From positions 92,197-156,196 of the forward strand of contig CAZVJB010000002.1 of the NCBI GenBank assembly GCA_964627625.1: a stretch of DNA of 64,000 bases. Direction: 5' to 3'. Below, piece by piece: positions 1-64,000 of this stretch. Position 1 is the first letter of the stretch. Every line of letters begins with the position of its first letter. This stretch comes from an uncultured Halobacteriales archaeon (GTDB lineage Archaea; Thermoplasmatota; E2; JACPAO01; JAHFTW01). The notes beneath the pieces were generated by a model, which was not told the DNA's origin, searched no databases, and worked only from the letters and a program-made list of their open reading frames with translations. The translations under genes were made by a program, and so were the position numbers.

Positions 1-526
1 GGGCCTTACTGGCCTGGAGACGCACGTCGTACAGGCCTGCCGTGGACAGGAGGAGTCCCGCGGCGCGATTGGCAAGCAGGCGTAGGCCTTCCGCGGGGTC
101 GAGGGCTGCCGCCGTTCGCATCGGAATACGGGCCAGCAGGGCCGATCCGTTGGGCCCCCACAGGACGCGGCCGCGCAAGGCGGTCTCGTACCAAAAAATC
201 GAGTGCGATGCGAAAGGAAGACGCCATGCAGGCACCGGCGCCAGGTCGACGTGCATGGCCAGCCGCGTTTCCAATTGTTCGCGCATGGTCCCGTACGAAA
301 TGCGCGCCGGCCGCAGGCCACGAATCGCTACGAGGTCGTAGTCGTTTTGGGGCGCGCCATCCAGCATGGCCCCCTCGCCGCGCGCAAAGCCGCCGGTGAG
401 AATCATGGCTTTGAGTCCGGGGTCGCCGGCACGAACGGTTTGCACGATGTCGGCCAAGTCGCGTTCGATGCGCGCCACGACCGTCGGTGAGTCGTAGGCC
501 GTGTAGGGCATCGTGGCTTCGCTCAT
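1..526 (-). CDS. Nucleotidyltransferase-fold protein, partial; it runs off the 5' edge of the window
   Basis: Minus-strand ATG at 526-524 gives MSEATMPYTAYDSPTVVARIERDLADIVQTVRAGDPGLKAMILTGGFARGEGAMLDGAPQNDYDLVAIRG... The GGFARGEG...DYDLV stretch fits the GS-x(n)-DxD minimal nucleotidyltransferase motif. Its start overlaps the GT2 stop in an ATGA (translational coupling). It is not in the ORF track because it has no in-window stop. Confidence 0.45.
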   Translation of the reverse strand, partial: MSEATMPYTAYDSPTVVARIERDLADIVQTVRAGDPGLKAMILTGGFARGEGAMLDGAPQNDYDLVAIRGLRPARISYGTMREQLETRLAMHVDLAPVPAWRLPFASHSIFWYETALRGRVLWGPNGSALLARIPMRTAAALDPAEGLRLLANRAAGLLLSTAGLYDVRLQASKA

Positions 527-1527
527 GGGTCGTTTGCTCCGCCATGCATGGGAGGCGCATCCTGGCGGTCGATGCCGGAAGTCGCGCCCGGCTTAGGCCG
601 CCGCCTTGCCATGAGGCCCCACAAGTAGCAGACAAAGAAGGCCAGGTCGAAAGCGGGGGTTGCCGCGATGCCCAACGCGAGCCAACGGGTCGGCATCGCC
701 CGGAAGCGGCGCAAGCCACGGCGCAAGGCGGGCGCAAAGAGCACCGCCGCAAGCAACAGGGCAGTGGCAGGATGGGGCCGCGCGACTGCCCAAGCGGTGG
801 CAACGGCGGTGGCTGTTCCCCATGCCAGGACCGGCCATTGCACGCCAAGTTCCGCGACATACTCGCCACAGCCCTGTCCTTCACGTACGTTCTTGCGGAA
901 TTCCTGGCGCGTCGTTGCGACGTCGGAATGGCGCACCACCATGCCCGGGTTGTAGACGATGCGTGCTCCCTTGGCTGCCGCTCGGCGCGCAAAAAGGAGG
1001 TCCTCGGCCGCATTGGCCCACGCGTCGAAGGGGTCGGCCGTGAGGATTTCGCGGTGGTAGGCTGCTGCGACATTCGAGGCGTACCGGAACGGGTCGTCGG
1101 TGGAGTCGGCTGGAAAATGGTACCGCAGGCCGCGCACCGATGCGCCAAGAGTCCACTTGTGCGGCGCGTGGACCTGCATCCCGAAAACCATCTCATACGA
1201 CTGTAACGACGCGAGCGCTTGGCTCGTCCATTGTAGATCCAGTTCGGCGTCGGCGCTCAGGAACGCCACGTATGGTGTCTCGGCGGTCGCAACGCCAAGG
1301 TTGCGCGCCGCACCGATTGGCAGGCGCTGGTCTGAGGCCAGGATCCGCATGGCAAACGGCAGGCTGGGCTGGAGGGCACGCACGATCTTCACCGTGTCGT
1401 CGGTGCTTGCGGCGTCGACTAGGATGACTTCGAAGTCGAGGTTGCGCTGCGCGGCAAGTGCTGCGAGGCAGAGGCCGATGTTGCGTGCCTCATTCAGGGT
1501 AAGGACCACGACGGACAGGCGAGGCAA
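523..1527 (-). CDS. Family-2 glycosyltransferase (GT2)
   Basis: N-terminus LSVVVLTLNEARNIGLCLAALAAQRNLDFEVILVDAASTDDT is the classic GT2 Rossmann/DxD region. The C-terminal half is hydrophobic and membrane-associated. Confidence 0.8.
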   Translation of the reverse strand: MPRLSVVVLTLNEARNIGLCLAALAAQRNLDFEVILVDAASTDDTVKIVRALQPSLPFAMRILASDQRLPIGAARNLGVATAETPYVAFLSADAELDLQWTSQALASLQSYEMVFGMQVHAPHKWTLGASVRGLRYHFPADSTDDPFRYASNVAAAYHREILTADPFDAWANAAEDLLFARRAAAKGARIVYNPGMVVRHSDVATTRQEFRKNVREGQGCGEYVAELGVQWPVLAWGTATAVATAWAVARPHPATALLLAAVLFAPALRRGLRRFRAMPTRWLALGIAATPAFDLAFFVCYLWGLMARRRPKPGATSGIDRQDAPPMHGGANDP

Positions 1528-2872
1528 GCAGCATCACCTCCGAAGGGGCGCTGGTGGCGGGCGCATCGGGCGCCAAATGCGTGGGCCGCAACGATTCGCG
1601 GGCGGCAGCGGCGGCATCATGTTCCTGCCAAAGCTTCCAGGCCGCGTAGAGGCCAAACGGAATGTTGGCCAGCAACCATGCGATTGCGACCCCAACCAGG
1701 CCGAAACGTGCGGCCAGGAGGGGAGCCAAGGCGGCCAGGGCCAGCATCATGGCAGCGGGGAAGACGAGAAGTGGAGCCCAACGGTCGCGGGCGCGCAAGA
1801 CCGAAAGGTAGAGGTACGATGGTGCCACGAAGAGGACGCTAGCACAGAGAACCACGAGGACGGGGCCACCTGCCTGGGCGTAGCCTGGCCCGAAGACGCC
1901 CAGGGCAGGGCCCGCGATGGCCATGCCGACGAGCGCCGCGGGAACAACAATTACTAGGTGGTGCAGCGCGGCCCGTCGAATGGCCGAAGCTTGACCGCTG
2001 GGGCCGGCGCGCACCATCTCGGCAAGGGCGCTCCGGCTCATGGCGGCCGACGCGAGAAATAGTAGTGATGCAGCGGTCCAGGCGATAGCGAAATAGGCCG
2101 CGGCCTCGGCGCCATCGATTGCCAGCACGAGGGGGGCAAGGAGCAATCCGGGCAGGAACTCCGCGGCGCTGCCGGAGACGTTGCGCATGGCGCTTTGCAG
2201 GAAGGCGCGACGCGGGACCAACCGGCCAGAGCGCGCGGGAATCCGGCGAGCAAAACCGACCGCCGCCAGGGCAGAGCATAGAAGGGCAAGCGCCCAGGTG
2301 ACGGCGACAGGGTAGGGCGACGCGAGAAGGACAATCGGCAGGGGGAGCAGCACGCGAGCCGCGGACAGGACGAGGTTGCGCTGGAAGCTGAATTTGGCGT
2401 CGCCTTCGGCAAGGAAGTACGCGTCCTGGAGCCAAGTGACGACGAGCAGGATTGCGATGGCCGCCACCATGAACCAGCCGAGGGGGGACAATTGCGCCAT
2501 CGCATGGCCGCCGAATGCCGCAGCAGCGATGCCCGTTGTCAATGCCACGGAAACGGCGGCGCCGGCAAGCGCGGCAAAGCGTAGCAGGCGGCCAGCCTCC
2601 TCCCGGCTTGCACCTGGAACGCTGCGCAGGAGGGCAGTATCCAGGCCGCCCTTGGCCAGGACTCCGACAATGGTGCCAAGGGCCACGAGGGCCGCCCCAA
2701 GGCCAATCTCGACCGGCGGCAAGCCGGCTACGCGAGCGAGAATCAGCCAGAACAGAAGGCCTGCCGCGGCGCCGGTTGCCGTGTTGAGCATGAGGTAGTA
2801 CGAATTGCGGTGCTGGACTTGGCCGAAGTGGGTCGTAGCGCGGCTGCGCCAAGTCGTCGTTCCTCTCGGCAC
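1490..2872 (-). CDS. Polysaccharide-biosynthesis/oligosaccharide flippase-like polytopic membrane protein (MOP/Wzx-like)
   Basis: 460 aa, about 12 predicted TM helices, composition typical of Wzx/PST-family flippases. It is adjacent to and co-oriented with the GT2. Confidence 0.6.
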   Translation of the reverse strand: MPRGTTTWRSRATTHFGQVQHRNSYYLMLNTATGAAAGLLFWLILARVAGLPPVEIGLGAALVALGTIVGVLAKGGLDTALLRSVPGASREEAGRLLRFAALAGAAVSVALTTGIAAAAFGGHAMAQLSPLGWFMVAAIAILLVVTWLQDAYFLAEGDAKFSFQRNLVLSAARVLLPLPIVLLASPYPVAVTWALALLCSALAAVGFARRIPARSGRLVPRRAFLQSAMRNVSGSAAEFLPGLLLAPLVLAIDGAEAAAYFAIAWTAASLLFLASAAMSRSALAEMVRAGPSGQASAIRRAALHHLVIVVPAALVGMAIAGPALGVFGPGYAQAGGPVLVVLCASVLFVAPSYLYLSVLRARDRWAPLLVFPAAMMLALAALAPLLAARFGLVGVAIAWLLANIPFGLYAAWKLWQEHDAAAAARESLRPTHLAPDAPATSAPSEVMLLASPVRRGPYPE

Positions 2873-2881
2873 GTCAGCGCC

Positions 2882-3688
2882 TCACGCGGTCGCCGAACCG
2901 GTCTCGTCTCGATCGGCATGGGAAGACGTGGTCGGGGAGGACGTGGTCGGCAAGTCGATGTTGCTCCTCGTTTGCTGACGCAGCAGGCGGCGGACGAAGT
3001 CATGATCAGATAGTCCGTAGTGGCAACCCAAGCCATCGCGCTTCCTGTGCAGGTCGCCCGACTCCAACATGCGCTTCAAGTGATAGCCAAGTGTCGAGTC
3101 CGCACAGCCTAGGCTACGGCGCAGCGCGGTCCGGTTCATGGGGCCCGCAAGCAGGAGTTGGCCGATGCGTCGGGGCACGAGCCGCGAGAATCGGGCCAGG
3201 CCCGGGCGCATCTCGGCGTCATGGTTGCTGGTGACGAAGAAGCGCTTGTAGCGGCCGTCGGACAATTCCACGACCAGGCCGTCGCGTTCGAGCCGATCGA
3301 GGTGGTGACGCAATTGTCCCGCGGATGTGAGGCGTGCCGCTCGGGCAAGGCCGCGAAAGTGCACGCCCGGTTGTTCCTGCACGATGGTAAACAGTGTTCG
3401 GCCGATGTCGCGGGCTGCGGCCTCAGGTGGAGAATCGGTCTCGAAGCCACGTGGCGCAGGCAGGTCAGGTTGTCGCCCCGGGCCGTTTGGGACCATTGCG
3501 TCACCGCGTGGCTCGTTGGGAGCGGCCGCAGCCTGGAGCATGGCAGGTCCCGCAAACCATTGGCCGGTGGCCGGCGCAACGGGCCCCGGTGGGTCATCGG
3601 GGTGCGGGGGTGGAACCGGCCTGTCGGGTTCTGGGGCAGGATTTGGATCCGGTCGCGGCTCTGGGGCTTCGCTCGGGTTCGCGACCAT
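2882..3688 (-). CDS. Tandem winged-helix (wHTH) transcription regulator with a Pro-rich disordered N-terminus
   Basis: Two wHTH-like units (…TLFTIVQEQPGVHFRGLARAARLTSAGQLRHHLDRLERDGLVVEL… and …LLLAGPMNRTALRRSLGCADSTLGYHLKRMLESGDL…). It is paralogous to 59444-59998, 61928-62485 and the C-terminus of 51098-53488. Confidence 0.6.
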   Translation of the reverse strand: MVANPSEAPEPRPDPNPAPEPDRPVPPPHPDDPPGPVAPATGQWFAGPAMLQAAAAPNEPRGDAMVPNGPGRQPDLPAPRGFETDSPPEAAARDIGRTLFTIVQEQPGVHFRGLARAARLTSAGQLRHHLDRLERDGLVVELSDGRYKRFFVTSNHDAEMRPGLARFSRLVPRRIGQLLLAGPMNRTALRRSLGCADSTLGYHLKRMLESGDLHRKRDGLGCHYGLSDHDFVRRLLRQQTRSNIDLPTTSSPTTSSHADRDETGSATA

Positions 3689-3837
3689 GTATCATCCGTT
3701 GGACCCCGGACCGGGATAAGCCATGCAGCCGCGGCAAGCGCGCCCTTGCGAATGCCCGCGGAAACCGCCGAAGCTGGGTCTGCGCGGCCCGGATGCCGCC
3801 CGCAACGGCCAAAAACCCCCCCTTCGTCGGCCAAGCC

Positions 3838-4029
3838 ATGCGTACCGGCAAGATCGTGGCCCTCTGCAGCTTGGCCCTTGGCGTCCTCTTCTACCTCGCG
3901 GCGATTGCCGGCATCATGTGGCCGGCCACACCGCCTATGGACGTTGGCGTCATTTCGACGTCCGCGGTCTTCGTGCTCTTCGGGCTCCTGGGACTCATGT
4001 TGAAGGACACCAGCCCAACGAACCAGTAG
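3838..4029 (+). CDS. Small two-TM membrane protein
   Basis: 63 aa, MRTGKIVALCSLALGVLFYLAAIAGIMWP…VFVLFGLLGLMLKD. ATG confirmed at 3838. It is the internal start of a longer track ORF whose upstream part is non-protein-like. Confidence 0.4.
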   Translation: MRTGKIVALCSLALGVLFYLAAIAGIMWPATPPMDVGVISTSAVFVLFGLLGLMLKDTSPTNQ

Positions 4030-4056
4030 AATAGTAGAAGAATAGTATGATCTGGC

Positions 4057-4809
4057 TCAAAAGACGCCGCTTGTGGCGGCAATGTAGATTGCGGCAAGCG
4101 CAAGCGCTGCGGCAAACAGCTGTGCCAATGGCCGTGCCTTGAGCCCGTGCGCGGCGCGGGTGCCAAACGTCGCAGCAGCCACGGCACCGATGGCGAGCGG
4201 CACGGCGGGCCTCCAGTCAAGCCCTGCGCTCAAGCTGACTGCCGACGCAATGGCCGCGTTGGTGAACACCGCAACGAGGCTTGACCCGACGGCCGTGTGC
4301 ATCGAGACGCCCACGATGGCCAGGACGGGCACGGAAATGATGCCGCCACCAATTCCTAGTAACCGCGAGGCGGCCCCGGCCACGACGCCAAGGGCGACGA
4401 CGAGTGGCGTTCCGGGTGTGCGTGCCTCGTCATGCGGCATGTGTGCGACGAGCCGCCAGGCCGCACCCAGCATGACGACGGCGAAAAGGAGTTTCAGGGA
4501 TGGTACCGGGAGGTTTGGCGCAAGGACGATGCCGGCGGCGACGCCGACGAGGCCGCCCACGGCGAGAAGGGGTCCAAGGCGCCAGTCGACGGCGTCGCGG
4601 CGGGCGTGCTGCCACACGCCAAGCGGGGGGTGGGCCAACATTGCGGCAAGCGATATGGCGGTTGCGACGCGGAAGTCCACGCCGGCGACGTAGACCAATG
4701 CCGGCACGATGAGGACGCCGCCGCCGATGCCGAAAAGCGTCGAAAGGAACCCGGCGCCCATGCCGAGGCTGGCCAGTCCCGCGAAGGTCATGGGATCGGA
4801 CGGGTCCAC
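4057..4809 (-). CDS. TSUP-family (TauE/SafE) sulfite/anion exporter-like permease
   Basis: 250 aa and very hydrophobic. It shows the TSUP pattern of duplicated 4-TM halves with G-rich motifs (FGIGGGVLIVPALVYV …LLGIGGGIISVPVLAIV). Confidence 0.75.
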   Translation of the reverse strand: MDPSDPMTFAGLASLGMGAGFLSTLFGIGGGVLIVPALVYVAGVDFRVATAISLAAMLAHPPLGVWQHARRDAVDWRLGPLLAVGGLVGVAAGIVLAPNLPVPSLKLLFAVVMLGAAWRLVAHMPHDEARTPGTPLVVALGVVAGAASRLLGIGGGIISVPVLAIVGVSMHTAVGSSLVAVFTNAAIASAVSLSAGLDWRPAVPLAIGAVAAATFGTRAAHGLKARPLAQLFAAALALAAIYIAATSGVF

Positions 4810-5029
4810 GCGTCACCCACGGCGTGGGTCGATTGAAGCCTTGTCACACGCGCCGCTTGCGACGCATCACTCACTCAAGATGGAAGGGGCGGCCCAAAAA
4901 GCGCCGCGTCACCAGGAGAAAGTGACAGCCTTGTGGGACCACCCACCGGGCGGTTCCGTCGGCATCCCCTTCCAGGGTACAGTCCTTTCGCTGACTTCAT
5001 ACGACTTGCGTTGGGGGCTATGCACCTGT

Positions 5030-5515
5030 TTACGGCTTGGCGGCGTCGGCGTCGTCATCGGCGGCGTTGGCTCGTTGGGCGTCCATCTTGCGGACAAATT
5101 TCCGGCCTTCGTTTACCGCCGTGTCCCAAAGCAGTTCTTCGGTGGCAATTGATTCCTCGTGCAACTTGCGGGCCATCATGCGGATGGCGAGTTCCCGGGC
5201 ATTGCCTGGATAGCCCATGTCGATCAAGCGCACGATGGATTGGGCCCGGAGCGGCAACCCGGCAAGCACGACGAGGGCGGCAAGCGGAACCACGAGGAAG
5301 ACGGTCGCAATCGCGTAGGCGATAGGGAAGTATTTCGGCCAGAACAGGCCGACCACGGCCGAGCCGAGGACGGCCAAGATGCCGACGACGAGAAGGAAAC
5401 GCACGAAACGCAGCAGCCGGACAATGCGCCGCAACTTGTCCGACCACCGCCGCATCGAATCGTCCATCAGGTTCCACATGGCGCGGTACCAGGGCCTCGT
5501 ATCCACGAGCAGCAA
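5030..5515 (-). CDS. Hypothetical membrane protein (2 TM) with a basic cytoplasmic N-terminus
   Basis: 161 aa. TM hairpin LLVVGILAVLGSAVVGLFW / VFLVVPLAALVVLAGL, followed by a soluble acidic tail. Confidence 0.4.
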   Translation of the reverse strand: MLLVDTRPWYRAMWNLMDDSMRRWSDKLRRIVRLLRFVRFLLVVGILAVLGSAVVGLFWPKYFPIAYAIATVFLVVPLAALVVLAGLPLRAQSIVRLIDMGYPGNARELAIRMMARKLHEESIATEELLWDTAVNEGRKFVRKMDAQRANAADDDADAAKP

Positions 5516-5548
5516 CTCTCCGGGTCGGGGATGAACGTTCCGAAGGCG

Positions 5549-6022
5549 TCAGCCTTGCCCAATTGCGTCCCGGGCTGCCTGATCCGCGTCCGCATTCTCC
5601 AGGCGCGGCACCCAGTCGAACTGCACTTTGCGAAATTGCCCCACGAGTTTGTGCGCCTCGGCGTAAAGCGGCAGCAGATTCTCCGCCTTGACCTTGTACG
5701 TGCCGCCAAGTTGCCGAAGGATGAGTTGCGAATCGCCGCGGATTGTGACCTCATCGGCCCCCGCCGCCAGCGCGTGGCGCAGGCCCAGGATGACGCCGTG
5801 GTATTCCGCCTCATTGTTCGTGCCGCGCCCCATGTTCATCGACAAGGCTTGCCGGCGACCCCCGATGTCCAGGATGGCCCCCGCACCCATCGGCCCCGGG
5901 TTCCCGGAGCAAGCGCCATCGAACCAGACTGTAGCCTTCAACGTGGACGGGAAAGGGGCGCCGGTCTTGGGTCTGTCGTTCCTCGAAATCCCCGGCCTCC
6001 GGTTCTGGGCACGGCCGAACAA
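5549..6022 (-). CDS. rnhA: Ribonuclease HI
   Basis: VWFDGACSGNPGPMGAGAIL…NNEAEYHGVILGLRHALAAGADEVTIRGDSQLILRQLGG…VQFDWVPRLENADADQAARDA matches the RNase H catalytic DEDD core. The true start may lie about 25 codons inside the track ORF. Confidence 0.8.
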   Translation of the reverse strand: MFGRAQNRRPGISRNDRPKTGAPFPSTLKATVWFDGACSGNPGPMGAGAILDIGGRRQALSMNMGRGTNNEAEYHGVILGLRHALAAGADEVTIRGDSQLILRQLGGTYKVKAENLLPLYAEAHKLVGQFRKVQFDWVPRLENADADQAARDAIGQG

Positions 6023-6078
6023 GGGAGGCCTGGGATTGCAGGGATGCCACGGCGATTTTGATGATTCGAGGTTAATCC

Positions 6079-8277
6079 CTAACGAAGCGGCTCTTTTTCC
6101 TTCCGCTTGCGCCGTCCCTTCTTGGGCGCATCGTCTTTCGCCGGCTCCGCGTGCGCCGCGTTTGCGTCGCCCCCGCCCTTTTCCAGCATCGCTCCCGACT
6201 TCTCAAAAATGCGCCGCGCGACCTGCATGGGCTTCTTCCGGGGGCCGACGCGTTCCTCGACGTCGTGCTCCGCCTGCGCGACGCGTTCCGGCTTGGCGTC
6301 TTTCGGCAATTGGCCCGACTTCAACTGCATGATTTCGTCGCGAAGCAGGGCGGCACGTTCGAAGTCCCATGCCTTGGCTGCCGATTGCATTTCCTGCTCG
6401 AGTGATTTGATGAGCTTGTCGAATCCAGTCTTGTCGAGCGTGGCGAGTTTCTCTTTGCTGACGAGGACCGGTTTCTCCCCGAGGCGACGGCCGTCGATTT
6501 CGATGCCCTTCATGGAGCGCACCGCGGAGACCGGCGTGATGCCGTGCTGCTTGTTGTACGCAATCTGTGTCGTCCGGCGTTGCGACGTGGCCGCAATCGC
6601 CTTCGCCATGGCATCACTCATGCGGTCAGCGTACATGATGACGCGGCCGTTGACGTTGCGTGACGCCCGGCCAATCGTCTGTACGAGGGCGGTTTCGCTG
6701 CGCAGGAAACCGATTTTGTCCGCATCGAAGATTGCCACCAGGCTCACTTCAGGCAGGTCGAGGCCTTCGCGCAGGAGGTTGATGCCAACCAGGACGTCGA
6801 ATTCGCCTTTGCGGAGCTTTTCCAGGATGATTATGCGCTCCAACGTGTCGATATCGCTGTGCAGATAGGTGACTTTCAGGCCGAGGCCGGCATAGTATTT
6901 CGTGAGTTCCTCGGCCATCTTCTTCGTGAGCGTTGTGACAAGGATTCGCTCGCCGCGTTTTGCGGTCTTTGTGATTTCGCCGTAGAGGTCGTCCACCTGC
7001 CCTGCAATGGGGCGTACGATGACTTCGGGGTCGATGAGGCCTGTCGGGCGAACCACGGCTTGAACGCGCAATTCTTCATGCTCGGCCTCATACGGCCCGG
7101 GCGTCGCGCTGGTGAAGACGCATTGCTTGAACTTGCGCTCCCATTCGGGGAACTTGAGCGGCCGGTTGTCGAGCGCCGAAGGCAGGCGGAAGCCGTACTG
7201 GATGAGGGTTTCTTTGCGCATGCGGTCGCCATTGTACATGCCGCGCACCTGCGGAACACTCACGTGCGATTCGTCAACGATCAGGAGGTAGTCCTCCGGG
7301 AAGTAATCCATGAGACACGCGCCAGGGTCGCCGCGCGGACGGCCGGAGAGAGGTTGGCTGTAGTTCTCGATGCCGTTGCAGTAGCCGATTTCGCGCAGCA
7401 TCTCGATGTCGAAGCGCGTGCGTTGCTCGAGCCGTGCCGCCTCCAGGATTTTTCCTTGCGTGCGCAATTCGGTGAGACGGTCCTTGAGTTGATCCTGGAT
7501 GCGCAAGATGGCGGCCTCAAGTTGATCGGGAGGCAAGACGAAGTGCTTGGCGGGGAAGATGGTCATCGCCTGGTACGTCGCGATGCCGTCGGCCGTCAGG
7601 GAATGCACGCGCTTGACGGACTCGATTTCATCGCCCCACAAGGCCACGCGGATGGGATGCTCGTCCCCTGGCGGCAGGATGTCGATGGTGTCGCCGCGCA
7701 CGCGGAAGGTTCCGGGTTTGAGTTCGGCGTCGTTGCGTTCGTAGTAGATGTCAACCAGGCGTCCCACCAGGGCGCGGCGTTCCATTTTCTGGCCGGCCTG
7801 CAGCAAGACGTTGGCGCTGCGGTAGTCGTCGGGCGAACCCAAGCCATAGATGCAGGAAACGGAAGCGACCACGACGACGTCCTTGCGCGTCATGAGTGCC
7901 TGTGTGGTCGCGTGGCGAAGTTTCTCGATCTCCTTGTTGACGTCGGATTCTTTGGCGATGTAGGTGTCCGATTGCGGGACGTACGCCTCTGGCTGGTAGT
8001 AGTCGTAGTAGGAGACGAAGTATTCGACGGCGTTCTTGGGAAAAAAGGCCCGCATTTCCTCGTACAATTGTGCCGCGAGAGTCTTGTTGTGCGAGATGAT
8101 GAGCGTCGGCTTCTGCAACCGCGTAATGGCCTGTGCCATGATGTACGTCTTTCCGACCCCGGTTACGCCCTGGAGTGTCACGAAGCGCTTGCCATCTCGG
8201 ACCGCTTGCACCACGGCGTCGATGGCGGGCCCCTGGTCGCCCGCGGGCTCGAACGGCGCCTCCAACTCGAACGGCAC
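6079..8277 (-). CDS. uvrB: Excinuclease ABC subunit B
   Basis: 732 aa. Walker A TLQGVTGVGKTY, helicase motifs, the UvrB beta-hairpin region and a C-terminal UVR-like segment. It has an unusual K/R-rich C-terminal tail. Confidence 0.95.
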   Translation of the reverse strand: MPFELEAPFEPAGDQGPAIDAVVQAVRDGKRFVTLQGVTGVGKTYIMAQAITRLQKPTLIISHNKTLAAQLYEEMRAFFPKNAVEYFVSYYDYYQPEAYVPQSDTYIAKESDVNKEIEKLRHATTQALMTRKDVVVVASVSCIYGLGSPDDYRSANVLLQAGQKMERRALVGRLVDIYYERNDAELKPGTFRVRGDTIDILPPGDEHPIRVALWGDEIESVKRVHSLTADGIATYQAMTIFPAKHFVLPPDQLEAAILRIQDQLKDRLTELRTQGKILEAARLEQRTRFDIEMLREIGYCNGIENYSQPLSGRPRGDPGACLMDYFPEDYLLIVDESHVSVPQVRGMYNGDRMRKETLIQYGFRLPSALDNRPLKFPEWERKFKQCVFTSATPGPYEAEHEELRVQAVVRPTGLIDPEVIVRPIAGQVDDLYGEITKTAKRGERILVTTLTKKMAEELTKYYAGLGLKVTYLHSDIDTLERIIILEKLRKGEFDVLVGINLLREGLDLPEVSLVAIFDADKIGFLRSETALVQTIGRASRNVNGRVIMYADRMSDAMAKAIAATSQRRTTQIAYNKQHGITPVSAVRSMKGIEIDGRRLGEKPVLVSKEKLATLDKTGFDKLIKSLEQEMQSAAKAWDFERAALLRDEIMQLKSGQLPKDAKPERVAQAEHDVEERVGPRKKPMQVARRIFEKSGAMLEKGGGDANAAHAEPAKDDAPKKGRRKRKEKEPLR

Positions 8278-8349
8278 ATCACTTGCAGGACCGAAGCGAA
8301 CAAAAGCGAAGGGGTGGGGGCGGCGGAACTACCGGTCGGCGTATTGGGG

Positions 8350-8673
8350 TTACCGGCGCTTTGCGCGGCCCTTCTTGGCCGGCTTGGGCGTTTTTGGTTT
8401 CTTCGGAGCCTTCGCTTTCTTTGCCGCCTTGACGGTTGGCCTGCTTTTCTTCGCCGCGACCTTCTTGGTCTTCTTGGCAACCGGCTTTTTGGCGGGTCGC
8501 TCCAAGGCTTTCCTAGCCTTTTTGGCAACCGGCTTGCGCGGCACGGCGGGTTTGCGAGGCGACCGCTTTGCCACGGGAGGCAATGGCGGCCGCTCAGTCC
8601 ATGGCGCGGCAGGAGCATTCGGCATCGGCTTGCGGCGGAAAAGGCGCAGCGCCATCAACCGGAACACGCGCAA
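8350..8673 (-). CDS. Lysine/alanine/proline-rich basic protein (histone H1-like / AKP-repeat DNA-binding tail protein)
   Basis: …PVAKRSPRKPAVPRKPVAKKARKALERPAKKPVAKKTKKVAAKKSRPTVKAAKKAKAPKKPKTPKPAKKGRAKRR. It lies directly upstream of uvrB and is co-oriented with it. The start is uncertain. The antisense ORF 8036-8836 is hydrophobic junk. Confidence 0.35.
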   Translation of the reverse strand: MRVFRLMALRLFRRKPMPNAPAAPWTERPPLPPVAKRSPRKPAVPRKPVAKKARKALERPAKKPVAKKTKKVAAKKSRPTVKAAKKAKAPKKPKTPKPAKKGRAKRR

Positions 8674-9087
8674 AGCAAGATATCACCGCTTCGAAGAGGA
8701 AGCGCCGATTTCCGATGGAAAAAACGCCCTATTGTGGGCAAAAATACGGGATGGCGGACCGGAACAACTCGCGCCCCAAACCCTCGATGAGGGCCGGGGT
8801 GGGTGGTGGTCGGTGGTCGCAAGAAATCCGGCATAGCCGGAGCCCCGGACCGCCCGCACATGGTGCGGAGGCAATCGCGCCTCGTCTCCCAATCGTATTC
8901 GGGCGCAACCCGATATATACCTCGCCAATTGGGTCGCTTTGCGGCCCCTTTTCCGGGAGAAACCATGCCCCAGCAACCGGGCCGCCGGGGCCGGCCGATT
9001 TGGCCGCAAACCTGCCCCTCCAGGAGTCAGCTTAAAAGGTGCAGCCACAAAGCGTAAATCACTTCCACGACCCAATCCACCTCAACC

Positions 9088-9333
9088 ATGAACGAACCAA
9101 ACGTCCAACCGCACCCGGTCCCCGCCTCTGTGCAGGCCGTGCTGAACACTCTCAACCACCACAAACCCATGACGGGCAAGCAGTTGCGGGAAGCCACCGG
9201 CCTCCCCCGCCGCACCATCTACACGGCCCTGCGCCGGCTGCGCGAGATGGGCCTTCTTGAGGAACAAGCCAGCCTGCGCGATACGCGGCAGACCTACTTC
9301 TGGGTCCACGAAGCAAAACCCCAGCCAAACTGA
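9088..9333 (+). CDS. Small winged-helix transcription regulator
   Basis: 81 aa. KPMTGKQLREATGLPRRTIYTALRRLREMGLLEE… is a typical single wHTH (MarR/TrmB-like) protein. Confidence 0.6.
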   Translation: MNEPNVQPHPVPASVQAVLNTLNHHKPMTGKQLREATGLPRRTIYTALRRLREMGLLEEQASLRDTRQTYFWVHEAKPQPN

Positions 9334-9529
9334 AACGGACCCCATGCGGTTTTCTGCGGCCGCGAACTGTCGCCGCCTGGCGCGATGATCTAGCACATCG
9401 TCGGTGAATGATGATCGGATTGGACTTTGGTGAGCGCCGTCCCCTTGCGCATTCTGCGCGCGATTGACACAGCAAAACTACATCCGGAGAGCCGGCTAGG
9501 CAGCCTTCAGGCCTGGCCGTCTACCTGCC

Positions 9530-10096
9530 GTGTTGCCATTTCTTAGCCTGCTTGTTGTTGCTTCCCTCGCTGGATGCGCGACACCACAATCGTCTGCCGA
9601 GGGCGTGGACGACTCCTCTGACCAAGCCGCAACGAGCCGCCACGCCGCGCCTCGAGAAGTTCCTGTTGATGTCATGGTGCAGCAAACCATGACGCCAACA
9701 CCGACGGTCTGCGACCCAGCCACTCCGAAGGAATGCGCCACCTACCATTACACTGGAACCATGTACTTCGCAGGCACTTGGAACGGTACAGCGCCGTACG
9801 TCGGGTACATCTTCTACAATGAAACCACGGCCCGCACGGACTTCGTGGACCAGCCCATCATGTTCACCGGCACGATGGCGGGGTGCGGCACAGGCTCGAT
9901 TCACCTGAGCGCAATCGGCTACACGGACAACGTGCCAACCACCGAAGGCTTCCATCTGCACGGGAATCTCCGGGACCTCGCGGGGACCGCGTCGGTTGGA
10001 ATGGGACACGTCGTCGACATCGACTTCCCGTTCGACGCATTCCTTGGCGCCTCGGGCTTCAATTTCCATCTGACTGGCACCATGCTGTGTATGTGA
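9530..10096 (+). CDS. Secreted lipoprotein with one copy of a novel ~180-aa Cys/Gly/Thr-rich domain
   Basis: Lipobox LLVVASLAGCATP. The domain carries the motif …FTGTMAGCGTGSIHLSA…. It is paralogous to the three repeats in the next gene. Confidence 0.6.
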   Translation: MLPFLSLLVVASLAGCATPQSSAEGVDDSSDQAATSRHAAPREVPVDVMVQQTMTPTPTVCDPATPKECATYHYTGTMYFAGTWNGTAPYVGYIFYNETTARTDFVDQPIMFTGTMAGCGTGSIHLSAIGYTDNVPTTEGFHLHGNLRDLAGTASVGMGHVVDIDFPFDAFLGASGFNFHLTGTMLCM

Positions 10097-10164
10097 CCTG
10101 GCCAATTGGCCTGGCTTGTACCTAGGACTTCTGCGGCGCCGGTGGCGACGGCCACTCCCTCCTG

Positions 10165-11862
10165 TTGAGCCGACAATTCGGCGTAGACTGTACAGAGCAA
10201 AGCTATTTTTATTTGCCATTCTCACCGCCGCTCATGTCGATTCGCTTGAAGCTTGTGCTACCCTGCGTAGGCGTCCTGCTCGTTGCCAGCCTTGCGGGTT
10301 GCGCGACCCCCAAATCAGCCGCTTCCGAAGGTACCGGGCCTGCGGTGGACATTCCGACGGTCAACGGCCAAATCCGGCCAGACCTCATCGGGACCTTGGC
10401 CATCCCCATCACCGGCGCATGGACCTCGGAAGGCGACTTGCGGGCGGATCAATTCACCTGCGCCCCGGAAAAGCCCGGCGGTTGCGAGTACTACTCGACG
10501 ATTTTCCTCGACTTCACGGGCACGTTTACTGGCAGGATGACGGACATTTTCCACTTCCATTGGGCGGGGTCGGGCAGCACGGTCGATGCCCAGGCGCTGC
10601 GGCTCGTCACGGGATCGTTTGCCGGGTGTGGCTCGGGCACGATGAGTATGCGCATCGACGGCCCCGCCTCGATTGACCCGAATCCGGACAAGCCCGGCAG
10701 CGTCCACATGAAAGAACCCTTGATGTCGATGGTGCCGGGCTCGACGTCGACAGGACTCGCCGCCGTCGTAGACGCCCAGGTCACGCTCGAATTCAACCTG
10801 ACTGGGGACTCCATCCATGATGGCACAATCAACGGGGCCATATGGTGCCGAATGGCCGCCGTGCCGGACACTAGCCCGAGCCACGAGGGTGCGGTGCCCA
10901 TCGAGGTCAACGCCAAGTTCACGACAGATGGCATCCTGCTTCCTCATTCGGTTGCGTGCAATCCACCGACCAGTCCGCAAGAGTGCGAATTGTATGAGAC
11001 CCAGTATGTGGACTACACTGGGACAATGAATGGCACCCTTACGGATCCGGCGCACGCCCACTCCAACGGCGATGGCACCCTCGAAGCCGATGTCCTGCGT
11101 CCCTTCACCGGCTCCATCGCTGGCTGCGGCTCGGGTACGCTGGTCCTCCACCTCAAGGGAACAACGGGAAAACTCGAACCCAATCTGAGCGCGCCCGGCA
11201 CGTTGCACCTCGTGGAACCAAAAATGACGCTGTTCCCCGGTTCGACTACGGCCGGCTTTGCGGGCGTCGTGGACGCTAATTTGACGAACGACTTCATCAT
11301 CACTGGCCCAGCGTCTGGCTACGGGACCATCTCCGGGACCATCTGGTGCAAGACCGCCGCCGTAAACGAAACGCCGGCCGATGCCGCCGCAGCTCGAATC
11401 ATCCCTGTTGCAACCAAGTTTGAAACAGATGGCTACGCCGTCCTCAGCTCCATCGCTTGCGCTCCCACCAATCCTGGCGGATGCGAATTTTCCGGCACCG
11501 AAATGTGGTGGGTCGTGACTGGCACCTTCAACGGCACGGTCTTCGACCGCTTCCACGCCCACGGCCAGCCGGACGGAACGTTTACTGGCCCAGCTGAGCG
11601 GACGTTCACCGGCTCCATCGCGGGTTGTGGTTCGGGAACGCTGACGCTGACCGGCACACTCGTGGTCAACTTTGGCGAACCGGACACCACATATCCAGGC
11701 TACGTAACGACGCACGAAATCTTGTCGCTCGTACCAGGCTCGGGGACGGCCGGCTTTGCGGATTTGGTCGATGCCCAGATTACCGCCGACTACGCAGTGT
11801 CGGGGACTGGCAACGGGTCGACCAAGGGCGCAACCATGGCCGGAACGGTCACGTGCCGCTGA
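10165..11862 (+). CDS. Lipoprotein with three tandem copies of the same novel domain
   Basis: Lipobox LLVASLAGCATP. Three repeats each contain FTGS(F/I)AGCGSGT(M/L)… and …PGS(T/G)(S/T)(T/A)G(L/F)A(A/G/D)(V/L)VDA(Q/N)(V/L/I)T. Confidence 0.65.
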   Translation: MSRQFGVDCTEQSYFYLPFSPPLMSIRLKLVLPCVGVLLVASLAGCATPKSAASEGTGPAVDIPTVNGQIRPDLIGTLAIPITGAWTSEGDLRADQFTCAPEKPGGCEYYSTIFLDFTGTFTGRMTDIFHFHWAGSGSTVDAQALRLVTGSFAGCGSGTMSMRIDGPASIDPNPDKPGSVHMKEPLMSMVPGSTSTGLAAVVDAQVTLEFNLTGDSIHDGTINGAIWCRMAAVPDTSPSHEGAVPIEVNAKFTTDGILLPHSVACNPPTSPQECELYETQYVDYTGTMNGTLTDPAHAHSNGDGTLEADVLRPFTGSIAGCGSGTLVLHLKGTTGKLEPNLSAPGTLHLVEPKMTLFPGSTTAGFAGVVDANLTNDFIITGPASGYGTISGTIWCKTAAVNETPADAAAARIIPVATKFETDGYAVLSSIACAPTNPGGCEFSGTEMWWVVTGTFNGTVFDRFHAHGQPDGTFTGPAERTFTGSIAGCGSGTLTLTGTLVVNFGEPDTTYPGYVTTHEILSLVPGSGTAGFADLVDAQITADYAVSGTGNGSTKGATMAGTVTCR

Positions 11863-11887
11863 GGGCGCTGGCGGACAGCAAGAGCGG

Positions 11888-12400
11888 CTAGGTTTTGCTC
11901 GGAGCCGCCGGCGCCGGCGGCTTCCACGGCTTCGACTTCACCGGCGATCCGCAGACGATGCATTCGTCGCGCTTCGGCATGGTCTCGTACCAGCGGCCGC
12001 AACCCATGCAACGCGGGCGGAAATCCAACTGGGTAGAGATTCCCGTCGTGTTCACCGTCTGAGTTGGCACGCGCAGGCGATTGGCCACGTCGAGGAGAGT
12101 GTAGTCGTCGGTAATCAGCGTCGCAGACAGGTCGAGTGCGAGGGCCGCGAGGCTAATGTCGGCAACACTCAAGCGACCGAGATTGCCGGCAGCCATGGCG
12201 GTGGTCTCGACGCGGTCGACGGAATCCTGGTTGGCGCTGCGGACTTGCAGGCCGAGGGTGATCCAGCCTTCGTAGCGGCGGGCATCCTTGCCGCCAGGCG
12301 AGACCTCCGCGGCAGCCTCGGGCGTCGTGGCCCAGGAGGACGAGCGCGGTGGCTCCTTGCCGCCCAGGAGTAGGGAAGTGTCGAGGACCAGCCAGGCCAC
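11888..12400 (-). CDS. Nob1-like PIN-domain endonuclease with a C-terminal zinc ribbon
   Basis: PIN start …WLVLDTSLLLGG… with acidic residues …ITDDYTLLDVAN…. C-terminal CMGCGRWYE…CIVCGS four-Cys ribbon. The architecture matches archaeal Nob1. The start is probably a GTG around 12400. The track ORF N-extension is non-protein-like. Confidence 0.6.
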   Translation of the reverse strand: MAWLVLDTSLLLGGKEPPRSSSWATTPEAAAEVSPGGKDARRYEGWITLGLQVRSANQDSVDRVETTAMAAGNLGRLSVADISLAALALDLSATLITDDYTLLDVANRLRVPTQTVNTTGISTQLDFRPRCMGCGRWYETMPKRDECIVCGSPVKSKPWKPPAPAAPSKT

Positions 12401-12563
12401 GGCATCGCAAAGTGGCCAAGGCCCTAAGCCTTGTGGGCGGAAACAGCCCGGCCTCGCGTACGCCGGCGGGGCGGCGTCACGGCCTCGGTGGGCCACGTTC
12501 GGATGGGTGCGCCTGCCCGGCGGCCGCCCCACAACTTTTCAAGCGTGGGGCGGTCGCCGCCCC

Positions 12564-13508
12564 ATGACCAAAGTCGGCTTCGTCGGCGCCGGGACGATTG
12601 GCGCGAACTCCATCTTTGCCACGCTGGCCTTGACGGACCGCATCGACGAGATTGCCGTCGTTGACATTGCTGAGCCGGCCGCCGTTGGCCGTGCCATGGA
12701 CCTCAACACCGCAAGCGTTGCCTTCGGCCGCCGCACCCGCGTCCACGGGGGAACTGATTACGCGCTCCTGAAGGGCAGTCACATTGTTGTCGTCTCAGCG
12801 GGTATGCCGCGCAAGCCCGGAATGACCCGCGCCGATCTGCTCGGAATCAACATCAAGATTCTCAAAACCGTCTGCGCCCAAGTCAAACAGCACGCCCCCG
12901 GCTGCATCTTTCTACTCGTCACCAACCCGGTCGACATACTGCAATTCATTTGCTGGAAAGAACTCGGGTTTGCCCGCGAGAAGGTCATCGGCATGACAAG
13001 CCTCCACGACTCGGCCCGCTTCACGGACATCGTTCGCGACGCAACCGGCGACCGTACAGTCCGCGCGACTATCCTCGGAGAACACGGGGAAACAATGTTC
13101 GTGGCGCCCACGTTGTCCAGCTCCCAATTGAAGGGCGGCGACTGGGACGCGTGGGAAAAGACGACGCGCGGCCGCGCCATGGAGATCATCGAACGCGTCG
13201 GCGCAACGGCCTACGCACCCGGAGCCTGCACTGGACGCATGGTAAAGGCCATCGTCGAGGATACGCACGAGGAAATTCCAACCGGCTGCATCCTAAACGG
13301 TGAGTACGGGCAGAAGGATGTCGCAGTCGGCGTCCCTGCCGTTCTGGGCCGCGGCGGCCTGGTGCGCGTTGTGCAATACGAACTGACGGCCGCCGAGAAG
13401 GCCAAAATGGAGATTACCGTGAAGGCCGTCAAAGAGAAGATTGCGGAAGGGTTGCAAATCTTGGCAAGCCCTCCGGCCGCGACGGCGTCGCCGTCCAAAG
13501 CAATGTAA
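12564..13508 (+). CDS. mdh: Malate dehydrogenase (LDH-like MDH family)
   Basis: MTKVGFVGAGTIGAN…IVVVSAGMPRKPGMTRADLLGINIKI…LVTNPVDIL…GMTSLHDSARF… gives a full Rossmann plus catalytic-loop signature. ATG at 12564. Confidence 0.9.
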   Translation: MTKVGFVGAGTIGANSIFATLALTDRIDEIAVVDIAEPAAVGRAMDLNTASVAFGRRTRVHGGTDYALLKGSHIVVVSAGMPRKPGMTRADLLGINIKILKTVCAQVKQHAPGCIFLLVTNPVDILQFICWKELGFAREKVIGMTSLHDSARFTDIVRDATGDRTVRATILGEHGETMFVAPTLSSSQLKGGDWDAWEKTTRGRAMEIIERVGATAYAPGACTGRMVKAIVEDTHEEIPTGCILNGEYGQKDVAVGVPAVLGRGGLVRVVQYELTAAEKAKMEITVKAVKEKIAEGLQILASPPAATASPSKAM

Positions 13509-13521
13509 CGCACCCGCCCCG

Positions 13522-14199
13522 TTACATTCGGCCCAATACATCGCGCTTTTTCGCTTCGAATTCTGCTGGCGTCACGAGCCCAGCGTCGAGCAGTCCCTTT
13601 AGCTTCTGCAGCGTCGCCATGGGGTCCTCACGGACGGGCGTGCTTGGTGCCTGCGCAATAATTACGGGGGGCGCAGGGGGAGCACCGCCAACGAAGACGC
13701 CGCCCGCGGTGGCGCGCCGTTCTTCTAAATTGAGCTGCCGGCGGTCCTCGCTAGCCTTGTCTGCCATGTCGCGCATGATGCGATAGACCTTCCGCGCCTG
13801 GACCTTGTTGAGTCCGGACAGGTCGTAGCCCGCGGATCCGTTGGGCGTCACGGATACGGTGGAGCCCACCATGTTTTCTTTCAGCTTCACGTCCCGCAGG
13901 TCCCGCCAGTTGCCGTCGACAAAGGAAAAGCGGCCGAGGACCTTTGGAACGCAGCGGACGAAGCGCCGGGTGGTCACGACGAGAGCCTCGGGAGTCGATA
14001 GCGTTGTCAAGCTCGCGAGGCGGCCCTGCTGGGCGATGTACAGAATTTGTTCGCCCTGGAGGAGAATCGGCGATATCCTGGCCAAGAGCTTTGCAACTTC
14101 CGCAGGATCTTGCCCATCCTGGCTGTAGTCGCCCTCCGGCATCAGGTTGTTGGCGGCCCCTTGAGCCCGAGTCATGTCTTGCGCGTCGTCGGCCATCAT
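13522..14199 (-). CDS. Hypothetical protein with a PH-like (bPH) domain and a C-terminal SHOCT motif
   Basis: C-terminus LQKLKGLLDAGLVTPAEFEAKKRDVLGRM is a SHOCT short C-terminal domain. The central region resembles bacterial PH (YokE/bPH_2) domains. Confidence 0.5.
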   Translation of the reverse strand: MMADDAQDMTRAQGAANNLMPEGDYSQDGQDPAEVAKLLARISPILLQGEQILYIAQQGRLASLTTLSTPEALVVTTRRFVRCVPKVLGRFSFVDGNWRDLRDVKLKENMVGSTVSVTPNGSAGYDLSGLNKVQARKVYRIMRDMADKASEDRRQLNLEERRATAGGVFVGGAPPAPPVIIAQAPSTPVREDPMATLQKLKGLLDAGLVTPAEFEAKKRDVLGRM

Positions 14200-14551
14200 T
14201 TGTCGCCCATTTTCCCATGACCCTTGGACCGAATAAGCGTTGTCCCGCCAGGAGCGCCAACCCGGCGCCGTTGGCCGCCACGAAGGAGAGGCCGCCGCCC
14301 CAGCCGTTCAATGGGCTGCGCGGCCGGCCTCGGGGGCTGCTCGCGCAGCAGCCGGCGCCGAGCGACGCGATGCGCTCGCAAGGCACGAGAGGAGCCGAGC
14401 CCGCTCAGCGAGCGAAGCGACGATGTCGGGCGATGGCGAGCAGCCCCCAGTTCCTCCGAGGGGTCTGGGGCCTGGAAGGCCCCAGAGGGGGGCGCCCTTG
14501 CAACCGACGAAACGGGTTCCGAGCGCAGCGATGGAATCCCGTTTCGTCGCG

Positions 14552-15307
14552 TTAGATGAACGTCTGCGGCGAAGCCGGGGCCTGAATTGCCGCCGTACGG
14601 CTTTGGGCCTCCCGGATTTCCTTTTCGAGCGCCATGGCCTCTTTCATGAGCGGCTTGGCGTCGACGACGACGTCGGGCAACATCTTGGCCACCGCCTCAA
14701 TCAGGGCTGCTGCCGCGCGGCCGTCGGGATGGTCGCGACTTGCCTCTACAAGCAGGCCGCCCGCCTTGACGCCGCGCACCGGCGCCTCGAGCAGAATCTG
14801 CGCCGTGATGCCAGCAATCAAAGCCCGCTCCATCGCGGGAATGCCGGCCTTGACGAGCGTCTTCAAGACCTTACTGTCAGCCGCGGCGCAATACACGTCG
14901 GGTACATCGTCCCCCTCCGCGCGGCCGACGCCCTCGAGGACCAAGAGCATGTGTGCTTCGCCGCGGGCCGCCCAATGCATGACAGCCTCCGCGAGATGGT
15001 TCAAGACCGGTGGTGGCAGCGGGAGCTCCGTTGTGACGATGTAAACGGACGGACAATCCTTACCAATTCTGCAGACCACCTCGCCACCGAAAATGCGCAC
15101 CGCCGACGTTACAATGCCGTCCTGAATCGAAATGAGCCCGCTCAGGTCGGGCAGCCGGAAGTGGCCAACCAACGGGAGCGACAGGTTGCGGATGAGATAC
15201 TGCGCCGCGATGCTGCCCGCCGACCCCGTCGTCGGGAACGCGACGATTACGACCGAGTCCTTCAAATTCACTTTGCCGAAGGTCTCAACCGGGGATTCGG
15301 TGGGCAT
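14552..15307 (-). CDS. PAC2-family (proteasome assembly chaperone 2-like, DUF75) protein
   Basis: VVIVAFPTTGSAGSIAAQYLIRNL…HFRLPDL…VYIVTTELP…LLVLEGV is characteristic of archaeal PAC2/PbaA family proteins. The start is taken at the MPTESPV internal Met. Confidence 0.6.
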   Translation of the reverse strand: MPTESPVETFGKVNLKDSVVIVAFPTTGSAGSIAAQYLIRNLSLPLVGHFRLPDLSGLISIQDGIVTSAVRIFGGEVVCRIGKDCPSVYIVTTELPLPPPVLNHLAEAVMHWAARGEAHMLLVLEGVGRAEGDDVPDVYCAAADSKVLKTLVKAGIPAMERALIAGITAQILLEAPVRGVKAGGLLVEASRDHPDGRAAAALIEAVAKMLPDVVVDAKPLMKEAMALEKEIREAQSRTAAIQAPASPQTFI

Positions 15308-15463
15308 TGCCAAGGGGAGGACAGGGGTGTTTTTCAGGGTGGCGGCAACGGCTTTACCCGACGGAACCACAGATTTTACTGAATCACGGCACGATTTCTG
15401 GGTGACCTGGGCCGGGCCCCTGCGTTCCCGCCGCATCGGCTTCGTACCGACTGGCCGCTTCGG

Positions 15464-18400
15464 CTAAGCCCCGTTGCGCCGGCGCACCGCAACCAACGCG
15501 ATGAGGGCGCCCACGAGCGCAACCAGGGGCACGCCCGGCGAAGGCGAACTTGGGCCGGAGGTCGAACTGGACGTCGACGAGGGCACGCTCCCAGTGACGG
15601 TCAACGTCGCTGTATCGGTGACGCCGCCCGCAACGGCCGAAATCTTGTAGGTTCCAGGCGCCGTTGGCGTGCACGTCAAGGCGACGCACGAGGCATTGGG
15701 CGTGCTGGACAGAATGACCCCAAGAGTTGCCGCGCCAAGCGGGTTCCCGGCGGCGTCGGCACCCGTGACCGTGAACGTCTGGGGCAGCCCAAGGCCAATC
15801 GTCGCAACGGCCGGAGTCAACTGCAGGCTGGCGACCGGGCCTGCAAAGGTCGTCACCTCGAAGCTGGCGGCCGCGGACAAGCCGGCAACCGACGCCTTCG
15901 CGGTGCTCGTGCCCAGGGTTGACCTGGTGAAGGTCGCAGAGGCCGTGCCCGTGGCGTCCGTTAGGCTCTCGGTCGTCAAGATGGCCCCGCCGCCAGTGAC
16001 GGTCCAGGAGACCTTGGCACCTACGATGCCCTTCCCTGAGGAGTCTTTGACGATGGCGGCGAGCACAAGCGGTACGCCGGCGGGGTGCCGAGGCGCGCCG
16101 CTACTTACCGACGTGATGGAGGCCGCGGCAGCGGTTGGAACATTGAAGGTCAAGGGGCTGCCCGCAAGGCCGGTCGCCGTTGCCGTGGCAGTGTTCGCGC
16201 CGGCCGTCGGCCCGGTCGTCAACGTGGCCGAGGCCGTGCCGGTGGTGCCGGTCAGCGTCGGTGTCGGGCTGATTGTGCCGCCTCCTGCAGTGACAGCCCA
16301 CGCGATGGACACGCCCGCGACGCCATTGCCGAATTGGTCCTCCGCCGTGACCTGCAAGGCCTGCGCCGTCCCGGGGCCGATGGTGCCGACCGCCAACGCA
16401 GATTGCGTGATTGCCTTGGGCGCGCCGGGCGTCACGGTGACGGCCTTCTTGCCGATGACGCCTTGGTAGTTGCCCGTCACGTCATGGTTACCGGCTTTCG
16501 TGAGCCCGGTGCACACCTTGCCGGTGCAAGTGCCGCCGTTGGCGACCGTGAAGAAGGTGGTGTCCGAGAAGTCACCCATGAGTTGGCCTGCGGCGTTGTA
16601 GCCCAGGGCCGTTGCCGTCACTTGGCCCGTATCGGCGCTCACGGTGGTCGCAGAAAGCGTGACGTCGAGGCGGTCGGCGACTGGGCATCCTTGGCACGAG
16701 GTTCCGGGCGCGTTGATCTTGAACGTGAGGGGGCTACCGGTCAACCCGGCGGCCGTTGCCGTAATGGTCATGGCACCCGCGGTGGCACTCGTCTTGATTT
16801 CCGCCGTGGCAGCGCCCGAGTCGTCCGTCGTGGAACTTGCCGTGTTCAACGTGCCGTCACCGGTCTTGGCCCAGGAAATCGGAACGCCCGCCACGCCGTT
16901 TTGGAAGAGGTCGCGTGCCTGGATTACGAGGATGAGGGTCCGGCCTCCGGCCACGTTGCTGAAGTGGGCGTTTGGAGTTACAATTTCAACGGCGGGTTTG
17001 GAAATGAAGATGGTTCCGGAGTGTTGCTCGAGGACGGCGCCGGCATTTGTTTGGAGTTGGACGTCGAACGTCGAGTAGCGGCCCCTGGTCGTGGGGTTTG
17101 TGACACCGTCAAAGGTGATGGTGATGGACCCCGGTGGGCATGGAGAGCCTCCGGTGCGGGTCAGGGTTACCACTTGACCCAAGAAGCCCGAAGTCAGTGT
17201 ACCATCACAGCCCGACAGGGTCACCGATGTGGGTGTTGGTGCCCCGACGATGAAATCCGTGGGGAAGGTGATTTCCAGGTTTCCGTCTGCCGGCCAGGAC
17301 GTTGTAGTCGCCATGAAGAATGTGTACGTGGTCGGCGCGTCTGGCGACGGGTCGGCCGCTCCGACGATGACTGGCGTCACCGGACCGGTGGACAATAGGA
17401 CGCTTGCCGTGTCAATGGCCGCCGGCGCGGCGGTCTGGGTCTGGAAGGCGATGAGGTTGTTCGACGCACCCAGCGGATTGGTGATTCCGTTCAGGCCGAT
17501 GATGACGACGGTGTTCGCCGCACACGACGTTCCGGGGATGCGCGTCAACGTGTACGTCTGGCCGGAGACGTCCGGAGGAGCCCAGGTCCCGTCACATCCG
17601 GTCGGCGCAGGATTCGGAGTCACGGCGAGGGTGAAGCCGGCGGGGAACGTCGCAACAAAAGATCCGTCGGCCGGCCAGGGGTTCGTGGTGGTGAACTGGA
17701 ACGTGTAGCTCGTTGTTTCGCCGGCTTCCACCGATCCAGGGGTGATGGATGCTGCCGCCAGGGTGCCTGGCGTCAGCGTGACGGATGGAAGGGTCGCCGC
17801 GTCGATGATCACCGCAGCGTTGCCGCCCGCCGTCGAGGTCTCTGTGCGCACGGTGCCGGTTCCGGTCGCGCCGGATGCCTGGACGTTGCGGATCCCGGAA
17901 ACGGTGACCTTCGCGAGCGTGCCTGCAGGGCAAACCGTGCCGCCGGAACGCGTCACCAGGACCGTGTTGGCGCTTGGGTTCGTGGCGGTGAGCGTGCCGC
18001 CCGTGCAGCCGGTCGACGTCGCAGTCGCAACGAGTCCCGTGTAGCCGTAGCCGGTGGGGAAGATTAGGCGGACGGCGCCATCTGCGGGCCACGCATTGGC
18101 CAGAGTGAATCCTGCCGTGTGAGACGTGACGGCGCCGGCCGTCGTGCTGGCGGCCTCCAGCGTCGGCGTCGTCAGCGCGGCCGCCGTGAAGGTCAGCGCC
18201 TGGGGGCCGGGGGGCGCGGTGGGGAAAGCGGGCACGTCGGCCGTCGCGTCGATGGCCGCGCCGGCGGAAGTGGAGGTCCTCCAGGAGACGCCATAGGGAA
18301 TGGCCGCCGTGGGGGCGGGCACAGCTGGCACCGACGGGTTGCGCATGTTGGCAAGCGAGAGAACGATTCCAGTCGTGCCTGCAGGGCAGTCGGAGCCGCC

Positions 18401-20950
18401 GAGGCGAGTGATGGTGACGTCCTGCGTGGTGCCCACGCGGGCCGCGGTGAACGTGCCGGTGCTGCACGCGCCCGAGGAAGCGACGCTGGCACCGACGGTC
18501 GAGACGCCCACGCCGGCCGGGAAATTGATGGTCAACATGCCGTTGAATGGCCAGGCATTCGTGATGCCGAACGTGAAGGTGTGCGACGCGGTCGAGCCAG
18601 CCGCGGCCGGGACCGCCGCCACAGAGGTCGGTGTGATGGCGCCCGGAGTCAGCGTGACCGAGCCGGACCCGGTGTCAATGGTCGGGTTGCCGGCGGCATT
18701 CGTGGCCGTCCTGAACGAGATCGTCCCGGACGCACCCGCGAAGGCGGGGTTGCGGATGCCGCTGAGCGTGATCGTCGCGGCGCTGCCGCCGAAGCACGTG
18801 CTGGGAGTGCCCGTGCGTGAAACGGTGACCGTCTGGCCCGAGGCCGTTGCGCCAAAGGTGCCGCTCGTGCAGCCGGTTGCGGGGGGAGTCGCGCCGACGC
18901 CGGAAACGACGTAGCCCGTCGGGAAGGTCACCATAAACAGGTCGGGCCCTTGCCAGTCATTGGCGAACGTGTAGGCGAACGTGTACGACGTCGTAGCGCC
19001 CGCAACCAGCGATGTAGCCGTGATGGCCGTGCTGGTGAGCGTCCCCGGGTTGATTGTGACGCTGGCGGTGCCGAAATCAATGTCCGCGCCGCCAGGCGCC
19101 GAGGTGCGGATGTCGCCCACCGTTGCAAACGATTGCAGCCCTGCATAGCGCGGGTTTCGGATGCCGCCGAGTGTCACGGAGACCGTCCCGGCGGGGCAGG
19201 TGGCGCCCGCGCCATCACGCTGGATGGTCACGAGCTGACCGGCGCGCGAGACGATGAATGTCCCGCCCGTGCAGCCCGTCATGGTCGCCGGCGAAGTGAC
19301 TCCCGACACGTCGACGTCGGCCGGGAAGCTGATTCGAATGGCACCATTTGCAGGAATGGCGTTGGCCGTCGTGAAAGTGAATTTCCAGTCGGCGATGGTG
19401 CCGGCAATCGCCGTGGTCGGCGTGAGCGCGATGCTGGTCGACGTGAGCGCACCCTCCATGACGAATGGCGGCTTGACGAGGTCGATAACGGCGGCTGCCA
19501 CCGGGCCAGGCGTTCCAGCCTGCGACAAGTCGGCGCTCGCCGGCGCCGCGCCAACGATTGAGACGAGGGCGGCGCCCCAGGGAATGCCGGGTCCGGTAAT
19601 CGTGCGCCCCAGGTCGGCCACGGTAAAGGCCGCGCCGGCAGGACTCGCAACGAGCGTATCCTCCGGGCTAGCCCCGACGGGCGCCGCGTCCGTGATGGAA
19701 CCATCGGTGAAGAACCGAATGGGGGTAGAGTCGATGAGCCCCGTGGCGACCGTGACGTGGATGCCCGCCGCGGGGACCGCAAGGACGGAGGCCTGCGACA
19801 CGGTGACGCTCGTTGCGGTGCCAAAGGCCGTGATGGTTGTGCCCGCGGGGAGGATGCCTGGAGCGATGACAAGGCGGCCGACGTCGGCGGCGGTGAATGC
19901 CGCGCCAGTTGCACTCGTCAGGGTCGAGCTGGCTGCAGCAATGGCACCATCGACGAAGGAGCGCTGGCTGCCGCCACTTGTGAAGGTTGTTGCGACAATG
20001 CTACCGGGGGCGCCCACGACGCCCGGGTTCTTGACACCCGTCACGGTGACCTTCAACGTTTGTCCGGGCACGCACGCGGCACCGCCCGACCTGGTGAGCG
20101 TGAGCGTGGGCGTGGCGACGGTGCCGACGGGTGACGCGCCCGGTGCGAGGGTCGTCTTGGCCACGGCGACGGCGCCACTTACGCAGTCAGCCCCGGTGCC
20201 GGTCAAGGAGACGCTCGTGACGCTGAAGGGCTGCGGCGCGTAACTGGTCGGGAATTCGATGACCATATTGCCGTCGGCAGGCCAGGTGCCTTGGCCAGCA
20301 AACGAAAAGCTGTACGAGGTCGACGCGCCGGCCACCGGCGTGGCGGGCGTGGTCGTCAACACACCGCCCGATAAGGCCCCGACCAGGACGATGTTTTGCG
20401 TGACGGAGTCGATAGTCGCCGAGCCGAAGTTGCGGGTGCGGATGTCGATGGTGTGGCGGCCGGAGGCGGCTGGATTGTCGAGGCCGTTGATCGTGAACGA
20501 CACGATGATTCCCGCGCCGCAAATACCGCGCGTCCCGTCACGCGTGAGAATCACACGACCGGCCGCGGAAAGGTCAATGCTACCGATTCCCTCCGGTCCT
20601 GGGGCGCTGCATGCAGTTCCGGTGAGTGCGAAGCCGGTTACCGAGGCCGCGGTGTCGGTCCAGGCGGCCGGGAATTGGACCACAAGGTTTCCGTCCGCGG
20701 GCCATCCCCCGTCCGCGGTGGGAGTTGCCAGTACGAACGTGACCTTGTGGGAGGTGGCCGCGTTGCTCACTGCCAAGTTGGAAGGGACGTCGAAAGGCTG
20801 GGTTCCATCAGCCGTAAGCACCGAGGCCTGGGTGCCCGGGATCAGAAGTAGCAGGAATGCGCAGGCTGCCACGGCCGCCAGTCCCACCAGGACGAAGGGG
20901 CTAGCGCCGCGTTCATTCGACATGCCCTGGGGGAACGACCCGGACCGCAT
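15464..20950 (-). CDS. Giant (1828 aa) cell-surface glycoprotein-like protein with many Thr/Gly/Ala-rich Ig-like repeats, Big_2 domains and a C-terminal TM anchor
   Basis: N-terminal signal peptide (FVLVGLAAVAACAFLLLLIPGTQA). Repetitive beta-rich modules. Two C-proximal Big_2-like domains (…ALQVTAEDQFGNGVAGVSIAWAV…). A Ser/Thr/Pro linker, then PGVPLVALVGALIALVAVRRRNGA (TM plus basic tail). Confidence 0.8.
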   Translation of the reverse strand: MRSGSFPQGMSNERGASPFVLVGLAAVAACAFLLLLIPGTQASVLTADGTQPFDVPSNLAVSNAATSHKVTFVLATPTADGGWPADGNLVVQFPAAWTDTAASVTGFALTGTACSAPGPEGIGSIDLSAAGRVILTRDGTRGICGAGIIVSFTINGLDNPAASGRHTIDIRTRNFGSATIDSVTQNIVLVGALSGGVLTTTPATPVAGASTSYSFSFAGQGTWPADGNMVIEFPTSYAPQPFSVTSVSLTGTGADCVSGAVAVAKTTLAPGASPVGTVATPTLTLTRSGGAACVPGQTLKVTVTGVKNPGVVGAPGSIVATTFTSGGSQRSFVDGAIAAASSTLTSATGAAFTAADVGRLVIAPGILPAGTTITAFGTATSVTVSQASVLAVPAAGIHVTVATGLIDSTPIRFFTDGSITDAAPVGASPEDTLVASPAGAAFTVADLGRTITGPGIPWGAALVSIVGAAPASADLSQAGTPGPVAAAVIDLVKPPFVMEGALTSTSIALTPTTAIAGTIADWKFTFTTANAIPANGAIRISFPADVDVSGVTSPATMTGCTGGTFIVSRAGQLVTIQRDGAGATCPAGTVSVTLGGIRNPRYAGLQSFATVGDIRTSAPGGADIDFGTASVTINPGTLTSTAITATSLVAGATTSYTFAYTFANDWQGPDLFMVTFPTGYVVSGVGATPPATGCTSGTFGATASGQTVTVSRTGTPSTCFGGSAATITLSGIRNPAFAGASGTISFRTATNAAGNPTIDTGSGSVTLTPGAITPTSVAAVPAAAGSTASHTFTFGITNAWPFNGMLTINFPAGVGVSTVGASVASSGACSTGTFTAARVGTTQDVTITRLGGSDCPAGTTGIVLSLANMRNPSVPAVPAPTAAIPYGVSWRTSTSAGAAIDATADVPAFPTAPPGPQALTFTAAALTTPTLEAASTTAGAVTSHTAGFTLANAWPADGAVRLIFPTGYGYTGLVATATSTGCTGGTLTATNPSANTVLVTRSGGTVCPAGTLAKVTVSGIRNVQASGATGTGTVRTETSTAGGNAAVIIDAATLPSVTLTPGTLAAASITPGSVEAGETTSYTFQFTTTNPWPADGSFVATFPAGFTLAVTPNPAPTGCDGTWAPPDVSGQTYTLTRIPGTSCAANTVVIIGLNGITNPLGASNNLIAFQTQTAAPAAIDTASVLLSTGPVTPVIVGAADPSPDAPTTYTFFMATTTSWPADGNLEITFPTDFIVGAPTPTSVTLSGCDGTLTSGFLGQVVTLTRTGGSPCPPGSITITFDGVTNPTTRGRYSTFDVQLQTNAGAVLEQHSGTIFISKPAVEIVTPNAHFSNVAGGRTLILVIQARDLFQNGVAGVPISWAKTGDGTLNTASSTTDDSGAATAEIKTSATAGAMTITATAAGLTGSPLTFKINAPGTSCQGCPVADRLDVTLSATTVSADTGQVTATALGYNAAGQLMGDFSDTTFFTVANGGTCTGKVCTGLTKAGNHDVTGNYQGVIGKKAVTVTPGAPKAITQSALAVGTIGPGTAQALQVTAEDQFGNGVAGVSIAWAVTAGGGTISPTPTLTGTTGTASATLTTGPTAGANTATATATGLAGSPLTFNVPTAAAASITSVSSGAPRHPAGVPLVLAAIVKDSSGKGIVGAKVSWTVTGGGAILTTESLTDATGTASATFTRSTLGTSTAKASVAGLSAAASFEVTTFAGPVASLQLTPAVATIGLGLPQTFTVTGADAAGNPLGAATLGVILSSTPNASCVALTCTPTAPGTYKISAVAGGVTDTATLTVTGSVPSSTSSSTSGPSSPSPGVPLVALVGALIALVAVRRRNGA

Positions 20951-21120
20951 GGGCCAAACGACTCCCGCGCCCCTACTTAAGCCCTTATGGCGGGTTCGGT
21001 AGCGGCCAGGGCGAATTTTATCCCTGTTGCGCGACGGGTCAGAAACGTGCCGGATTCGCCGCAGCGGACTGCGGGGCCAGCGTCGCTGCCGTTAAGCGCC
21101 GCGGCGCCTCGCCGCAGCCT

Positions 21121-22059
21121 GTGCCCAACTGCTCGAAGTGCCGGAACCCTTCCGTCATCTTCCTGCGCTACGCTGGCAACCACCTGTGCCGCAGCCATTT
21201 CCTGGAGTTCTTCGAGAAGCGTGCGAAACTCGAAATTGGCCGGCAAGGCCGCCTTCCAGAGGGCACAATCGCGGTCGCGCTTTCTGGCGGCAAGGATTCG
21301 GTCTCCGTCCTGCACTTTTTGTCCAACCTGGTGGCGGACCACCCGCATATCCGGCTCGTGGCCGTGACGGTCGATGAAGGCATTTCCGGTTATCGACAAT
21401 CAGCGCTTGACATCTGCCGCGAAGTCACGACGTGCCTCGGCGTCCCCTGGACGCTGGTTAAGACCGAGACGCTCGCCGGCTACACCATCGACCAATACGC
21501 GGCCGGGACACATGGCCCCGCCGCCGAGAATCATCCAAACCATCCCCGCGCCGCCTGCGGCCCATGCGGCGTTTTCCGTCGCGTCGGCATGAACCGCCTT
21601 GCTCGCGAAGCCGGAGCATCCGCCATCGTGACCGGTCATAACCTGGACGACCAGGCCCAAACGATCCTCATGAACCACCTAAAAGGCGACCTTGATAGGG
21701 CTGCGAGAATGGCCCCTCACGATACAGCGGCACCGCACGAAGGTCTGGTTCCGCGCCTCATGCCTTTCCGCACGATTCCGGAGAAGGAAGTCCTCCTGTA
21801 CGCCCTCCTGAACGATTTGCCCATACACGACGAAGCCGAGTGCCCGTACGCGGTGCGCAGCCACCGCTTCGCCATGCGCGATGTCCTCGTGGGCCTGGAG
21901 CAGCAAACACCCGGAACGCGCCACGCCCTCGTGCGCGGGCAGGACAAGTTGCAACCAATCCTGCAAGCGGCGTTACCCAAGACGCCGTTGGCGCGGTGTA
22001 CCGATTGCGGCGAAGCGACGAGCGGGACGCGCTGCGTGACGTGTGGACTCAGGGCGTAG
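21121..22059 (+). CDS. ncsA: tRNA thiolation PP-loop ATPase (NcsA/Ncs6/TtcA family)
   Basis: N-terminal CxxC…CxxH zinc finger, PP-loop ALSGGKDSVSV, C-terminal CTDCGE…CVTCG zinc ribbon. This is the archaeal Ncs6-like architecture. Confidence 0.8.
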   Translation: MPNCSKCRNPSVIFLRYAGNHLCRSHFLEFFEKRAKLEIGRQGRLPEGTIAVALSGGKDSVSVLHFLSNLVADHPHIRLVAVTVDEGISGYRQSALDICREVTTCLGVPWTLVKTETLAGYTIDQYAAGTHGPAAENHPNHPRAACGPCGVFRRVGMNRLAREAGASAIVTGHNLDDQAQTILMNHLKGDLDRAARMAPHDTAAPHEGLVPRLMPFRTIPEKEVLLYALLNDLPIHDEAECPYAVRSHRFAMRDVLVGLEQQTPGTRHALVRGQDKLQPILQAALPKTPLARCTDCGEATSGTRCVTCGLRA

Positions 22060-23185
22060 CTGCGCCGACGGTTCCCGTGCAAGGATTCAGGTGGTGCCCC
22101 GCATTCTGGCCGGGAAGTACGCAGCCGCTTGGCAAATCGATGTCGATGGAGTGGTACCCGATGCCTTCGGTAAGGACGATGCCGGGACCGTTGGCTGCGT
22201 GTTCAAGCGTCCACGTTCCTGTTGGGTCGCCGGTGCCGTAGAATTCCAGTTTCAGGCCGGTGTCGGTCGGGCCGGATGCGAGCTCGTAAATGGTCCCGTT
22301 GGGCGACATGACTTTTTCTGAGTACGTTCCCGCGCCGGGGACGGGCGGCAGTCCATCTACCAGAAGATTTGCGACCGGACCAACGATGATTGTGAAGGCT
22401 AGGCGGTCGTAACCGGCCTTGACGTCGACGGTCTCCGTTGCGGGCGCTGGCTCGGGGTTCTGCGTGATGTGCGCCTGGATATCCCAAGGGCCGAGGCGAC
22501 CGTTCATGAAGACGAGGTCATGGGCGTGTGGCACGCGGACGGCGCCAACGTGGTTGTAGCCGTGCTCCGTGAGTTCAATCGTGGCATAGTTTGGATCAGA
22601 GAGGCGGACGATGTCGCCGGCGACTGCGTCGTAGGTGGCGGTCCAGTTGAAGTTCTGGCCATCCGTGATGCGAATCGTTGCCTGCTCCGAAGTGGCAGAG
22701 ACAATTGTGGCGGTTCCAGGAAGACCTTCCCAGGCCGTGTCCCACTTCTTGCCGACCGTCAGAGGAAAGTCGAGCATCTTGAAGTCCACGTCGTGCGTCT
22801 CGAACGACAGGTCCGCCTGGTCGATGTCGCCGTAGCCGGGGACATGCATGACTAGGGCGTCATTGCTGAACGCGTCAATCGGGAAGCCGACGAGATACTG
22901 CGTGCCGAACGTGCCGGCAACAACGCGCTTGATGGTGATTTGCTTGCCCGCAAAATGGTCCGTAACCTTGTACTCCCACCACTCGCCAAGCCGCCACTGG
23001 GGCGCGGCCGCCAGCGTGCGTTCGCCGGGGGCAGGCGGAGTGGCGTCCAGGATGGGAAGATCCACCTTGTTGGCACCGCCGTCATCGTACTGGATGCCGG
23101 AGACGACCTCGCCGCCGTCGTTGGCTGCGGGGGAGGAGCAGCCGGCGAGGGCGAGCAGGAGAACGGCGGCAACGAGGCGGCGCAT
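22049..23185 (-). CDS. Secreted lipoprotein, hypothetical
   Basis: Lipoprotein signal MRRLVAAVLLLALAGCSSP, then a soluble beta-rich domain. The track ORF N-extension (R-rich) is rejected. Confidence 0.5.
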   Translation of the reverse strand: MRRLVAAVLLLALAGCSSPAANDGGEVVSGIQYDDGGANKVDLPILDATPPAPGERTLAAAPQWRLGEWWEYKVTDHFAGKQITIKRVVAGTFGTQYLVGFPIDAFSNDALVMHVPGYGDIDQADLSFETHDVDFKMLDFPLTVGKKWDTAWEGLPGTATIVSATSEQATIRITDGQNFNWTATYDAVAGDIVRLSDPNYATIELTEHGYNHVGAVRVPHAHDLVFMNGRLGPWDIQAHITQNPEPAPATETVDVKAGYDRLAFTIIVGPVANLLVDGLPPVPGAGTYSEKVMSPNGTIYELASGPTDTGLKLEFYGTGDPTGTWTLEHAANGPGIVLTEGIGYHSIDIDLPSGCVLPGQNAGHHLNPCTGTVGAATP

Positions 23186-23640
23186 CGACGGCGCAGGCAT
23201 GGGGGGGTTTGGTAAGCGTTGCGGCATTGCGATTCCGCCTTTGGCGCCGGAGGGAACCACCGAGGGAACCGAACGGATGATGACGGTCCGCCGAACGCGC
23301 CGAAAACGCCGAACCGACGACCGCATTGTAATGCGCGGGACGCGGACGCAACGGGAGCGCAATTACGCCCTCGCCCCCGGCGCGGGCCGAACAGCCGCCG
23401 TGCGGGCAGCGCGTGAGAGGTTGTGGCGAGGCGCGGCGCCCGAGCAGCAGCGAGAGCACGCGGGCTTGGGCCGGCGGAGGCAAAGACGGCATGTCACTGC
23501 ATGTGACGGTAGGCGCCTATAGGTCCCAACATGTGCCAACATGCCGTACACCGAAAACGTCGCGAGGCGTTCGGTGCCATCGGTGATGTCGGTGGTTCCA
23601 TTGGCCGGCGCCGGCCGGACCAAACCACGGATGGCACCGA

Positions 23641-23970
23641 TTACCGGTACGATGAAGCCGCCGGTGACGCGCGGTCGGCGTAGGCCTGAACAACGGCGGC
23701 AAACGTCTCGACCTTTGTGGTCGACATGTTGTCAAACGTGTGCAACCTGACCTTGCCACCCCGGCGCAGCTCAATTTTCAGCGGCATTGTGCCAGCTCCG
23801 AAAACCGACTGAATTTTCATGATCTCGTCGATTTCCAGAAACGTGGACGTGAAAACCCCGCGGTGAGTTAGCCGGCGGCCATCAAAGGCGGTCCGGACCC
23901 GGAGAAAGACCGCAGCGCACCACGCTGACATGAAACCGAATAAAATTTGAAGGAACCATGCCGGGCCCAT
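23641..23970 (-). CDS. Small membrane-anchored PH-like protein, hypothetical
   Basis: MGPAWFLQILFGFMSAWCAAVFL TM, then a …THRGVFTSTFLEIDEIMKIQ… domain. Start taken at the internal Met. Weak. Confidence 0.35.
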   Translation of the reverse strand: MGPAWFLQILFGFMSAWCAAVFLRVRTAFDGRRLTHRGVFTSTFLEIDEIMKIQSVFGAGTMPLKIELRRGGKVRLHTFDNMSTTKVETFAAVVQAYADRASPAASSYR

Positions 23971-24410
23971 TGAGCCCCGGTATCGGATTGTCTGGGCCGG
24001 GTCCCCCCACTTGCCACCATTGCCATGACAGCCATGAATGCCGCTACCCCGGCCGCTAACAGCATGTTGTTTGGCCGCATTGGCTTCGGGACGTGCGGTA
24101 GCCGCCGGAGCGGCGCAAAGGGAGTCATCGTTGTGCGTTTCTCGGGCGCACGATGCGCTTTCCAAGCGGCCTTGGGTCGGGGCGGCTGTCGGCCTTCCCC
24201 GGAGAACACGACGCCTGCACGGAGCGCCAAGATACAAAGCTTCCAGTGGGGCAGGGTTCGCATCAAAAGAAAAGGTTGCAATCCCCGCCCCCGCCGTTGG
24301 GAGGAGCCGATGACTGTGGGAGGACAGCCATCAACGCGGCGGGGGCGGGTGGTGCGGAAGGAGGGGGAAGGAGAGGAAAAGGGAGGCATCACTTTACTGA
24401 AGATTCGCGT

Positions 24411-25643
24411 CTATTGCACGAAGTCGATGCCGCCGGGGCCCGGTTGGGCTTGGCCGCGGCCGCTGCGTGTCCCGACGCTGGTCGGGCGGTCGAACTTGAA
24501 GCCGGTTTCCTGGCGTTCTTGCCGGGCCGGTCCGCCGCTCGGGGTGCGCGTCGGGGCTGCGTGGTTGCGCGCTCCGCCGGCGTTGGGCGTCTGGACCGTT
24601 TGGACTTGGGCCTGGTGTTGGCCGTTGCCCTGGGGCATCGGGTTCATCGCTTCGACGGTGCTGATTCCAGTCATGATCGCCATGACCCTGCAGCGGCCTT
24701 CGAATTGGGGCAGCACGCGGGCGCCCCAGATGACGTTGGCGTGGGAGTCGAGTTCGTAGGTGAGTCCCTCGGCGACTTCCTCAGCGTGCTTCAAGGTGAG
24801 GTCGGGGCCGCCGGTGATGTGGATGAGGGCGCCGGTCGCGCCGCGGTAGTCCACGTCGAGGAGCGGGTGGTTGAGGGCCTCGGAGACGACCGATGAGGGG
24901 CCGTCGGAGACCTTGGCCTCGCCCCAGAGCATGACGGCGACGCCGCCTTCGCCCATGATGGCTTTCACGTCAGCGTAGTCGAGGTTGATCAAGGACGGCT
25001 GGGTGATGGTCTCGCTGATGCCCTTGACGGTCTCGGCGATGAGTTGGTCCATGACCGAGAAGGCCTGGTCAATCGGGAGGTTGGGGACGTAGTTCAGCAG
25101 GCGGTTGTTGTCAAGGACAATGACCGAGTCGGCGCGGGAGCGCAGCTTCTGCAGGCCTTCGTCGCCGCGGATGATGCGGGCGCGCTCGACGTTGAACGGT
25201 GTTGAGACCATGCCGACGACGATGGCGCCCATTTTCTTCGCCACGTCTGCGACGACTGGGGCGGTCCCCGTGCCGGTGCCGCCGCCCATGCCGGCCGTGA
25301 TGAAGACCAGGTCGGCGCCCTTCAGCATCTCTTCGAGCTTGCCGCGGGCCTGCTCGGCGCAGCGTTCGGCAACCTCGGGGTAGCCGCCGGCGCCTAGGCC
25401 GCGGGTGATGGTCTTGCCGACCAGGAGTTTCTTGTCAGCCTCAACGAGGTCAAGCGCTTGCTTGTCCGTGTTGATGGCGATGGTCTCGGCGCCCTTGACG
25501 CCGACCTTGTGCAGGCGGTTGATCGTGTTGCCGCCTGCGCCGCCGCAGCCGACAATGACAATCTTGGGCTCGCCAAAGTTCTCGTATTCTTTGAGTTCCT
25601 GCTCTTGGGCGTACCCAACAGCGACTCCAATCAGGCTTTGCAT
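24411..25643 (-). CDS. ftsZ: Cell division GTPase FtsZ (archaeal paralogue, probably the ftsZ2-type because cdrS is upstream)
   Basis: [18 protein letters not shown]…[11 protein letters not shown]…[19 protein letters not shown]… is the tubulin/FtsZ GTP-binding signature, with a Q/G-rich C-terminal tail. The track ORF begins at an upstream TTG. The start is placed at the in-frame ATG (MQSLIG). Confidence 0.9.
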
Positions 25644-25766
25644 GGTGTGTTCAGCTCCTCCACTTTTTTTCTGACGACGATATGCTGGGAGGTGACGGGG
25701 GTCGTCGTCGGCCCCCGCCACCTTTGTGCATCCCATCCCAGCCTGGTGAGGCAAGGACTGTTACGG

Positions 25767-26042
25767 TTACTGCAGCTTGTTCAGAAGGTCGGTGACCTGC
25801 TTCTTCAGGGCGTCCTTCTCCGCGGCCATGCGGCGGAGTTCTTCCAGGCCCCATTCGGCCTCCAGGACCTGTTTGGCGCCACTGCCTTGCGCTTCAAGGA
25901 AGACCTTGAGGGCTTGGTAGATGACGTCGGTCGTGTTGCGGAAACGCTCGGCGCTGACCAACGAGGCGATGGCTTGGATCTGGTGCACCGGGAGGCGCAC
26001 CGTCACACGGTCGGTCGGTTGCTTAGCGATTTTTGCGGCCAT
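25767..26042 (-). CDS. cdrS: Ribbon-helix-helix (CopG-like) regulator in the cdrS position upstream of ftsZ
   Basis: MAAKIAKQPTDRVTVRLPVHQIQAIASLV… gives an RHH beta-strand plus two helices. It sits 12 nt upstream of ftsZ on the same strand, the conserved euryarchaeal cdrS-ftsZ2 arrangement. The identification rests on synteny and fold. Confidence 0.6.
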   Translation of the reverse strand: MAAKIAKQPTDRVTVRLPVHQIQAIASLVSAERFRNTTDVIYQALKVFLEAQGSGAKQVLEAEWGLEELRRMAAEKDALKKQVTDLLNKLQ

Positions 26043-26062
26043 GGTCTGGACTCCTAGGGCCA

Positions 26063-26079
26063 CGTTTGTCAGACAAACG
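26063..26079. promoter_or_regulatory. Perfect 17-bp palindrome CGTTTGTC-A-GACAAACG in the cdrS-ftsZ promoter/leader; a related TGTCATTTGTCTGACA sits at 26124-26139
   Basis: Seen directly in the sequence 21-37 nt upstream of the cdrS ATG. The shared core is TTTGTC(A/T)GACA. Confidence 0.4.
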
Positions 26080-26582
26080 AGGCATTCAAGTGGCAACGCG
26101 CAGCCCTGTTACGGGCTGTTTGTTGTCATTTGTCTGACAGTCACATTGGGGGTGACCTATTTAGGAGTTTGGGAAAAAATCGACCGCGCAAAGGACCGCC
26201 ACATCTGTTGAGTCACCAATGCACCGGCGGACATGAACCTTCGTTTCCGATGCACTCCATCGGAAATGGTGGTCAGGCCGAGTGTTTTCCGGCCCGGCCG
26301 TGATGAAGGAAACCGGCCCCGGCCATCCCGAGTGGGAGGCGGGAGGGGGAGCTACAATTGGCCGGGGCCAGCTTCCAGTATCAGCAACAAGGCGCCTGCG
26401 GTGGGAAAGGTTGTTCGGGGGGTGGGTGAAACCTAGATGGGGGGTTGTCCTGAAAATGGCCGCCCGCTGCGATACCAAACCGCGGAGCGCGCGGAACACG
26501 CGGAAACTGTTCCGCGGTCTCCGCGATTTCCGCGGTTCGTCGGTGGCATCCGTGGCCCAACCGGAATTCTAGGACACTCCCC

Positions 26583-27188
26583 CTAGATGGCGGCCATCAC
26601 CGGAGCCGGCGCCCCGGAGCGAAGCCACTCTCCAAACTCGGCCCAATGGCGCAAGTAGTCGTCATGCCATTTCTGTCGATAGATGACGGCGGCTGGGTGC
26701 AGGCTGACAAAAATCGGGATGCCGCCTGGCCCCTCAACGAATGTGCCGGCCAGGGAAGCGAAATCAGAAGGAACGTGACCGATGAGGCCGGACAGGCCAT
26801 GCCTTCCCAGCGCGACGAGCACCCGCGGCCGTAACGCCTCAATCTGCTCCAACAGGTAGGGACGGCATGCCGCCTTCTCGTCGTCAGTCGGATCACGATT
26901 CGCCGGCGGCCGACACTTAACGATGCTCGTGACAAAACAGTCGGCGCGCTCAAGCCCGGCGGCGGCGAAAGCGAGGTCCAGGTTCTTTCCAGCCGCGCCA
27001 CAAAACGGCCGCCCCGTCTCATCCTCGTTGCGGCCGGGCGCCTCGCCCACAAGCATGACGCCGCCTGCGCCCGTTCCCTCTCCCGGTACCGCGTTCGTCC
27101 GGGTTTCGCACAGGCGGCAGAGCTCGCAGACGCGCACGCGCGTGGCGATGCCTTCCATCGCAGTAATCTCGGGCACGGCCGACGGCAT
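26583..27188 (-). CDS. udg: Uracil-DNA glycosylase, family 4 (Fe-S type)
   Basis: VMLVGEAPGRNEDETGRPFCGAAGKNLD…SIVKCRPP…HPAAVIYR matches UDG family-4 motifs, including the Cys ligands. Confidence 0.85.
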   Translation of the reverse strand: MPSAVPEITAMEGIATRVRVCELCRLCETRTNAVPGEGTGAGGVMLVGEAPGRNEDETGRPFCGAAGKNLDLAFAAAGLERADCFVTSIVKCRPPANRDPTDDEKAACRPYLLEQIEALRPRVLVALGRHGLSGLIGHVPSDFASLAGTFVEGPGGIPIFVSLHPAAVIYRQKWHDDYLRHWAEFGEWLRSGAPAPVMAAI

Positions 27189-27276
27189 CGTGCGGGCCAG
27201 CGGCCAGCCAGCAAAGGGCTTTTGGCGTCCTGCCTGCCATCCCGAAGCGATGCGTCGCCGTCGGATCGATTGGGCA

Positions 27277-27807
27277 ATGGCCGGCCGTGTGGTGTCGGTT
27301 GCAGCACCGCTGATTGCGTACCCCGTCGCGCTGGCATCCTTTTCACAAGGCTTTGGGCGCTCCTTTCAACCACTCACCATTCAACCCGCTATGGCGTTTT
27401 TAGCGATCATTTTGCTGACCGGGCTTTACGGCTTCTACGCCTTGAAGTTGGTCGGCGAGGGCATTTCCGAAAGAAGACGCGACGTTTGGCCGGGGGGTGC
27501 CGTCATCGTGTTCGGCATCATCTATGGGCCGCCTATCGTGTGGCTCGCGCTACAAACGGCTGCATGGACCGCAGTTGTTCCCCTCGTCCATGTCGTCGTG
27601 GCCGGCCGTGGCCACCGTCTCTGGGCATTCCTGCAGCACGGGGTGACGTGCTTTGCCGTCGCCGTCTTCCTGGTCTCGTTCGGCACCAACCCTCCCCTTG
27701 GCTGGCCCCTCGCGGTGGCGATGATGCAGGCGGCGTTCTTGTGCCTCATCGAATGGAAAGTCCGCCCGACGTTCGTGACGAATCCGCCGCTTCGCGTAGC
27801 TGCATGA
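27277..27807 (+). CDS. Hypothetical polytopic membrane protein
   Basis: 4-5 TM helices (AFLAIILLTGLYGFYAL…AVIVFGIIYGPPIVWLAL…). The start is either 27277 (MAGRVV…) or 27391 (MAFLAII…). Confidence 0.4.
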   Translation: MAGRVVSVAAPLIAYPVALASFSQGFGRSFQPLTIQPAMAFLAIILLTGLYGFYALKLVGEGISERRRDVWPGGAVIVFGIIYGPPIVWLALQTAAWTAVVPLVHVVVAGRGHRLWAFLQHGVTCFAVAVFLVSFGTNPPLGWPLAVAMMQAAFLCLIEWKVRPTFVTNPPLRVAA

Positions 27808-27899
27808 GGCTCATGCGCCGCGCCAAATCACGGTACGCAGCCCCCACCCGTTCCACTTAAGTGGGACACCCCCGTCGCCAAAATCCCGCCACCGCACTG

Positions 27900-28320
27900 C
27901 GATGGCGGCCCGGCGTAAGGCGGGGACTAGGTTGAGGGAATAGGCACCCCTACCAGGCGCAAGTCTACATGGCGCGACCGAACCCCTGTCGTGGCGCTCG
28001 GGGTCCGCTGCAAGCCCTCGTCTTACGGTGAAACCTCGTCCCCCGAGGTCGGCGGTGGCGGGAAACTTTCCGGAAGGGAAGCCGAACGCCTTCGCTGCGG
28101 GGACCGGGTCAGGCCCGGAAGGGAGCAGCCTTACCGCAAACGACCGACGTTTGGGGGGGCGCGGGGTGGAGAACAACGAGGGATTCATCTTGCACGGGTC
28201 TCGGGTTGCCGCGGCAGGAGTGTCCCCGCCCGCTAAAGGCTACGGCCTTCTGGCCGTGATTCCACGGACGAAGGATTCCGCTGATTCTGACGTAGGGCCG
28301 GGGCGGGGGCCGTCATCGAA
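27900..28320 (+). ncRNA. ffs: Signal recognition particle RNA (7S / SRP RNA); ends approximate
   Basis: The window contains GGUCAGGCCCGGAAGGGAGCAGCC (28101-28127), which matches the universally conserved SRP RNA helix-8/domain IV consensus GGUCAGGUCCGGAAGGAAGCAGCC. The ~400-nt region is GC-rich, highly self-complementary and has no credible ORF. The 5' and 3' ends could not be fixed by eye. Confidence 0.55.
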
Positions 28321-28464
28321 TTGCGCTAGCGGCAATGTAAACCGTGTTCCGGCACCTTAACATGTTCGAGTCGTGGTGAATCGGCGACGGTGGACAGTCC
28401 GGCCCCACGCCGGAATGCTTTTGATACTGACGGGACTAAAGTCAACTCCTTACTGGCGATTTCC

Positions 28465-28698
28465 ATGGTACTGCTACGCTGTTCGAAATGTGGCTCCGAC
28501 GCCGGCTTCATGATTGACACGGCGGATCGCAAAACCCTCGAGGTCAAGGGCAAGATTCCTATCGAGCGCATTCTCAAGTCGGTCCTCGTTACGTGCGTTT
28601 ACTGCAACAACCGCTGGGACCACGTCCCGGTCATTCTCACGGACTCGTCGATTGACGAGAAAGTCACCGCGAGCCGAGACCGCGAACTTACGCACTGA
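28465..28698 (+). CDS. Small zinc-ribbon protein
   Basis: MVLLRCSKCGSDAGF…LVTCVYCNNRWDH gives a CxxC…CxxN ribbon in 77 aa. It lies immediately downstream of the SRP RNA. Confidence 0.4.
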   Translation: MVLLRCSKCGSDAGFMIDTADRKTLEVKGKIPIERILKSVLVTCVYCNNRWDHVPVILTDSSIDEKVTASRDRELTH

Positions 28699-28745
28699 CG
28701 TTTTTCGCCAGGGGCGTAGCGCCCGCACCAACAGCGCTGCCTTGG

Positions 28746-29939
28746 TTAGCCGATTACCATGGGATCCGCGACGACCGCGCCGCGCTCAAACCGTTCCAAC
28801 GCCCACGGACGCAAGTCCAATTCGGGCTTCTGCCCCGCGATTAACTGGGCCGTGAGCACGCCGACCATCGGAGAAATCATCATGCCGTGGCCCGAGAAGC
28901 CGTTCGCTTGGACGAGGTTCTGTGGCCCCGTTTCCGCTATTCCGAGAATGGGTTTAGCATCCGGCGTCTTGTCGTAGGAGCCCGCCCATTGCCGCAGGAC
29001 GCGCACGGGTCCAAGCCGCGGTAAGAGGCGCACAGTTTCCTTGGCAAATGCTCGCATGAACTCGAGACTGCTTGCCCAATCCATGGATTCCTCCGTGTGC
29101 GTGCCGAGGCCGCCGACGAGTTCGCCCCGCATGTCCTGGTTGATGTAATAGCCCGTCGACAGGTCCACAAGCATGGGATTAAGGAAGGCCTTGAGGGGCT
29201 CGGTGACGAGGATTTCGTGGCGCTCTGCCTTGATGGGAAGTGTCACGCCGACCCACTTCGAGATTGCCGGACTCCACGCGCCGGCAGCGTTTACGACCCA
29301 ATCACATCCGATGCGGCCCCGATTCGTCTGCACGGCGACGACCTTGCCCGCGCCGACTTCGAGGCCCTCGACCGCCGTGAAGGTGGCGACTTCGACGCCC
29401 CGTTTTTCAGCCGCCTCCTTGAAACCCCAAACGAGCGGCCATGGGAACAGCACGGCGTCGTCGGGATTGAAGGTCGCGCCAATGCACCCGTCGGTGCGCA
29501 GACCTGGGACGATGCGCCGCGCCCGCTCGAGGGAGATGACCTTGGTCCGCACGCCATGCTTGTTCTGAAACGCCGCGGCGTCCTTTAAGGCCGAAAGCTG
29601 CGCCTCGGAACGCGTCAGGAACAGATACCCGCCCTGCCGAAAGAAGGAGTTGTGACCGGTCTCCTGTGCGAAATGTTTGAAGGCCTCGATTGAACGCTTG
29701 GCAAGCAGAATGTTCTCGACGGAGGTCCACTGCGCCCGCACGCCGCCGCCGTTGCGCCCAGTTGCACCCTTCACGAGCGAGTCTTTGTCGACGACGAGGA
29801 CGTCGGTAACTCCGAGTTTGGCCAAGTGGTGCGCAATGGACAAGCCGATAGCGCCGCCACCAAGGATGACGACGTGGTAGTGGCTTTTGCGCGGACCCGA
29901 GAGCGGCGGGGCGATGCGCGGCACCGCGACCGCGCTCAA
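28746..29939 (-). CDS. FAD-dependent oxidoreductase, beta subunit of a sarcosine oxidase / L-proline dehydrogenase-like complex
   Basis: HYHVVILGGGAIGLSIAHHLAKLGVTDVLVVDK is a DAO-family Rossmann signature. It is the last gene of a three-gene ATGA-coupled operon. Confidence 0.8.
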   Translation of the reverse strand: MSAVAVPRIAPPLSGPRKSHYHVVILGGGAIGLSIAHHLAKLGVTDVLVVDKDSLVKGATGRNGGGVRAQWTSVENILLAKRSIEAFKHFAQETGHNSFFRQGGYLFLTRSEAQLSALKDAAAFQNKHGVRTKVISLERARRIVPGLRTDGCIGATFNPDDAVLFPWPLVWGFKEAAEKRGVEVATFTAVEGLEVGAGKVVAVQTNRGRIGCDWVVNAAGAWSPAISKWVGVTLPIKAERHEILVTEPLKAFLNPMLVDLSTGYYINQDMRGELVGGLGTHTEESMDWASSLEFMRAFAKETVRLLPRLGPVRVLRQWAGSYDKTPDAKPILGIAETGPQNLVQANGFSGHGMMISPMVGVLTAQLIAGQKPELDLRPWALERFERGAVVADPMVIG

Positions 29940-30238
29940 TCTTGTTCCTCCGACGCTGCTGTTGTAGCATCGGGCGCGGCCAGCGTCGCAAAACTGACCG
30001 GGCGAACCGGCGGTCGAAACGTCATGACGTCCACATCATCGACCGGAATGCCGCGTGCGTCGGCGACAAGGTGCATCGCTGCCTGCACGCAGGATTTGCC
30101 CTGGCAGGGGCCGGTTCCGACGCCCAGAAAGCGCTTCAGGTCCTCGAAGCACGCGTACCCTTCCGCCATGGCGGCATGGCAATCGTCTAGCGTGATGTCC
30201 TCGCAGCGGCACAGAAACGTCTTCTCCGTCACCATCAT
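29936..30238 (-). CDS. Small [2Fe-2S] BFD-like subunit of the flavoenzyme complex
   Basis: MMVTEKTFLCRCEDITLDD…GTGPCQGKSC carries a BFD-like Cys4 motif. Its start overlaps the upstream stop and its stop overlaps the downstream start, both as ATGA. Confidence 0.6.
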   Translation of the reverse strand: MMVTEKTFLCRCEDITLDDCHAAMAEGYACFEDLKRFLGVGTGPCQGKSCVQAAMHLVADARGIPVDDVDVMTFRPPVRPVSFATLAAPDATTAASEEQD

Positions 30239-31410
30239 TGCACGCCCGCATAGATTCCGTGCACCGTCGTTGCGCCGCCCGCCTCGGTCTCTGCGGCAAG
30301 GACACCTTCGGGGAAGCCAAGTTCGCAACCGGCCTGCTGGAACAATTCGACGCGCGGTGTTCCGGGTAGATTGCAGATGATGGTGTCGCACTCGACCCAG
30401 GCTCCGTTTACCTTGGCCGCAGTCACATCGGTGGCACCCCTTGCCTCAGTGACGTCGCCGTGCGCAACGATGTGGCCGCCTGCGGTCTCCAATTGTATCA
30501 CGAAGGTCTTGGGCAGGGCGGCGCCATGCACCGCGATGCGACGGCCGGGCAGGACGCCGTGTTCAAGCAGGAGGCGGCGGGCTCCGCGGTGGCTCAATAT
30601 GCCGGGCAGATCGTTGTTGGCAAAGACGGGCCACGCGTCGTGGTCGCCGACACAGATGGTGATGCGCGCCGCCGTGACTTCCCATAAGTCATCGCCATGG
30701 CCACCGGGACGTTGGACTGCGGCCAGATGCCCGTCGCCTGGGACGTCGTGCCGGTAGATGCCAAAGCACACGGCTCGGGTCCAGACCGTAAGGCCAGGAA
30801 GGCTCCCGACTTGCGCCGCGAGCGCCTTCGTTTCGGTTTCGAGCGCATCCCAGCGGGCCGTGCCCCCTAGTCCCTCCAGTTCGTCGATGAGAAGGATGCG
30901 CTTGCCTTCGCCCGCGGCCGCATGGGCTCGGCGCAGTCCTGCGGCGCCGGCGCCGACGATGAGCTCGTCGACTTGCAGCGCATGACGCAGTGGGCCTTCG
31001 AGATGCGTATCCGGCGAGGGCGGACGACCGACGCCGCTCATGAAGCGCACGCCCTTCAGGAACATCTCGTTGACAATGCGCGGTTTGGTGAAGGCGTTGT
31101 GCGGGTCGAAGCCCCGCCGATAGACCTTGTCCACTACGCCCAATAAGTCATGCTTGGCGGAGCCCATCCGGTTTTGACTGAGGACGTCCATTCCGGCTGC
31201 GGCGCGGGCCATGCATGCGGGAACATTGGGGACGCCGTCGACGCCGACGAAGCACGAGGCGCAAGACCCCATGCAGCAGTACAATCCGCGGGGTCGATGG
31301 TACTTGAGGCTGCGCGAAATGACCTTGATGCCGGCACGATGCAAGGCCGAGCCGATCGTGTCGCCGGGTTCGATGGGAACCGGCTTGCCGTCGAAGGTGA
31401 ACGCGGCCAA
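30235..31410 (-). CDS. Alpha-type subunit: 2Fe-2S ferredoxin-like N-terminus plus FAD/NAD(P)-binding pyridine-nucleotide-disulfide oxidoreductase (SoxA/HcnB/PdhA-like)
   Basis: FTFDGKPVPIEPGDTIGSALHRAGIKVISRSLKYHRPRGLYCCMGSCASCFV matches the SoxA N-terminal 2Fe-2S domain. ELIVGAGAAGL…RIAVHGAALP is a Rossmann dinucleotide-binding motif. The start is probably a TTG near 31410. Confidence 0.7.
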   Translation of the reverse strand: MAAFTFDGKPVPIEPGDTIGSALHRAGIKVISRSLKYHRPRGLYCCMGSCASCFVGVDGVPNVPACMARAAAGMDVLSQNRMGSAKHDLLGVVDKVYRRGFDPHNAFTKPRIVNEMFLKGVRFMSGVGRPPSPDTHLEGPLRHALQVDELIVGAGAAGLRRAHAAAGEGKRILLIDELEGLGGTARWDALETETKALAAQVGSLPGLTVWTRAVCFGIYRHDVPGDGHLAAVQRPGGHGDDLWEVTAARITICVGDHDAWPVFANNDLPGILSHRGARRLLLEHGVLPGRRIAVHGAALPKTFVIQLETAGGHIVAHGDVTEARGATDVTAAKVNGAWVECDTIICNLPGTPRVELFQQAGCELGFPEGVLAAETEAGGATTVHGIYAGVQ

Positions 31411-32384
31411 CGGAGGCGGCCAGCCTGACGCAAGGGATGAACGTTGCCGGGGGCCGACGTTGCAGGAATGCTGTGGCCCCGTCACGCGATTTGGCGCCCG
31501 CTTCGCCTTGCCTTGCGCCGCCGCGCTGCATTCGTCGGCTCGCCGTCCGGCGGCCCTTCCGGGCCGCCATCAGCGCCGTCTCGCTCTTCGAGCTCGACGG
31601 CTCGGCCGGGGGTTTCCGTGGATTCTTGTTCCACCGGGACTCTGGCGCGCCACCAGCCGGAGCACGCGTCCATTTCTGGTCGCGCCTCACATCGGGTTCA
31701 TGGTCCGCCATCGGGTTCATGCGTGTTCCCCCACCGCCGGGGCGCGCCCCAGGCGGCCACGCCATCGCCTGCGTCGAGGCTCGCCCGACCCCGCCCCGTT
31801 AGCCCATCTCTGACAAGTCGGCGGCGTCCTGTCGGCGAGGGGCCGAACGCGGCCGCGAAGCGCCGCCTGTCGACTTTTGCCTTGGCTGGCTTGGGGCCGA
31901 AGGCTTGGAAAGCCGCTGGCCCCAACCGTGATGATCGACCTTTCTGAAGGTCGCGGGCGTGGCGGTAGCGGGCGGCGCGTGCGCGCAGCGCCGCGTGGTT
32001 GCGTGGGCCGGCGGGAGGACGCCGTCCGACCTTTTCCTAGTTTGACTGTTTCATCGGTTGGTCGAGCGGCGCGTTGGCGGCCCCCGGCGGCCCTGGCCCC
32101 CACGCTCGCCTTCGGCTCGCAAATCGGCCTGCCAAACCCTCGCACCGCCTCGCCCTCCGGGCTCGTCGGCTCGCCCCGACCGGGGGCAATTCATCGTTCC
32201 ATTCCTTCAACAAGGCGACGACGCCGTCGGAGGACTACGAGAATGGGTCGATGGTCTTCATCAAGCAGGTTTTCGGTTCCGTGATTTCCGTGAATTCCGT
32301 GGTTCGGTCGATGGCCCGCGGACAAGTTTCACGCAATGGATGCAATTCGCCGTTGCCTTGCTGCGCGGGGCGTCAAGGAACGAA

Positions 32385-33464
32385 CTACAACAGCCCTGCC
32401 TTCTGCAGCGTAAGCAAGTCCTCGGTGGAGAGTTTTTCGCCGGCCTTGAACTTCTGGAACACTGCCTCTGCTGCCGCTTCGGAGCGCGCCTGGCTCGCTT
32501 CTGAGCGGCTGGAGCCCGGCGGTGCACCCGACGTGGCCTGCTGGTCTTCGATGTCGTGGATTGCGTTCACGAATTCGATGTACGTCTTGTGAATCTTGTC
32601 GGCTTCCATCTTGGAGATGACGAAGCGCTCTTGCAGTTTGTCTGCGGTCTTGCGCAGTTTGTCCGACTGCTTGTAGAGCTTGATCATGGCGTCGTGCTCG
32701 CCTTGTGCCTTCTCGGCCATCTCGCCGACCTTGGCGTGCGACTTCTCGGCCTTCTCCTTCAGTTCGTCGGCCTTCTCGAGTGCCGCCTTGAGTTCCGGGT
32801 CGGCGCGCAGGCTCTTCTCCTTCTCGCGGATCTGTTTGCCGATCTCCTTGAGGCGCTCCATGAGGGCCTTCTCCTTGGAAACGGTGAGGACGGACGTCAT
32901 CTGCTGGAACTCAAGCTGCTTGGCTTCCTTCTTGAGTTTGGCGACGGTGAGGGTGGCGTCGCCTTCAGGCATGCGTTCGCGGCGCAACGTATCGGCTGCC
33001 TTGCCGGAGTCGTCGGCCGTTCGGTTAGCCTCATCGCGACCTTCTTTGGCGCGCTTCACGCCCTCATTTAATTCATCGCGGCGCTTTTTGTGTTCGTTGG
33101 CCTCGTTGACAAGGCCGCGGACCTGGGCGTTGAAGCCGTCGCGTTCCTCGGCGTGCTTGCGGGCCTCGTCGTTGAGGTGGTCGCGTTCGCGGCGCAGGAG
33201 GTTTGCACGGTTCTGCAAGTCCTCCTTCTTCATGCCCGGTTTGGGGCCGTTCGGGTTTGGCACAACCGGGGCGGCCGGGGTAGCCGGCGCGGGCGTTTCG
33301 GAAGGCTCGGACGTCGCGGGCGCATCGGCTGCGGCGTCTTCGGGGGTCGAGTCGGCCGGCGGCGCCTGCGTGTCGTCAAGCAAGTCGGCGTTCAGGGGGC
33401 TCGGGACGGGCTCGGGGGGCGCACTCTCGTGCGCGACCGAGGCCACTGTAGTGGGCTCGCTCAT
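32385..33464 (-). CDS. Coiled-coil protein with a Pro/Ala/Thr-rich N-terminus, hypothetical
   Basis: About 250 aa of heptad-like, K/E/R-rich sequence (…LRRERDHLNDEARKHAEERDGFNAQVRGLVNEANEHKKRRDELNEG…). Start taken at MSEPTTV. Confidence 0.5.
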   Translation of the reverse strand: MSEPTTVASVAHESAPPEPVPSPLNADLLDDTQAPPADSTPEDAAADAPATSEPSETPAPATPAAPVVPNPNGPKPGMKKEDLQNRANLLRRERDHLNDEARKHAEERDGFNAQVRGLVNEANEHKKRRDELNEGVKRAKEGRDEANRTADDSGKAADTLRRERMPEGDATLTVAKLKKEAKQLEFQQMTSVLTVSKEKALMERLKEIGKQIREKEKSLRADPELKAALEKADELKEKAEKSHAKVGEMAEKAQGEHDAMIKLYKQSDKLRKTADKLQERFVISKMEADKIHKTYIEFVNAIHDIEDQQATSGAPPGSSRSEASQARSEAAAEAVFQKFKAGEKLSTEDLLTLQKAGLL

Positions 33465-33636
33465 GATCCAGTCACCAGGATGTTTCGCGCGAGACCCATC
33501 CCCTACATAACGAATATGGGCGCGGCGGCCTTGCACCGTGGCCTGCGTCGCCCGGTCAGCAATCGGGCTACAATGGTTAAGTGCCTCGAGGTCATTACTG
33601 GGGATGGCCTGCGGGCCGTGGAGGTCATGTGGACCC

Positions 33637-35883
33637 ATGCTGATGCGCCGGTCGTCGCTCTTCGCGGGATTGGTGGTACTCGTCGCTTGCGCCCTCGCGA
33701 CACCGGCCTGGGGGGCCATCGACTCCGCAACGTACGGCACGAAGGTCATGACCTGGGAGGCCCTTTGCAATCCCGCGGCGCCCGAGGTCGCGCCGGGGAC
33801 CTTGCCGGCGTGCCCCGGCCCGTCCATCACCATCACGCTGCCCACGGACCTCATGGCGACGACGGCCTTCTGGGAAGGCAACGCCGCCTATGTGCTGGGC
33901 GGCGTGAACGAGTGGCACTCACCGACGGTGCCGACCGAGACCGATGCGGTGCTCAAGTTCACGCGCGGCATGCAGGTCGGCGTGTTGCCCGTCTACGAGC
34001 CCAACCAGCCGGGCGGCCTCGTCGTCGGTGCCGGCGCCCTGCCGGCCCCAGCCGCCAACCAGGCATTGGCCTACGACGCCACGGGCAAGGTTGCCTACCT
34101 CTTCGGCTCCAGCAACGAGGGCCGCTTGTCGGATGCGATTTACAGCTACTCGCCCCTCACACAGACGTCGGCGACGATGCCCTGCGTCCTTCCCCGCAAG
34201 TTCGACCTCATGGCCGGCGCGTGGGCGAGCGGCAAGGCGTACCTCTTCGGCGGCCGCTATCTGGAGGGCAACGGCGACACGGTGGCCTTCAGCCTGCACA
34301 ACTCCAACGAAATCTACCGCTTCGACCCCGCGACCTGCGCCTTCAATCTGAACCCGTACCCACTCGCGACCGTCGCGGGCGCGAGCGGGACTGCCGAGGG
34401 CAAGCGCTTCGGGATGACGGCCGTCACCGTTGGCGCGGAAGTCTTCCTCTTCGGCGGCACGTTCATGGACGATGTCGCCGGGACGACGCCCGCCGAGGTC
34501 GGGGGAGGCGCCTACGCGTACAATCCCGTGTGCCCGACTGGGGCGCCGCCCTACGCGCCATGCCCGGTAGCCCAGTGCTCCATCCTGAAGTTTATTCCAG
34601 CCACGGGCGCGACCACCGTCCTGCTCTCCTCCTCCGCGCTCTGCGGCCCCCTCGCTGCCGTGTACGATGGGCAGTTCATCTACGCCTTCACAGGGAGCTC
34701 GGCCTACCGGTACAATCCTGCCACGCCCAGCTCGCCCCCCGTCTACGTCGCCGCGCTGGCCACCGGTGTCGGGCGCGGCGGCCTGTCCGCGACGTCCGCG
34801 GTGAGCACCGGCTGCAGTGCGTACATCTTCGGTGGCCTAATCCGGCCCCCGCCGTTCCTGCCGGACCCCGCCGCCCTCATGGGCGACCCCTACGACCGGG
34901 CGCTCATCTCCGACAAGATCCAGTGGTTCGGCAAGTGCCGCCCGCAAGCCGTCATCGCGCCCACCTACGGCTACACATGCCCCAACTACCCCATCTGGTT
35001 CGACGCCAAGTTATCCACCGTGGGCGAGGGCGACATCATGCAGGCGGCGTGGACGTTCGGCGACGGCACGTCCATCCCGTACTCGTGGTGGTTCGCGCAT
35101 CCCCCTGACTGGTACCCGCAGGCCGCGTTCGTGTCCCACACCTACACGAAGGAAGGCAACTTCCCAGTCACGCTCTCGATTCGCGACGCCAACGGCCTCG
35201 TCTCCACCGCGTCCGTCGTCGTCCCGGTGCGCCAGGACCCCGTGTGCACGACCTTCGGCGGGACACCCCATGTCGCCCGGGCACTGCGATATCCTGAGGG
35301 CGTGGCACTTGACAGCGACCTCGACGGCATCCCCGACGGCGGCGACAACTGCCCCGGCATCGCCAACAACGCGCAGGGCGACCGCGACGGCAACGGCGTC
35401 GGCGACGACTGCGACGAGACTGCGATGCAAGGCGACGGAGGCCCGCCCGCCGCGCCTTCGTCCACTCCTGCTGCGCCTGATCGTGACCGCGACGGCGTGC
35501 CCGACGCCGCGGACAACTGCGCCGCCGTCCCCAACCACGACCAGGCGGACGCCGACATCGACCGCAACGGCGACGTCTGCGACGCCGACATCGATGGCGA
35601 CGGCGTCTCCAACGCCGGCCCGCCGGGCGCGTTCCTCGACAACTGCCCATGGTACGCCAACGTGGATCAGGCGGACCAGGACCTCGATGGCGCCGGCGAC
35701 GAGTGCTCGTTCGGCGCGATGCCAGCCCTCGCTCGGGATGCCGGCGAAGTGCACGCAAGCGCGGCACGCACGTCTGGGTCGCCACCTTGGCTTGCGGCCT
35801 TCACGGTGGCCGCCGTTGCCACGCTCGGCTGCGCGGCGCTGCTTGGCCTCGCGCTGCGCCGACCCGGTGGCCGCCGGCCATAG
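33637..35883 (+). CDS. Type-I membrane surface protein: signal peptide, Kelch-like propeller, PKD domain, thrombospondin type-3 (TSP3) repeats, C-terminal TM anchor
   Basis: Signal MLMRRSSLFAGLVVLVACALATPAWG. Kelch-like blades (AYVLGG…, AYLFGS…, AYLFGGRY…, VFLFGGTF…, YIFGG…). PKD …WTFGDGTS…SHTYTKEGNFPVTLSIRDANG…. TSP3 DxDxDGxxDxxDNC repeats (DSDLDGIPDGGDNCPGIANNAQGDRDGNGVGDDCD; DRDRDGVPDAADNCAAVPNHDQADADIDRNGDVCDADIDGDGV). TM LAAFTVAAVATLGCAALLGLAL followed by RRPGGRRP. Confidence 0.75.
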   Translation: MLMRRSSLFAGLVVLVACALATPAWGAIDSATYGTKVMTWEALCNPAAPEVAPGTLPACPGPSITITLPTDLMATTAFWEGNAAYVLGGVNEWHSPTVPTETDAVLKFTRGMQVGVLPVYEPNQPGGLVVGAGALPAPAANQALAYDATGKVAYLFGSSNEGRLSDAIYSYSPLTQTSATMPCVLPRKFDLMAGAWASGKAYLFGGRYLEGNGDTVAFSLHNSNEIYRFDPATCAFNLNPYPLATVAGASGTAEGKRFGMTAVTVGAEVFLFGGTFMDDVAGTTPAEVGGGAYAYNPVCPTGAPPYAPCPVAQCSILKFIPATGATTVLLSSSALCGPLAAVYDGQFIYAFTGSSAYRYNPATPSSPPVYVAALATGVGRGGLSATSAVSTGCSAYIFGGLIRPPPFLPDPAALMGDPYDRALISDKIQWFGKCRPQAVIAPTYGYTCPNYPIWFDAKLSTVGEGDIMQAAWTFGDGTSIPYSWWFAHPPDWYPQAAFVSHTYTKEGNFPVTLSIRDANGLVSTASVVVPVRQDPVCTTFGGTPHVARALRYPEGVALDSDLDGIPDGGDNCPGIANNAQGDRDGNGVGDDCDETAMQGDGGPPAAPSSTPAAPDRDRDGVPDAADNCAAVPNHDQADADIDRNGDVCDADIDGDGVSNAGPPGAFLDNCPWYANVDQADQDLDGAGDECSFGAMPALARDAGEVHASAARTSGSPPWLAAFTVAAVATLGCAALLGLALRRPGGRRP

Positions 35884-36002
35884 CCGCGTCACGAAATCCG
35901 CCGGCGCCCCGACTTGCACTCAGGAGACGGGCCAGAAACCGTAAATATGCCCGACGGTGCTGTCAGAAGTGGCACAGCGTGCCTCTGGAGTCGCGTCGTC
36001 AC

Positions 36003-38447
36003 ATGTCTTTCCGTATCGTGTCCCTATGTCTTGCCGTCGCCCTGCTTGGGGCCCTCGTGTCGCCGGCGGAGTCCGCGGTAATCCCGGGAATCGACATAAT
36101 CGATTCGTGCACGTATTCCAATTCGGGTTGCCCGACACCGCCACTGCCTATCCTTCCGGCGCCGCCCATCGGGAACGGGTTCCCAATCAACGACGTGTGG
36201 AGCCCGTATTGGAACACCGCCTCGGCTTATGGTCCGCAGCTTGTCACGCATACCGACTTGTGCAATACGGCCCCCGAGCCAATCACCGTCATCGTGGGCC
36301 AGAACCTGGTCACATGCGTCAACGCACAAGGCCCGCCGAGCCCGGGGTGTCCCTGCCCGCCGACACCGGAGCCCATCCCGATTCCGCTACCCTCCCAATT
36401 GTGGTACTCCACGGCCTTCTGGGATGGTAGCGACGGCTACATTCTCGGCGGGGCCATCGACCTTGACGGCTCCGAAACGAGCGCGGTGACGAAGTTCAGT
36501 CGCGGCATGCCGCAGGGCCCGCTCTACGATCCTCCGTACGAGCCCATCCAGCCGGGGGGGGTATTGCAGTCGGCAGGCTCGCTGCCAACTGCGCGCTCGA
36601 ACCAAGGGCTTGCGTACGATACAGCTGGCAACATGGCATACCTGTTTGCCGGCACGAACGGCGGCGAGCTGGACAACAGCATCTACAGCTACACGCCCGT
36701 GACCCAGAGCTCCGGCACGGCGCCGTGCGTCCTGCCCCGCAACTTCGACAAGATGGCGGGCGCGTGGGCGGAGGGCGCCGCCTACGCGTTCGGAGGGCGC
36801 TACCTCGAGGGCAACGGCGACACGGTCGCCTTCAGCCTGCATACCTCCAATGAAATCTACAAGTTCGACCCGTCCACCTGCACGGTCACACTGAATCCGT
36901 TCAATCTCCCCCCGAACGGGGCCGCCAATCCCTACACGCCGGACGGCAAGCGGTTCGGCATGACGGCCGTGACGGTCGGCACCGAGGTCTTCCTGTTTGG
37001 CGGGTTCTTCATGGATGATGTCGCCGGGACCACGCCGACGGAGGTCAACAGCGGTGCCTACGCGTACAACCCGTTGTGCGGCGTTGCCCCACCACAGCCA
37101 CCGTACCTTCCGTGCACGGTGCCACAGTGCTCCATTCTCAAGTTCACGCCGGCCACGGGCATCGTGACGACCATCAATCCGTCGTTTGCGAGCTTGTGCG
37201 GGAACATGTCCGCCGTCTACGACGGCAAGTACATTTTCCTGTTCAAGGGCGGCAGCGCTTACCGGTACGACCCTGCCACGCCAACCATCATGCCCACCTT
37301 TGCAGCCAGTCTGCCGGTCGGCATTGGCCAACCGCTCAAGGCCAACGACTACAGTCGGGGCGGCACCGAAGGGACCTCGGCCATCGCGACGGGATGCAGC
37401 GCCTACATTTTCGGGGGCAAGGTGGATTTCGCCGTTCCTCCTGTCACGACTGCACCCGATGGCCCCATCTCGGACAAGATTACCTGGTTCGGCAAGTGCC
37501 GGCCAACCGCGGTCTTGGCGCCGACCTACGGCTACACCTGCCCGTTCTACCCTATCTGGTTTGACGCCCGCTTCTCGATTGTGGCGGAAGGCGACTTCAA
37601 GAAGGTCACGTGGAACTGGGGCGATGGCACACCGTCGCAGACGGGCTGGTATTTCCCGCACTCCCCTGACTGGTACGACCAGTACGCCTTCCTGCCGCAC
37701 ACCTTCACGAACGAAGGCAATTTCGTGGTCACGATGACAGTGGAGGACTTCAACGGCTTCAAGTCGAGCGCACAGACAACGGTCCCGATTCGAACCGATG
37801 CCGTCTGCACGATGTATGGCGGCACACCGCACACGGGGGCGACGACAATCACGTATCCGGACTCCGAGTCCTTGGACAGCGATCTTGACGGCATCCCCGA
37901 CGTTTCGGACAACTGTGCGGGCGTTGCGAACAACGACCAAGTTGACGAAGACGCCGATGGCGTGGGCGACGAATGCACGACCGCGCCTGTCGACGAGGAA
38001 AAACCGGTGATTCAGCCAGCCCCACCCGAGGTCGTCATGCCCGACAAGGATCGCGACGGCATTCCGGACGTTCGCGATAACTGCAGGGCTTTGCCCAATC
38101 ATGACCAGTCTGACTTGGACACCGATTTGGCTGGCGACGTCTGCGACGTGGACATCGATGGCGATGGCGTTTCGAATTCAGGCCCGCCCGGCGCGTTCTT
38201 GGACAATTGTCCGTGGTACGCCAACCCGGACCAGTTGGACTCGAACGGCGACGGCGCCGGCGACGAATGCGCCTTCATGGAGGGCGCGTTTGCCAAGCCG
38301 AAGGCGGCTGGCCCGGCGGCGGCAGGCGATGTCGCGAAGCCGTCTTCGCTGCCGTGGGCCGCCGCAACCGGGATGGCCATCGCGGCCGCGCTCGGCACAG
38401 TCTTCCTACTCATGGTCCTGCTACGCCGGACCCGGCGCCCCGAGTAG
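36003..38447 (+). CDS. Paralogous type-I membrane Kelch/PKD/TSP3 surface protein (tandem duplicate of 33637-35883)
   Basis: Same architecture and many identical motifs (AYLFAGTNGGELDNSIYSYTPVTQSSGTAPCVLPRNFDKMAGAWA…, PKD WNWGDGTPS…, TSP3 DSDLDGIPDVSDNCAGVANNDQVDEDADGVGDEC, DKDRDGIPDVRDNCRALPNHDQSDLDTDLAGDVCDVDIDGDGV). TM MAIAAALGTVFLLMVLL followed by RRTRRPE. ATG at 36003. Confidence 0.75.
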   Translation: MSFRIVSLCLAVALLGALVSPAESAVIPGIDIIDSCTYSNSGCPTPPLPILPAPPIGNGFPINDVWSPYWNTASAYGPQLVTHTDLCNTAPEPITVIVGQNLVTCVNAQGPPSPGCPCPPTPEPIPIPLPSQLWYSTAFWDGSDGYILGGAIDLDGSETSAVTKFSRGMPQGPLYDPPYEPIQPGGVLQSAGSLPTARSNQGLAYDTAGNMAYLFAGTNGGELDNSIYSYTPVTQSSGTAPCVLPRNFDKMAGAWAEGAAYAFGGRYLEGNGDTVAFSLHTSNEIYKFDPSTCTVTLNPFNLPPNGAANPYTPDGKRFGMTAVTVGTEVFLFGGFFMDDVAGTTPTEVNSGAYAYNPLCGVAPPQPPYLPCTVPQCSILKFTPATGIVTTINPSFASLCGNMSAVYDGKYIFLFKGGSAYRYDPATPTIMPTFAASLPVGIGQPLKANDYSRGGTEGTSAIATGCSAYIFGGKVDFAVPPVTTAPDGPISDKITWFGKCRPTAVLAPTYGYTCPFYPIWFDARFSIVAEGDFKKVTWNWGDGTPSQTGWYFPHSPDWYDQYAFLPHTFTNEGNFVVTMTVEDFNGFKSSAQTTVPIRTDAVCTMYGGTPHTGATTITYPDSESLDSDLDGIPDVSDNCAGVANNDQVDEDADGVGDECTTAPVDEEKPVIQPAPPEVVMPDKDRDGIPDVRDNCRALPNHDQSDLDTDLAGDVCDVDIDGDGVSNSGPPGAFLDNCPWYANPDQLDSNGDGAGDECAFMEGAFAKPKAAGPAAAGDVAKPSSLPWAAATGMAIAAALGTVFLLMVLLRRTRRPE

Positions 38448-38572
38448 CGGCGTCAGCCATGCGCAAGCCTGCCGCAAGGACAGCCGGCGCTGCCACCGGC
38501 GCAAGCCTTAGTTTTTGGCCACGGATGTCCGTTTCTTGGGGGCAGGCCCGGTCAAGGCGTCCCATAAAGGCT

Positions 38573-39883
38573 ATGTTGCTTGCCGATGCTCCAAGAGCGG
38601 GTATGTTGGGTCACGCAGTTCGCGCCGCCGGGCAGGATGCCGCTCCGCCGCCGCAGGCAATTCCGCGTTCGACGGTCGGGGGGCAGACGACCTTCGCCGG
38701 CCGATACCTGATTCTCGTTGCAGCGGCCATCGCGCTTTGCCTGCTCATTTTCCTCCCAAATACGGCAGACGCACAATGTGCTCCTGGTCCGCCTCCGAAC
38801 GACTGTTTTGCCAGCGCCAAGACCGGTTCGGGCGAGTATTCGAATACCCAAAGCACCATCGGTGCCACGAACGAGGTCAGCGAACAGGTACCCATGACTG
38901 CGGCCGACGCAGTGGGCGCCACGATTTGGTACAGTTGGACTGCCCCGTACGCCGGCACGGCAAGCGTGAGCCTGTGCGGCTCCGACTACAACTCGGTGCT
39001 TGCAGTCTGGACGGGTTCGGCCATCGGGTCATTGTTCCTGGTGACCTACAACGACGATGGGTGCGGCGGCATCGGTGTTCCAAGCCAGCTGAGTTTCACC
39101 TGCGCGGCCAACACCGTCTACCGGATTCAGGTCGCCGGTTGGTCGCAATCGGTTGGCAATGCGAGACTCACAATCACGGGTTGCACGACCCCGCCTCCCT
39201 CGCGGACTGATTCCGACCAGGATGGCGTCGAAAACGATGCCGACAACTGTCCTGCCATCAACAACAACCAGGACGACCTCGACCGTGACGGCGAGGGCGA
39301 CCCCTGCGACGCCGACCGCGATGGTGACGAGATTGCCAATGGGGTCGACAATTGCCCGGATCTTGCCAACCCAAATCAGACGGACGAGGATGAGAACGGC
39401 ATAGGAGATGTCTGCGAGGGCGCGGATGGCAGCGGCACGGTGGAGACACCACCGTCGCAGGAAGTTGACTCGGATCTCGACAGCGTCCCCGACAATGCGG
39501 ACAACTGTCCAGCCGCAGCCAATCGCTATCAAGACGACCTCGATGACGATAACATCGGCGACTTGTGCGATTCTGACCTGGACGGCGACGGGGTGTCCAA
39601 CGAGGCCATTGCCGACGATGGCATTGTCGCCACGTTCACGGACAACTGCCCGCAAGTACCCAATCCGGACCAGTTGGACAGCGACGGCGACGGCAAGGGT
39701 GATGCGTGTCAATTCCTGGCTGGCTGGACCCCGCAGAAAGGCGGCTTGCCGGCGCCCGGAAGTTCGGCCGAGCGTGCAGAGTCGAAAACGATGTGGTTCA
39801 TGGCCGCAATCACGGTGGGCGGCGCCGTTCTCGTGGCCGCCCTAGTCGGCCTTGTCGTCGCGATGATACGCCGCAAATCGTAG
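38573..39883 (+). CDS. Type-I membrane protein with a Cys-containing N-terminal beta domain and four or more TSP3 repeats
   Basis: TM/signal YLILVAAAIALCLLIFL. Domain CAPGPPPNDC…YNDDGCGG…SQLSFTCAANTVYRIQVAGW. TSP3 repeats DSDQDGVENDADNCPAINNNQDDLDRDGEGDPCDADRDGDEIANGVDNCPDLANPNQTDEDENGIGDVC…DSDLDSVPDNADNCP…. C-terminal TM MWFMAAITVGGAVLVAALVGLVVAM followed by IRRKS. The start is 38573 or 38603. Confidence 0.7.
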   Translation: MLLADAPRAGMLGHAVRAAGQDAAPPPQAIPRSTVGGQTTFAGRYLILVAAAIALCLLIFLPNTADAQCAPGPPPNDCFASAKTGSGEYSNTQSTIGATNEVSEQVPMTAADAVGATIWYSWTAPYAGTASVSLCGSDYNSVLAVWTGSAIGSLFLVTYNDDGCGGIGVPSQLSFTCAANTVYRIQVAGWSQSVGNARLTITGCTTPPPSRTDSDQDGVENDADNCPAINNNQDDLDRDGEGDPCDADRDGDEIANGVDNCPDLANPNQTDEDENGIGDVCEGADGSGTVETPPSQEVDSDLDSVPDNADNCPAAANRYQDDLDDDNIGDLCDSDLDGDGVSNEAIADDGIVATFTDNCPQVPNPDQLDSDGDGKGDACQFLAGWTPQKGGLPAPGSSAERAESKTMWFMAAITVGGAVLVAALVGLVVAMIRRKS

Positions 39884-40034
39884 GGCTGCGCCATTGGCGC
39901 GCCGGCGCTAGGATTGTGGCGCGCAGCACGCGCGCAGAAGCGCGCCGCGCCGGCGCCCGCGGCCCGACCCGCGCGCGTCCCGGCCATTTGGGGGCCTTCC
40001 GTTCGACCCGCTTCTTGGACATAAATGTTAAGCC

Positions 40035-43000
40035 TTGAACAGGGTCGTGCCGCCTATGCGCTGGCTGGTTCTAGCCGCTTTATTGATGGTTGCGTTGCCG
40101 GTTTCAGCTGTCGCTCCGTTGTCGCTTGACCTGGGCCAATTCACCCCCCCTGGCGCGGCGCCGGCCGCGGACAACAAGCACGATGATTCGGCAACCGACC
40201 CGTGGGCCTGGCTTCCTCGCGCTCATGCGGATGCGCATTTCGAAGCGGTCCTCGGCAATTCACCCGGCATCCTGGGCCTCGACGCCCTTGCCACCGAAAC
40301 AGAGGGTTCACCCACTACCTCGCCCCCCGTCATCCCAACCGGTGACTACCCGGTGGGTTGGGTCACCGCGTTCCTCGGCAGCCCGCGCATCCTGCGCATG
40401 GCGGACCTCGACGGCGACGGAGGGCGCGACGTTGTCGCCGGCACGGACCTTGGTGTGGTCGCCGTTGATGGAAATACCGCGCAAGTTCGTTGGTTCCGGC
40501 CGATTGGCAACGGCGTGCGCGGCCTCGAGATTGGTCAGTACGACGGCGGCAAAGGCCAGGACGTCGCGTACGCGACAGGCTGGGGCGCACGGGACCCCTT
40601 GGCTGCGGTTGTCTCGGGCGTCACGGGCAGCGTCCTTTGGCAAGTGGACCTGCCTTCTCCGGCGTTGACAATCGCCTTGGTCCCAGGCGACAAACCGGAC
40701 ATGCTGGTCGCAACGATGGCCGGAACGCACGTTCGGCTTGCCGGCGCTGACGGCGCGACCGTCTGGTCGACCGACTCGAACCTGCTCCCTAGCACTGGCG
40801 CCGTCGTTGCCGGTTACTTCAACCTCGGCCACTACCTTGCATCCGCCGGCGACGTCAACGGCGACGGCACACCAGATCTGGTGAGCGCGGCCCTCGTCTA
40901 CTACTACGCCTCCGCCCCGCTGGCCGTCTGGTCCTTCAATGAGTTCACCATGCTGAGCGCCGTTGACGGTGCCACGGGCAACATGCTTTGGCACCACCCG
41001 ATTGGCGCCGAGCCGACCGCGGACTTCTCCTTCACCGTCCTCTCGGACTTGGACGCCCTCGACACGAAGGGCGACGGCTCGCTGGATATCGCGTACACGG
41101 GTGCCACCATGCGATTCGACGCGGCGATTGTGTCCTACCGTCCATTCCTGCGTGTCGTCGATGGCGCAAGTGCAGTCGTCGGGACCCTCCTTGGAACGCG
41201 CGAGACCGCCTCTTCCCAGGTCCGCCTGGAATTGTTCGTCGCGCTCGACCATACCGATGTCAACGGGGATGGCCGCGACGAAGCCGTGGTGCTGCGTGAG
41301 TCCATCGTGCAATCGCTGACGGTCGGAGGCAGCCTGTTCTTGGAGCGCTTCGCCTTTGCCTCGGACCCCACCACGGCCGGCCTCATGCTCGTCCTTTCCG
41401 ACATTTCGTTGCCCTTTTCGTACGGCGCGTGGCTTGCACCAACAAGTGCTGCGCCCGGGGCCCGCGACGTAGCAGTCCTGATGCCTTGGGCCGATGGCTC
41501 CGTGGAGCGCATCGACGCAGCCGGAAAATCCGTTGGCGTGCGTGAGTTTGCGTCGCAAGGCGCCATGTCTATCCTCGACATGGAAGGCGTGACGGTCGTC
41601 GGTACGGAGGCGGGTCTTGAGTTCAGCGACCACACCTTCGCCAAGATCGGCGCGCAGACCCTCTTCTTCGGCCGCCCCTTGCAAATTGAGGTTGTCCCCG
41701 CGTCGGGTGCCCCCGTCATCGCGGTGCGCTCCTCGGACCACGCAATTCACGTGCTCGACCCCGTAACCGGACAACGCATGCTCCGGACCGTCGTCCCGGG
41801 CCTGAATTCCCTGCATGCGGATACGCACGCCGACACGGGTCTGCTGTTCGTCGGCTCCTACGTTCAGGGTGACTTTGACTCAAGTCGCCTGATGGAGGCT
41901 TGGCACATGCCTGAGGCCACCGTTGTGTGGTCGCAAAAGTACGGCGGCTACAGTTATGGCGTCCCCGGGGGCGTCCATTGGTTCGATGGCAATGGTGATG
42001 GCATCGACGACGCCTTGGTCCAAGCGGGCTATGCAGGAAGCGGCAAGTACTCCATCAAGGCCGTAAGCGGGTCAGACGGCTCGACTCTGTTCGACGCTGC
42101 CCTACCCGCGGGCGCATTCTCATACTACTTCTATCAGGCGGCCACGGTTCGCTTCGGCGGCCACGCGGGCGACGATTTCGTTCTTGCGGACTGGCGGTAC
42201 ACCTGGGCCTTCGAGGGCTCCACCGGGAAAAACCTGTGGAAACTTGAACTCGATTACGAACCCGACTGCATGACGGCGGCGGACTTCGACGCCGACGGCG
42301 CAGAGGCGCTGCATTACATGCGGTACGATTGGCGCTCGCGCGATGTGGTCATCGGCCAAGTTGGCTTGGATGGCAAGGCGCAAGAAACCGCGCTGCCAGG
42401 CGACGACAATTTCTGGATCAATTGCTGGTACGCTCAAGGCCCAAGCAAAACGGTGCTGGTCGCCTTCGCAAGTTATTATGGCGGCGGCAAATCGCTGGCG
42501 GGAGCCATCGCCTTCGACGCCTCTGGAATCCGCTGGAGCACGCTTGTGGACGTCCGCGAGGAGGACGCCACGGCCTTCACGCCCTTGGCCGTCGATGCGA
42601 CTGCGTACGGTGGCGGTCGCGTGTACGGCGGTTTCGGCGCTGCGCTGCGCGTTGCGAACTTGGACGACGGCGCGACGGTGACCGACGTGTCGCTAGACGT
42701 TCGGCCAAGCAGCATCAAGGTTCTCGACTTGGATCACGTCGGAGACCTGGACTTCATCCTGTCTACGCCCGATGGGCTTCTTCGCGGCATGGGCGCCGAC
42801 CTCAAACTGGTCGTTCCAGGTGAGGGACCGGGCGACGGGACCGATCCGGGGGCCCGCATCGATGACGGCGTTCTGCCGGGCGATGCAGTCGAGGGGGGCG
42901 AGCCCGGCGACGGTGGCGCGGCACGGCCGATTGAGGCGGACGGGGACGGCGGCAAGACCAGCCCCGACCTGCCCACGACAATCGTCGTGGCGGCCCTGTT

Positions 43001-43037
43001 GGGCCTTGTCATACGCAAGCGTCGCCGCAGCGCCTAG
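40035..43037 (+). CDS. 1000-aa type-I membrane protein with integrin-alpha-like FG-GAP/VCBS beta-propeller repeats
   Basis: Signal MRWLVLAALLMVALPVSA. Recurrent Ca-binding-like DxDGDGxxD loops (DLDGDGGRDVV, DVNGDGTPDLV, TKGDGSLDIAY, DVNGDGRDEAV, DGNGDGIDDAL, DFDADGAEAL). A Gly/Asp/Pro-rich stalk, then TM TTIVVAALLGLVI followed by RKRRRSA. Confidence 0.75.
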   Translation: MNRVVPPMRWLVLAALLMVALPVSAVAPLSLDLGQFTPPGAAPAADNKHDDSATDPWAWLPRAHADAHFEAVLGNSPGILGLDALATETEGSPTTSPPVIPTGDYPVGWVTAFLGSPRILRMADLDGDGGRDVVAGTDLGVVAVDGNTAQVRWFRPIGNGVRGLEIGQYDGGKGQDVAYATGWGARDPLAAVVSGVTGSVLWQVDLPSPALTIALVPGDKPDMLVATMAGTHVRLAGADGATVWSTDSNLLPSTGAVVAGYFNLGHYLASAGDVNGDGTPDLVSAALVYYYASAPLAVWSFNEFTMLSAVDGATGNMLWHHPIGAEPTADFSFTVLSDLDALDTKGDGSLDIAYTGATMRFDAAIVSYRPFLRVVDGASAVVGTLLGTRETASSQVRLELFVALDHTDVNGDGRDEAVVLRESIVQSLTVGGSLFLERFAFASDPTTAGLMLVLSDISLPFSYGAWLAPTSAAPGARDVAVLMPWADGSVERIDAAGKSVGVREFASQGAMSILDMEGVTVVGTEAGLEFSDHTFAKIGAQTLFFGRPLQIEVVPASGAPVIAVRSSDHAIHVLDPVTGQRMLRTVVPGLNSLHADTHADTGLLFVGSYVQGDFDSSRLMEAWHMPEATVVWSQKYGGYSYGVPGGVHWFDGNGDGIDDALVQAGYAGSGKYSIKAVSGSDGSTLFDAALPAGAFSYYFYQAATVRFGGHAGDDFVLADWRYTWAFEGSTGKNLWKLELDYEPDCMTAADFDADGAEALHYMRYDWRSRDVVIGQVGLDGKAQETALPGDDNFWINCWYAQGPSKTVLVAFASYYGGGKSLAGAIAFDASGIRWSTLVDVREEDATAFTPLAVDATAYGGGRVYGGFGAALRVANLDDGATVTDVSLDVRPSSIKVLDLDHVGDLDFILSTPDGLLRGMGADLKLVVPGEGPGDGTDPGARIDDGVLPGDAVEGGEPGDGGAARPIEADGDGGKTSPDLPTTIVVAALLGLVIRKRRRSA

Positions 43038-43345
43038 ACGTCATTTCATGCCCTCCTGCGGGCCGAATCTGTTTTCCCGTGGCCTCAGGCACGGCGGCCG
43101 CAGATGACGCAGATTGCACAGATTTCCCCGCAGGGAATCTGCGAAATCTGCGGCTGCCGGCCGGGGGCTCGGCCTGGAAAAACGGGGCCAACCCGAAGGA
43201 GTTCTGAAACAGCCTCTAATGCCACGGCCACTCCGGTCATGCCCTTGCGCCTTGGGCGGACAAAGAATAAGCTCAAATGGGTCAACGGCTCGGGCCTTCT
43301 GTCGGGTGGGGGCCTCGTGGCTGCCTTTCCGATTGTTGGCACCTG

Positions 43346-43849
43346 ATGCTGGACGACCAAACCGTCCGCGGCCTTTTGCAGGCCTACCACGATTCCACGC
43401 AGGGCGAGGATGGGGTTCCTACACCGCTCATGATTCTCCACGGCCTGCGGGAGGAGGTCACGATCCGCCCGCACATCGAATTACCGTCGGCGTACCACAT
43501 GGCCCACTACCTCGACGAATTCGTGACGGAACGCACGATAGGCATCACCGTGTGTGGTCGCTTCTTCAAACAGATTGGCGAGAAGGTCTTCCAGGGCACG
43601 CTCCTGTACCACGTCGACCGCATCGGCAGCCACCTGATTCGCGGCATCAACGCGCAGACCGGCCTCTACACCGTCCTCGACGATTCGCCGTACTGGAACA
43701 AGTTCCCCTACGACTTTGACCAGGGACCGCAAGACCCAGACTTGCCCATCGGCTACCACCCGGGGCCAGAACTTGAAGAGGGCGAAGGTGCAGCCGATGA
43801 TGACAAGACAGCAAACGCGGCCGCCGGCGACGACGACAGCGAACCCTGA
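43346..43849 (+). CDS. Hypothetical protein with an acidic C-terminal tail
   Basis: MLDDQTVRGLLQAYHDS…ITVCGRFFKQIGEKVFQGTLLYHVDRIGSHLIRGINAQTGLY… has globular-like composition. It lies immediately upstream of the ABC-F gene. No family was recognised. Confidence 0.4.
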   Translation: MLDDQTVRGLLQAYHDSTQGEDGVPTPLMILHGLREEVTIRPHIELPSAYHMAHYLDEFVTERTIGITVCGRFFKQIGEKVFQGTLLYHVDRIGSHLIRGINAQTGLYTVLDDSPYWNKFPYDFDQGPQDPDLPIGYHPGPELEEGEGAADDDKTANAAAGDDDSEP

Positions 43850-43906
43850 CGACCGCAGGCTTAACGACGCGTCGCCCGTCGCCGCCATCGTGCACCGGAG
43901 TGACGC

Positions 43907-45712
43907 ATGAGCCAGCCACTCGTGAAGGCCGACGACCTGCACGTTAGCTTCGGCCCGACGCACGTGCTTCGCGGCGCGGGCTTCATCATCCATCCGGGCG
44001 ACAAGATTGCGCTTGTCGGGCCCAACGGCGCAGGCAAGACGACACTTTTCAAGATACTCTCGGGTCAGATTCGGCCTGATCTTGGCGAACTTGCGATGGA
44101 TCCGGACCTGCGCATCGCCTACATGCCGCAAGTCCCGGATATTCCGGCGGCCACTCCGGTGCAGGACCTGCTTGCGGCGCCGTCTGCCAACGCGCGTCGC
44201 ATCGAGCAGGAGATTGGCGGCCTCGAAGCGTGGATGGCAGACCCCGCCTCGTTCGAAGGGCCCGACGTCAACGAGAAGATGGCGCGGTACTCGGAGTTGC
44301 AGTCCCGTCTGCAGGAGGAGCGCAGCAAGGGCCGCGCCACGGATTCGCCGCTACTCAACGACCTCGGCCTGCCGGAGGAGACGCTGGAGGCGAATTTCGG
44401 CAGCCTGTCCGGCGGCGAACGCAGCAAAGTGCTTCTGGCCAAGGCGCTCGCTGCGGCCAAGGAAACCGACTTATTGCTGCTTGACGAACCGACGAACCAC
44501 ATGGACATCCCGACGGTGGAGTTCATCGAGCAGTACCTCATGGACTTGAAGGGCTCCGTCATCGTTTCCGCGCATGACAAGTACCTTCTGGACAACGTGG
44601 CCGACCGGGTCTTCGAGGTTGACCACCGCAAAGTCGCGTCGTACACGGGAAATTACTCCAGCTACCAGGCACAACGGCGGGCTCTGCAAGCCGCGATTGC
44701 CGCGCGCAAGGCCCGCAACGAGAACGAGGTCAAACGGCAACTCAAGATCATCGAGGAACTGAAGGTGCGTAACAAGTTCGACGCCCAGGTGCGCAGCCGC
44801 AAAACACGCATGAAGCACCTCGAGCAACCGCGCGAGGAGGCGCCAACGACGCGCAAGGCCTTCCGCATGCTCTTTGACACCGACACGCCGCCGCGCGAAT
44901 CCATTCAGATTGACGACGTTTCCAAGACCTTTGGCGAGCGCGTGCTGTTCTCGCATGTGACATTAGAGGTTGAGGGTGGCGACAAGATTGGCCTCATCGG
45001 TCCGAACGGCTGTGGCAAGTCGACTCTCATCAAGCTCATCACTGGCAAGATGCAGCCGAACGGTGGCACCATCAAGCGCGCGCCCGCCGTAAGCATCGGC
45101 TACTTCGACCAACATCACGAGGGCCTGCACCCCGAACGCACCCTGCTTGAGGAGGCGCAGAGCCTGCGTGACCCGCCTCCTCCCGACGAATGGAGCCGCG
45201 GCCTGTTGGGTCGTTTCCACTTCAGCGGCGACGAGGTCTACAAGAAAGTCAAGGAACTCTCGGGCGGTGAACGTGCGCGCCTCGCCTTGGCGAAATTCAT
45301 CGTCGGACGGCACAACACCCTCATCCTGGACGAGCCGACAAACCACCTCGACATCGAATCGCAGGAGATTGTTGCGGCGGCCCTGCGCGAATACGAGGGC
45401 ACCGTCATTGTCGTCTCGCACAATCGCAGTTTCCTCGATGAGGTCTCCAACAAAATCGCCATCATTGCGCATCGGCGTGTCGGGCTCTTCCCAGGGAATT
45501 TCAGTTCGGCGTGGGCCTCGAAGCGCATGTCCGAGTTTGCCGCCACCGGCGCCAAGGGGCGCTACAAGGTCCTGCGCGCGTTCAAGGATTGGGAAAGGGA
45601 CGCGAAGTTCCACTCGGGCGACATGATTACGATTACCGGCCTTGAGACCCAGGGTTTCCGACGCCTTCTGCGTTGGGCCGAGTCTGAAGGACGCATCGAA
45701 GAGATGACGTGA
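43907..45712 (+). CDS. ABC-F family ATPase (two tandem ABC cassettes, no TMD)
   Basis: Two Walker A motifs (GPNGAGKTT; GPNGCGKST), two ABC signatures (LSGGERSKV; LSGGERARL), two Walker B motifs (LLLLDEPTNHMD; TLILDEPTNHLD), and a charged linker between the cassettes. Confidence 0.85.
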   Translation: MSQPLVKADDLHVSFGPTHVLRGAGFIIHPGDKIALVGPNGAGKTTLFKILSGQIRPDLGELAMDPDLRIAYMPQVPDIPAATPVQDLLAAPSANARRIEQEIGGLEAWMADPASFEGPDVNEKMARYSELQSRLQEERSKGRATDSPLLNDLGLPEETLEANFGSLSGGERSKVLLAKALAAAKETDLLLLDEPTNHMDIPTVEFIEQYLMDLKGSVIVSAHDKYLLDNVADRVFEVDHRKVASYTGNYSSYQAQRRALQAAIAARKARNENEVKRQLKIIEELKVRNKFDAQVRSRKTRMKHLEQPREEAPTTRKAFRMLFDTDTPPRESIQIDDVSKTFGERVLFSHVTLEVEGGDKIGLIGPNGCGKSTLIKLITGKMQPNGGTIKRAPAVSIGYFDQHHEGLHPERTLLEEAQSLRDPPPPDEWSRGLLGRFHFSGDEVYKKVKELSGGERARLALAKFIVGRHNTLILDEPTNHLDIESQEIVAAALREYEGTVIVVSHNRSFLDEVSNKIAIIAHRRVGLFPGNFSSAWASKRMSEFAATGAKGRYKVLRAFKDWERDAKFHSGDMITITGLETQGFRRLLRWAESEGRIEEMT

Positions 45713-45792
45713 GTCGCTCAGCCATTCCAGCATCTGCCTGTCGGGCAGACAACCCCTTTAAGCCGCTCCAGACGTAAGAGGTCGGAGCCGAG

Positions 45793-48513
45793 ATGGCGCA
45801 AGTCGACCACACGATTGCCAATCTGTTGGGTGGACTCTCCATCGGGTGCAGTCGCCACGCCAAGGCCGTCGTCACCGCCGTGCTGCTCATCACGGTCGTT
45901 TTCGGGTACGGCGTCTCCACCATTACGACGAACGTCGACGTTGCCGATGTTTTGCCCCGTGGGAACTACAACACCGAGGCGGCGCACCAGCTGACGGAGA
46001 AGTTCCGTTCCACGTTTACTCAGCAGGTGACGCTGCAATTGCACATCGACGAAGGCGGGACACGATGGGCAACGGACAACGCGCAGCTCGTCTATCGTAA
46101 CGCAGGCGCCGGCCAGGCGGAACCAGGCGACGCCTTCGGTCCCGGCCAGACGGCGCCGTCGCCGTACAACATCACCGACGAGGTCTATGTCCGCGCGACG
46201 GCAGAACTCGTCGACTTCATGCAGACCCGCACCTCCTTCAGTCGCGCCATTTCCATTTCCAACATCTATTCGCTCCTCAATTGGACGGTTGCTGGCGGCG
46301 ACGGTTCTGGTGCATTGCCGGCTGCAGCGGAATCAGCCTTCGCCCTCCCCGGTTACCTGACGCAGACAGAGGCGGCGCGGTATCAACTCGTCGACCAAAC
46401 GGTCAAGGCCGCCGTCTTGGACACCGTGGATGCCATCTCGAGCCCGTCGTGGGACCATGCTGCCGCTCTTTTCATGCCCGCGTCAGACAACGATATTCCA
46501 AGCAGGGAACTTGGCGAGCAGATGCTGGCGGCGCGGGACGCCTTCGTCGAAGCGGTTCGCACCGGCAAGACGGAGTTCACGGTCTTCGGGCCGGACAATC
46601 CGCCGCTGTTTACCGTCGATTTGCCGATTGCCAACGCCCACTCCAGCGCATTGGTGCGCGAGGACACCCTCCGCCTCATGCCTCTGATTGCGGCCTTCAT
46701 CATAGCCTGCCTCTACGTCGCCTTCCGCAACGTGCGCGCCATTACGGTCAGTTTTACGACCCTCGTCCTCGGCGTCGTCTGGAGTTACGGCACGATGGGC
46801 TTCATGGGAATCCCCCTCAACACGCTCAACATGACGATTGTGCCGCTTGTTATGGGCATCGGCATCGACTACTCAATCCACATCATCAACGAATTCGTCG
46901 AGCACAAGTCAAAGGGCCACAGCGACATCGAGGCGTTTCGCCAGGCCGGTCGCCGCAGCGGTGTTGCCATGCTGATTGCTACCGCCACGACGATTGGGGG
47001 TTTAGTGGTCCTAATCTTCAGCCCGAGCCTTCTGATCGCAGAACTTGGCGTCATCGCCGTCGTCGCCCTCTCCGTCCTCTACCTCTTGGCCATTACGTTC
47101 ATCCCGGCTGCTATCACGGTGCTAGGAGGATCGGAGCGCATGGGAGCCAAGTTCACGCGCAGCCGCTTAATGCCCGCGGCGGCCAGGGCGGTCTACCGGT
47201 CGCGCTGGTTCCTTGTAGTGCCCTTGATTATCATCGTGAGCGCGGTAGCCTATCCGCTTGCCAATTCGGTTGGCAACGAGGCTTTCGGCGACCCCGGACG
47301 CAATTACCCGGCAAACGACCCGATTCGGCGCGAACATGAACAGGGTTTGCGCTGGTTTTACGGCACCCCGGATTCGGACGAGAAGGCCAACATCCTCGCC
47401 TTCAGCGGGAAAGACATCCTGACACCCGAAGCCATTGCCTACTACCGCGCTGTGGAGGCGAACCTCAAGCAGGAGCGGCGCGTCATTCCCGACACGCTGC
47501 GAACCGTGCCTTTCTTCATTGAAACTTGGCTCACGGTCAAAGGCGGTCCAACGGGCGCCTTGCAGACGGTCGTCATCGAGGAGGTCCTGGGCATCCCTTT
47601 CCCGATTCCCGTGCCAGCCCGCCAAACCGTTGACCCGTTCCCGGACACCGAGGAGGAGATCGTGCGGGAGGTCAATGCGATGTTTGCCAGCCCGATGCGC
47701 GAACTTTCATCCATCATCCTGAATCACCCGACGAACGACATGGCCGCCATGACGTTTAGCGTGCGGGCGGCAAGTTATGACGAGGCCGAGCAAGTCTGGA
47801 ACCAGGTCTGGAATGCAGTCGGGAAGGCCAATGCGACCTTTGGCGGAAAGCCGCCGGGGGACCTCCGTGTCGCGTTCATCGGAAACACGGCAACGAACTA
47901 CCTCTTCATCGCCGAGGAATTACCCTGGCTGACCTACATGGCAATTGTCAATAACATCACGCTGGCTGTTCTCGTGCTTGTGATGACGCGCAGCATCAAG
48001 ATGACCCTCGTCGTCTCGCTCCTCTCGGTCCTAACGACGCTTTGGTGGCTGGCACTTCTGCCGAGTTTCGGCATCGGCATGGCAATCACTCTCACGCTGC
48101 CGTTTGCGTTCATTGTCGCAATCGGTACCGACTACGGCGTGCATTTTATGTGGAATATTCGGCAGACCGGCGATGCTCGGGAGGTTTTCGGCAGCACGGG
48201 CAAAGCGGTGCTCTTCTCCGCTATCACGACGACGGGGGCCTTCACGTTCTTCATCTTCGTGCAAAACGTAGCGGTCAGTCGGACGATGCTCGCAACCACG
48301 CTGGCCTTCATCGTGATCTTCATCGTGACCCTGCTTACTGTTCCCGTATTCTTTCGCGTTGGGCCCCGCAAGCGCGGCGCGATTGACGGTTCTGGCGCGA
48401 GGCCGTTCCAGGTGCGCGCCGGCCCAGAATCCCCGGGATGGCCGGCAAAGTCAACCCGCGGCAAGGAAACGCCGTCGCCGCGTCCAAGGAGCCGCGCAAA
48501 ACCCCCCAAATGA
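45793..48513 (+). CDS. MMPL/RND-superfamily exporter (two 6-TM bundles with large extracytoplasmic loops; SSD-like)
   Basis: 906 aa. TM clusters around aa 20-40, 290-450, 470-490 and 740-890. It has the RND/MMPL (HpnN-like) duplicated-topology hallmarks. Confidence 0.8.
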   Translation: MAQVDHTIANLLGGLSIGCSRHAKAVVTAVLLITVVFGYGVSTITTNVDVADVLPRGNYNTEAAHQLTEKFRSTFTQQVTLQLHIDEGGTRWATDNAQLVYRNAGAGQAEPGDAFGPGQTAPSPYNITDEVYVRATAELVDFMQTRTSFSRAISISNIYSLLNWTVAGGDGSGALPAAAESAFALPGYLTQTEAARYQLVDQTVKAAVLDTVDAISSPSWDHAAALFMPASDNDIPSRELGEQMLAARDAFVEAVRTGKTEFTVFGPDNPPLFTVDLPIANAHSSALVREDTLRLMPLIAAFIIACLYVAFRNVRAITVSFTTLVLGVVWSYGTMGFMGIPLNTLNMTIVPLVMGIGIDYSIHIINEFVEHKSKGHSDIEAFRQAGRRSGVAMLIATATTIGGLVVLIFSPSLLIAELGVIAVVALSVLYLLAITFIPAAITVLGGSERMGAKFTRSRLMPAAARAVYRSRWFLVVPLIIIVSAVAYPLANSVGNEAFGDPGRNYPANDPIRREHEQGLRWFYGTPDSDEKANILAFSGKDILTPEAIAYYRAVEANLKQERRVIPDTLRTVPFFIETWLTVKGGPTGALQTVVIEEVLGIPFPIPVPARQTVDPFPDTEEEIVREVNAMFASPMRELSSIILNHPTNDMAAMTFSVRAASYDEAEQVWNQVWNAVGKANATFGGKPPGDLRVAFIGNTATNYLFIAEELPWLTYMAIVNNITLAVLVLVMTRSIKMTLVVSLLSVLTTLWWLALLPSFGIGMAITLTLPFAFIVAIGTDYGVHFMWNIRQTGDAREVFGSTGKAVLFSAITTTGAFTFFIFVQNVAVSRTMLATTLAFIVIFIVTLLTVPVFFRVGPRKRGAIDGSGARPFQVRAGPESPGWPAKSTRGKETPSPRPRSRAKPPK

Positions 48514-48879
48514 CGGGTTGCCGCAAAAAGAAGGGGCTTGTAGCGGATGCCATTGCGTGCGCCAATGCTTGGCGTCGAAGCGGCGGATTTCGATTGCGCA
48601 CGCTGCGGCGCGACATGGACGGCCGCCGCCGCGATTCGACCTGGCGGGCACGCACTAGTCGACATGGCCTGCCCGTCGTGCGGCCTTATCCTTGGAGGCG
48701 TGCGTTGTGACGACGGCGTCCCGACCATGGAACGCCGAGCCCCCAACGCAGAAAACCTCGGAATCCTTCGCGTCTACGCCGGCGACAAAGGCCTGGCGAT
48801 GCTTGGCCGACCGCGATGAAGCCGGTTCGGCCCCCCTTGATGCGCCCGGAAGGGCCCGGCCCCGCCTGGCCCACCCGGG

Positions 48880-49090
48880 CATCGGCGAATCCGACCGGTC
48901 TGACCTCGCACAGGGCTTCGCCCGTGCATCAGTAGCCACGGTCGGATTCGACCCAGCGGCCGGGCAAGCCCAGCCGCTGGGATTCCTCGGCTTCGCCATC
49001 GGCGAACCCGCCCGGGTCTGGACTGGCCGCGGGCGCTGCGCGACCCGACGGAGTAGCCCCGGTCGGATTCGACCGCCCGGCCTTGCAGGC
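48880..49090. repeat. Two degenerate ~105-nt tandem repeats in the MMPL / beta-helix intergenic region
   Basis: atcggcgaa(t/c)ccg(a/c)ccgg…gagtagcc(a/c)cggtcggattcgacc occurs twice. Each copy ends in a GGTCG-GATT-CGACC hairpin. Confidence 0.5.
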
Positions 49091-49151
49091 ATGCTCGACG
49101 GCAGGTTGGCGGCCGCGCCGTTTTCAGGGGCGGTGGAACCATTTGTCCCTT

Positions 49152-50774
49152 TCATCCGTGATGACTATGATGGCATGCGACCTGTTGGCCAAAGGCCGCG
49201 GCCGGCGGGGTGTTGTGTGCAGGACACGTCTCACCCTCCACTGGATTCCTTGTCAGCCACGGGTCAACGATGGCTTCCCCGTAAATGCTGCTGCCCGGTC
49301 CATCGTCCGACCCCCACCAATTCCAGCGCGCATCGACGGGAATCGTTGCAGCCGTGGGATTCCAATTGAATTGTGCCTGGTCAGTATTTACTAGGCCGTA
49401 GCGCGCATTGTCGACGAAGGTGTTGTTCCGGAAGACCGGCTTCTCTTGGCCGACCACGAAGGCGCCATCGACGAGGTTTCCCTCAAACGAGTTGCCCGAC
49501 ACCTCGGAGGTTCCAAGCGGACGACTGGAAAGTTGGCGCAGGATTGCGCCCTCCTCGTTGCCAACGAAGCGATTGTTGCGTATTCGAATCGGGTCTCCTT
49601 GTTGGTACAGACCGAACGAGGTCTGGCCTACAATCTCGTTTCCTTCAATCAAGACGGGAGCGTCCGTCGTCCAGATGCCGGCCGTGTTGTTCGCGATGAG
49701 GTTACCAAGGATATCGGCCTTGACGCCAGGCCCGCAATAGGGGTCGCCGCCATCGACCATGATTGCCATGCCAAATGGAGCGGCCCCGTTGTTCCCAACG
49801 ATTTGGTTTTCCTGGATGAGTACGTACGTTTCGGGACCACAGGCAAACCAACCTGCGGCGTTGTCCTCAACGATGTTCGCGTGAAACGTGGCCTGGCTTC
49901 CAGCCCAGGCCAGGAATGCAAAGTAGTTGCCGGACAGCGTGTTCCCTTCGAAGGCGGCCTGCGAATTGTGGAGTTTGGCGCCGAACGTGAAGCCGTGCAA
50001 AACGTTGCTCGCGAAGCTAAGTGCCTGGCTGTCGCGGACGATAACTGCCGCATCATCATCTATCGGAATCACGGATTTCTGCAGCGGACAGTTGACAAGG
50101 CCATCGCACGTGGTGTCCCGTAGGTCACGCAACATCGGGGAACGACTGGCGTTGACGAGCTCGTCACGAACCGCGTAACCCAAACGCGACGGAGGAGAAA
50201 CGACATTAGAGGTAAGGTCTATGGCGGTAGACGTCTCGACGACGACACCATAGGGATACCCATCCACACTGTTCGACTCGAAGTGCACGTTGGCGGCGTT
50301 CCACGTTCGCAGCCCAACCCATCCGGGGGGCATGACGAATGGGGCGCCGGGCTCGAGCCAATTGTAGGAATCGTCCGCTGTGGTGCCGACGTGGGTGCAT
50401 ATCCCCCAGGTGGGGAAGTTACAGATCACGAAGGGCGGCAAGTAAGCAGGCTGGAGCAACTCGTTGCCGCGCACCACGACATGGGCGTCCGTGTTGGCGA
50501 TGAATATGCCGGCGGCTGCACCCCCCACGATGGCCCAGTTCTGGATGATGTAGGGGTCAGTGGGCGTCCCAGTTCCGGACAGGACGCCGTTGGCCGCATT
50601 GAAATCCATGTTGGACAGGATTGTGATGGGAGCGCGCGGCGTCTTGGAAGGCACATCGGGCAAGATGGGTGCTTCATCGTCCGGGAGCGGAAGCTGCCCA
50701 ACGGCGGGCCCGGAGACGACGGTGGCCATGATTGCCAAGCCTGCCAGGATAGATGCGCGAATTTGAATCGTCAT
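49152..50774 (-). CDS. Secreted right-handed parallel beta-helix repeat protein (NosD / pectate-lyase-like fold)
   Basis: Signal MTIQIRASILAGLAIMATVVSGPAVG. Repeated N/G/V-rich ~22-aa PbH1-like turns (…NIVEDNAAGW…, …NQIVGNNGAAPFGMAIMV…, …GNLIANNTAGIWT…, …GNEIVGQTSFGLY…). Confidence 0.7.
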   Translation of the reverse strand: MTIQIRASILAGLAIMATVVSGPAVGQLPLPDDEAPILPDVPSKTPRAPITILSNMDFNAANGVLSGTGTPTDPYIIQNWAIVGGAAAGIFIANTDAHVVVRGNELLQPAYLPPFVICNFPTWGICTHVGTTADDSYNWLEPGAPFVMPPGWVGLRTWNAANVHFESNSVDGYPYGVVVETSTAIDLTSNVVSPPSRLGYAVRDELVNASRSPMLRDLRDTTCDGLVNCPLQKSVIPIDDDAAVIVRDSQALSFASNVLHGFTFGAKLHNSQAAFEGNTLSGNYFAFLAWAGSQATFHANIVEDNAAGWFACGPETYVLIQENQIVGNNGAAPFGMAIMVDGGDPYCGPGVKADILGNLIANNTAGIWTTDAPVLIEGNEIVGQTSFGLYQQGDPIRIRNNRFVGNEEGAILRQLSSRPLGTSEVSGNSFEGNLVDGAFVVGQEKPVFRNNTFVDNARYGLVNTDQAQFNWNPTAATIPVDARWNWWGSDDGPGSSIYGEAIVDPWLTRNPVEGETCPAHNTPPAAAFGQQVACHHSHHG

Positions 50775-50880
50775 TACGGTGGACTCCTGTTGTACGCCAT
50801 GGGCCGACGGGAAATCCGGCGACTTGGCGGGCAGGTGTCATCGCCGCTGTTTCGAGTTAAGGATTTGCCGGCGTCCTTGA

Positions 50881-50894
50881 GGTGATTTCATAAC
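50881..50894. promoter_or_regulatory. GGTGATTTCATAAC motif about 200 nt upstream of the Kelch/TSP3/wHTH gene; near-identical to a motif at 57649
   Basis: Seen directly: 50881 GGTGATTTCATAAC and 57649 CGTGATTTTTCATAAAC. Confidence 0.35.
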
Positions 50895-51097
50895 TTCCAG
50901 ACAGATGTGCTGGAGTGAATGTATTACCCAATGACTATTAGAACTCGAATCTGGTGTTTTGAGTGCCGGCGGGTCCGGGGTGGTCGCATCGGGGAATTGC
51001 ATGCATCGTGCCAGAGAGGCCGATGCTGGGCAGGGCGTTCCATGGCTACACCATCAACGGGCGCGCTAAGGGCGGTTTCCGGAGACTCCTGTTGACC

Positions 51098-53488
51098 ATG
51101 CGTCTGGGGATGGGAATCGCGATTGCCGGGCTCCTTGGAACCCTTCTAATCCCAATCGGCGAGGCAGCAATCTCATCGGATGCCCGCGTATCAACCGACG
51201 GCTACCTCCCAAGCGGGCGTCATGGGGCGGGCGCGGTGTGGGATTCCGTGCGGCATGTCGTCTACATATTCGGCGGCTTCGACGAGAAGCTCCAAACGGA
51301 CACTGCCGAAATCCTGGAGTTTGACCCGGCATCCTCGGCACGCAACGCGACACTAATCGGCCATCTTCCAGGACCCATGTCGGGCCTTGTCGCCGTCTGG
51401 ACGGGCGAGGTTGCGTACATCGTCGGAGGCGACTCGGATGCAATCATGCAATTCGATCCCGCCACCGCCACGCTCACGGTCCTATCGGTCCGCTTACCCC
51501 ATACCGTGGACTCCCCCGCCGCGGTCTGGACGGGCCGAGCGATGTATCTTTTCGGCGGCACCTCCGATTCCTCCACGCCCGTCGGCACCATCATGCGCTT
51601 CGAGCCCGACGAGATGACTGCCAGCACCCTTGAGGAGACTCTACCTCGCGCTGGGCACTACGCAGCCGTCTGGTCCGGCGATGGCACCGCATACATCCTC
51701 GGCGGAGGCGGAAACGAGATTTACGCATTTACTCCCAACCACGCGCCCTCCCTGGTTCAGCTGAATGTCACCTTGCCGCTGGCCATCGATGCAGCCGGCG
51801 CCGTTTGGGACGGTACAGCCGTGCTCGTCTTCGGTGGTCGGGAGGCTGACGGCAGCCCCAATGGAGGGACGGCTCTCGACACAGTAATACGGTTTGATCC
51901 ACAAGCGCCTCCGTCACAGAGTGTGTCGTATTGGCCGAACCTGCCCGTTCCTGGCACCGAACTTCGAGGCGTCCCCCGCCCCTGCGACAGCGCGTTTCTT
52001 TTGGGTGGCAAATGGCAGACCGCCTCTCTCTATGACGCCATATCGAGGTACGGCCCGCCGCAGTCGACTCCCGGGGATTGCCTCGGGCCCAAGAAATCAG
52101 ACCCGCAATCAGACCCGCAATCCGCGTCCGCAAAGGTATTGCAAGCGGATTTCACGTGGCATTCCAAACCGGTCAAGTGCGGTCCTCGCTCCGTATCGTT
52201 TACTGACACATCAACCCCCGGCGATGCCCCAATCGTCTCATGGGGGTGGGACTTTGGTGACGGCTCGCAATCCGCCGAACAAAACCCCCAACACACCTAC
52301 GCCAATTCGGGAACCTACACCGTCCGCGAAACCGTCACGGATTCCGCGGGAAGCACATCGACGTACGAGACGACGGTCTACGCGCCTGCAAACAAGGAAT
52401 GCATTGAGAAAACTTCACCCTCGTCGACGCAGCATGGGGCGCGGCCGCCGCGCGATGGCAACGGCGAAGCTTCGGGAGACGCCGATGGGGACGGTATCTC
52501 AGATTCGGATGATGATTGCCCCTTCACTGCCGACCCCGAACAGTTAGACGCTGATGGCGATGGCATCGGAGACGTATGCGACGACGACGCGGACAACGAC
52601 GGCATCCGCAACGTGGTCGACAATTGTCCAGTGGTTCCCAACCGGGCCCAAACCGATTTTGATGCCGACGGCTTGGGGGATGTCTGCGACCCCGACGCTG
52701 ATGGCGATACCGTCGCTAATGAAGTGGATAATTGCCTCCAGATGGCCAACGCGGACCAACTGGACAGCGATGCGAACGGTATCGGCGATTCCTGTGATTT
52801 CAAGCAGTCCAACCTATCAAACGAAGCAAGCCAACCTCGCCCAATTTCGAGGGCACGGGGGGTAGCGTCTGTCGGTCGCGAAACGTCCGCGAACGGAGCC
52901 ATTCCCCTGGCAATCGGCATCGCCATCCTCTTGGCCATTATCGTTGCCGCCACCTGTTGGCGAATCGCGCAAGCCAACGCCAGGGGGCCAACAGTCTCCA
53001 AGACGAAGACGCCTCCCGTGGTGTTGCTCTTTAGCCGCATTGGCGACGCCGACCTTCTCAAGCACCCAATTCGCAAACACCTCGTCCAAATCATCCATGA
53101 AAAGCCAGGCATCACGTTCATCGAACTGGTTGCGGCCTCGGGCAAGGGCCGCGGCACAATCGAGCACCACTTGGCGACCCTACAGGCCGGCAGAATCATT
53201 CAAGCTGAACGATCCGGTCGATTCCTGTGTTACTATGCGCGGCCATTGAAGCCGCACGACGCCGAGCGAACCGTGGCGCTACGGTCGGCGTTGGCGCAAG
53301 CCGTGGCTCGTCTGGCCATCCGGCGTCCTGGGACGACGATGTACGAAGCATCCCGCCAACTCGGCGCGGACTACACGGCCATCAAGTACCACGCACGGCG
53401 CCTGGCCGCGGCGGGAATCATCTCGGTAACGCCCGACAATCGCCTGCACGGCGGAGCATGGCACATTCACAACGACACCCGAACGTAG
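51098..53488 (+). CDS. Membrane-spanning fusion: extracellular Kelch propeller, PKD and TSP3 repeats; one TM helix; cytoplasmic tandem winged-helix DNA-binding domains
   Basis: Signal MRLGMGIAIAGLLGTLLIPIGEAA. Kelch-like blades (VYIFGGFD…, AYIVGGDSD…, MYLFGGTSD…, AYILGGGGN…, VLVFGGREADG…). PKD WGWDFGDGSQS…HTYANSGTYTVRETVTD. TSP3 DADGDGISDSDDDCPFTADPEQLDADGDGIGDVCDDDADNDGIRNVVDNCPVVPNRAQTDFDADGLGDVCDPDADGDTVANEVDNC…. TM IPLAIGIAILLAIIVAATCW. Then …HPIRKHLVQIIHEKPGITFIELVAASGKGRGTIEHHLATLQAGRII… and …TMYEASRQLGADYTAIKYHARRLAAAGIISV…, the two wHTH units shared with 59444-59998. The start may be the upstream MLGRAF at 51023. Confidence 0.75.
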   Translation: MRLGMGIAIAGLLGTLLIPIGEAAISSDARVSTDGYLPSGRHGAGAVWDSVRHVVYIFGGFDEKLQTDTAEILEFDPASSARNATLIGHLPGPMSGLVAVWTGEVAYIVGGDSDAIMQFDPATATLTVLSVRLPHTVDSPAAVWTGRAMYLFGGTSDSSTPVGTIMRFEPDEMTASTLEETLPRAGHYAAVWSGDGTAYILGGGGNEIYAFTPNHAPSLVQLNVTLPLAIDAAGAVWDGTAVLVFGGREADGSPNGGTALDTVIRFDPQAPPSQSVSYWPNLPVPGTELRGVPRPCDSAFLLGGKWQTASLYDAISRYGPPQSTPGDCLGPKKSDPQSDPQSASAKVLQADFTWHSKPVKCGPRSVSFTDTSTPGDAPIVSWGWDFGDGSQSAEQNPQHTYANSGTYTVRETVTDSAGSTSTYETTVYAPANKECIEKTSPSSTQHGARPPRDGNGEASGDADGDGISDSDDDCPFTADPEQLDADGDGIGDVCDDDADNDGIRNVVDNCPVVPNRAQTDFDADGLGDVCDPDADGDTVANEVDNCLQMANADQLDSDANGIGDSCDFKQSNLSNEASQPRPISRARGVASVGRETSANGAIPLAIGIAILLAIIVAATCWRIAQANARGPTVSKTKTPPVVLLFSRIGDADLLKHPIRKHLVQIIHEKPGITFIELVAASGKGRGTIEHHLATLQAGRIIQAERSGRFLCYYARPLKPHDAERTVALRSALAQAVARLAIRRPGTTMYEASRQLGADYTAIKYHARRLAAAGIISVTPDNRLHGGAWHIHNDTRT

Positions 53489-53527
53489 TACCCAATCGCC
53501 TTTAGATACCCCTCCCGGTGGAGTATT

Positions 53528-56500
53528 TTGGTTGGCGTACGCCGACCGGTGTTCATCGTGGGAAACCCAACGCAATCGTCGCCAGCCTACACGCAATACT
53601 CGCTCGCCGTCGTCGCGGCCTTCGTGGGCGTCGCTGCCATCGCGCTTGTCCTGTCGCACAACGCCTCGGCCGGCGGGACCGGGTACCAGATTGCAACGGA
53701 TTTGACAAACGATCACACCGACAGCATGCAGAACGCCGAGCTGATTCGTCTCGGCGCGTCGTCAGACGCAACAAACATTTACTTCTGGCTCAAAGTCGGT
53801 GCCGACTCACCCACTTATGACCCAACGCCCTCCGGCCCCAAAGATTTGATGCTATCCGTGGACATGGTCACGCCAGCGAATGTGCCGCAATATGTCAGGG
53901 AAATGTATACGATCTGGGGCTCATGGTTCCAGACCTATACCGGCTTGGCAGTCGGCAGTAGCTGGGAGTACGGGAATAGTAATCAATACCAAAACACCCA
54001 AGTCAGCTGGGTCTGCAACGAAGCGAAATTCACGATTGCTCGCAACCAGTTCACGGGCAGCCCGCCAGCAGATGGCACCGTCTTCACGCGCCTGATGGCA
54101 ACGGCCCAACCAGGCTTCACAACGCCCGCCGTCGTGCTAGACACCATGGGCAGCAGGCCACCCCCCGCACCCCAACCCGCACCTCCCCCCCGGAACCGGC
54201 ACGTGGGAGGTCGGGCAGAACGGCCAGATGTGGCAGAATGCGCCCGTGATAGGCACCGCCACTGCAATCGGAGACAACATGGTCCGAATCACTTGGACTG
54301 CCACGGACAATGGGGCGCAGCCAACGACCGTGTACAGGATTTATCGCAGCGTAGCCGGCGGCGCCTTCTCGCTGTTTACGACGGTGGGCGCGGCAGCCAC
54401 GTCCTACGACGACGTGAACCTGGCCTCAGGCACCTCGTATGCGTACAAGGTCGCGGCCGTCAATTGCCCACAACTGCCCGCACAGGCGTCGGCCCCGCCA
54501 GCAGGCGAGCCCGCCTACGTGGGTGGGGAGAGCCTGCGCAGCGCCGCCGTGTCCGTCACCCCGGACTTCAATCCGATGGCCCCGACAAGTTTTGCCGTTG
54601 GTGAGCCCACAGCAACAACGCTGACACTAACGTGGACCGCAGCCAGCGCGGATTGCCCGGCCGCCACATGCACGCCAGCCGGAACTGGCGCCAGCGGAGT
54701 GCAGGGCTACGCCATGTACCGCGGCGCCAGCGGAGCCGAAACGTTCGTCGCCAACCTGCCCAGCAGCTCCGCCTGCAGCACGACGCCCTGCACCTACACG
54801 GACATCGACCTAACCCTCGGCGCGACCTACTGCTACTACCTCAAGGCCTACGACGGCTACGCTAGCGGGCCGAATACGAGTCCCGCCACATCCGAATCGT
54901 GCGGCGTTCCAGCAACTGCCCCAGCCGCCGTTACCGACACGTTCGTCGTGGACGAAGATATATTGTTCTCCAGTTCCGCTTGCGCCGCTGGCATGCCAGC
55001 CGCGACGGGCGGACCCTACAAAGGCGTCCTATGCAACGACCAGGACATGGCCAACGACGCAATCGAAGGCATCCTCATCACAAGCCCGGCCCAAACAAGT
55101 CCCGGCGGCTCATTTGCATGGGACGCGGACAACAAAGGCGGCTTTACGTACAGGGCTAAAACGGACTACTGCGGTGGCACCGGAGACAGCTTCCAGTACC
55201 AACTCAAGGACGTAACCACCAACACTCTGCTGAATACGGTCACCGTCCAACTCAACATCGCCTGCACCCCGGTTGCCGTAGCGGATCTATTTGCGGCCAC
55301 CATCAATACGGAGTTTTCGTCGCCGCCATGCCCGGCCAACACGCCCTCCGCGACAGGCGGCACCTACAAGGGTGTTCTGTGCAATGACCAAGATACCGCC
55401 AACCACGCGATTCTGGCCCTCCTGGTATCCTCTCCGGTAAACACGAGTCCTGGCGGTTCATTCGCGTGGAACGCCGACAACAAGGGCGGCTTTACGTACC
55501 AAGCCGCAACCGACTACTGCGGCGTTGCCGGAGACAGTTTCCAGTACCGATTGAAGGACGTAACCGCGAACGCCTTCCTGAATACCGTCACCGTGCAAAT
55601 CGACATCAGCTGCACCCCCAACTTGCCACCAGTTGCCGCCTGCAGCATCGTAACGGCGGCACCCTACTGGCCAGACGAAGTCGTGGCTTTCAGCTCCACG
55701 GGTTCATCTGACTCTGATGGCACAATCACTGCTTGGGCCTGGACGTTCACGGGTGGCTCGTCGCCGGACACGACCATCGCGTCCCCGACGGCCAGTTGGT
55801 CCTCGTCGGGCCCGTTCGCGGTCACGCTAACCGTGACGGACGACGACGATGCACCGAGTGCACCGGCATCATGCGGCATCACGATCACGAATACCGCCCC
55901 GACGGGGAATCCGAATGAGTACGTCGCCATCAAGGATGGCTTGTTGGACACCCTCAATCAAGGCCGTCCCAGCGTCTTGGCCAATGACGTGGATACGGAA
56001 GGCAACCTCAACGCCGTGCAGTTCCCCCTCTGCGCGCCGCTGCCTGCCGGGACGGGAACCATTGACGACTTCACGTACGTGGGGCCGCAGGCGGGCCACT
56101 TCGTCTACACTCCCCCTGCTGGCTTCGTTGGGGACACATCGTTTGGCTACAAGCCGAAGGACGCCTTGGGCCTGGTTGGCGCGTCCTGCGTCACGGTGAA
56201 TATCCACGTGCAAGTCAACCGCTCCCCCGTATCGGCGTTCTCCGCAGACCGGTCCACGACGCGGGTTGGCGAGCCCGTCGTCTTCGGTGACGCTTCCAGC
56301 GATCCCGACGAGGGCGATGCCGTCGTGGCTTGGGCCTGGAGCTTCGGCGACGGCGGATCCGGCACGACGTCGAGTCCCATCCACATCTTTGGCACCACCG
56401 GCTCCTTCCAGGCATGCTTGACGGCCACGGACACGTGGGGCAAGATTGGGCCGAAGGCCTGCCGCACCATCACCGTGATTGCGGCGACTGCAGGCACATC

Positions 56501-57308
56501 CGCACCACCCGCGCCCCCGAGCCAGCCGCCGAGCGACCCGGCCGACCCGGATGCATCCAAGCCGCCGCTCGGCGTGGACGCGGGAGCTGACCAAACCGTA
56601 ACCGAATCGGCGATCACCAAGCTGCAAGCAACCGTCACGGGCGGGTCGCAAACAGTGGCGTGGGTGCAAACGTATGGGCCGCGCGTGGACTTGACGCAAA
56701 CAGGCACGTCGGCGTCGTTCGTCGCCCCCGCTTTAACGGGATCGCGCATCGTCTTGTACTTCGAACTTCACGCCCAAGACGGCGAACGCGTCGGCGCGGA
56801 TGGCGTCATGATTGAAGTCGAATCCAATGAGCCAACGCCGGCCGCACAAGTCGCGGGCGACGCAACGGTGGCGCCTGGCGCCGTGGCCATGCTGGATGGT
56901 ACGTCATCCTCTGGCGGAAACGGCAACTCCTTGACGTACAAGTGGACGCAATGGGAAGGCCCAGCCGTCACGCTCGTCGGTGCCGACACGCCGATGGCCA
57001 CCTTCACCGCGCCCGACGAAGCGGCCACGCTGCGCTTCGCCCTGGAAGTAAGTGACGGCCACTCATCGAGCCTCGCCATCCAGACCATCGTGGTCGATGC
57101 CTCGGCGGCACTCGGCGGCGAACCGGAGCCGCTTCCATCCGCCTCCGTCCCGACCGTGGATCCCGATGGCTCGCCGGCCACGGCGACGCAGGCGCCAAGC
57201 GGATCCAACGTGGCCGCTATCGCCGCCGCGGCCGTAGTCGCGTTGCTAGGCGTCGGGGGGGCTTTCATCGGCCTGCGCCATCTCCGGGCAAGGCCGGAAC
57301 GTACCTAA
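53528..57308 (+). pseudogene. Giant (~1260 aa) surface protein (signal/TM, FN3, tandem Ig-like, PKD and VCBS-like domains, C-terminal TM anchor), split by a frameshift in a C7 homopolymer near 54185-54191
   Basis: Track ORFs 53528-54604 and 54228-57308 overlap. Upstream of 54228 the second frame reads …LPPGTGTWEVGQNGQMWQNAP… with no Met. Removing one C from the ccccccc run fuses …PQPAPPP to GTGTWEVGQ…. Downstream are FN3-like domains (…TTVYRIYRS…SYAYKVAAVN), two ~100-aa tandem repeats (GGSFAW(D/N)ADNKGGFTY…CG…GDSFQY(Q/R)LKDVT…), PKD motifs (WAWTFTGG…, WAWSFGDGGSG…), and C-terminal AAIAAAAVVALLGVGGAFIGL followed by RHLRARPERT. Confidence 0.55.
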
Positions 57309-57647
57309 CCCTCGCCGGACCGGGCCGTCCAGGAAATGACCCGCCGCTAGACCCAATCCGCCCCCGGGGGGATGCGTTATTCCGACCAACCCACCGACCG
57401 ACCACCCCCGGGGGACCCCAGCGCCGGCAGGGAATACCCCAATATTTTCTGAGAGGGCAACTAGAGGTTTTTGGCAAGAGTTACAAGCCTGAGTAGACGT
57501 GAGCGGCGTATCCCGCAGTTCGGGCTGCCTTTGGCCTTCCGAGCCAAGGGTGCTGCTCGCGGGGCGGCCAGGAATGTGACCAAAAATGCAACGCTATCTT
57601 GACCAAAGAGGGAGCAAACTAGCGGGGCGCGTACCAGTGCGATGTGA

Positions 57648-57699
57648 CGTGATTTTTCATAAACCCGCATTCGTGATTTTCTGCAAATCGTGAATCGTG
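57648..57699. promoter_or_regulatory. Three CGTGA(T/A)T repeats (57648, 57672, 57689) immediately upstream of the peptide/receptor/HTH cassette
   Basis: aCGTGATTTTTCATAAAC…tTCGTGATTTTCTGCAAATCGTGAATCGTGtcg. Related to ttCCGTGATTTCCGTGAATTCCGTGG at 32277-32302. Confidence 0.35.
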
Positions 57700-57728
57700 T
57701 CGCTTGCGCCTTGGCGCACGTGAAACCC

Positions 57729-57923
57729 ATGAAAACCACACTTGCAATCGGACTCGTACTGACCGCCACCCTCCTGATGACTGCCCCTGTTGCGTCCGCC
57801 GATGGTGACGACTTGCCCACGGTTGATAGCGTCACCGCGTGGGCAAGCACCTGCGTGGGCATCTGGCCGGGCCACTTCCCCCCGGTCTTCGTGGATGTTG
57901 GCTCCTGTCTTGATGTAACGTAG
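57729..57923 (+). CDS. Small secreted Cys-containing peptide (65 aa), hypothetical
   Basis: MKTTLAIGLVLTATLLMTAPVASA signal, then a 40-aa mature part with two Cys (…STCVGIWPGHFPPVFVDVGSCLDVT). ATG confirmed at 57729. It lies 52 nt upstream of the receptor-like gene. Confidence 0.35.
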   Translation: MKTTLAIGLVLTATLLMTAPVASADGDDLPTVDSVTAWASTCVGIWPGHFPPVFVDVGSCLDVT

Positions 57924-57974
57924 TTCCTTATCCGGAATACGCCTCCCGTCCAATCGGGCCTTGCCCTCTCTTCC

Positions 57975-59447
57975 ATGAAGCCCCTGCCCTTGCTCTTGGC
58001 CGTTCTGCTTTTCATGGCTGCAAGTGCAGCCGCCGCAAGCGATTTCACGTTCGATTCTGCCGCAGGGCACGGCCCGCTCCAATTGACACCGCAGGGTTTC
58101 GCGCTGCTGCATACGACGGCCAGCGTCGATTGGACCCTGACGGCCACTTCGATGCGAATCAAGGTCGTGGATGACCGCGAAGACAACGCCATCCCGGACC
58201 CAGCCAATCCGGACGACAGCCTGGTTTCGGTGTTCAACCGGACGACGACGTACCACGATTTCGCGGCGGCGACGCTGCATTGGGTTTCCCTTTCGAATCC
58301 GGTCTCAATCATCCAGGGTCCCGGCATCCTTGCCGAAAACGTCAGCGGTCAACTTGCCCTGACCACGGTGTCGCCAAGCAGCATCGAACAGTCGCACTAC
58401 GTTATGGCCACTCCAGTCGGTGCTCCCGAACTGCAATACGATGTGCTCGTACCCGCGTCGCTGCGAGTCAAAGCGACCGCCGTGGCGGACATCCTTGGCA
58501 ACGTCACTCTGTACTCGTGGAGCAACGACATCCAAGTGCGGCATTCCGGCGGAGCCTTCGAGCTGCGCACCGGCAAGTACACCGACATGCCGGTCACGCA
58601 AGGAAGCCTGCGATCGCGGCACTACGTGCACGCGTTTCTTGAACTGCGCACCGCCAGGGCCAACCTCGCCATTCCGGCGGCGGCCTTCTACGCCGAAGGC
58701 CTGCAAGTCGAAAGCCATGGTATCCTGCAATTCTCCAACCTGACCGGAGAACTCCCCGGCCCTACGGGTTTGGCGACGGCCACAGGGGGAATCGTGACCG
58801 CCTCGGCGGGGACGTTTGCCCTGTCACCGACTGGAACCGGCATCGGCGGCACTGTACTCATTGCACCTGAAGCCGTCGCTGGCACAACTGCGCGGCTTCC
58901 AGGCACCGCGCTTCCTGGCGGGGTATGGCTTGCGTTGAGCGGCATGCTGTTTGTTGGCGTGGTCGCCGCGCCAAGCGTCCATGGTCGCCGGGTCCGCCAA
59001 CGGGAGGCCGCCACATGGCTTGGGTTTAGGGACGACCGGGCAACAGCGTATAGCAATTGGGCCGCACGCGCCGACAACCAGGGCTGGAACCACGCCGCAG
59101 CCCTGCTGTTCTGGCGGGCTACTCGAAACAGCCCCACGAGTCCGGAGTTGCGATGCGAGTACGGCGTCCTCCTGCGGCAAAGCGGCCGTCCCAAACGGGC
59201 CTTGCGCCAGCACGTCCTCGTCGGGGAAGTCCTGGCGCGTTCGTTTGATCCAGGCTGCGGCGCCCTCAATGCCTACAGCGCTAGCCTGTGTTGCGCCGCC
59301 CTTGGGAAGGATGGGGCGGCGCTTGAGTGGCTGCAAGCCGCAATCGAGGCTGATCCGGGTTTCACTGAAACGGCCCTTAAGGAGCCCCGACTGCGACGCC
59401 TCAGAGCACACCCCGATTATCCCGCCATCGTCGGGGCCATCGCATGA
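57975..59447 (+). CDS. Type-I membrane receptor-like protein: signal peptide, ~310-aa ectodomain, one TM, cytoplasmic helical (TPR-like) domain
   Basis: Signal MKPLPLLLAVLLFMAASAAAAS. TM VWLALSGMLFVGVVAAP followed by HGRRVRQRE. Cytoplasmic …YSNWAARADNQGWNHAAALLFWRATRNSP…LQAAIEADPGF… is helical-repeat-like. Confidence 0.6.
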   Translation: MKPLPLLLAVLLFMAASAAAASDFTFDSAAGHGPLQLTPQGFALLHTTASVDWTLTATSMRIKVVDDREDNAIPDPANPDDSLVSVFNRTTTYHDFAAATLHWVSLSNPVSIIQGPGILAENVSGQLALTTVSPSSIEQSHYVMATPVGAPELQYDVLVPASLRVKATAVADILGNVTLYSWSNDIQVRHSGGAFELRTGKYTDMPVTQGSLRSRHYVHAFLELRTARANLAIPAAAFYAEGLQVESHGILQFSNLTGELPGPTGLATATGGIVTASAGTFALSPTGTGIGGTVLIAPEAVAGTTARLPGTALPGGVWLALSGMLFVGVVAAPSVHGRRVRQREAATWLGFRDDRATAYSNWAARADNQGWNHAAALLFWRATRNSPTSPELRCEYGVLLRQSGRPKRALRQHVLVGEVLARSFDPGCGALNAYSASLCCAALGKDGAALEWLQAAIEADPGFTETALKEPRLRRLRAHPDYPAIVGAIA

Positions 59448-59998
59448 CGTCGCGGTCGCGTGACGGCGATGAGGCGCGCGACTTGTTTGCAGTTCCAACC
59501 CGGCCCCGCGCCGCGCACAGAATCGTTGGCGTCGATGGCCTTACTGAAATCCAGCGGCAGGCCTATGATTTCGTCGTGCTCAATCCCGGCGTGACCATCC
59601 AGGAAACGGCCGTTCACATGCGAAGCAGCCACTCCACGGCCACGTACCACTTGTTGGCCTTGACGCGCCTCGGACTCGTGGAGGCCGTCCGGGCGGGACG
59701 CCAGCTTCGCCACTTTCCCTTGCCCCGCGGCTACTCACGTGAACTCTACCTGAAAGTCTTGAACCGCGATCCCAAGCGGGCCGCCTTGGTGCATTTCCTG
59801 CGCGACGCGCCCGTGGCGGGCATGACCATCAACCACATTGCCGGGAAAACGGGGCTCCCTTTCGGCTTCGTGAAGCGCACGCTTGAGCAATTGGAACGAA
59901 TGCACTTCGTCCATCTACGGCGACGCCACTACCGGTACCGCGTCGAGGTGACGCGCGAATTGCTTGCCGGTCGCGCCGACGACCTTTTTCCCGCGTAG
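59444..59998 (+). CDS. Tandem wHTH transcription regulator, overlapping the stop of the receptor-like gene (ATGA)
   Basis: …EIQRQAYDFVVLNPGVTIQETAVHMRSSHSTATYHLLALTRLGLVEAV… and …RAALVHFLRDAPVAGMTINHIAGKTGLPFGFVKRTLEQLERMHFVHL…. Same family as 2882-3688, 61928-62485 and the tail of 51098-53488. Confidence 0.65.
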   Translation: MTSRSRDGDEARDLFAVPTRPRAAHRIVGVDGLTEIQRQAYDFVVLNPGVTIQETAVHMRSSHSTATYHLLALTRLGLVEAVRAGRQLRHFPLPRGYSRELYLKVLNRDPKRAALVHFLRDAPVAGMTINHIAGKTGLPFGFVKRTLEQLERMHFVHLRRRHYRYRVEVTRELLAGRADDLFPA

Positions 59999-60087
59999 GT
60001 TTCATCCTATCGCATGCAAGATGCTCGCACGATTTTGCATAAGGCGCCAGGCCGAGCGGCACATGGGGCCTTGCGCGGGCACCGTGT

Positions 60088-60330
60088 TCACGTGAAGTGC
60101 CACGGCACCAAGATGCCCCCGCAGTTTTCCGTGGCAAAGCACCGCATGTCGGTGCATTCGGCACGCAGTTCCACGTATAACTCGCTCCATTCCTGCACCA
60201 AGACGCGACGTTCGCCACACAGGGTGCATTGCACGGCAATCGGCGGCTGGTCGTTTGATTCGCCAGCCTCACTTGCCGTGGTCACGGACCACGGTTTTTC
60301 CTTGACTGAAACAATGTCGTACGCCACAAT
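60088..60330 (-). CDS. Possible small zinc-ribbon protein (GTG start), very tentative
   Basis: The C-terminal ~70 aa of minus ORF 60088-60630 are protein-like (…PIAVQCTLCGERRVLVQEWSELYVELRAECTDMRCFATENCGG…). The upstream part is low-complexity. Confidence 0.2.
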   Translation of the reverse strand: MVAYDIVSVKEKPWSVTTASEAGESNDQPPIAVQCTLCGERRVLVQEWSELYVELRAECTDMRCFATENCGGILVPWHFT

Positions 60331-61053
60331 GTTAACTATCTTGTGCCGGCAATGTAAGCCGGGCTGCGGCTTTCTGAAAAACACGGACCAGCCTCCAGGA
60401 CGAAAGCCGGCCCCGCGCGGTACCCCCCACAAATTCCTGTCGCGCGGGCGTGGCCGACGTCGGATGGCATCTGCCGCTGCGAAGGACCGGTCCCCTGGGC
60501 TGATTCTGACCAGGATTCCTTCGCCTTGTTTCCTCCGTTGCGTATCCCGCCGCGCCGTTTCGTCCTGGTCGGCCGTCGTGCCGGGCCCGCCGCACTTGAC
60601 TCCTCGGGGCCCGCGTAGTCCCGCCTGCATCGTGCGTCGCGTCCACCGGCCTTATATGGAAATCTGGAGTCGGCGCCGCCAACGCTAGGCTTGGCATCGA
60701 TTCGAAGTCCCGTATCCACAAGCAATGGTTTGTGCACCAAAGAGTGATACTTAGCCCCGTATTCCTCTTAGTGCTAAACAAAATATTTTGGGTGGGGGAG
60801 GTTCGGAACAGGGCTTCGGGGGGTTCCGCTTTTTTCTTGCGGACTAGACGTAGCGGACGGCTGTGAGGCCCCACTAGTGTGGGGCCATACGGACGTACGC
60901 GAAGGTATAGGCCAGCAAGGGAAAGAGAGTGGAAACACGCGTGTGCGCGGGTTTCAGAAACTTCACAAACAAAAGGAATCTTGTTTACGCAGTCGAAGAC
61001 CACGGAATCATTGGCCAAACCAATTTCTTTCTCCAGTTGGACGGGGGTGATTC

Positions 61054-61737
61054 TCATAGTAGCCTCCTTTGGACCAGTAGTGGTTCGGGTGGCATAGGTG
61101 TTTCCACTTCCTTCCGTGGATCCGGGAAGGCCGGGTCCAGTCGGTCGGGTCGTCCGTCCCAGCGTACGGGTATGAATCGGTTGTCGATGTGTCGCAGCTG
61201 CGTCGGTTTCGACCAGCCGGGCACCCAGCAGGCCATCATGTAGCCCGCGCCGTCGGTTTGCCCGTTGGCTGTGAAGCCCGGACGAGCCGGGAGGGGGTAA
61301 GCGGCGGCGGCAGGGAAAATGCGCCAGAACCGCTCGTAACGCGTCTGACCCTCAAAGAAGTTCAACCGCAAGAGAAACGCCAGGAACCATCCAGGGTTGG
61401 CTTGGCATTTGATTCTGGTCTGGACGAGTCGCGGCGACGAGTTGCGGTAAGCTGCTGGGAGGTGTGCCATAGTCCGCCCTCCATGGCCCGCCCCCCATAC
61501 GCCGCCATCAGGAGACACGGCCCGATGGGGCGGGCTGATGGCACGGACTATTGGCATGGCTGCGCCAATGACTTGGCCATCGACGTGGCCAACGAGTTGC
61601 GGTAGTCCGTTGGCAGCCGTTATGCGGCATTTGGGCAGGTGTGCCATAGGCCGCCCTCCATGGCCCGCCCCCCATACGCCGCCATCAGGAGAAACCACTG
61701 TTGGGCGCGCAAGGGTGGCGGCCATCATTCCCACCAC
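61054..61737 (-). CDS. Hypothetical protein whose N-terminal half is encoded by an imperfect direct DNA repeat (VSPDGGVWGAGHGGR(P/T)MAHLP twice); it may instead be a non-coding repeat element
   Basis: The C-terminal half is protein-like (…NFFEGQTRYERFWRIFPAAAAYPLPARPGF…HIDNRFIPVRWDGRPDRL…). The N-terminal half coincides with the 58-bp direct repeats at 61461 and 61638. Confidence 0.3.
   Translation of the reverse strand: MVGMMAATLARPTVVSPDGGVWGAGHGGRPMAHLPKCRITAANGLPQLVGHVDGQVIGAAMPIVRAISPPHRAVSPDGGVWGAGHGGRTMAHLPAAYRNSSPRLVQTRIKCQANPGWFLAFLLRLNFFEGQTRYERFWRIFPAAAAYPLPARPGFTANGQTDGAGYMMACWVPGWSKPTQLRHIDNRFIPVRWDGRPDRLDPAFPDPRKEVETPMPPEPLLVQRRLL
61461..61695. repeat. 58-bp imperfect direct repeat, two copies 177 bp apart
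   Basis: ggtgtgccatag(t/g)ccgccctccatggcccgccccccatacgccgccatcaggaga(c/a)ac appears at 61461 and 61638, each preceded by cgagttgcggta. Confidence 0.6.
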
Positions 61738-61927
61738 CTGGCCAGCGGAACGGTCAGGGCCGCAAGAACTTCCTCGGCGAAGGCTTGCATGTAGGAGACG
61801 GGCATGTAGTGCGCCTCTTCGTGGTCCAACAAGTAGTCCGTCGCGTACATGCGCACGAGGCCGGGCTCGTGCGGGCCAGGGCCGTGCTTTGCGGCGAAGG
61901 CGTTTGCGACCAACTTCGGGTTCGGCC

Positions 61928-62485
61928 TCACGCCGATACCTCCGCGGCTAAAACGGCCGCAATCGTGGGAGCGACGTCCCGTACCGACCAGGCCGGGCGA
62001 GGCGTCACGTGGTAGACCACGCGGGGGCCGAAGGTGCGGCGCGTCACTAGGCCGACGGCCGTCAAGCGGCCCAAGGCGTGCTGGGACGATGAACGCGGCA
62101 AAGCAAGCGCATCAAGAACGGCGCTTTGGAAGACCGGCGCAAGCCGCTCCACCACACGCAGCACGCCGTACTGTTTCGGCGTCAGATTAGCCATGGCGGC
62201 CAGTCGGTTTGCAATCTCAGGCGGCGGCCGAGAACCCGCAAAGTGCAACAACCGAACGTCCTGGCGCGCCGTCCAGGCCAAGCCAAACCGCGCAAGCAGC
62301 CGGACATGATGCGCCAAGCAACCGGTCGAAATATTCGTTGCCGCCGCCAAGCGACGAAACCCCAGACCCGGCTGGGCAGCCAACGTGTCCAATATCAATT
62401 GTCGACGCGGATGTGCCGCCACGTTGCCGGCGCGGACGCGTTCCATCAGAACACCGCCCGACCCGGGCAAGCCGGATGCGGGCAA
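61928..62485 (-). CDS. Tandem wHTH transcription regulator (fourth paralogue)
   Basis: …RRQLILDTLAAQPGLGFRRLAAATNISTGCLAHHVRLLARFGLA… and …ANLTPKQYGVLRVVERLAPVFQSAVLDALALPRSSSQHALGRLTAVGLVT…. Confidence 0.6.
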   Translation of the reverse strand: MPASGLPGSGGVLMERVRAGNVAAHPRRQLILDTLAAQPGLGFRRLAAATNISTGCLAHHVRLLARFGLAWTARQDVRLLHFAGSRPPPEIANRLAAMANLTPKQYGVLRVVERLAPVFQSAVLDALALPRSSSQHALGRLTAVGLVTRRTFGPRVVYHVTPRPAWSVRDVAPTIAAVLAAEVSA

Positions 62486-62546
62486 TCACTCGTGCTCGCC
62501 GTCGGCCGGCCGCAATGCGGACAGTGGCCGTCACTTTCGGCGGGCA

Positions 62547-62906
62547 TCAAGCCACCACGGCGAGGTCCTGGGCGGCTGCTTCTAGGGCCGCGCGGGCGGC
62601 GGCCTTCACGTCGGCGCGAACCTGCGCAACGAGCGGCGCCGGCTTAATCGGCGGCCATTCGCCGGCCTCAGCTAGGTCGAGCAGGGTCCGTAGATCCTGC
62701 ACGGCGGCGGCGCCGAGTTCGATGTTGATGTAGCCCATGGCGCGGCTTTTCTTGTCCCAGCCTTTCAAGCCGAGGTAGACGCGGCCCACAAGGTCGCGGC
62801 TTACGCAGGCGGATTCGAAGCGCTGGGTTCCGGGCACCCACTTGTAGTTGCTGAAGTCCGGGGCGGTCGTAGTACTGGCGTTCGGGGTGTTGTTCGAGGG
62901 CATTGT
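62547..62906 (-). CDS. Hypothetical protein
   Basis: MPSNNTPNASTTTAPDFSNYKWVPGTQRFESACVSRDLVGRVYLGLKGWDKKSRAMGYINIELGAAAVQDLRTLLDLAEAG… has globular composition. No family was recognised. Confidence 0.35.
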   Translation of the reverse strand, partial: TMPSNNTPNASTTTAPDFSNYKWVPGTQRFESACVSRDLVGRVYLGLKGWDKKSRAMGYINIELGAAAVQDLRTLLDLAEAGEWPPIKPAPLVAQVRADVKAAARAALEAAAQDLAVVA

Positions 62907-63521
62907 AGGCCTCGAAAGCGACTCGGCCCGAGGGGACCATCTCACTGGCGTGTGCCGCAGGCGAGAAGCCTCACCATGACTGGCCGTTGCCGACTCGTGG
63001 CAGAATCCGGGAGGCCTGACTTGCCCAGACGTATCTGAAAGGGAAGTTACTGGGCATATTCAGGCCATCCACGGTTTGCCATGGGAGGCTTAGGCCGGGA
63101 ATGAGTGATGCTTCATCGCCGTAGGCACCGCCAGGGAGAATGAGTCCCCGTAGGGCCAAGCTTTGAGGCCGATTGCCCCCGACAATCACCCCACACGCCA
63201 GCACGACCGCAACGGACAAGCAACCAAGGGGTGCCAAACCCAGCGCGCAACCAGAATCCGCCGCAGGCCGCGACCATAGGACGCGTCCTCGGCGGGCTGG
63301 GACATTGCCGCGCCAATCTGTCAGCATCGACGAGAGCCAAGCCGTGCCGAACCCTGCCATTGCACCTTGCCGTGCGAATGGCTGGCCGGCGCCGGCCGGT
63401 AGGCCAGGGCGCAAGTAGTGGGCCGGAGCCGGCGCAGGTGGCCGGCTCCGCTCGACAACCCACACCAACTCTTCTCGTCGGCGGGGGTGCAGGGGGAAGC
63501 CGCCCCCTGCCGGATACGCCG

Positions 63522-63929
63522 TCAGGGACGCGCGCCGCCGTCAGCCCCGTCAAGTTGATGGCGAACCTCCTTGACGAAGGATGCCTCGAGTCGCTTTCCC
63601 CTGAGGCGCGCAAGCCACGTCGTCCTCGTCCGTCGATTGTAAAGCTGGTTCCAATCGACACGACTGGCAAGCTGCAAGCGCAGGAGGCGCTCGGGCCCAT
63701 AGTAGAAGCCGTCGAGGTCAGGATGCTGGTGACGCATCGTGTCCATGAAGGCCATCAGCTTCACCATGGCATTTCTAGGCTCGCCGGGCGTGTAGAGGCC
63801 TAGCAGGACTTGGCAGTCGCCCCTGGACCACTCGTCGCAGTTTCGCGACACGATTGCCAGCACCTTGGCAGCCAGGGGTTCCGCATCAGGCAGAATTCGG
63901 GGGTCCTGTGGTGATGTTGGCGCGTCCAC
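63522..63929 (-). CDS. Hypothetical protein
   Basis: MDAPTSPQDPRILPDAEPLAAKVLAIVSRNCDEWSRGDCQVLLGLYTPGEPRNAMVKLMAFMDTMRHQHPDLDGFYYGPERLLRLQL… is protein-like. No family was recognised. Confidence 0.35.
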   Translation of the reverse strand: MDAPTSPQDPRILPDAEPLAAKVLAIVSRNCDEWSRGDCQVLLGLYTPGEPRNAMVKLMAFMDTMRHQHPDLDGFYYGPERLLRLQLASRVDWNQLYNRRTRTTWLARLRGKRLEASFVKEVRHQLDGADGGARP

Positions 63930-64000
63930 GTCCGACGAGCGGCGCGGAGCTATTAGGATGCCAGGTCCCCCGGCCCGGCTTGCGTTTCAGTGCAAGAAAG

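Follow-up and report, generated by a model that had tools for sequence, protein, structure and literature searches.

Does the gene found at positions 51098..53488 (+ strand) of this 64,000-nucleotide stretch of archaeal DNA, hereafter the window, encode a singular fusion between a cell-surface protein and a transcription factor, or does it represent a broader class? From its proximal to its distal end, the predicted product (796 amino acids from the ATG at 51098) assembles a signal segment, a Kelch-type propeller, a PKD domain, thrombospondin type 3 (TSP3) repeats, one transmembrane (TM) helix and two winged helix-turn-helix (wHTH) units. This domain order, proposed in the initial annotation, is borne out by Pfam, a hydrophobicity scan and a profile of the family. 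The start codon is ambiguous: an ATG at 51023 and a GTG at 50963 are alternative starts, and gene callers chose ATG 51023, which yields an 821 amino-acid protein; the same protein was called, in its 821-residue form (P0001), in a separately assembled Logan contig. The target is not a one-off architecture but belongs to a large, so far unstudied family of predicted gene regulators anchored in the membrane. The available family annotations cover one half of the proteins only, either “thrombospondin type 3 repeat-containing protein”, “microbial collagenase” and “PKD repeat protein”, or “ArsR family regulator”.

A signal peptide or signal anchor occupies residues 1-24 (51098..51169, +) according to a Kyte-Doolittle scan, its h-region GIAIAGLLGTLLIPIG being followed by EAA/IS with a putative cleavage site. 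An N-terminal hydrophobic segment is also present in 110 of the 122 long homologs that possess a TM helix. The Kelch-type β-propeller (residues ~30-330; 51185..52087, +) is identified by Pfam and by the repeated blade motif xAVW[DTS]G. Kelch families of Pfam span residues 30-285, with PF24681 at an E-value of 1e-21 (77.8 vs a cut-off of 50) and Kelch_6 at 5e-10 (39.4 vs 25.3), Kelch_3 and Kelch_1 likewise exceeding their cut-offs. The PKD domain (residues 364-424; 52187..52369, +) matches PKD_4 (9e-17, 61.3 vs a cut-off of 27) and PKD (2e-12). The signal segment, propeller and PKD domain named in the initial annotation are thereby confirmed, while its count of five or more TSP3 repeats stands in part. 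The TSP3 region (residues 456-570; 52463..52807, +) forms an acidic, membrane-proximal and predicted calcium-binding stalk that matches TSP_3 in four stretches (2e-26, 91.6 bits vs a gathering cut-off of 25); a regular expression retrieves five D-x-D-x-[DN]-G-x-x-[DN] loops between residues 461 and 564. Five or six Ca-binding loops are predicted, in agreement with the count, but full repeats number only about three. The stalk has a pI of 4.05 and 6 cysteines, and the whole ectodomain a pI of 4.16 and 10 cysteines. Two tandem ectodomain paralogs are encoded elsewhere in the window (33538..38447, +); in Pfam they display the order Kelch-PKD-TSP3-TM, terminated by a short basic tail without wHTH, and they share 27% identity with residues 31-570 of the target (E-value 3e-35).

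At the other end of the protein, wHTH unit 1 (residues 644-716; 53027..53245, +) begins with the family motif LFSR...LL.HP.R and is delineated by HTH_24, by the family profile and by an AlphaFold2 (AF2) fold of three helices plus wing (H-H-H plus wing); its predicted recognition helix reads ...GTIEHHLATL. Unit 2 (residues 719-786; 53252..53455, +), whose recognition helix reads ...YTAIKYHARRL, is delineated by the family profile and by AF2 with pLDDT >90. Taken as a single sequence, unit 1 is marginal, with HTH_24 at 22.9 bits (cut-off 21.9) and HTH_HVO_0163_N at 27.7, missing its cut-off of 31, and all Pfam matches of unit 2 are sub-threshold; the target alone also falls below the NCBIfam and the HTH_5/HTH_20 cut-offs, HTH_metalloreg of NCBIfam reaching 26 bits vs a cut-off of 55. 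The wHTH similarity claimed in the initial annotation becomes significant for both units when the family profile is compared with the PDB: unit 1 retrieves 5duk_A (3e-10) and also 3f6v_A, unit 2 retrieves 3cuo_A (1e-8), 6j05_A (6e-7) and 1uly_A (7e-6), and further ArsR-family structures, 6j0e_A and 1r22_A among others, are matched as well. The pattern of the recognition helix, ...HHL..L..aGLV, aligns with the ArsR pattern ...HL..L..aGLV. The AF2 model of the tail agrees, with two winged helices at a mean pLDDT of 86.7, and its structural matches in Foldseek are ArsR/SmtB and tandem-WH proteins. Both tail units exhibit an ArsR-type fold. The tail has a pI of 10.9 and a single cysteine, and it is predicted to bind DNA.

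Three stand-alone regulators of the window were initially described as homologous to this tail, and all three match the family tail HMM. The first, 268 residues long (2882..3688, −), is collinear with the tail over both units (tblastn 3.7e-7; tail HMM 5.6e-19) and harbors HTH_HVO_0163_N (5.6e-15) plus HTH_20. The second (185 residues; 61928..62485, −) is also collinear (tblastn 4e-5; tail HMM 8.2e-16) and exhibits MarR_2 plus HTH_HVO_0163_N. In the third (184 residues; 59444..59998, +; tail HMM 3.8e-12) the two units are matched separately. All three are soluble tandem-wHTH paralogs.

The extent of the family appears with exhaustive HMMER searches of the tail, word-indexed searches with the tail or with a 20-sequence tail profile having recovered zero or one protein. 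At E≤1e-10, 504 clusters (50% identity) are retrieved, and 3740 at E≤1e-3. The best tail matches are long proteins matched at their extreme C-terminus: among the best 150 of the 504 clusters, 129 possess a long N-terminal region, and in 122 of these 129 a TM helix is found at the equivalent place, followed after a median distance of 10 residues by the conserved LFSR motif. The C-terminal tandem wHTH behind a TM helix, which the initial annotation had proposed to look for in relatives, is thus a recurrent arrangement. In the 64 homologs that were scanned, HTH_20 and HTH_24 are detected in every one, and HTH_5 or HTH_20 in 62-64, consistent with the ArsR-type winged helix defined by the family profile. 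The recognition-helix signature is kept across the family, and the tails are basic, 99% of them having a pI >8 (median 10.5). The ectodomains of the same 64 homologs differ, TSP_3 being found in 17 and PKD in 16, the rest being devoid of any Pfam domain. A conserved tail combined with a variable ectodomain is the pattern expected of sensors that would have diversified on a common output. In the main subfamily, of ~740 residues, the end of the TM helix and the juxtamembrane segment are conserved as YWLWPALK...GLFSR, while relatives bearing TSP3, PKD or Kelch modules include P0002, P0003, P0007, P0009, P0040 and P0068. Members are mostly known only from metagenomes, one relative being labelled Thermoplasmata, and no published description of this particular family was found in the literature.

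The orientation of the protein in the membrane is the next element of the argument. Two hydrophobic segments only are detected by the Kyte-Doolittle scan, residues 1-27 and 596-628. The latter contains the single TM helix IPLAIGIAILLAIIVAATCW (residues 602-621; 52901..52960, +), whose sequence is the one quoted in the initial annotation; it reaches a Kyte-Doolittle maximum of 2.71 and is helical in the AF2 model. A short basic juxtamembrane linker follows (residues 622-643; 52961..53026, +), predicted to be flexible (AF2 pLDDT 52-57), so that ~22 residues separate the end of the helix from the LFSR motif in the target, as compared to the family median of 10. Over the 122 homologs, lysines and arginines within 15 residues of the TM helix average 0.74 on its N-side and 2.44 on its C-side, the C-side count being the higher in 107 of them. 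In the target alone these flanking charges are almost even (2 outside, 3 inside), so that the assignment of topology relies on family-wide counts and on the types of domain present. A type I topology with a cytoplasmic tail, as assumed from the start, is supported by the positive-inside rule applied to the family, and a location of the wHTH units outside the cell is rejected on the same ground.

Regulators of this general kind are not new. Demey, Gumerov, Xing, Zhulin and DiRita (2023; PMC10269533) catalogued transmembrane transcription regulators (TTRs) across bacteria and archaea, defined by a predicted DNA-binding domain and at least one predicted TM region within one polypeptide, both of which the target possesses. 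Their census counts archaeal members as well as HTH_20, HTH_24 and HTH_5 types, and the single-pass form is the commonest. TTRs that act while residing in the membrane form an established class, which includes archaeal ArnR (PMC10269533; PMC13286277), the only archaeal entry in the census table of characterized TTRs. The description of the target as an undescribed one-component architecture was accordingly overstated, since a very large family of the same layout, to which it belongs, falls within an already catalogued class. Nevertheless, this family is not treated separately in the census, the available part of its supplement text contains no TSP_3 or PKD entries, and what sets the target apart is its predicted DNA-binding module, two ArsR-type units in tandem at the very C-terminal end, preceded by an ectodomain of ~575 residues that starts with a signal peptide.

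Comparison with individual systems leads to similar nuances. The bacterial ToxR, CadC and TcpP resemble the target by their single TM helix, cytoplasmic winged helix and outside sensor, and are thought to bind DNA while tethered. Their polarity is opposite, however, with one OmpR-type wHTH (Trans_reg_C) at the N-terminus and the periplasmic domain at the C-terminus, whereas the target has two ArsR-type units C-terminal to its TM helix and no Trans_reg_C match, and its membership of the ToxR/CadC group is rejected. The initial annotation extended this opposite topology to known membrane-tethered regulators in general, which is too strong, because the census lists membrane regulators with an N-terminal sensor and a C-terminal DNA-binding domain, namely TfoS, Rsp and the Bacteroides hybrid sensors, the order in Rsp being outside sensor, membrane and C-terminal DNA-binding domain (PMC10269533). 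The target shares this order with TfoS of Vibrio, Rsp of Neisseria and the hybrid two-component sensors of Bacteroides, but is devoid in Pfam of AraC-type or PilR-type output and of kinase- or receiver-like modules. TfoS and the hybrid sensors are likewise organized as outside sensor, membrane and C-terminal DNA-binding domain; these three kinds of proteins have AraC-type or PilR-type outputs, usually two TM segments, and kinase- or receiver-like modules. ArnR/ArnR1 of Sulfolobus acidocaldarius, compared here by description, is like the target archaeal, membrane-bound, one-component and HTH-bearing. In ArnR the TM segments are C-terminal and no large ectodomain is known. Its HTH motifs lie in the N-terminal region (PMC13286277). 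The ArsR/SmtB repressors share with the target the wHTH fold and the recognition-helix pattern, and are, of the solved structures, those that match it best in sequence. The classical repressors of this family are soluble, small and homodimeric, with sites that sense metals or redox state, whereas the target is a membrane-anchored protein of 796 residues with two fused units per chain.

The target is, with moderate confidence, best understood as a type I transmembrane transcription regulator, in which the ectodomain would sense a surface, Ca2+ or ligand state and the tethered tandem wHTH would bind DNA. The Kelch propeller, the PKD domain and the predicted Ca-binding TSP3 stalk would be exported and exposed at the cell surface, while the TM helix and the short flexible linker would hold the basic tandem ArsR-type module at the inner face of the membrane. 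The two wHTH units of one chain may correspond to the halves of an ArsR dimer and would bind DNA without cleavage, while still tethered. A change of ectodomain state, whether ligand binding, Ca2+ occupancy or contact-driven clustering, would modify the presentation or pairing of the tails and thereby transcription, probably that of surface-protein genes such as the neighboring ones. Provided that the tail binds DNA, archaea would have in this family a simple and abundant link from the cell surface to gene expression, represented by hundreds of 50%-identity clusters. With its ectodomains variable and its output conserved, the family would then lend itself well to a general question that arises from the TTR census, namely the way in which a transcription factor can operate when only about 10-20 residues tie it to the membrane, and “eukaryote-style” adhesion modules mounted on a prokaryotic transcription factor would be a natural analogue of receptor-to-nucleus signalling. 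A bolder proposal, which we hold only tentatively and consider on the unlikely side, is that a lineage including Thermoplasmata has expanded such type I “receptor-transcription factors”, with no characterized member so far: exchangeable extracellular modules (Kelch, PKD, TSP3 and an unknown domain of ~550 residues), one TM helix and a tandem ArsR-type tail would form a major route from surface events (adhesion, Ca2+, contact between cells or with a substrate) to transcription, maybe with Notch-like release.

Such a release is the core of the best surviving alternative, regulated proteolysis, which we regard as rather unlikely. An ectodomain signal would lead to a cut in or beside the TM helix, freeing the ~18-kDa tandem-wHTH tail as a soluble regulator, according to a logic resembling that of Notch/SREBP or of bacterial anti-sigma factors processed by site-1 and site-2 proteases. 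Notch is a type I receptor whose ectodomain is made of repeats of extracellular-matrix or adhesion type, some of them Ca-binding, and whose C-terminal part acts on transcription; the likeness of Notch and SREBP to the target is an analogy only, with no homology. The short linker implies that DNA would need to approach the membrane very closely, and such awkward access favors cleavage, as does the flexibility predicted for the linker. A freed tail would also match the soluble tandem-wHTH paralogs of the window, and the YWLWPALK...GLFSR segment of the main subfamily could serve as a recognition element. This juxtamembrane motif, however, is not conserved in the TSP3 subgroup to which the target belongs, neither a site-2 protease nor a rhomboid nor any other membrane protease is found among the scanned ORFs of the window or adjoining the homologs in loci L003-L006, and the TTRs of the 2023 review are said to exert their influence on transcription from a tethered position at the cytoplasmic membrane (PMC10269533).

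A tethered transcription regulator also accounts better for the tail than does a cytoplasmic adaptor or docking role, or a non-specific tethering of nucleoid to membrane, in a protein that would mainly be a surface adhesin linked to an intracellular partner. Were the tail not to bind DNA, all that would be left is indeed an adhesin of the cell surface whose cytoplasmic tail is unusual. Among the nearest structural matches to the tail as a whole are tandem-WH proteins whose ligands are proteins or RNA (ScpB, ESCRT-II, SelB and RPC62), the same type of ectodomain occurs in the window in plain anchored surface proteins without such a tail, and the divergent intergenic region 50775-51100 contains no convincing operator-like repeat, only short matches at chance level. 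Against these observations, the sequences of both units match DNA-binding HTH families of the ArsR/MarR/IclR type and solved ArsR repressors, and not ScpB or ESCRT-II. Furthermore, the recognition-helix signature is conserved family-wide, the tails are uniformly very basic, and the nearest relatives in the window are small soluble proteins comprising little beyond the tandem wHTH, the form of an ordinary transcription factor. Docking is accordingly judged improbable.

Finally, an artefact in which a surface-protein gene was joined to a downstream regulator by assembly chimera, frameshift or loss of a stop codon, as might be suspected from the paralogous surface proteins that stop right after their TM helix and from a frameshift at a poly-C run (54184-54191) in the gene directly downstream, which indicates that sequence errors or pseudogenes occur in the region, is effectively refuted, since the gene is identical across the junction in the separately assembled Logan contig, possibly from the same sample (0 mismatches over 49045-55205), and since the same order of ectodomain, TM helix, LFSR motif and tandem wHTH at the extreme C-terminus recurs in more than 100 homologs from different samples, including TSP3/PKD/Kelch-bearing relatives and the locus of a GTDB genome.

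The genomic context was compared over five related loci, one from GTDB and four from metagenomes, drawn from narrower tail alignments. Within this set, too small for a full neighborhood analysis, no neighboring gene is conserved, and the regulon is therefore not inferable from context. The neighbors of the homologs are unrelated housekeeping genes, encoding an acyl-CoA dehydrogenase, a protein with an SRP54-type GTPase domain, a HisA-like protein, EamA and DUF488. Apart from the homologous gene, locus L002 is not syntenic with the window, and an Rfam scan of the related loci returned nothing. Among the PADLOC defence models, the only matches are weak ones to the wHTH part of Csa3 (3e-6); this similarity is that of a generic wHTH, and a link to a defence system is rejected. 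The window itself contains an archaeal SRP RNA, which marks it as archaeal. The start of the soluble paralog gene at 59444-59998 (+) overlaps the stop of the gene at 57975-59447, which encodes a membrane protein composed of a signal peptide, an ectodomain, a TM helix and a TPR region.

The gene at 51098-53488 (+) encodes a predicted type-I membrane protein that combines an adhesion-type ectodomain with putative Ca-binding repeats, a short tether and a cytoplasmic tandem wHTH of ArsR type. The longest ORF across it spans 50963..53488 (+ strand); ATG 51098, the start taken in the initial annotation, yields 796 amino acids, and ATG 51023 yields 821, the form of gene callers. Pfam confirms each ectodomain module proposed earlier: Kelch-repeat families at aa 30-285 (PF24681, 1e-21; Kelch_6, Kelch_3 and Kelch_1 above their cut-offs), PKD_4/PKD at aa 364-424 (9e-17) and TSP_3 in four stretches (2e-26). 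Five D-x-D-x-[DN]-G-x-x-[DN] calcium-loop motifs are located by regex at aa 461-564. Only two hydrophobic segments are detected in a Kyte-Doolittle scan: aa 1-27, a signal peptide or anchor, and aa 596-628, the TM segment, which includes IPLAIGIAILLAIIVAATCW at nt 52901-52960. The leader is probably an ordinary Sec-type signal, since those of three homologs (P0002, P0007 and P0009) have no RR pair. A start at ATG 51023, which has AGAGAGG just upstream, would give the leader an n-region with 'FRRLLL', faintly like a twin-arginine motif.

The wHTH of the tail is only marginally recognisable by Pfam from the single sequence: HTH_24 exceeds its cut-off narrowly (22.9 bits against 21.9), HTH_HVO_0163_N falls short of its own (27.7 against 31), and unit 2 matches HVO_A0114 and MarR_2 only, both sub-threshold. 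With a 20-sequence tail profile, solved ArsR-family structures are matched by unit 1 (5duk_A, 3e-10; also 3f6v_A) and by unit 2 (3cuo_A, 1e-8; 6j05_A, 6e-7; 1uly_A, 7e-6), and the family recognition-helix pattern ...HHL..L..aGLV aligns with that of ArsR. AlphaFold2 models the same alignment at a mean pLDDT of 86.7, with a TM helix, a linker of low confidence and two units of three helices plus a wing, connected through a short helix. Foldseek comparison of this model with the PDB retrieves the tandem-winged-helix proteins RPC62, SelB, ScpB and ESCRT-II, together with single ArsR/SmtB repressors. HTH_20 and HTH_24 match in 64/64 homologs scanned. The profile matches and the two winged units of the model bear out the original reading of the tail as two wHTH units. 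The beta-wing of unit 1 harbors a highly conserved Cys, invariant in alignments A2 and A4 (family consensus GYTCYFP; RFLCYYA in the target, aa ~709-714, nt ~53222-53239), which is the sole Cys of the target tail.

The tail is very probably cytoplasmic, irrespective of cleavage of the N-terminal segment or its retention as an anchor, as argued by the family K+R pattern, the extracellular-type N-terminal domains and the lack of a second TM helix. Counted over 15 aa on each side of the TM helix, K+R average 0.74 N-terminally and 2.44 C-terminally (122 homologs), and the C-terminal count is the higher one in 107 of them; the positive-inside rule thus holds family-wide, and the target's own flanks are nearly balanced (2 versus 3). 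In the target, an acidic ectodomain rich in Cys (pI 4.16, 10 Cys) contrasts with a very basic tail (pI 10.9); across the family, tail pI has a median of 10.5 and is above 8 in 99%. The type-I topology with the wHTH inside, as first proposed, agrees with both patterns.

The tail would bind DNA, its two wHTH units taking the place of an ArsR dimer; binding would occur at the membrane, as described for other transmembrane transcription regulators (TTRs), and the state of the ectodomain would modulate the tail. Such a membrane-tethered, putatively DNA-binding tail under ectodomain control is considered fairly probable. The claimed homology of the tail to three stand-alone regulators of the window, at 2882-3688 (-), 61928-62485 (-) and 59444-59998 (+), is upheld by the family tail HMM (5.6e-19, 8.2e-16 and 3.8e-12), two of the three being collinear over both units. 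Proteolytic release is held to be rather unlikely: it has in its favor the very short tether and the resemblance that a freed tail would have to these soluble paralogs, but among the window ORFs scanned no membrane protease was seen. That the winged helices act instead as a non-transcriptional adaptor or tether is judged improbable. An artefactual fusion is barely credible: an identical protein is encoded in the Logan assembly of run SRR6868923, and an assembly chimera or lost stop is ruled out because the Logan contig is base-for-base identical to window 49045-55205, TM-wHTH junction included, and homologs share the layout.

The exhaustive HMMER search with target aa 590-796 against 1.84 billion cluster representatives returned 3740 proteins at E<=1e-3, of which 504 reach E<=1e-10. 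The best 150 are mostly 650-1500 aa long and match at their extreme C-terminus, with a median of 10 aa from the TM end to the LFSR motif and 5 residues after the second wHTH. More than 150 aa precede the tail in 129/150; in 122/129 of these long homologs a hydrophobic 19-mer lies no more than 90 aa upstream of the tail, and 110 of the 122 carry an additional N-terminal hydrophobic segment. The homologs inspected share one plan: hydrophobic leader, variable ectodomain, one TM helix, the conserved motif '..LFSR...(D/E)..L.HP.R' and two wHTH units. The family combines a conserved tail with a variable ectodomain. The same ectodomain-wHTH join is found in P0002 and P0003 (PKD-TSP3, tails 46-47% identical to the target's) and in P0007, P0040 and P0068 (Kelch-type regions). 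The commonest subfamily (P0012-P0016 and similar; loci L003-L006) is ~700-750 aa long, with a conserved ~550-aa ectodomain that has no Pfam match, and keeps the TM-end/juxtamembrane motif 'YWLWPALK..GLFSR'; at L006, two of its genes lie within 10 kb. The names given to family members cover one half of the protein only: 'thrombospondin type 3 repeat-containing protein', 'microbial collagenase', 'PKD repeat protein' or 'ArsR family regulator'.

In TfoS and the Bacteroides hybrid sensors, as in the target, the DNA-binding domain lies C-terminal to the membrane part. The same is true of Rsp, which is listed with TfoS in a table of characterised TTRs, the hybrid sensors being mentioned in the text (Demey et al. 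2023, PMC10269533). The opposite polarity first ascribed to known membrane regulators is therefore not general: it holds for ToxR, CadC and ArnR, and fails for TfoS, Rsp and the hybrid sensors. ArnR, the one archaeal case in that table (PMC10269533), differs from the target in having its HTH motifs in the N-terminal region (PMC13286277). The target was rejected as a member of the ToxR/CadC group, since it lacks a Trans_reg_C domain and its domains are in the opposite order. TTRs are defined by a DNA-binding domain and a TM region (PMC10269533), and the target has both, the former predicted. The census counted 50,302 TTRs, 1,384 of them archaeal, with single-pass forms predominating and types including HTH_20 (635), HTH_24 (601) and HTH_5 (165) (PMC10269533). 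The portion of its supplement text available contains no TSP_3 or PKD entries (PMC10269533), and a literature search found no paper describing the target's specific family. The initial annotation is confirmed as an observation and partly supported as an interpretation: the specific family appears undescribed, but the TTR class and the C-terminal layout were already known, the architecture in itself has precedents, and its function is a predicted one. The family is best described as an uncharacterised, large, archaeal branch of putative TTRs, marked by type-I layout, adhesion-type ectodomains and a predicted tandem ArsR-type output. Large and untouched, it offers a clean system for studying how a transcription factor operates on so close a tether.

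The window is archaeal, as it encodes a full-length Archaea_SRP RNA (RF01857, 27920-28229 (+), 162.6 bits); FtsZ, UvrB and a DUF7121 protein are also encoded, and one relative of the target, P0009, is deposited as 'Thermoplasmata archaeon'. Since paralogs of both halves are present, the target resembles an ordinary anchored surface protein from the organism's own repertoire, joined to the tandem-wHTH module of that organism. The ectodomain paralogs are two Kelch-PKD-TSP3-TM proteins at 33538-38447 (+), ending in a short basic tail (27% identity to target aa 31-570, E 3e-35). They belong to a cluster of three consecutive surface-protein genes, 33538-35883, 35649-38447 and 38207-39883 (+), the other encoding a TSP3-TM protein; each has a TM helix at the C-terminus, with a short tail rich in Arg. 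The listed ORFs overlap one another at the 5' end, and the true starts therefore lie further downstream. At 57975-59447 (+), a membrane protein with signal peptide, ectodomain, TM helix and cytoplasmic TPR-like tail is encoded; its stop codon overlaps the start of the soluble paralog 59444-59998 (+), and the pair resembles the fused protein 'split' over two genes.

The target is flanked by a divergent NosD/beta-helix surface protein gene (49152-50774) and, downstream, by 53528-57308 (+), apparently encoding one large surface protein with an N-terminal hydrophobic segment, fn3, Big_9/cadherin-like and PKD domains, a C-terminal TM helix and a basic tail. The latter is split into two frames at a poly-C run (54184-54191), where '...PAPQPAPPP' resumes in the next frame as 'GTGTWEVGQNGQMWQNAPV...'. 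The Logan contig is identical there; a homopolymer error, a pseudogene and a variable tract are all conceivable explanations of the frameshift. Across one GTDB locus and four metagenome loci, no conserved partner gene was found: at the former (L002, JAZJZE010000009.1), a 909-aa TSP3 surface protein is encoded immediately upstream of the homolog, and at the latter, ~740-aa subfamily members neighbor unrelated housekeeping genes. The L002 protein, a close homolog (36% identity to the target over 443 aa), comes from the one GTDB species representative that the narrow pattern retrieved; its MAG is deposited as 'MAG: bacterium' though the homolog is an archaeal-type protein, and this domain label may be generic or wrong. 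The window is rich in giant surface-type proteins, a further one being the 1828-aa ORF at 15464-20950 (-), in which Pfam detects only Big_1 Ig-like domains, near the C-terminus.

What the first reader, a model, noticed from the sequence alone, without database searches (positions are those of the whole stretch)
54181..54231. Giant surface-protein gene split by a +/-1 frameshift inside a C7 homopolymer
ORFs 53528-54604 and 54228-57308 are clearly one gene: a signal-anchor N-terminus, then FN3, Ig-like, PKD and VCBS domains, then a C-terminal TM anchor. Deleting one C from the ccccccc run at about 54185-54191 fuses …PQPAPPP with GTGTWEVGQNGQMWQ…. The cause could be a sequencing or assembly homopolymer error, a genuine pseudogene, or slipped-strand phase variation of a surface protein.
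Basis: seen in the sequence. Interest (0 to 1): 0.5.

Follow-up and report, generated by a model that had tools for sequence, protein, structure and literature searches.

The report
Surface-protein gene broken by one extra C
A 1,259-residue cell-surface protein gene of an uncultured Thermoplasmatota archaeon is split in two by a single extra base in a short run of Cs; the extra base is also in an independent assembly of the raw reads, so this is most likely an ordinary, recent gene-inactivating mutation.

Summary
A C7 run lies at 54185-54191. ORFs 53528-54604 and 54228-57308 are offset by +1, and removing one C gives one 1,259-aa ORF.

The two ORFs are one gene. All 11 long homologues aligned are uninterrupted across the junction. 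The closest (1,290 aa) aligns to the repaired protein in a single 56.5%-identical stretch, residues 69-1231.

Homology places the extra base only within 54148-54191. That interval also holds a C6 run (54161-54166), so C7 is the likeliest site but not proven.

A Logan assembly of run SRR6868923 is 100% identical over 18 kb and also shows C7. This rules out an error made by one assembler.

There are no signs of designed switching or recoding:
- G/C runs are depleted in the window.
- Three homologues with DNA have at most C5 at this linker.
- The following CGG codon is common.
- There is no downstream RNA structure.

Best reading: a real, recent null allele or nascent pseudogene (about 0.6). Rivals are read-level error (about 0.2), phase variation (about 0.1) and recoding (about 0.04). 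Read counts across the run would settle it. Interest is low.

The parts
53528..54190 (+). 5' part of the gene (221 codons, upstream frame). It encodes an N-terminal signal anchor (about 53597-53653), a conserved family-specific N-terminal beta-sandwich domain and a Pro-rich linker.
   Evidence: ORF list. Aligns to residues 42-189 of P0001 by tblastn. The domain is conserved in 16 representatives. Coding-like GC by codon position, 0.56/0.52/0.71.
54148..54191 (+). Interval within which the one surplus base must lie.
   Evidence: The invariant Asp-Thr of the N-domain (GAC ACC, 54142-54147) must be read in the upstream frame. The conserved P-G-T/S-G-x-W motif (from 54189) must be read in the downstream frame. 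Codon log-odds for all deletion positions in this interval are similar, 10.4-15.7 bits.
54161..54166 (+). C6 run, the alternative site of the indel.
   Evidence: Sequence. Deleting a C here gives ...DTMGSRPPPHPNPHLPPGTGTW..., scoring 12.65 against 10.58 bits for the C7 solution, so the two cannot be told apart.
54185..54191 (+). C7 run (read CCC CCC C|GG in the upstream frame). It is the most probable site of the +1C insertion; the ancestral state would be CCT CCC CCC GGA = P P P G.
   Evidence: The same seven C appear in Logan contig L005, assembled from SRR6868923.
54191..54604 (+). Out-of-frame tail of the upstream ORF (138 Arg-rich codons). Not real coding sequence.
   Evidence: GC by codon position is 0.78/0.60/0.59 in this frame, against 0.60/0.59/0.77 in the downstream frame over the same bases. 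No homologue matches it.
54192..57308 (+). 3' part of the gene (1,038 codons plus stop, downstream frame). It encodes two FN3-like domains (first about 54252-54464), tandem Big_9/cadherin-like modules (direct repeat 54981-55270 / 55329-55618; Big_9 about 55950-56198), PKD domains (about 56217-56474), K319L-like PKD domains (about 56853-57086), and a C-terminal TM anchor (about 57207-57275) with a basic tail.
   Evidence: Pfam and NCBIfam hits. tblastn of P0001 residues 209-449 matches 54192-54905. One HSP to P0010. Repeat family.
54138..54140 (+). TAG that closes the downstream frame on its 5' side and sets the upstream limit of the overlap of the two frames.
   Evidence: Translation.

Best explanation
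The two ORFs are one gene for a membrane-anchored, multi-domain surface protein. Its parts in order are a signal anchor, a family-specific N-domain, two FN3 domains, Ig/cadherin-like modules, PKD domains and a C-terminal TM anchor. The organism is an uncultured Thermoplasmatota archaeon.

The Pro-rich linker between the N-domain and the first FN3 is encoded by runs of C. One of these runs, most likely CCT CCC CCC GGA (C6 to C7), gained one C by polymerase slippage during replication. The allele is really present in the sampled population.

As written, translation yields only the signal anchor plus N-domain followed by 138 nonsense codons. The remaining 1,038 codons have no signal peptide of their own, so the surface protein is not made. 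Everything else in the 3.8-kb gene is intact, so the lesion is recent: a segregating null allele or nascent pseudogene of a dispensable, fast-evolving surface protein.

Shown: one gene, the position interval, and the presence of C7 in two assemblies. Inferred: in-vivo origin, loss of function and recency.
For: Evidence that it is one gene:
- P0001 (707 aa) aligns at 37% identity across the junction, and tblastn shows its two halves in two window frames.
- The N-domain family has 16 representatives among 1.84 billion proteins, and the 11 long ones aligned (707-1,290 aa) are all continuous through the P-G-T/S-G-x-W-T-V-G motif.
- P0010 (1,290 aa) gives one HSP covering fused residues 69-1231 at 56.5% identity.
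- Codon-position GC and the codon log-odds track switch from the upstream to the downstream frame between 54120 and 54210.
- AlphaFold2 of the repaired residues 45-345 gives a confident model: pLDDT 87.2, pTM 0.85, and pLDDT 93 immediately after the linker.

Evidence that the allele is real:
- Three Logan contigs assembled from SRR6868923 (L003, L004, L005) match window 43096-48968 and 49045-61503 at 100% identity with no gaps.
- L005 crosses the site and shows C7.
- The deposited NCBI contig (197,997 nt) carries the same split. A 1,009-aa product starting at 54279 is on record for it, and none of the four upstream-ORF start variants looked up is on record.

Evidence that the lesion is recent: there is no other stop or shift in 1,259 codons.

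Evidence for a slippage signature: the permitted 44-nt interval is 30% C6/C7 run.

A rough codon-usage screen showed no other same-strand frame switch without a gap among the large genes, and the G8 run at 36554 is in frame. So the record is not riddled with homopolymer errors.
Against: - The deposited contig and the Logan contigs probably derive from the same reads. Their agreement excludes an assembler-specific error but not a systematic read-level error or very low coverage.
- I could not see reads, platform or depth.
- No same-species sequence from another sample was found, so fixation or heterogeneity of the allele is unknown.
- A perfectly intact gene apart from one homopolymer indel is also what a sequencing artefact or a reversible switch would look like.
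Confidence: 0.6

Rival explanations
1. Read-level or consensus artefact. The organism really has C6 (an intact gene), and an extra C entered the consensus through systematic homopolymer error or low coverage in the read set shared by both assemblies.
For: The lesion is a single-base excess in a homopolymer, in an otherwise flawless 3.8-kb gene. Both assemblies probably come from the same run.
Against: Two different assemblies agree base for base over 18 kb, including the run. Zero mismatches in k-mer contigs argue for accurate short reads (my inference), for which a consensus indel at C7 is uncommon. The other 36 G/C runs of 6 or more, including a G8 inside a gene, are not associated with a visible frame switch. 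The contig is 198 kb long, which suggests adequate coverage (inference).
Confidence: 0.2
2. Phase variation. The poly-C tract is a contingency locus whose length flips between C6 (ON) and C7 (OFF) by slipped-strand mispairing, switching a surface protein on and off in the population. The assembly caught the OFF state.
For: The anatomy fits: a G/C homopolymer in the 5' 17% of a surface-protein gene, a +/-1 change toggles the frame, and the gene is otherwise intact. Homopolymer-mediated reversible inactivation of a surface protein is documented, for example inlA A7/A6 in Listeria (PMC2831843).
Against: - The tract is only 7 nt, at or below the usual hypermutable length for G/C tracts (general knowledge).
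- G/C runs are depleted, not enriched, in this window: 7 against 16.5 +/- 4.3 for runs of 7 or more, and 37 against 57 +/- 8 for runs of 6 or more.
- Three homologues with DNA encode the same linker with interrupted Pro codons (longest run C5) or lack the linker.
- The Logan contig runs straight through the site without a break.
- PMC2831843 found poly(C)/poly(G) tracts generally under-represented and not 5'-biased in prokaryotes, including 18 archaea.
- The run is explained simply as Pro-Pro-Pro in a 64% GC genome where CCC is the commonest Pro codon.
Confidence: 0.1
3. Recoding. The full-length protein is still made from C7 DNA, either by +1 ribosomal frameshifting (P-site tRNA-Pro slipping CCC to CCC on CCC-CCC-C, helped by poly-Pro stalling) or by RNA-polymerase slippage that drops one C from the transcript.
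For: CCC-C is a known +1-prone sequence for tRNA-Pro (general knowledge, not tested here). The required shift is +1, and the site follows three Pro codons.
Against: - The A-site codon CGG is common, 20% of Arg codons in this window, so there is no 'hungry' codon or stop.
- The 99 nt downstream fold no better than shuffles, z = -0.08.
- The arrangement is not conserved: all homologues are in one frame.
- Transcriptional slippage normally needs longer A/T runs (general knowledge).
- At best a percent-level leak is expected.
Confidence: 0.04
4. Two genuine separate genes: a short secreted N-domain protein and a separate 1,009-1,026-aa protein.
For: Gene callers emit a downstream product starting at 54279.
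Against: The downstream product lacks any signal sequence, although it is built from extracellular domains and a C-terminal anchor. The upstream ORF's last 138 codons are non-coding in composition and match nothing. In all 11 long homologues aligned, the N-domain is part of the same protein as the FN3 and later domains.
Confidence: 0.01

Closest known systems
Frameshift pseudogenes / null alleles created by single-base slippage in short homopolymers (for example Listeria monocytogenes inlA A7 to A6; Orsi et al. 2010, PMC2831843)
   Same: A 7-nt homopolymer lies inside the 5' part of a surface-protein gene. A one-base length change truncates the protein. The allele is found in a natural population and the gene is otherwise intact.
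   Different: This is poly-C, not poly-A; an archaeon, not a bacterial pathogen; an insertion rather than a deletion. No second allele has been observed, so reversibility is unknown.
Poly-G/C contingency loci of Campylobacter, Neisseria, Haemophilus and Helicobacter (slipped-strand phase variation)
   Same: A G/C tract within the reading frame of a surface-exposed protein, where a +/-1 change toggles expression.
   Different: The tract is shorter than typical hypermutable tracts. It is not conserved in homologues. G/C tracts are depleted in the surrounding 64 kb. No length heterogeneity was seen. There is no precedent that I know of in Thermoplasmatota (from memory).
Programmed +1 ribosomal frameshifting (prfB CUU-UGA-C; Ty1 CUU-AGG-C; tRNA-Pro slippage on CCC-C)
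   Same: The P-site codon can re-pair perfectly in the +1 frame (CCC-C), and the shift direction needed is +1.
   Different: There is no slow or stop A-site codon, no stimulatory structure and no conservation of the split arrangement.
Archaeal and bacterial multi-domain surface adhesin-like proteins built from FN3, PKD and Big/cadherin-like modules with a C-terminal membrane anchor
   Same: Domain content and order by Pfam/NCBIfam, an N-terminal signal anchor, and a C-terminal TM with a basic tail. Neighbouring genes encode similar PKD/TSP3/Kelch surface proteins.
   Different: The N-terminal about 170-residue domain matches no Pfam model and defines a very small family (16 representatives at 50% identity in 1.84 billion proteins). 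No PGF-CTERM or other sorting motif was recognised.

Membership tests
   11 long homologues are continuous across the junction. P0010 gives one HSP at 56.5% identity over fused residues 69-1231. P0001 halves fall in two window frames.
Single gene disrupted by a frameshift (pseudogene / null allele) | The lesion is in the DNA of the organism, not an artefact of one assembly | tested here: inconclusive
   The independent Logan assembly of SRR6868923 has the identical C7. It is probably built from the same reads as the deposited contig, and reads could not be inspected.
Single gene disrupted by a frameshift (pseudogene / null allele) | Further degenerative lesions (expected only in an old pseudogene) | tested here: not met
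   No other stop or shift in 1,259 codons. So if the lesion is real, it is recent.
Homopolymer phase-variable contingency locus | The repeat tract is placed so that a +/-1 change switches the reading frame of an expressed (usually surface) gene | tested here: met
   C7 lies at codons 220-222 of a surface-protein gene, and removing one C restores the frame.
Homopolymer phase-variable contingency locus | Observed tract-length polymorphism within a clone or population | not testable with these tools
   No read access. Only one sample carries these exact proteins. No C6 product was found in the protein searches, but those searches have limited sensitivity.
Homopolymer phase-variable contingency locus | Tracts are over-represented and/or conserved relative to expectation | tested here: not met
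   G/C runs of 7 or more: 7 against 16.5 +/- 4.3 expected. Runs of 6 or more: 37 against 57 +/- 8. Homologue DNAs have at most C5 at this linker.
Programmed +1 ribosomal frameshift | Slippery P-site codon whose tRNA can re-pair in the +1 frame | tested here: met
   The upstream frame reads CCT CCC CCC CGG, and CCC to CCC re-pairing in +1 is possible.
Programmed +1 ribosomal frameshift | Slowly decoded A-site codon (stop or rare codon) | tested here: not met
   CGG is the second most used Arg codon, 138 of 691 or 20%.
Programmed +1 ribosomal frameshift | The two-frame arrangement and shift site are conserved in orthologues | tested here: not met
   All homologues are single-frame, and the junction codons differ.
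Programmed +1 ribosomal frameshift | Stimulatory RNA element near the site | tested here: not met
   The 99 nt downstream give MFE -31.4 against a shuffle mean of -31.15, z = -0.08.
FN3/PKD/Big-domain surface protein | Significant matches to the extracellular domain models, plus secretion and anchoring signals | tested here: met
   [not shown]

The most novel reading that the evidence does not exclude
The poly-C tract is a working ON/OFF switch: homopolymer slipped-strand phase variation of a surface protein in an uncultivated Thermoplasmatota archaeon. I know of no precedent in this lineage (from memory). If true, archaea would use bacterial-style contingency loci to vary their cell surface, for instance against viruses.
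Probability: 0.08. Interest if true: 0.55.

Novelty: new member of a known kind. Interest (0 to 1): 0.13.

Why it matters
It matters mainly for annotation. The locus should be annotated as one frameshifted surface-protein gene (pseudogene or low-quality position), not as two proteins.

There is wider interest only if read data show C6/C7 heterogeneity on a single haplotype. That would be a candidate archaeal contingency locus. Otherwise this is one more example of surface-protein genes being lost through slippage in Pro-linker poly-C runs in a GC-rich genome.

Tried and rejected
- Related loci in species-representative genomes: a protein-pattern scan and a degenerate DNA pattern for PGTGTWEVGQNGQMWQ both found nothing.
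- The metagenome contig scan found only an unrelated FN3 match.
- Exact look-up of the 1,026-aa ORF B and of P0010 gave no record.
- The upstream ORF with four alternative starts is not on record.
- A literature search for SRR6868923 gave no papers.
- The third homologue search, using the N-domain plus junction only, returned nothing. It failed even to recover P0001, so I treat this as a limit of the word index, not as evidence. For the same reason, the absence of a C6 'ON' protein is weak evidence.
- I tried to pin the indel to C7 or C6 by codon log-odds. The difference is 2 bits, which is indecisive.
- A simple GC3 threshold to define genes was too noisy. I replaced it with a codon log-odds track.
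- I looked for other frameshifts as a sign of systematic homopolymer error. Candidate overlaps (6-1196 / 523-1527 minus strand; 33538-35883 / 35649-38447) look like adjacent genes with over-extended ORF starts, not shifts. This screen is rough.
- I considered an SD-like GGGAGG at 54204-54209 as a restart or frameshift stimulator. I rejected it: it lies downstream of the run, 18 nt from ATG 54228, and is simply the W-E-V codons, which are not conserved in homologues.

Full report
**Observation**

The window reads ...CCG CAC CTC CCC CCC GGA ACC..., with exactly seven C at 54185-54191. The second is offset by +1 from the first. Its frame is already open from a TAG at 54138-54140, so the two frames overlap between 54141 and 54604. 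Removing one C produces a single ORF of 1,259 codons reading ...DTMGSRPPPAPQPAPPPGTGTWEVGQNGQMWQ....

**One gene or two?**

Four independent lines say one.

1. A 707-aa homologue from a Logan metagenome contig (P0001) aligns at 37% identity across the junction. Its sequence ...DTLAGGPPLDQPPGTATWTVGANGFTWQ matches the repaired window sequence. By tblastn, its residues 42-189 hit 53663-54106 in one frame and residues 209-449 hit 54192-54905 in another.
2. An exhaustive HMM search with the N-terminal domain plus junction found only 16 representatives among 1.84 billion proteins. Nearly all are 700-1,360-aa proteins with the domain at their N-terminus. The 11 long ones I aligned (707-1,290 aa) are all uninterrupted through a conserved P-G-T/S-G-x-W-T-V-G-x-N-G-x-x-W-Q motif that straddles the break. 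They share the architecture of signal anchor, N-domain, two Cys-containing FN3 domains, variable Ig/PKD modules and a C-terminal TM anchor. The closest, P0010 (1,290 aa), aligns to the repaired protein in one HSP covering residues 69-1231 at 56.5% identity.
3. Past the run, the upstream ORF has non-coding GC by codon position (0.78/0.60/0.59), while the downstream frame over the same bases looks coding (0.60/0.59/0.77). A codon log-odds track flips frame between 54120 and 54210.

Pfam and NCBIfam give fn3, Big_9, Cadherin_5, PKD_4, K319L-like PKD and tandem-95 repeat. No model named VCBS was hit.

**Where exactly is the extra base?**

Homology fixes only an interval. The invariant D-T at 54142-54147 must be read in the upstream frame, and P-G-T-G-T-W from 54189 in the downstream frame. 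So the surplus base lies in 54148-54191.

That interval contains the C7 run and also a C6 run at 54161-54166. Deleting a C from either gives an acceptable Pro-rich linker of the same length. Codon log-odds differ by only 2 bits. The linker is variable in homologues.

C7 is the most likely site because it is the longest run, and the inferred ancestral CCT CCC CCC GGA = PPPG matches the conserved P-G. This is a likelihood, not a demonstration.

**Real or artefact?**

Exact-protein look-ups of neighbouring genes found three Logan contigs assembled from SRA run SRR6868923. They match window 43096-48968, 49045-55205 and 55197-61503 at 100% identity with no gaps. Contig L005 crosses the site and shows the same seven C. 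The same proteins are on record from an NCBI contig of 197,997 nt, evidently the source of the window. On that contig the downstream product was called from ATG 54279 (1,009 aa), and none of the four upstream-ORF start variants I looked up is on record.

So two different assemblies agree, which excludes an assembler-specific error. The two probably share the same reads, so a systematic read-level error is not excluded, and I could not inspect reads.

Three indirect arguments favour a real allele. First, perfect identity of k-mer contigs suggests accurate short reads. Second, the 198-kb contig suggests good depth. Both of these are inferences. Third, a rough codon-usage screen showed no other same-strand frame switch without a gap among the large genes, and the G8 run at 36554-36561 inside another surface-protein gene is in frame.

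**Is it a designed switch or a recoding site?**

The evidence is against both.

- G/C runs are depleted in the window relative to dinucleotide shuffles: 7 against 16.5 +/- 4.3 for runs of 7 or more, and 37 against 57 +/- 8 for runs of 6 or more.
- Three homologues with DNA encode this linker as GGA CCC CCG CTT GAC CAG CCA CCC GGC (L001), as ACG CCC CCA CCG GCC GGA (L006, a syntenic gene in GCA_040384205.1), or lack the Pro linker (L008). The longest run is C5.
- The run is what Pro-Pro-Pro looks like in a 64% GC genome where CCC is the commonest Pro codon.
- For +1 ribosomal frameshifting, the P-site CCC-C is slippery. But the A-site CGG is a common codon (20% of Arg), the downstream RNA folds no better than shuffles (z = -0.08), and the split is not conserved.
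- A survey of 99 prokaryotic genomes, including 18 archaea, found poly(C)/poly(G) tracts generally under-represented and not 5'-biased, unlike poly(A)/(T) (PMC2831843).

**Context**

The window is archaeal: it has an archaeal SRP RNA at 27920-28229. FtsZ places it among uncultured Thermoplasmatota, with the best named hits at 84-86% identity labelled 'Thermoplasmatota archaeon'.

The gene sits in a region rich in paralogous surface proteins with Kelch, PKD, TSP3, NosD/beta-helix and PQQ/FG-GAP domains. The upstream neighbour, a PKD/TSP3 protein, is also upstream of the homologues in L001 and L006. Redundant, fast-evolving surface genes of this kind are typical targets of loss.

**Verdict**

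This is one surface-protein gene carrying a single-base insertion in a poly-C run of its Pro linker.

| Explanation | Confidence |
|---|---|
| Genuine, recent null allele or nascent pseudogene in the sampled population | about 0.6 |
| Read-level error | about 0.2 |
| Phase variation | about 0.1 |
| Recoding | about 0.04 |
| Two real genes | about 0.01 |

The phenomenon is ordinary, so interest is low. The one test that matters is counting run lengths in the SRR6868923 reads.

Noticed in passing
[not shown]
   Followed up: partly
window 50963-53488 (+): The upstream neighbour combines an extracellular Kelch beta-propeller, PKD and thrombospondin type-3 repeats with a TM segment and a C-terminal winged-helix HTH (HVO_0163-type / HTH_24). 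It looks like a membrane-spanning one-component transcription regulator with a large surface sensor. Paralogues at 33538-35883, 35649-38447 and 38207-39883 have the extracellular part but no HTH hit.
   Followed up: partly
window 36554-36561 (+), inside ORF 35649-38447: The longest homopolymer in the window (G8) lies in the 5' part of another Kelch/PKD/TSP3 surface-protein gene, and the frame is intact on both sides. It is a useful internal control, and a second site to check for length variation in reads.
   Followed up: partly
window 54981-55270 and 55329-55618 (+): There is a tandem duplication of a 290-nt module (74% identity) encoding the Big_9/cadherin-like unit ...GGxYKGVLCNDQD...SPGGSFAW(D/N)ADNKGGFTY... 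The break between Logan contigs L005 and L003 (55197-55205) falls inside the first copy, presumably because of shared k-mers.
   Followed up: partly
window 15464-20950 (-): A 1,828-aa ORF with three Big_1 (bacterial Ig-like group 1) matches near its C-terminus and no other Pfam hit. It is the largest gene in the window.
   Followed up: no
window about 59900-63700: The codon-usage log-odds signal, trained on the window's large genes, is weak almost throughout this stretch, which holds only short overlapping ORFs. This could be small genes, foreign DNA with different codon usage, or non-coding sequence. A weak HTH-like tblastn match lies at 62192-62452 (-).
   Followed up: no
L006 (GCA_040384205.1, JAWVGZ010000025.1:350751-360200) and L001 (Logan SRR19019143): Homologues of the split gene keep a PKD/TSP3 surface-protein gene immediately upstream. 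L006 also has a DAO-family oxidoreductase gene upstream; the window's own DAO gene (28749-29939) is about 24 kb away. This suggests conserved pairing with the PKD/TSP3 neighbour among Thermoplasmatota MAGs.
   Followed up: partly

Follow-up and report, generated by a model that had tools for sequence, protein, structure and literature searches.

Three + strand genes in a 64-kb window of archaeal DNA (the whole stretch that we analysed) encode a secreted protein with two Cys, a type-I membrane receptor and a tandem-wHTH regulator. We propose, with a probability of about 0.5, that this cassette is an autoregulated transmembrane signalling unit of three co-expressed parts. It looks like an undescribed archaeal route from an outside signal to a gene switch. 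The evidence comes from the anatomy of the genes, their recurrence as a trio at other loci, the predicted folds of their products and conserved elements upstream of the first gene.

Organization of the cassette

The genes, and the parts of their products, are the following:

57729..57923, + strand: Cys-loop mini-protein gene (ATG at 57729, stop at 57921-57923, 64 aa)
57729-57800, + strand: signal peptide of the mini-protein
57801-57920, + strand: mature part of the mini-protein, acidic, 40 aa
57852-57908, + strand: Cys loop CVGIWPGHFPPVFVDVGSC, in the C-terminal part of the mini-protein
57975..59447, + strand: receptor gene (type-I membrane protein, 490 aa)
receptor residues about 1-21, + strand: signal peptide (signal helix 4-18 in the AlphaFold model)
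58038-58910, + strand: receptor ectodomain, residues about 22-312, all-beta (residues 23-302 in the AlphaFold model)
58917-59003, + strand: receptor TM helix, residues 315-343 (AlphaFold model), the sole TM
59025-59432, + strand: cytoplasmic part of the receptor, three TPR repeats plus cap, residues 351-486 (helical repeats in the AlphaFold model)
59444..59998, + strand: regulator gene (tandem winged-helix protein, 184 aa, pI about 11)
59969..59990, + strand: stem-loop, then a T-run, at the 3' end of the regulator gene (consensus scan, weak)

The sequence-only reading had described this three-gene layout, and every feature was found where it had been placed. The receptor with an ectodomain, one TM and cytoplasmic helical repeats agrees with the AlphaFold model, and the receptor stop and the regulator start do overlap, in the ATGA at 59444-59447. 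The mini-protein gene and the receptor gene are separated by 51 nt (52 nt in the earlier count). The small ORF exhibits the expected signal peptide and two Cys; its length is 64 aa, the 65 aa given before including the stop codon, and the earlier region start at 57648 lies inside the promoter, the ORF itself beginning with the ATG at 57729. No T-run of at least 5 was found between the three genes. The stem-loop at 59969..59990 is a possible candidate for the end of the transcription unit, in a terminator scan the output of which was near background. A sigma-70-type promoter scan gave nothing useful, its model being not applicable to archaea.

The secreted Cys-loop protein

The mini-protein starts with the Sec-type signal peptide MKTTLAIGLVLTATLLMTAPVASA and contains two Cys in all. 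The start at ATG 57729 is favoured over GTG 57690, since the starts of the homologues align there, and a GTGA Shine-Dalgarno-like element is located 5 nt 5' of this ATG. Differences between the mini-protein genes are most frequent at the third codon position, followed by the first and the second (510/436/367), and the exact protein is already a called gene on the NCBI contig. No hit was obtained against Pfam, NCBIfam or PADLOC. A type IV pilin-like (class III) signal, a lipobox and a PGF-CTERM anchor were each rejected on inspection of the sequence.

Across loci, the mature peptides have a net charge of -3 to -8 and a pI of about 4.1-4.4, with no amphipathic or hydrophobic membrane-active segment. 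Their N-terminal part is variable. The Cys loop (consensus C-x4-5-P-x3-PPV-x-[VI]-[DN]-x3-C in the related loci) is nearly invariant although the receptors are only 22-45% identical, and it occurs as one copy per locus, always immediately 5' of the receptor. In divergent loci the loop is located at or near the C-terminal end of secreted proteins of 123-206 aa, and two of these longer proteins (L009 and L011) contain an Fn3-like domain. Because the receptor ectodomain is free of Cys, the two peptide residues, Cys42 and Cys60 in the window protein, can only bond with one another. A diffusible autoinducer would explain the conservation of the loop and the longer loop-bearing proteins no better than a conserved docking ligand or co-sensor.

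The receptor

The AlphaFold model of the receptor is confident (pLDDT 90.7), and the sequence HGRRVRQRE following the TM helix provides positive-inside residues. We took as TPR those 34-aa helix-turn-helix repeats that match curated TPR models and the TPR fold; the cytoplasmic domain exhibits both, with 37.5 bits to NCBIfam TPR_END_plus (cutoff 32). Within the receptor, conservation is highest in this domain. Its Cys residues are confined to the closest clade, and a metal or redox site there was therefore rejected. No solved structural relative was detected for the confidently modelled ectodomain, which is therefore a candidate new sensor fold. Searches of Pfam and NCBIfam revealed no HisKA/HATPase or receiver domain in the three cassette proteins. 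Histidine kinases are neighbours at some loci, inconsistently.

Recurrence across loci

The identical gene trio in the same order was found at nine other loci, with receptors 22-47% identical to the window receptor; the arrangement is thus not due to chance. At all ten related loci with DNA a Cys-loop secreted protein is encoded directly upstream of the receptor. A regulator lies downstream at nine of the ten, and in seven of these nine its start overlaps the receptor stop by 4 nt. The divergent locus L011 has no co-directional regulator, and P0039 has none among its called genes. Since the small ORF and the receptor-HTH adjacency are conserved and the 4-nt overlap is common, the receptor-regulator functional link that had been suggested from the window is well founded, and the comparison of loci supports a compact, conserved unit of three genes. 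In a search of 5.8 billion proteins, all the regulator homologues adjoin a receptor gene or overlap their upstream gene by 4 nt; for the homologue P0004, such an overlap with the upstream gene is present in two further contigs (called genes).

The divergences of the ectodomain, the TPR domain and the regulator are correlated across loci (r 0.64-0.79), and the cytoplasmic parts are better conserved than the ectodomain. Sensors usually exhibit cytoplasmic parts more conserved than the ectodomain. Conserved motifs include PPVxVD, VDD, LExSH, GDFxLYxWG and RTG on the outer side, and NAYEA, R355 and the N-terminal tail RDLFxVPxRxR of the regulator on the inner side.

The cassette is rare, and its hosts are soil Thermoplasmatota archaea; the window was assigned to this group from its named homologues and an archaeal SRP RNA. 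The family was detected only by an exhaustive phmmer search; in word-indexed searches for homologues, the receptor, the regulator and a family alignment of 34 sequences each retrieved only 2-3 proteins. The loci compared here, about a dozen inspected, are those reached by exact-protein look-ups. Scans of GTDB species-representative genomes and JGI metagenome contigs revealed no related locus, and viral contigs gave neither a related locus nor any match. The cassette is chromosomal, among housekeeping genes. Neither the peptide nor the receptor was hit by PADLOC defence models, and the regulator gave only generic wHTH matches to Csa3/CasR models. A mobile-element or defence-island origin was rejected on the chromosomal setting, the lack of viral-contig matches and the lack of PADLOC hits for peptide and receptor. 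In the window, the neighbourhood of the cassette contains many large secreted Kelch/PKD/TSP3 surface proteins, a setting not conserved at the other loci.

The regulator and its fused neighbour

The first wHTH domain of the regulator (residues 32-87) is MarR_2/ArsR-like, and the second (about 110-167, containing LPFGFVKRTL) exhibits a TrmB-like match at 127-165. The recognition helix of wHTH1 is conserved as S-H-x-T-x-[ST]-[YF]-H-[LV], and a PDB profile search with the regulator matched ArsR/MarR wHTH proteins. In Pfam, the window regulator has no hit to PF24266 and reaches 15.1 bits against PF25212, below the cutoff of 27.6; among the nine members of its subfamily, three hit PF24266 and five PF25212 (E 0.01 or better). 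As far as these searches reach, the regulator is a separate, rare subfamily found only beside this receptor.

The sequence-only reading had placed the regulator in the family found fused in a protein encoded at 51098-53488, and had drawn from the fused and split versions a Rosetta-stone argument for a functional link. As a one-component transmembrane regulator, this 841-aa neighbour (50963/51098-53488) combines a Kelch/PKD/TSP3 ectodomain with an HTH_HVO_0163_N domain at residues 704-760, after the hydrophobic stretch IPLAIGIAILLAIIVAATCW. It exhibits no TPR domain and no similarity to the cassette receptor. In an hhalign comparison, the cassette regulator and this protein align colinearly across their two wHTH domains (probability 86.8%, identity 21%), so that membership in a common family holds weakly. 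Two other paralogues in the window are however closer: in BLASTP the fused wHTH pair matches the ORFs 2882-3688(-) and 61928-62485(-) with E 4e-9 and 6.5e-8, respectively, and the cassette regulator with E 6e-5. The tandem-wHTH regulators are a paralogous family expanded in this genome. Because its ectodomain is unrelated and its closer wHTH paralogues lie elsewhere, the neighbour represents an analogous architecture and no fusion of the two families. The Rosetta-stone argument thus falls, the neighbour having an unrelated ectodomain, no TPR and a wHTH pair closer to other paralogues.

Conserved elements upstream of the cassette

Three elements precede the first gene:

57651..57665, + strand: operator-like box 1 GATTTTTCATAAACC, an imperfect GATTTTC-N3-AAATC copy
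57675..57689, + strand: operator-like box 2 GATTTTCTGCAAATC, a 15-bp palindrome, its end 39 nt 5' of the ATG
57700..57723, + strand: leader hairpin with a TGCGCC..GGCGCA inner stem, the 3' arm including GTGA (57720-57723)

Two GATTTTC-N3-AAATC palindromes are common to five loci, with a spacing of 23-24 bp and a distance of 38-41 nt to the ATG. Box 2 exhibits 0-1 mismatches in these five loci, the proteins of which are 30-47% identical. In L002, L003, L005 and L006, box 1 keeps its relative position and precedes box 2 by 23-24 bp, and a box-1-like element is present in L007; the boxes were not seen in L009 and L010, the most divergent loci. Elsewhere in the window, allowing up to 3 mismatches, box 2 matches a single 3-mismatch site (39864), with 0.9 sites expected by chance. 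With a looser box pattern, the loci taken together yielded just two more matches, both weak. This paired-palindrome autoregulation signature 5' of the small ORF is absent from the sequence-only reading.

Box 2 probably overlaps the core promoter, and we read the palindrome pair as a putative autoregulatory operator. That a conserved wHTH1 recognition helix matches a conserved operator agrees with the proposed signalling unit. The palindromes could alternatively be bound by another factor, or be merely core promoter elements.

The leader hairpin has a predicted folding energy of -12.1 kcal/mol (RNAfold, z -2.9), and equivalent leader hairpins of -10 to -15 kcal/mol are present at all five other loci tested. 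Their stems exhibit both-sided changes (TGCGCC/GGCGCA, TGCGCA/TGCGCA, TGCCC/GGGCA, TGCCCC/GGGGCA), as seen from single-sequence folds and direct reading of the aligned stems, RNAalifold having mis-aligned them.

Proposed mechanism and alternative readings

Around the observed gene anatomy, the conservation, order and coupling of the genes, the domain folds and the conserved cis-elements, a mechanism can be drawn as follows. The Sec pathway would export the small protein and the signal peptide would be cleaved off, leaving an acidic peptide of ~40 aa, the C-terminal 19 residues of which would be a disulfide-closed loop. This loop would dock on the long all-beta ectodomain of the receptor, as a ligand or as a co-sensor subunit, and its occupancy would alter the state of the cytoplasmic three-repeat TPR domain. 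The TPR domain would then bind or release the strongly basic tandem-wHTH protein co-translated with the receptor. Free regulator would bind the two GATTTTC-N3-AAATC palindromes overlapping the cassette's own promoter, and the cassette would set its own expression level and possibly act on other targets too. Gene linkage and fold type suggest the contacts between peptide and ectodomain and between TPR domain and regulator; we also infer which protein binds the palindromes, and the sign of the regulation.

A special case of the proposed unit, in our judgement an unlikely one, is a quorum-sensing-like autoinducer: the peptide would diffuse, build up with density and derepress the cassette and a wider regulon, with positive feedback. 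The peptide gene opens the operon and has a Shine-Dalgarno-like element and a leader hairpin to itself; once mature, its product is a small acidic peptide, soluble and anchor-free, the variable N-terminal part of which could encode specificity, and the autoregulatory operator signature is compatible with autoinduction. Known peptide pheromones, however, diversify fast, whereas this Cys loop stays nearly invariant beside receptors of only 22-45% identity. Loop-bearing proteins of 123-206 aa, two with an Fn3-like domain, are also not pheromone-like, processing or export genes are not linked, and no further regulon target was found within the window.

Such a strongly conserved docking loop, on a variable and modular N-terminal part (Fn3-like in L009 and L011), would suit a sensor of the envelope state, a reading to which we likewise give a low probability. 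The Cys-loop protein would here be a feedback modulator or bait subunit (cf. CpxP-CpxA, RseB-RseA), and the trigger would be an external event that strips it off, for instance a competitor factor, proteolysis, damage or titration by a polymer of the surface. The strict pairing with the receptor (10/10 loci) agrees with this, as do the many large secreted Kelch/PKD/TSP3 surface proteins that adjoin the window cassette. But the other loci lack that neighbourhood, no protease or chaperone gene is linked, and sequence alone cannot separate this sensor from the ligand model.

It is quite improbable that the cassette does not signal at all, being an extracellular structural or adhesive complex with the TPR domain as a scaffold and the wHTH protein as a co-transcribed, ordinary local repressor. 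TPR domains are generic scaffolds, the tandem-wHTH family is expanded in this genome and L011 has no regulator; yet without functional coupling one can hardly account for the 7/9 overlap and for a regulator subfamily that occurs exclusively with the receptor, and no part of the receptor is better conserved than the TPR domain. Very improbable is an archaeocin toxin with an immunity/signalling receptor and an autorepressor, a functional analogue of Bacillus subtilis SdpC/SdpI/SdpR, the known mechanism of which (the toxin induces immunity via sequestration of the repressor at the membrane; PMC2910880) would suit a secreted ~40-aa single-disulfide peptide beside a membrane protein and an ArsR-like regulator with a weak SdpR-model hit (E 0.068, 13.1 bits against a cutoff of 100), but the mature peptides are uniformly acidic and devoid of a membrane-active segment, the loop is conserved without diversification, the receptor is single-pass with a 290-aa ectodomain while SdpI is multi-pass, and the longer Fn3-like variants are unlike toxins.

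Significance

The transfer of extracellular information to transcription in archaea is poorly understood outside two-component systems and a few membrane-bound regulators. Read as an autoregulated transmembrane signalling unit, the cassette is a compact and testable candidate, comprising a 40-aa oxidised peptide ligand, a receptor, a regulator and a 15-bp candidate operator, with conservation enough in each of the four to guide mutagenesis. Because the parts are small, heterologous testing is feasible despite the uncultured hosts. A further step, tentative and on balance doubtful, would make the cassette the first recognised ribosomal peptide/protein ligand-receptor circuit of archaea: a disulfide-loop autoinducer, a receptor of unseen fold and a TPR-held tandem-wHTH autoregulator, phosphorylation-independent, quorum-sensing-like and specific to soil Thermoplasmatota. 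In the literature searched we found no archaeal peptide or protein ligand-receptor pair. If the reading is true, it adds a phosphorylation-independent, quorum-sensing-like pathway confined to these soil archaea.

Comparison with known systems

The class of transmembrane transcription regulators (TTR; ToxR/TcpP/CadC, archaeal ArnR; surveyed in PMC10269533) shares with the proposed mechanism the transfer of an outside signal to DNA without phosphorylation. The 841-aa neighbour, built from an ectodomain, a TM helix and two wHTH domains, belongs here. The cassette does not: its DNA-binding protein is separate and soluble without a TM segment, a TPR domain replaces the DNA-binding domain on the receptor, and the ectodomains are unrelated. 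HVO_0163/HVO_A0114-type proteins (PF24266, PF25212) share with the regulator two consecutive wHTH domains in about 160-190 aa, although the window regulator falls under the thresholds of both models. The RNPP sensors of Firmicutes (Rap/NprR/PlcR/PrgX) combine TPR (5-9 repeats) and HTH in one cytoplasmic polypeptide and respond to a re-imported peptide. In contrast, the cassette TPR domain has three repeats and is membrane-anchored behind a large ectodomain, the HTH is a separate protein, and no Opp-type importer or oligopeptide permease is present in the cassette or the related loci.

The likeness to single-pass anti-sigma/ECF sigma modules with a periplasmic partner, such as RseA-sigmaE-RseB, lies in a co-transcribed, often translationally coupled pair: a membrane protein with one TM keeps the transcription factor on its cytoplasmic domain and senses with its outer domain, on which a small secreted partner acts. 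Sigma factors are absent from archaea. The host is archaeal (SRP RNA), and no sigma-70 or anti-sigma domain was hit in the cassette proteins (Pfam, NCBIfam); the factor is a wHTH protein and the holding domain would be a TPR. The cassette also lacks a linked site-1/site-2 protease, and no homology was detected.

With Sdp, the cassette shares a Sec-exported ~40-aa one-disulfide peptide, a sensing membrane protein and an adjacent ArsR/MarR-like wHTH autoregulator; control of the regulator by membrane binding is established for Sdp and proposed for the cassette. There is no relation in sequence or fold. SdpI is multi-pass, whereas the cassette receptor crosses the membrane once, between a large beta ectodomain and a cytoplasmic TPR, and gave no SdpI-type hit in Pfam or NCBIfam. 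The regulator is not an SdpR-subfamily autorepressor, its match to repress_SdpR (NCBIfam) reflecting generic ArsR/MarR-like similarity. It has two wHTH domains, in an archaeal host, and the cassette peptide, acidic and conserved, comes from the same operon. The best model would be a cassette analogous to the Sdp or the anti-sigma modules that belongs to neither.

Organization and conservation of the cassette

The sequence-only reading described a compact cassette of three genes, and this observation was confirmed. Three forward-strand ORFs lie within 57729-59998:

57729-57923 (+), small-protein ORF, 64 aa
57975-59447 (+), receptor ORF, 490 aa, starting after a 51-nt gap
59444-59998 (+), regulator ORF, 184 aa, its start ATG overlapping the receptor stop TGA (ATGA)

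The window represents chromosomal DNA of an archaeon, as indicated by an archaeal SRP RNA (27920-28229, +, 162.6 bits), which fixes its domain of life, and by the housekeeping genes for UvrB, malate dehydrogenase and FtsZ. No tRNA gene was found in the 64 kb. Family members carry only the organism names "Thermoplasmatota archaeon" and, for one MAG, "Halobacteriales archaeon". Downstream of the regulator, the segment 60014-61737 exhibits only low-complexity Arg/Pro-rich ORFs of doubtful coding status (60332-61057 and 61054-61737, both on the reverse strand with a 4-nt overlap), which have no family matches.

An exhaustive phmmer search with the receptor against 1.84 billion cluster representatives (E 0.001 or better) returned 53 proteins, about 35-40 of them with the full architecture (22-45% identity). 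Judged from these sequences, the receptor family is real but rare. Genomic context was obtained for 11 family members, of which ten had DNA (the window, L002, L003 and L005-L011); about a dozen loci, all metagenomic, were inspected in total. The adjacency of receptor and HTH genes proved to be conserved: the regulator lies downstream of the receptor in nine of the ten loci with DNA, and the 4-nt start-stop overlap is present in seven of these nine. L011 has no co-directional regulator at the cassette, and none was called downstream at P0039, a locus without DNA. All regulator homologues, from a search of 5.8 billion proteins, either adjoin a receptor gene or overlap the upstream gene by 4 nt, the latter being the case for the homologue P0004 in its two contigs, outside the loci with DNA. 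Pairwise divergences between loci are correlated for the ectodomain, the TPR domain and the regulator (r 0.64-0.79), the first being less conserved (22-45% identity) than the cytoplasmic parts (29-59% and 37-62%). At the sequence level, these data strengthen the original cassette observation beyond a single-sequence reading.

Some loci exhibit further regulatory genes. Histidine kinases containing GAF or PAS domains, with a second tandem-wHTH gene, are found beside the cassette in L003 (447-3580, -) and in the P0004 contigs; L006 has a receiver-domain gene nearby, and L011 a PAS kinase and a receiver. The cassette may cross-talk with two-component signalling, although these neighbours are inconsistent between loci. 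In L005, a bacterial-type gasdermin gene (Pfam Bact_GSDM; 3828-4766, +) is located about 1.2 kb upstream of the cassette.

The secreted Cys-loop protein

The small protein (64 aa; MKTTLAIGLVLTATLLMTAPVASA / DGDDLPTVDSVTAWASTCVGIWPGHFPPVFVDVGSCLDVT) exhibits a Sec-type signal peptide with an A-x-A cleavage site, and its mature form is an acidic protein of 40 aa with two cysteines 18 residues apart. We assign its start to ATG 57729 rather than to the upstream GTG 57690, since every homologue has its start at this position and a GTGA Shine-Dalgarno-like element precedes the codon by 5 nt. No matching model was found in Pfam, NCBIfam or PADLOC; the exact 64-aa protein already figures among the genes called on the NCBI contig.

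The small ORF is conserved. In all ten loci with DNA, the receptor is directly preceded by a gene for a secreted protein that ends, or nearly ends, in the same Cys loop, following the pattern C-[VIL]-x(3-4)-P-x(3)-[IVFY]-P-[PY]-[VI]-x-[VIL]-[DNV]-x(3)-C, from which L008 and L010 deviate somewhat. In six-frame translations the pattern matched once per locus and nowhere else in eight of 11 sequences, corresponding to seven distinct loci (L001 being the window's own contig); the divergent loops of L008, L010 and L011 were recognised by eye. Substitutions among the short versions fall mostly at third codon positions. The protein is minimal in the window's clade (59-72 aa), and divergent members carry the loop in secreted proteins of 123-206 aa:

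L009, 1130-1501, long Cys-loop protein
L011, 4327-4947, long Cys-loop protein
L010, 60-446, long Cys-loop protein

Their loop is C-terminal or nearly so, with short tails past it in L010 and L011; an N-terminal Fn3-like domain (sub-threshold matches) is present in L009 and L011. Its place in longer secreted proteins suggests that the loop could be a portable docking module.

Receptor and regulator

An AlphaFold model of the receptor, computed from a 34-sequence family alignment (mean pLDDT 90.7), exhibits the following parts:

residues 4-18, signal helix
residues 23-302, all-beta ectodomain with very long antiparallel strands
residues 315-343, single TM helix, followed by HGRRVRQRE
residues 351-486, nine helices

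The positive-inside segment HGRRVRQRE places the C-terminus in the cytoplasm. In the model, the ectodomain apparently adopts a new fold, in one of the two uncharacterised families that build the cassette.

The regulator, a strongly basic protein (pI about 11), contains a pair of wHTH domains:

residues 32-87, wHTH1, MarR_2/ArsR-like
residues 127-165, wHTH2, TrmB-like

Its N-terminal tail, RD[LV]F-x-VP-x-R-x-R, is conserved in the closest clade.

The fused neighbour

The sequence-only reading had linked receptor and regulator by a Rosetta-stone argument to an ORF starting at 51098, in which the regulator family was said to be fused. The relevant ORFs are:

50963-53488 (+), fused neighbour, 841 aa, the earlier start being its Met46
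2882-3688 (-), tandem-wHTH (HVO_0163-type) regulator with a Pro-rich N-terminal extension of about 95 aa
61928-62485 (-), tandem-wHTH (HVO_0163-type) regulator, soluble paralogue

The 841-aa ORF is composed of a signal peptide, a Kelch propeller, PKD, TSP3 (thrombospondin type-3) repeats, a TM helix and a tandem wHTH (HVO_0163-like). It is a single-pass transmembrane transcription regulator, a class already known as widespread in archaea (PMC10269533). Its ectodomain is unusually large and eukaryote-like for a membrane-bound archaeal regulator. The proposed kinship with the cassette regulator holds insofar as the wHTH pairs are colinear; it is remote (hhalign probability 86.8%, 21% identity; BLASTP E 0.003), and the pair is closer to the soluble paralogues 2882-3688 and 61928-62485 (E 4e-9 and 6.5e-8, vs 6e-5 for the cassette regulator). 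The ORF lacks a TPR domain, and its ectodomain bears no relation to the receptor, whose family matched the window only at 57975-59447 (tblastn). It is therefore an analogous design from a regulator family expanded in this genome rather than the two cassette families joined in one protein, and the Rosetta-stone argument is weak. The functional link between the cassette genes is nevertheless credible, resting on conserved linkage and coupling.

Very large secreted or surface proteins occur in a run (33538-39883, +; 53528-57308, +; also 15464-20950, -) with Kelch, PKD, TSP3, Fn3, cadherin-like and Big_1 domains; a 1026-aa member ends in a TM anchor. Several of the ORFs overlap, and gene boundaries are provisional. 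Beside this cluster, 32385-33881 (-) encodes a protein of 498 aa that matches DUF7121 strongly (144 bits, function unknown).

Paired palindromes and a leader hairpin

About 90 bp upstream of the small ORF are conserved in five loci with protein identities of only 30-47%. This segment carries two copies of a 15-bp palindrome, GATTTTC-N3-AAATC, near-perfect in box 2 and looser in box 1. Their starts are 23-24 bp apart, about two helical turns, and box 2 ends 38-41 nt before the ATG. In the window:

57651-57665, box 1
57675-57689, box 2
57700-57723, leader hairpin between box 2 and the ATG

When up to 3 mismatches were allowed, the 64-kb window contained a single further match to box 2, at 39864 and with all 3 mismatches, where chance predicts 0.9; a looser pattern matched only two other places, both weakly, over the roughly 115 kb that window and loci comprise. 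The hairpin (-10 to -15 kcal/mol in six of six loci tested) has an inner stem varying on both sides by locus (TGCGCC/GGCGCA, TGCGCA/TGCGCA, TGCCC/GGGCA, TGCCCC/GGGGCA). The GTGA element sits in its 3' arm, followed by the ATG. A possible role for the hairpin is to tune how well the peptide mRNA is translated or how stable it is. Transcription probably starts just upstream of the hairpin, which would put box 2 at the expected TBP/TFB binding position and make the paired palindromes a candidate operator of a wHTH protein. The cassette's own regulator is the obvious candidate; the loci that share the palindromes also conserve its first recognition helix (S-H-x-T-x-[ST]-[YF]-H-[LV]).

A model for the cassette

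The model with the best support runs in four steps. First, the Cys-loop protein would be exported and form a disulfide, presumably intramolecular because the ectodomain lacks cysteine in all nine loci examined. The conserved loop would dock on the ectodomain. The cytoplasmic TPR domain would then bind or release the co-translated regulator; TPR is a fold specialised in binding short linear peptides, and the regulator's N-terminal tail is a candidate ligand. Finally, the regulator would act, with either sign, on the palindromes of its own promoter. Gene anatomy, conservation and folds are observations; the two protein contacts and the operator-binding role of the regulator are proposals of this model.

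The Cys-loop protein could be a diffusible autoinducer, the quorum-sensing-like role originally suggested and one of several possibilities. The variable acidic N-terminal part of the peptide, the first position of its gene and the autoregulatory signature upstream all fit a signal; a private pheromone is disfavoured by the strong loop conservation and by the larger secreted proteins bearing the loop, Fn3-like in L009 and L011. On this evidence an autoinducer is not told apart from a bound co-sensor or feedback modulator of the receptor. An SdpC-type toxin-immunity system is unlikely, as all the mature peptides are acidic, with a net charge of -3 to -8, and they are conserved, not diversifying.

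Comparison with known systems

The signalling interpretation stands as to functional coupling, its Rosetta-stone basis apart. A credible reading of these sequences is signalling in which a receptor controls a transcription factor and a secreted partner takes part, with two uncharacterised families as building blocks; such circuits are essentially undescribed in archaea. Full-text searches of a limited literature returned no description of the cassette or of peptide-based signalling in Thermoplasmatota. The cassette belongs to known classes only through its generic TPR and wHTH, and contains no two-component domains. Closest in logic are SdpC/SdpI/SdpR of B. subtilis (PMC2910880) and single-pass anti-sigma/sigma modules with a periplasmic partner. 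The cassette lacks the multi-pass SdpI membrane protein and the SdpR-subfamily repressor of the former, and the sigma-70 factor of the latter. Individual elements are common to RNPP sensors (peptide, TPR, HTH) and to transmembrane transcription regulators. In contrast to the cassette, RNPP sensors carry TPR and HTH in one polypeptide, and transmembrane transcription regulators likewise combine the DNA-binding domain with the TM segment.
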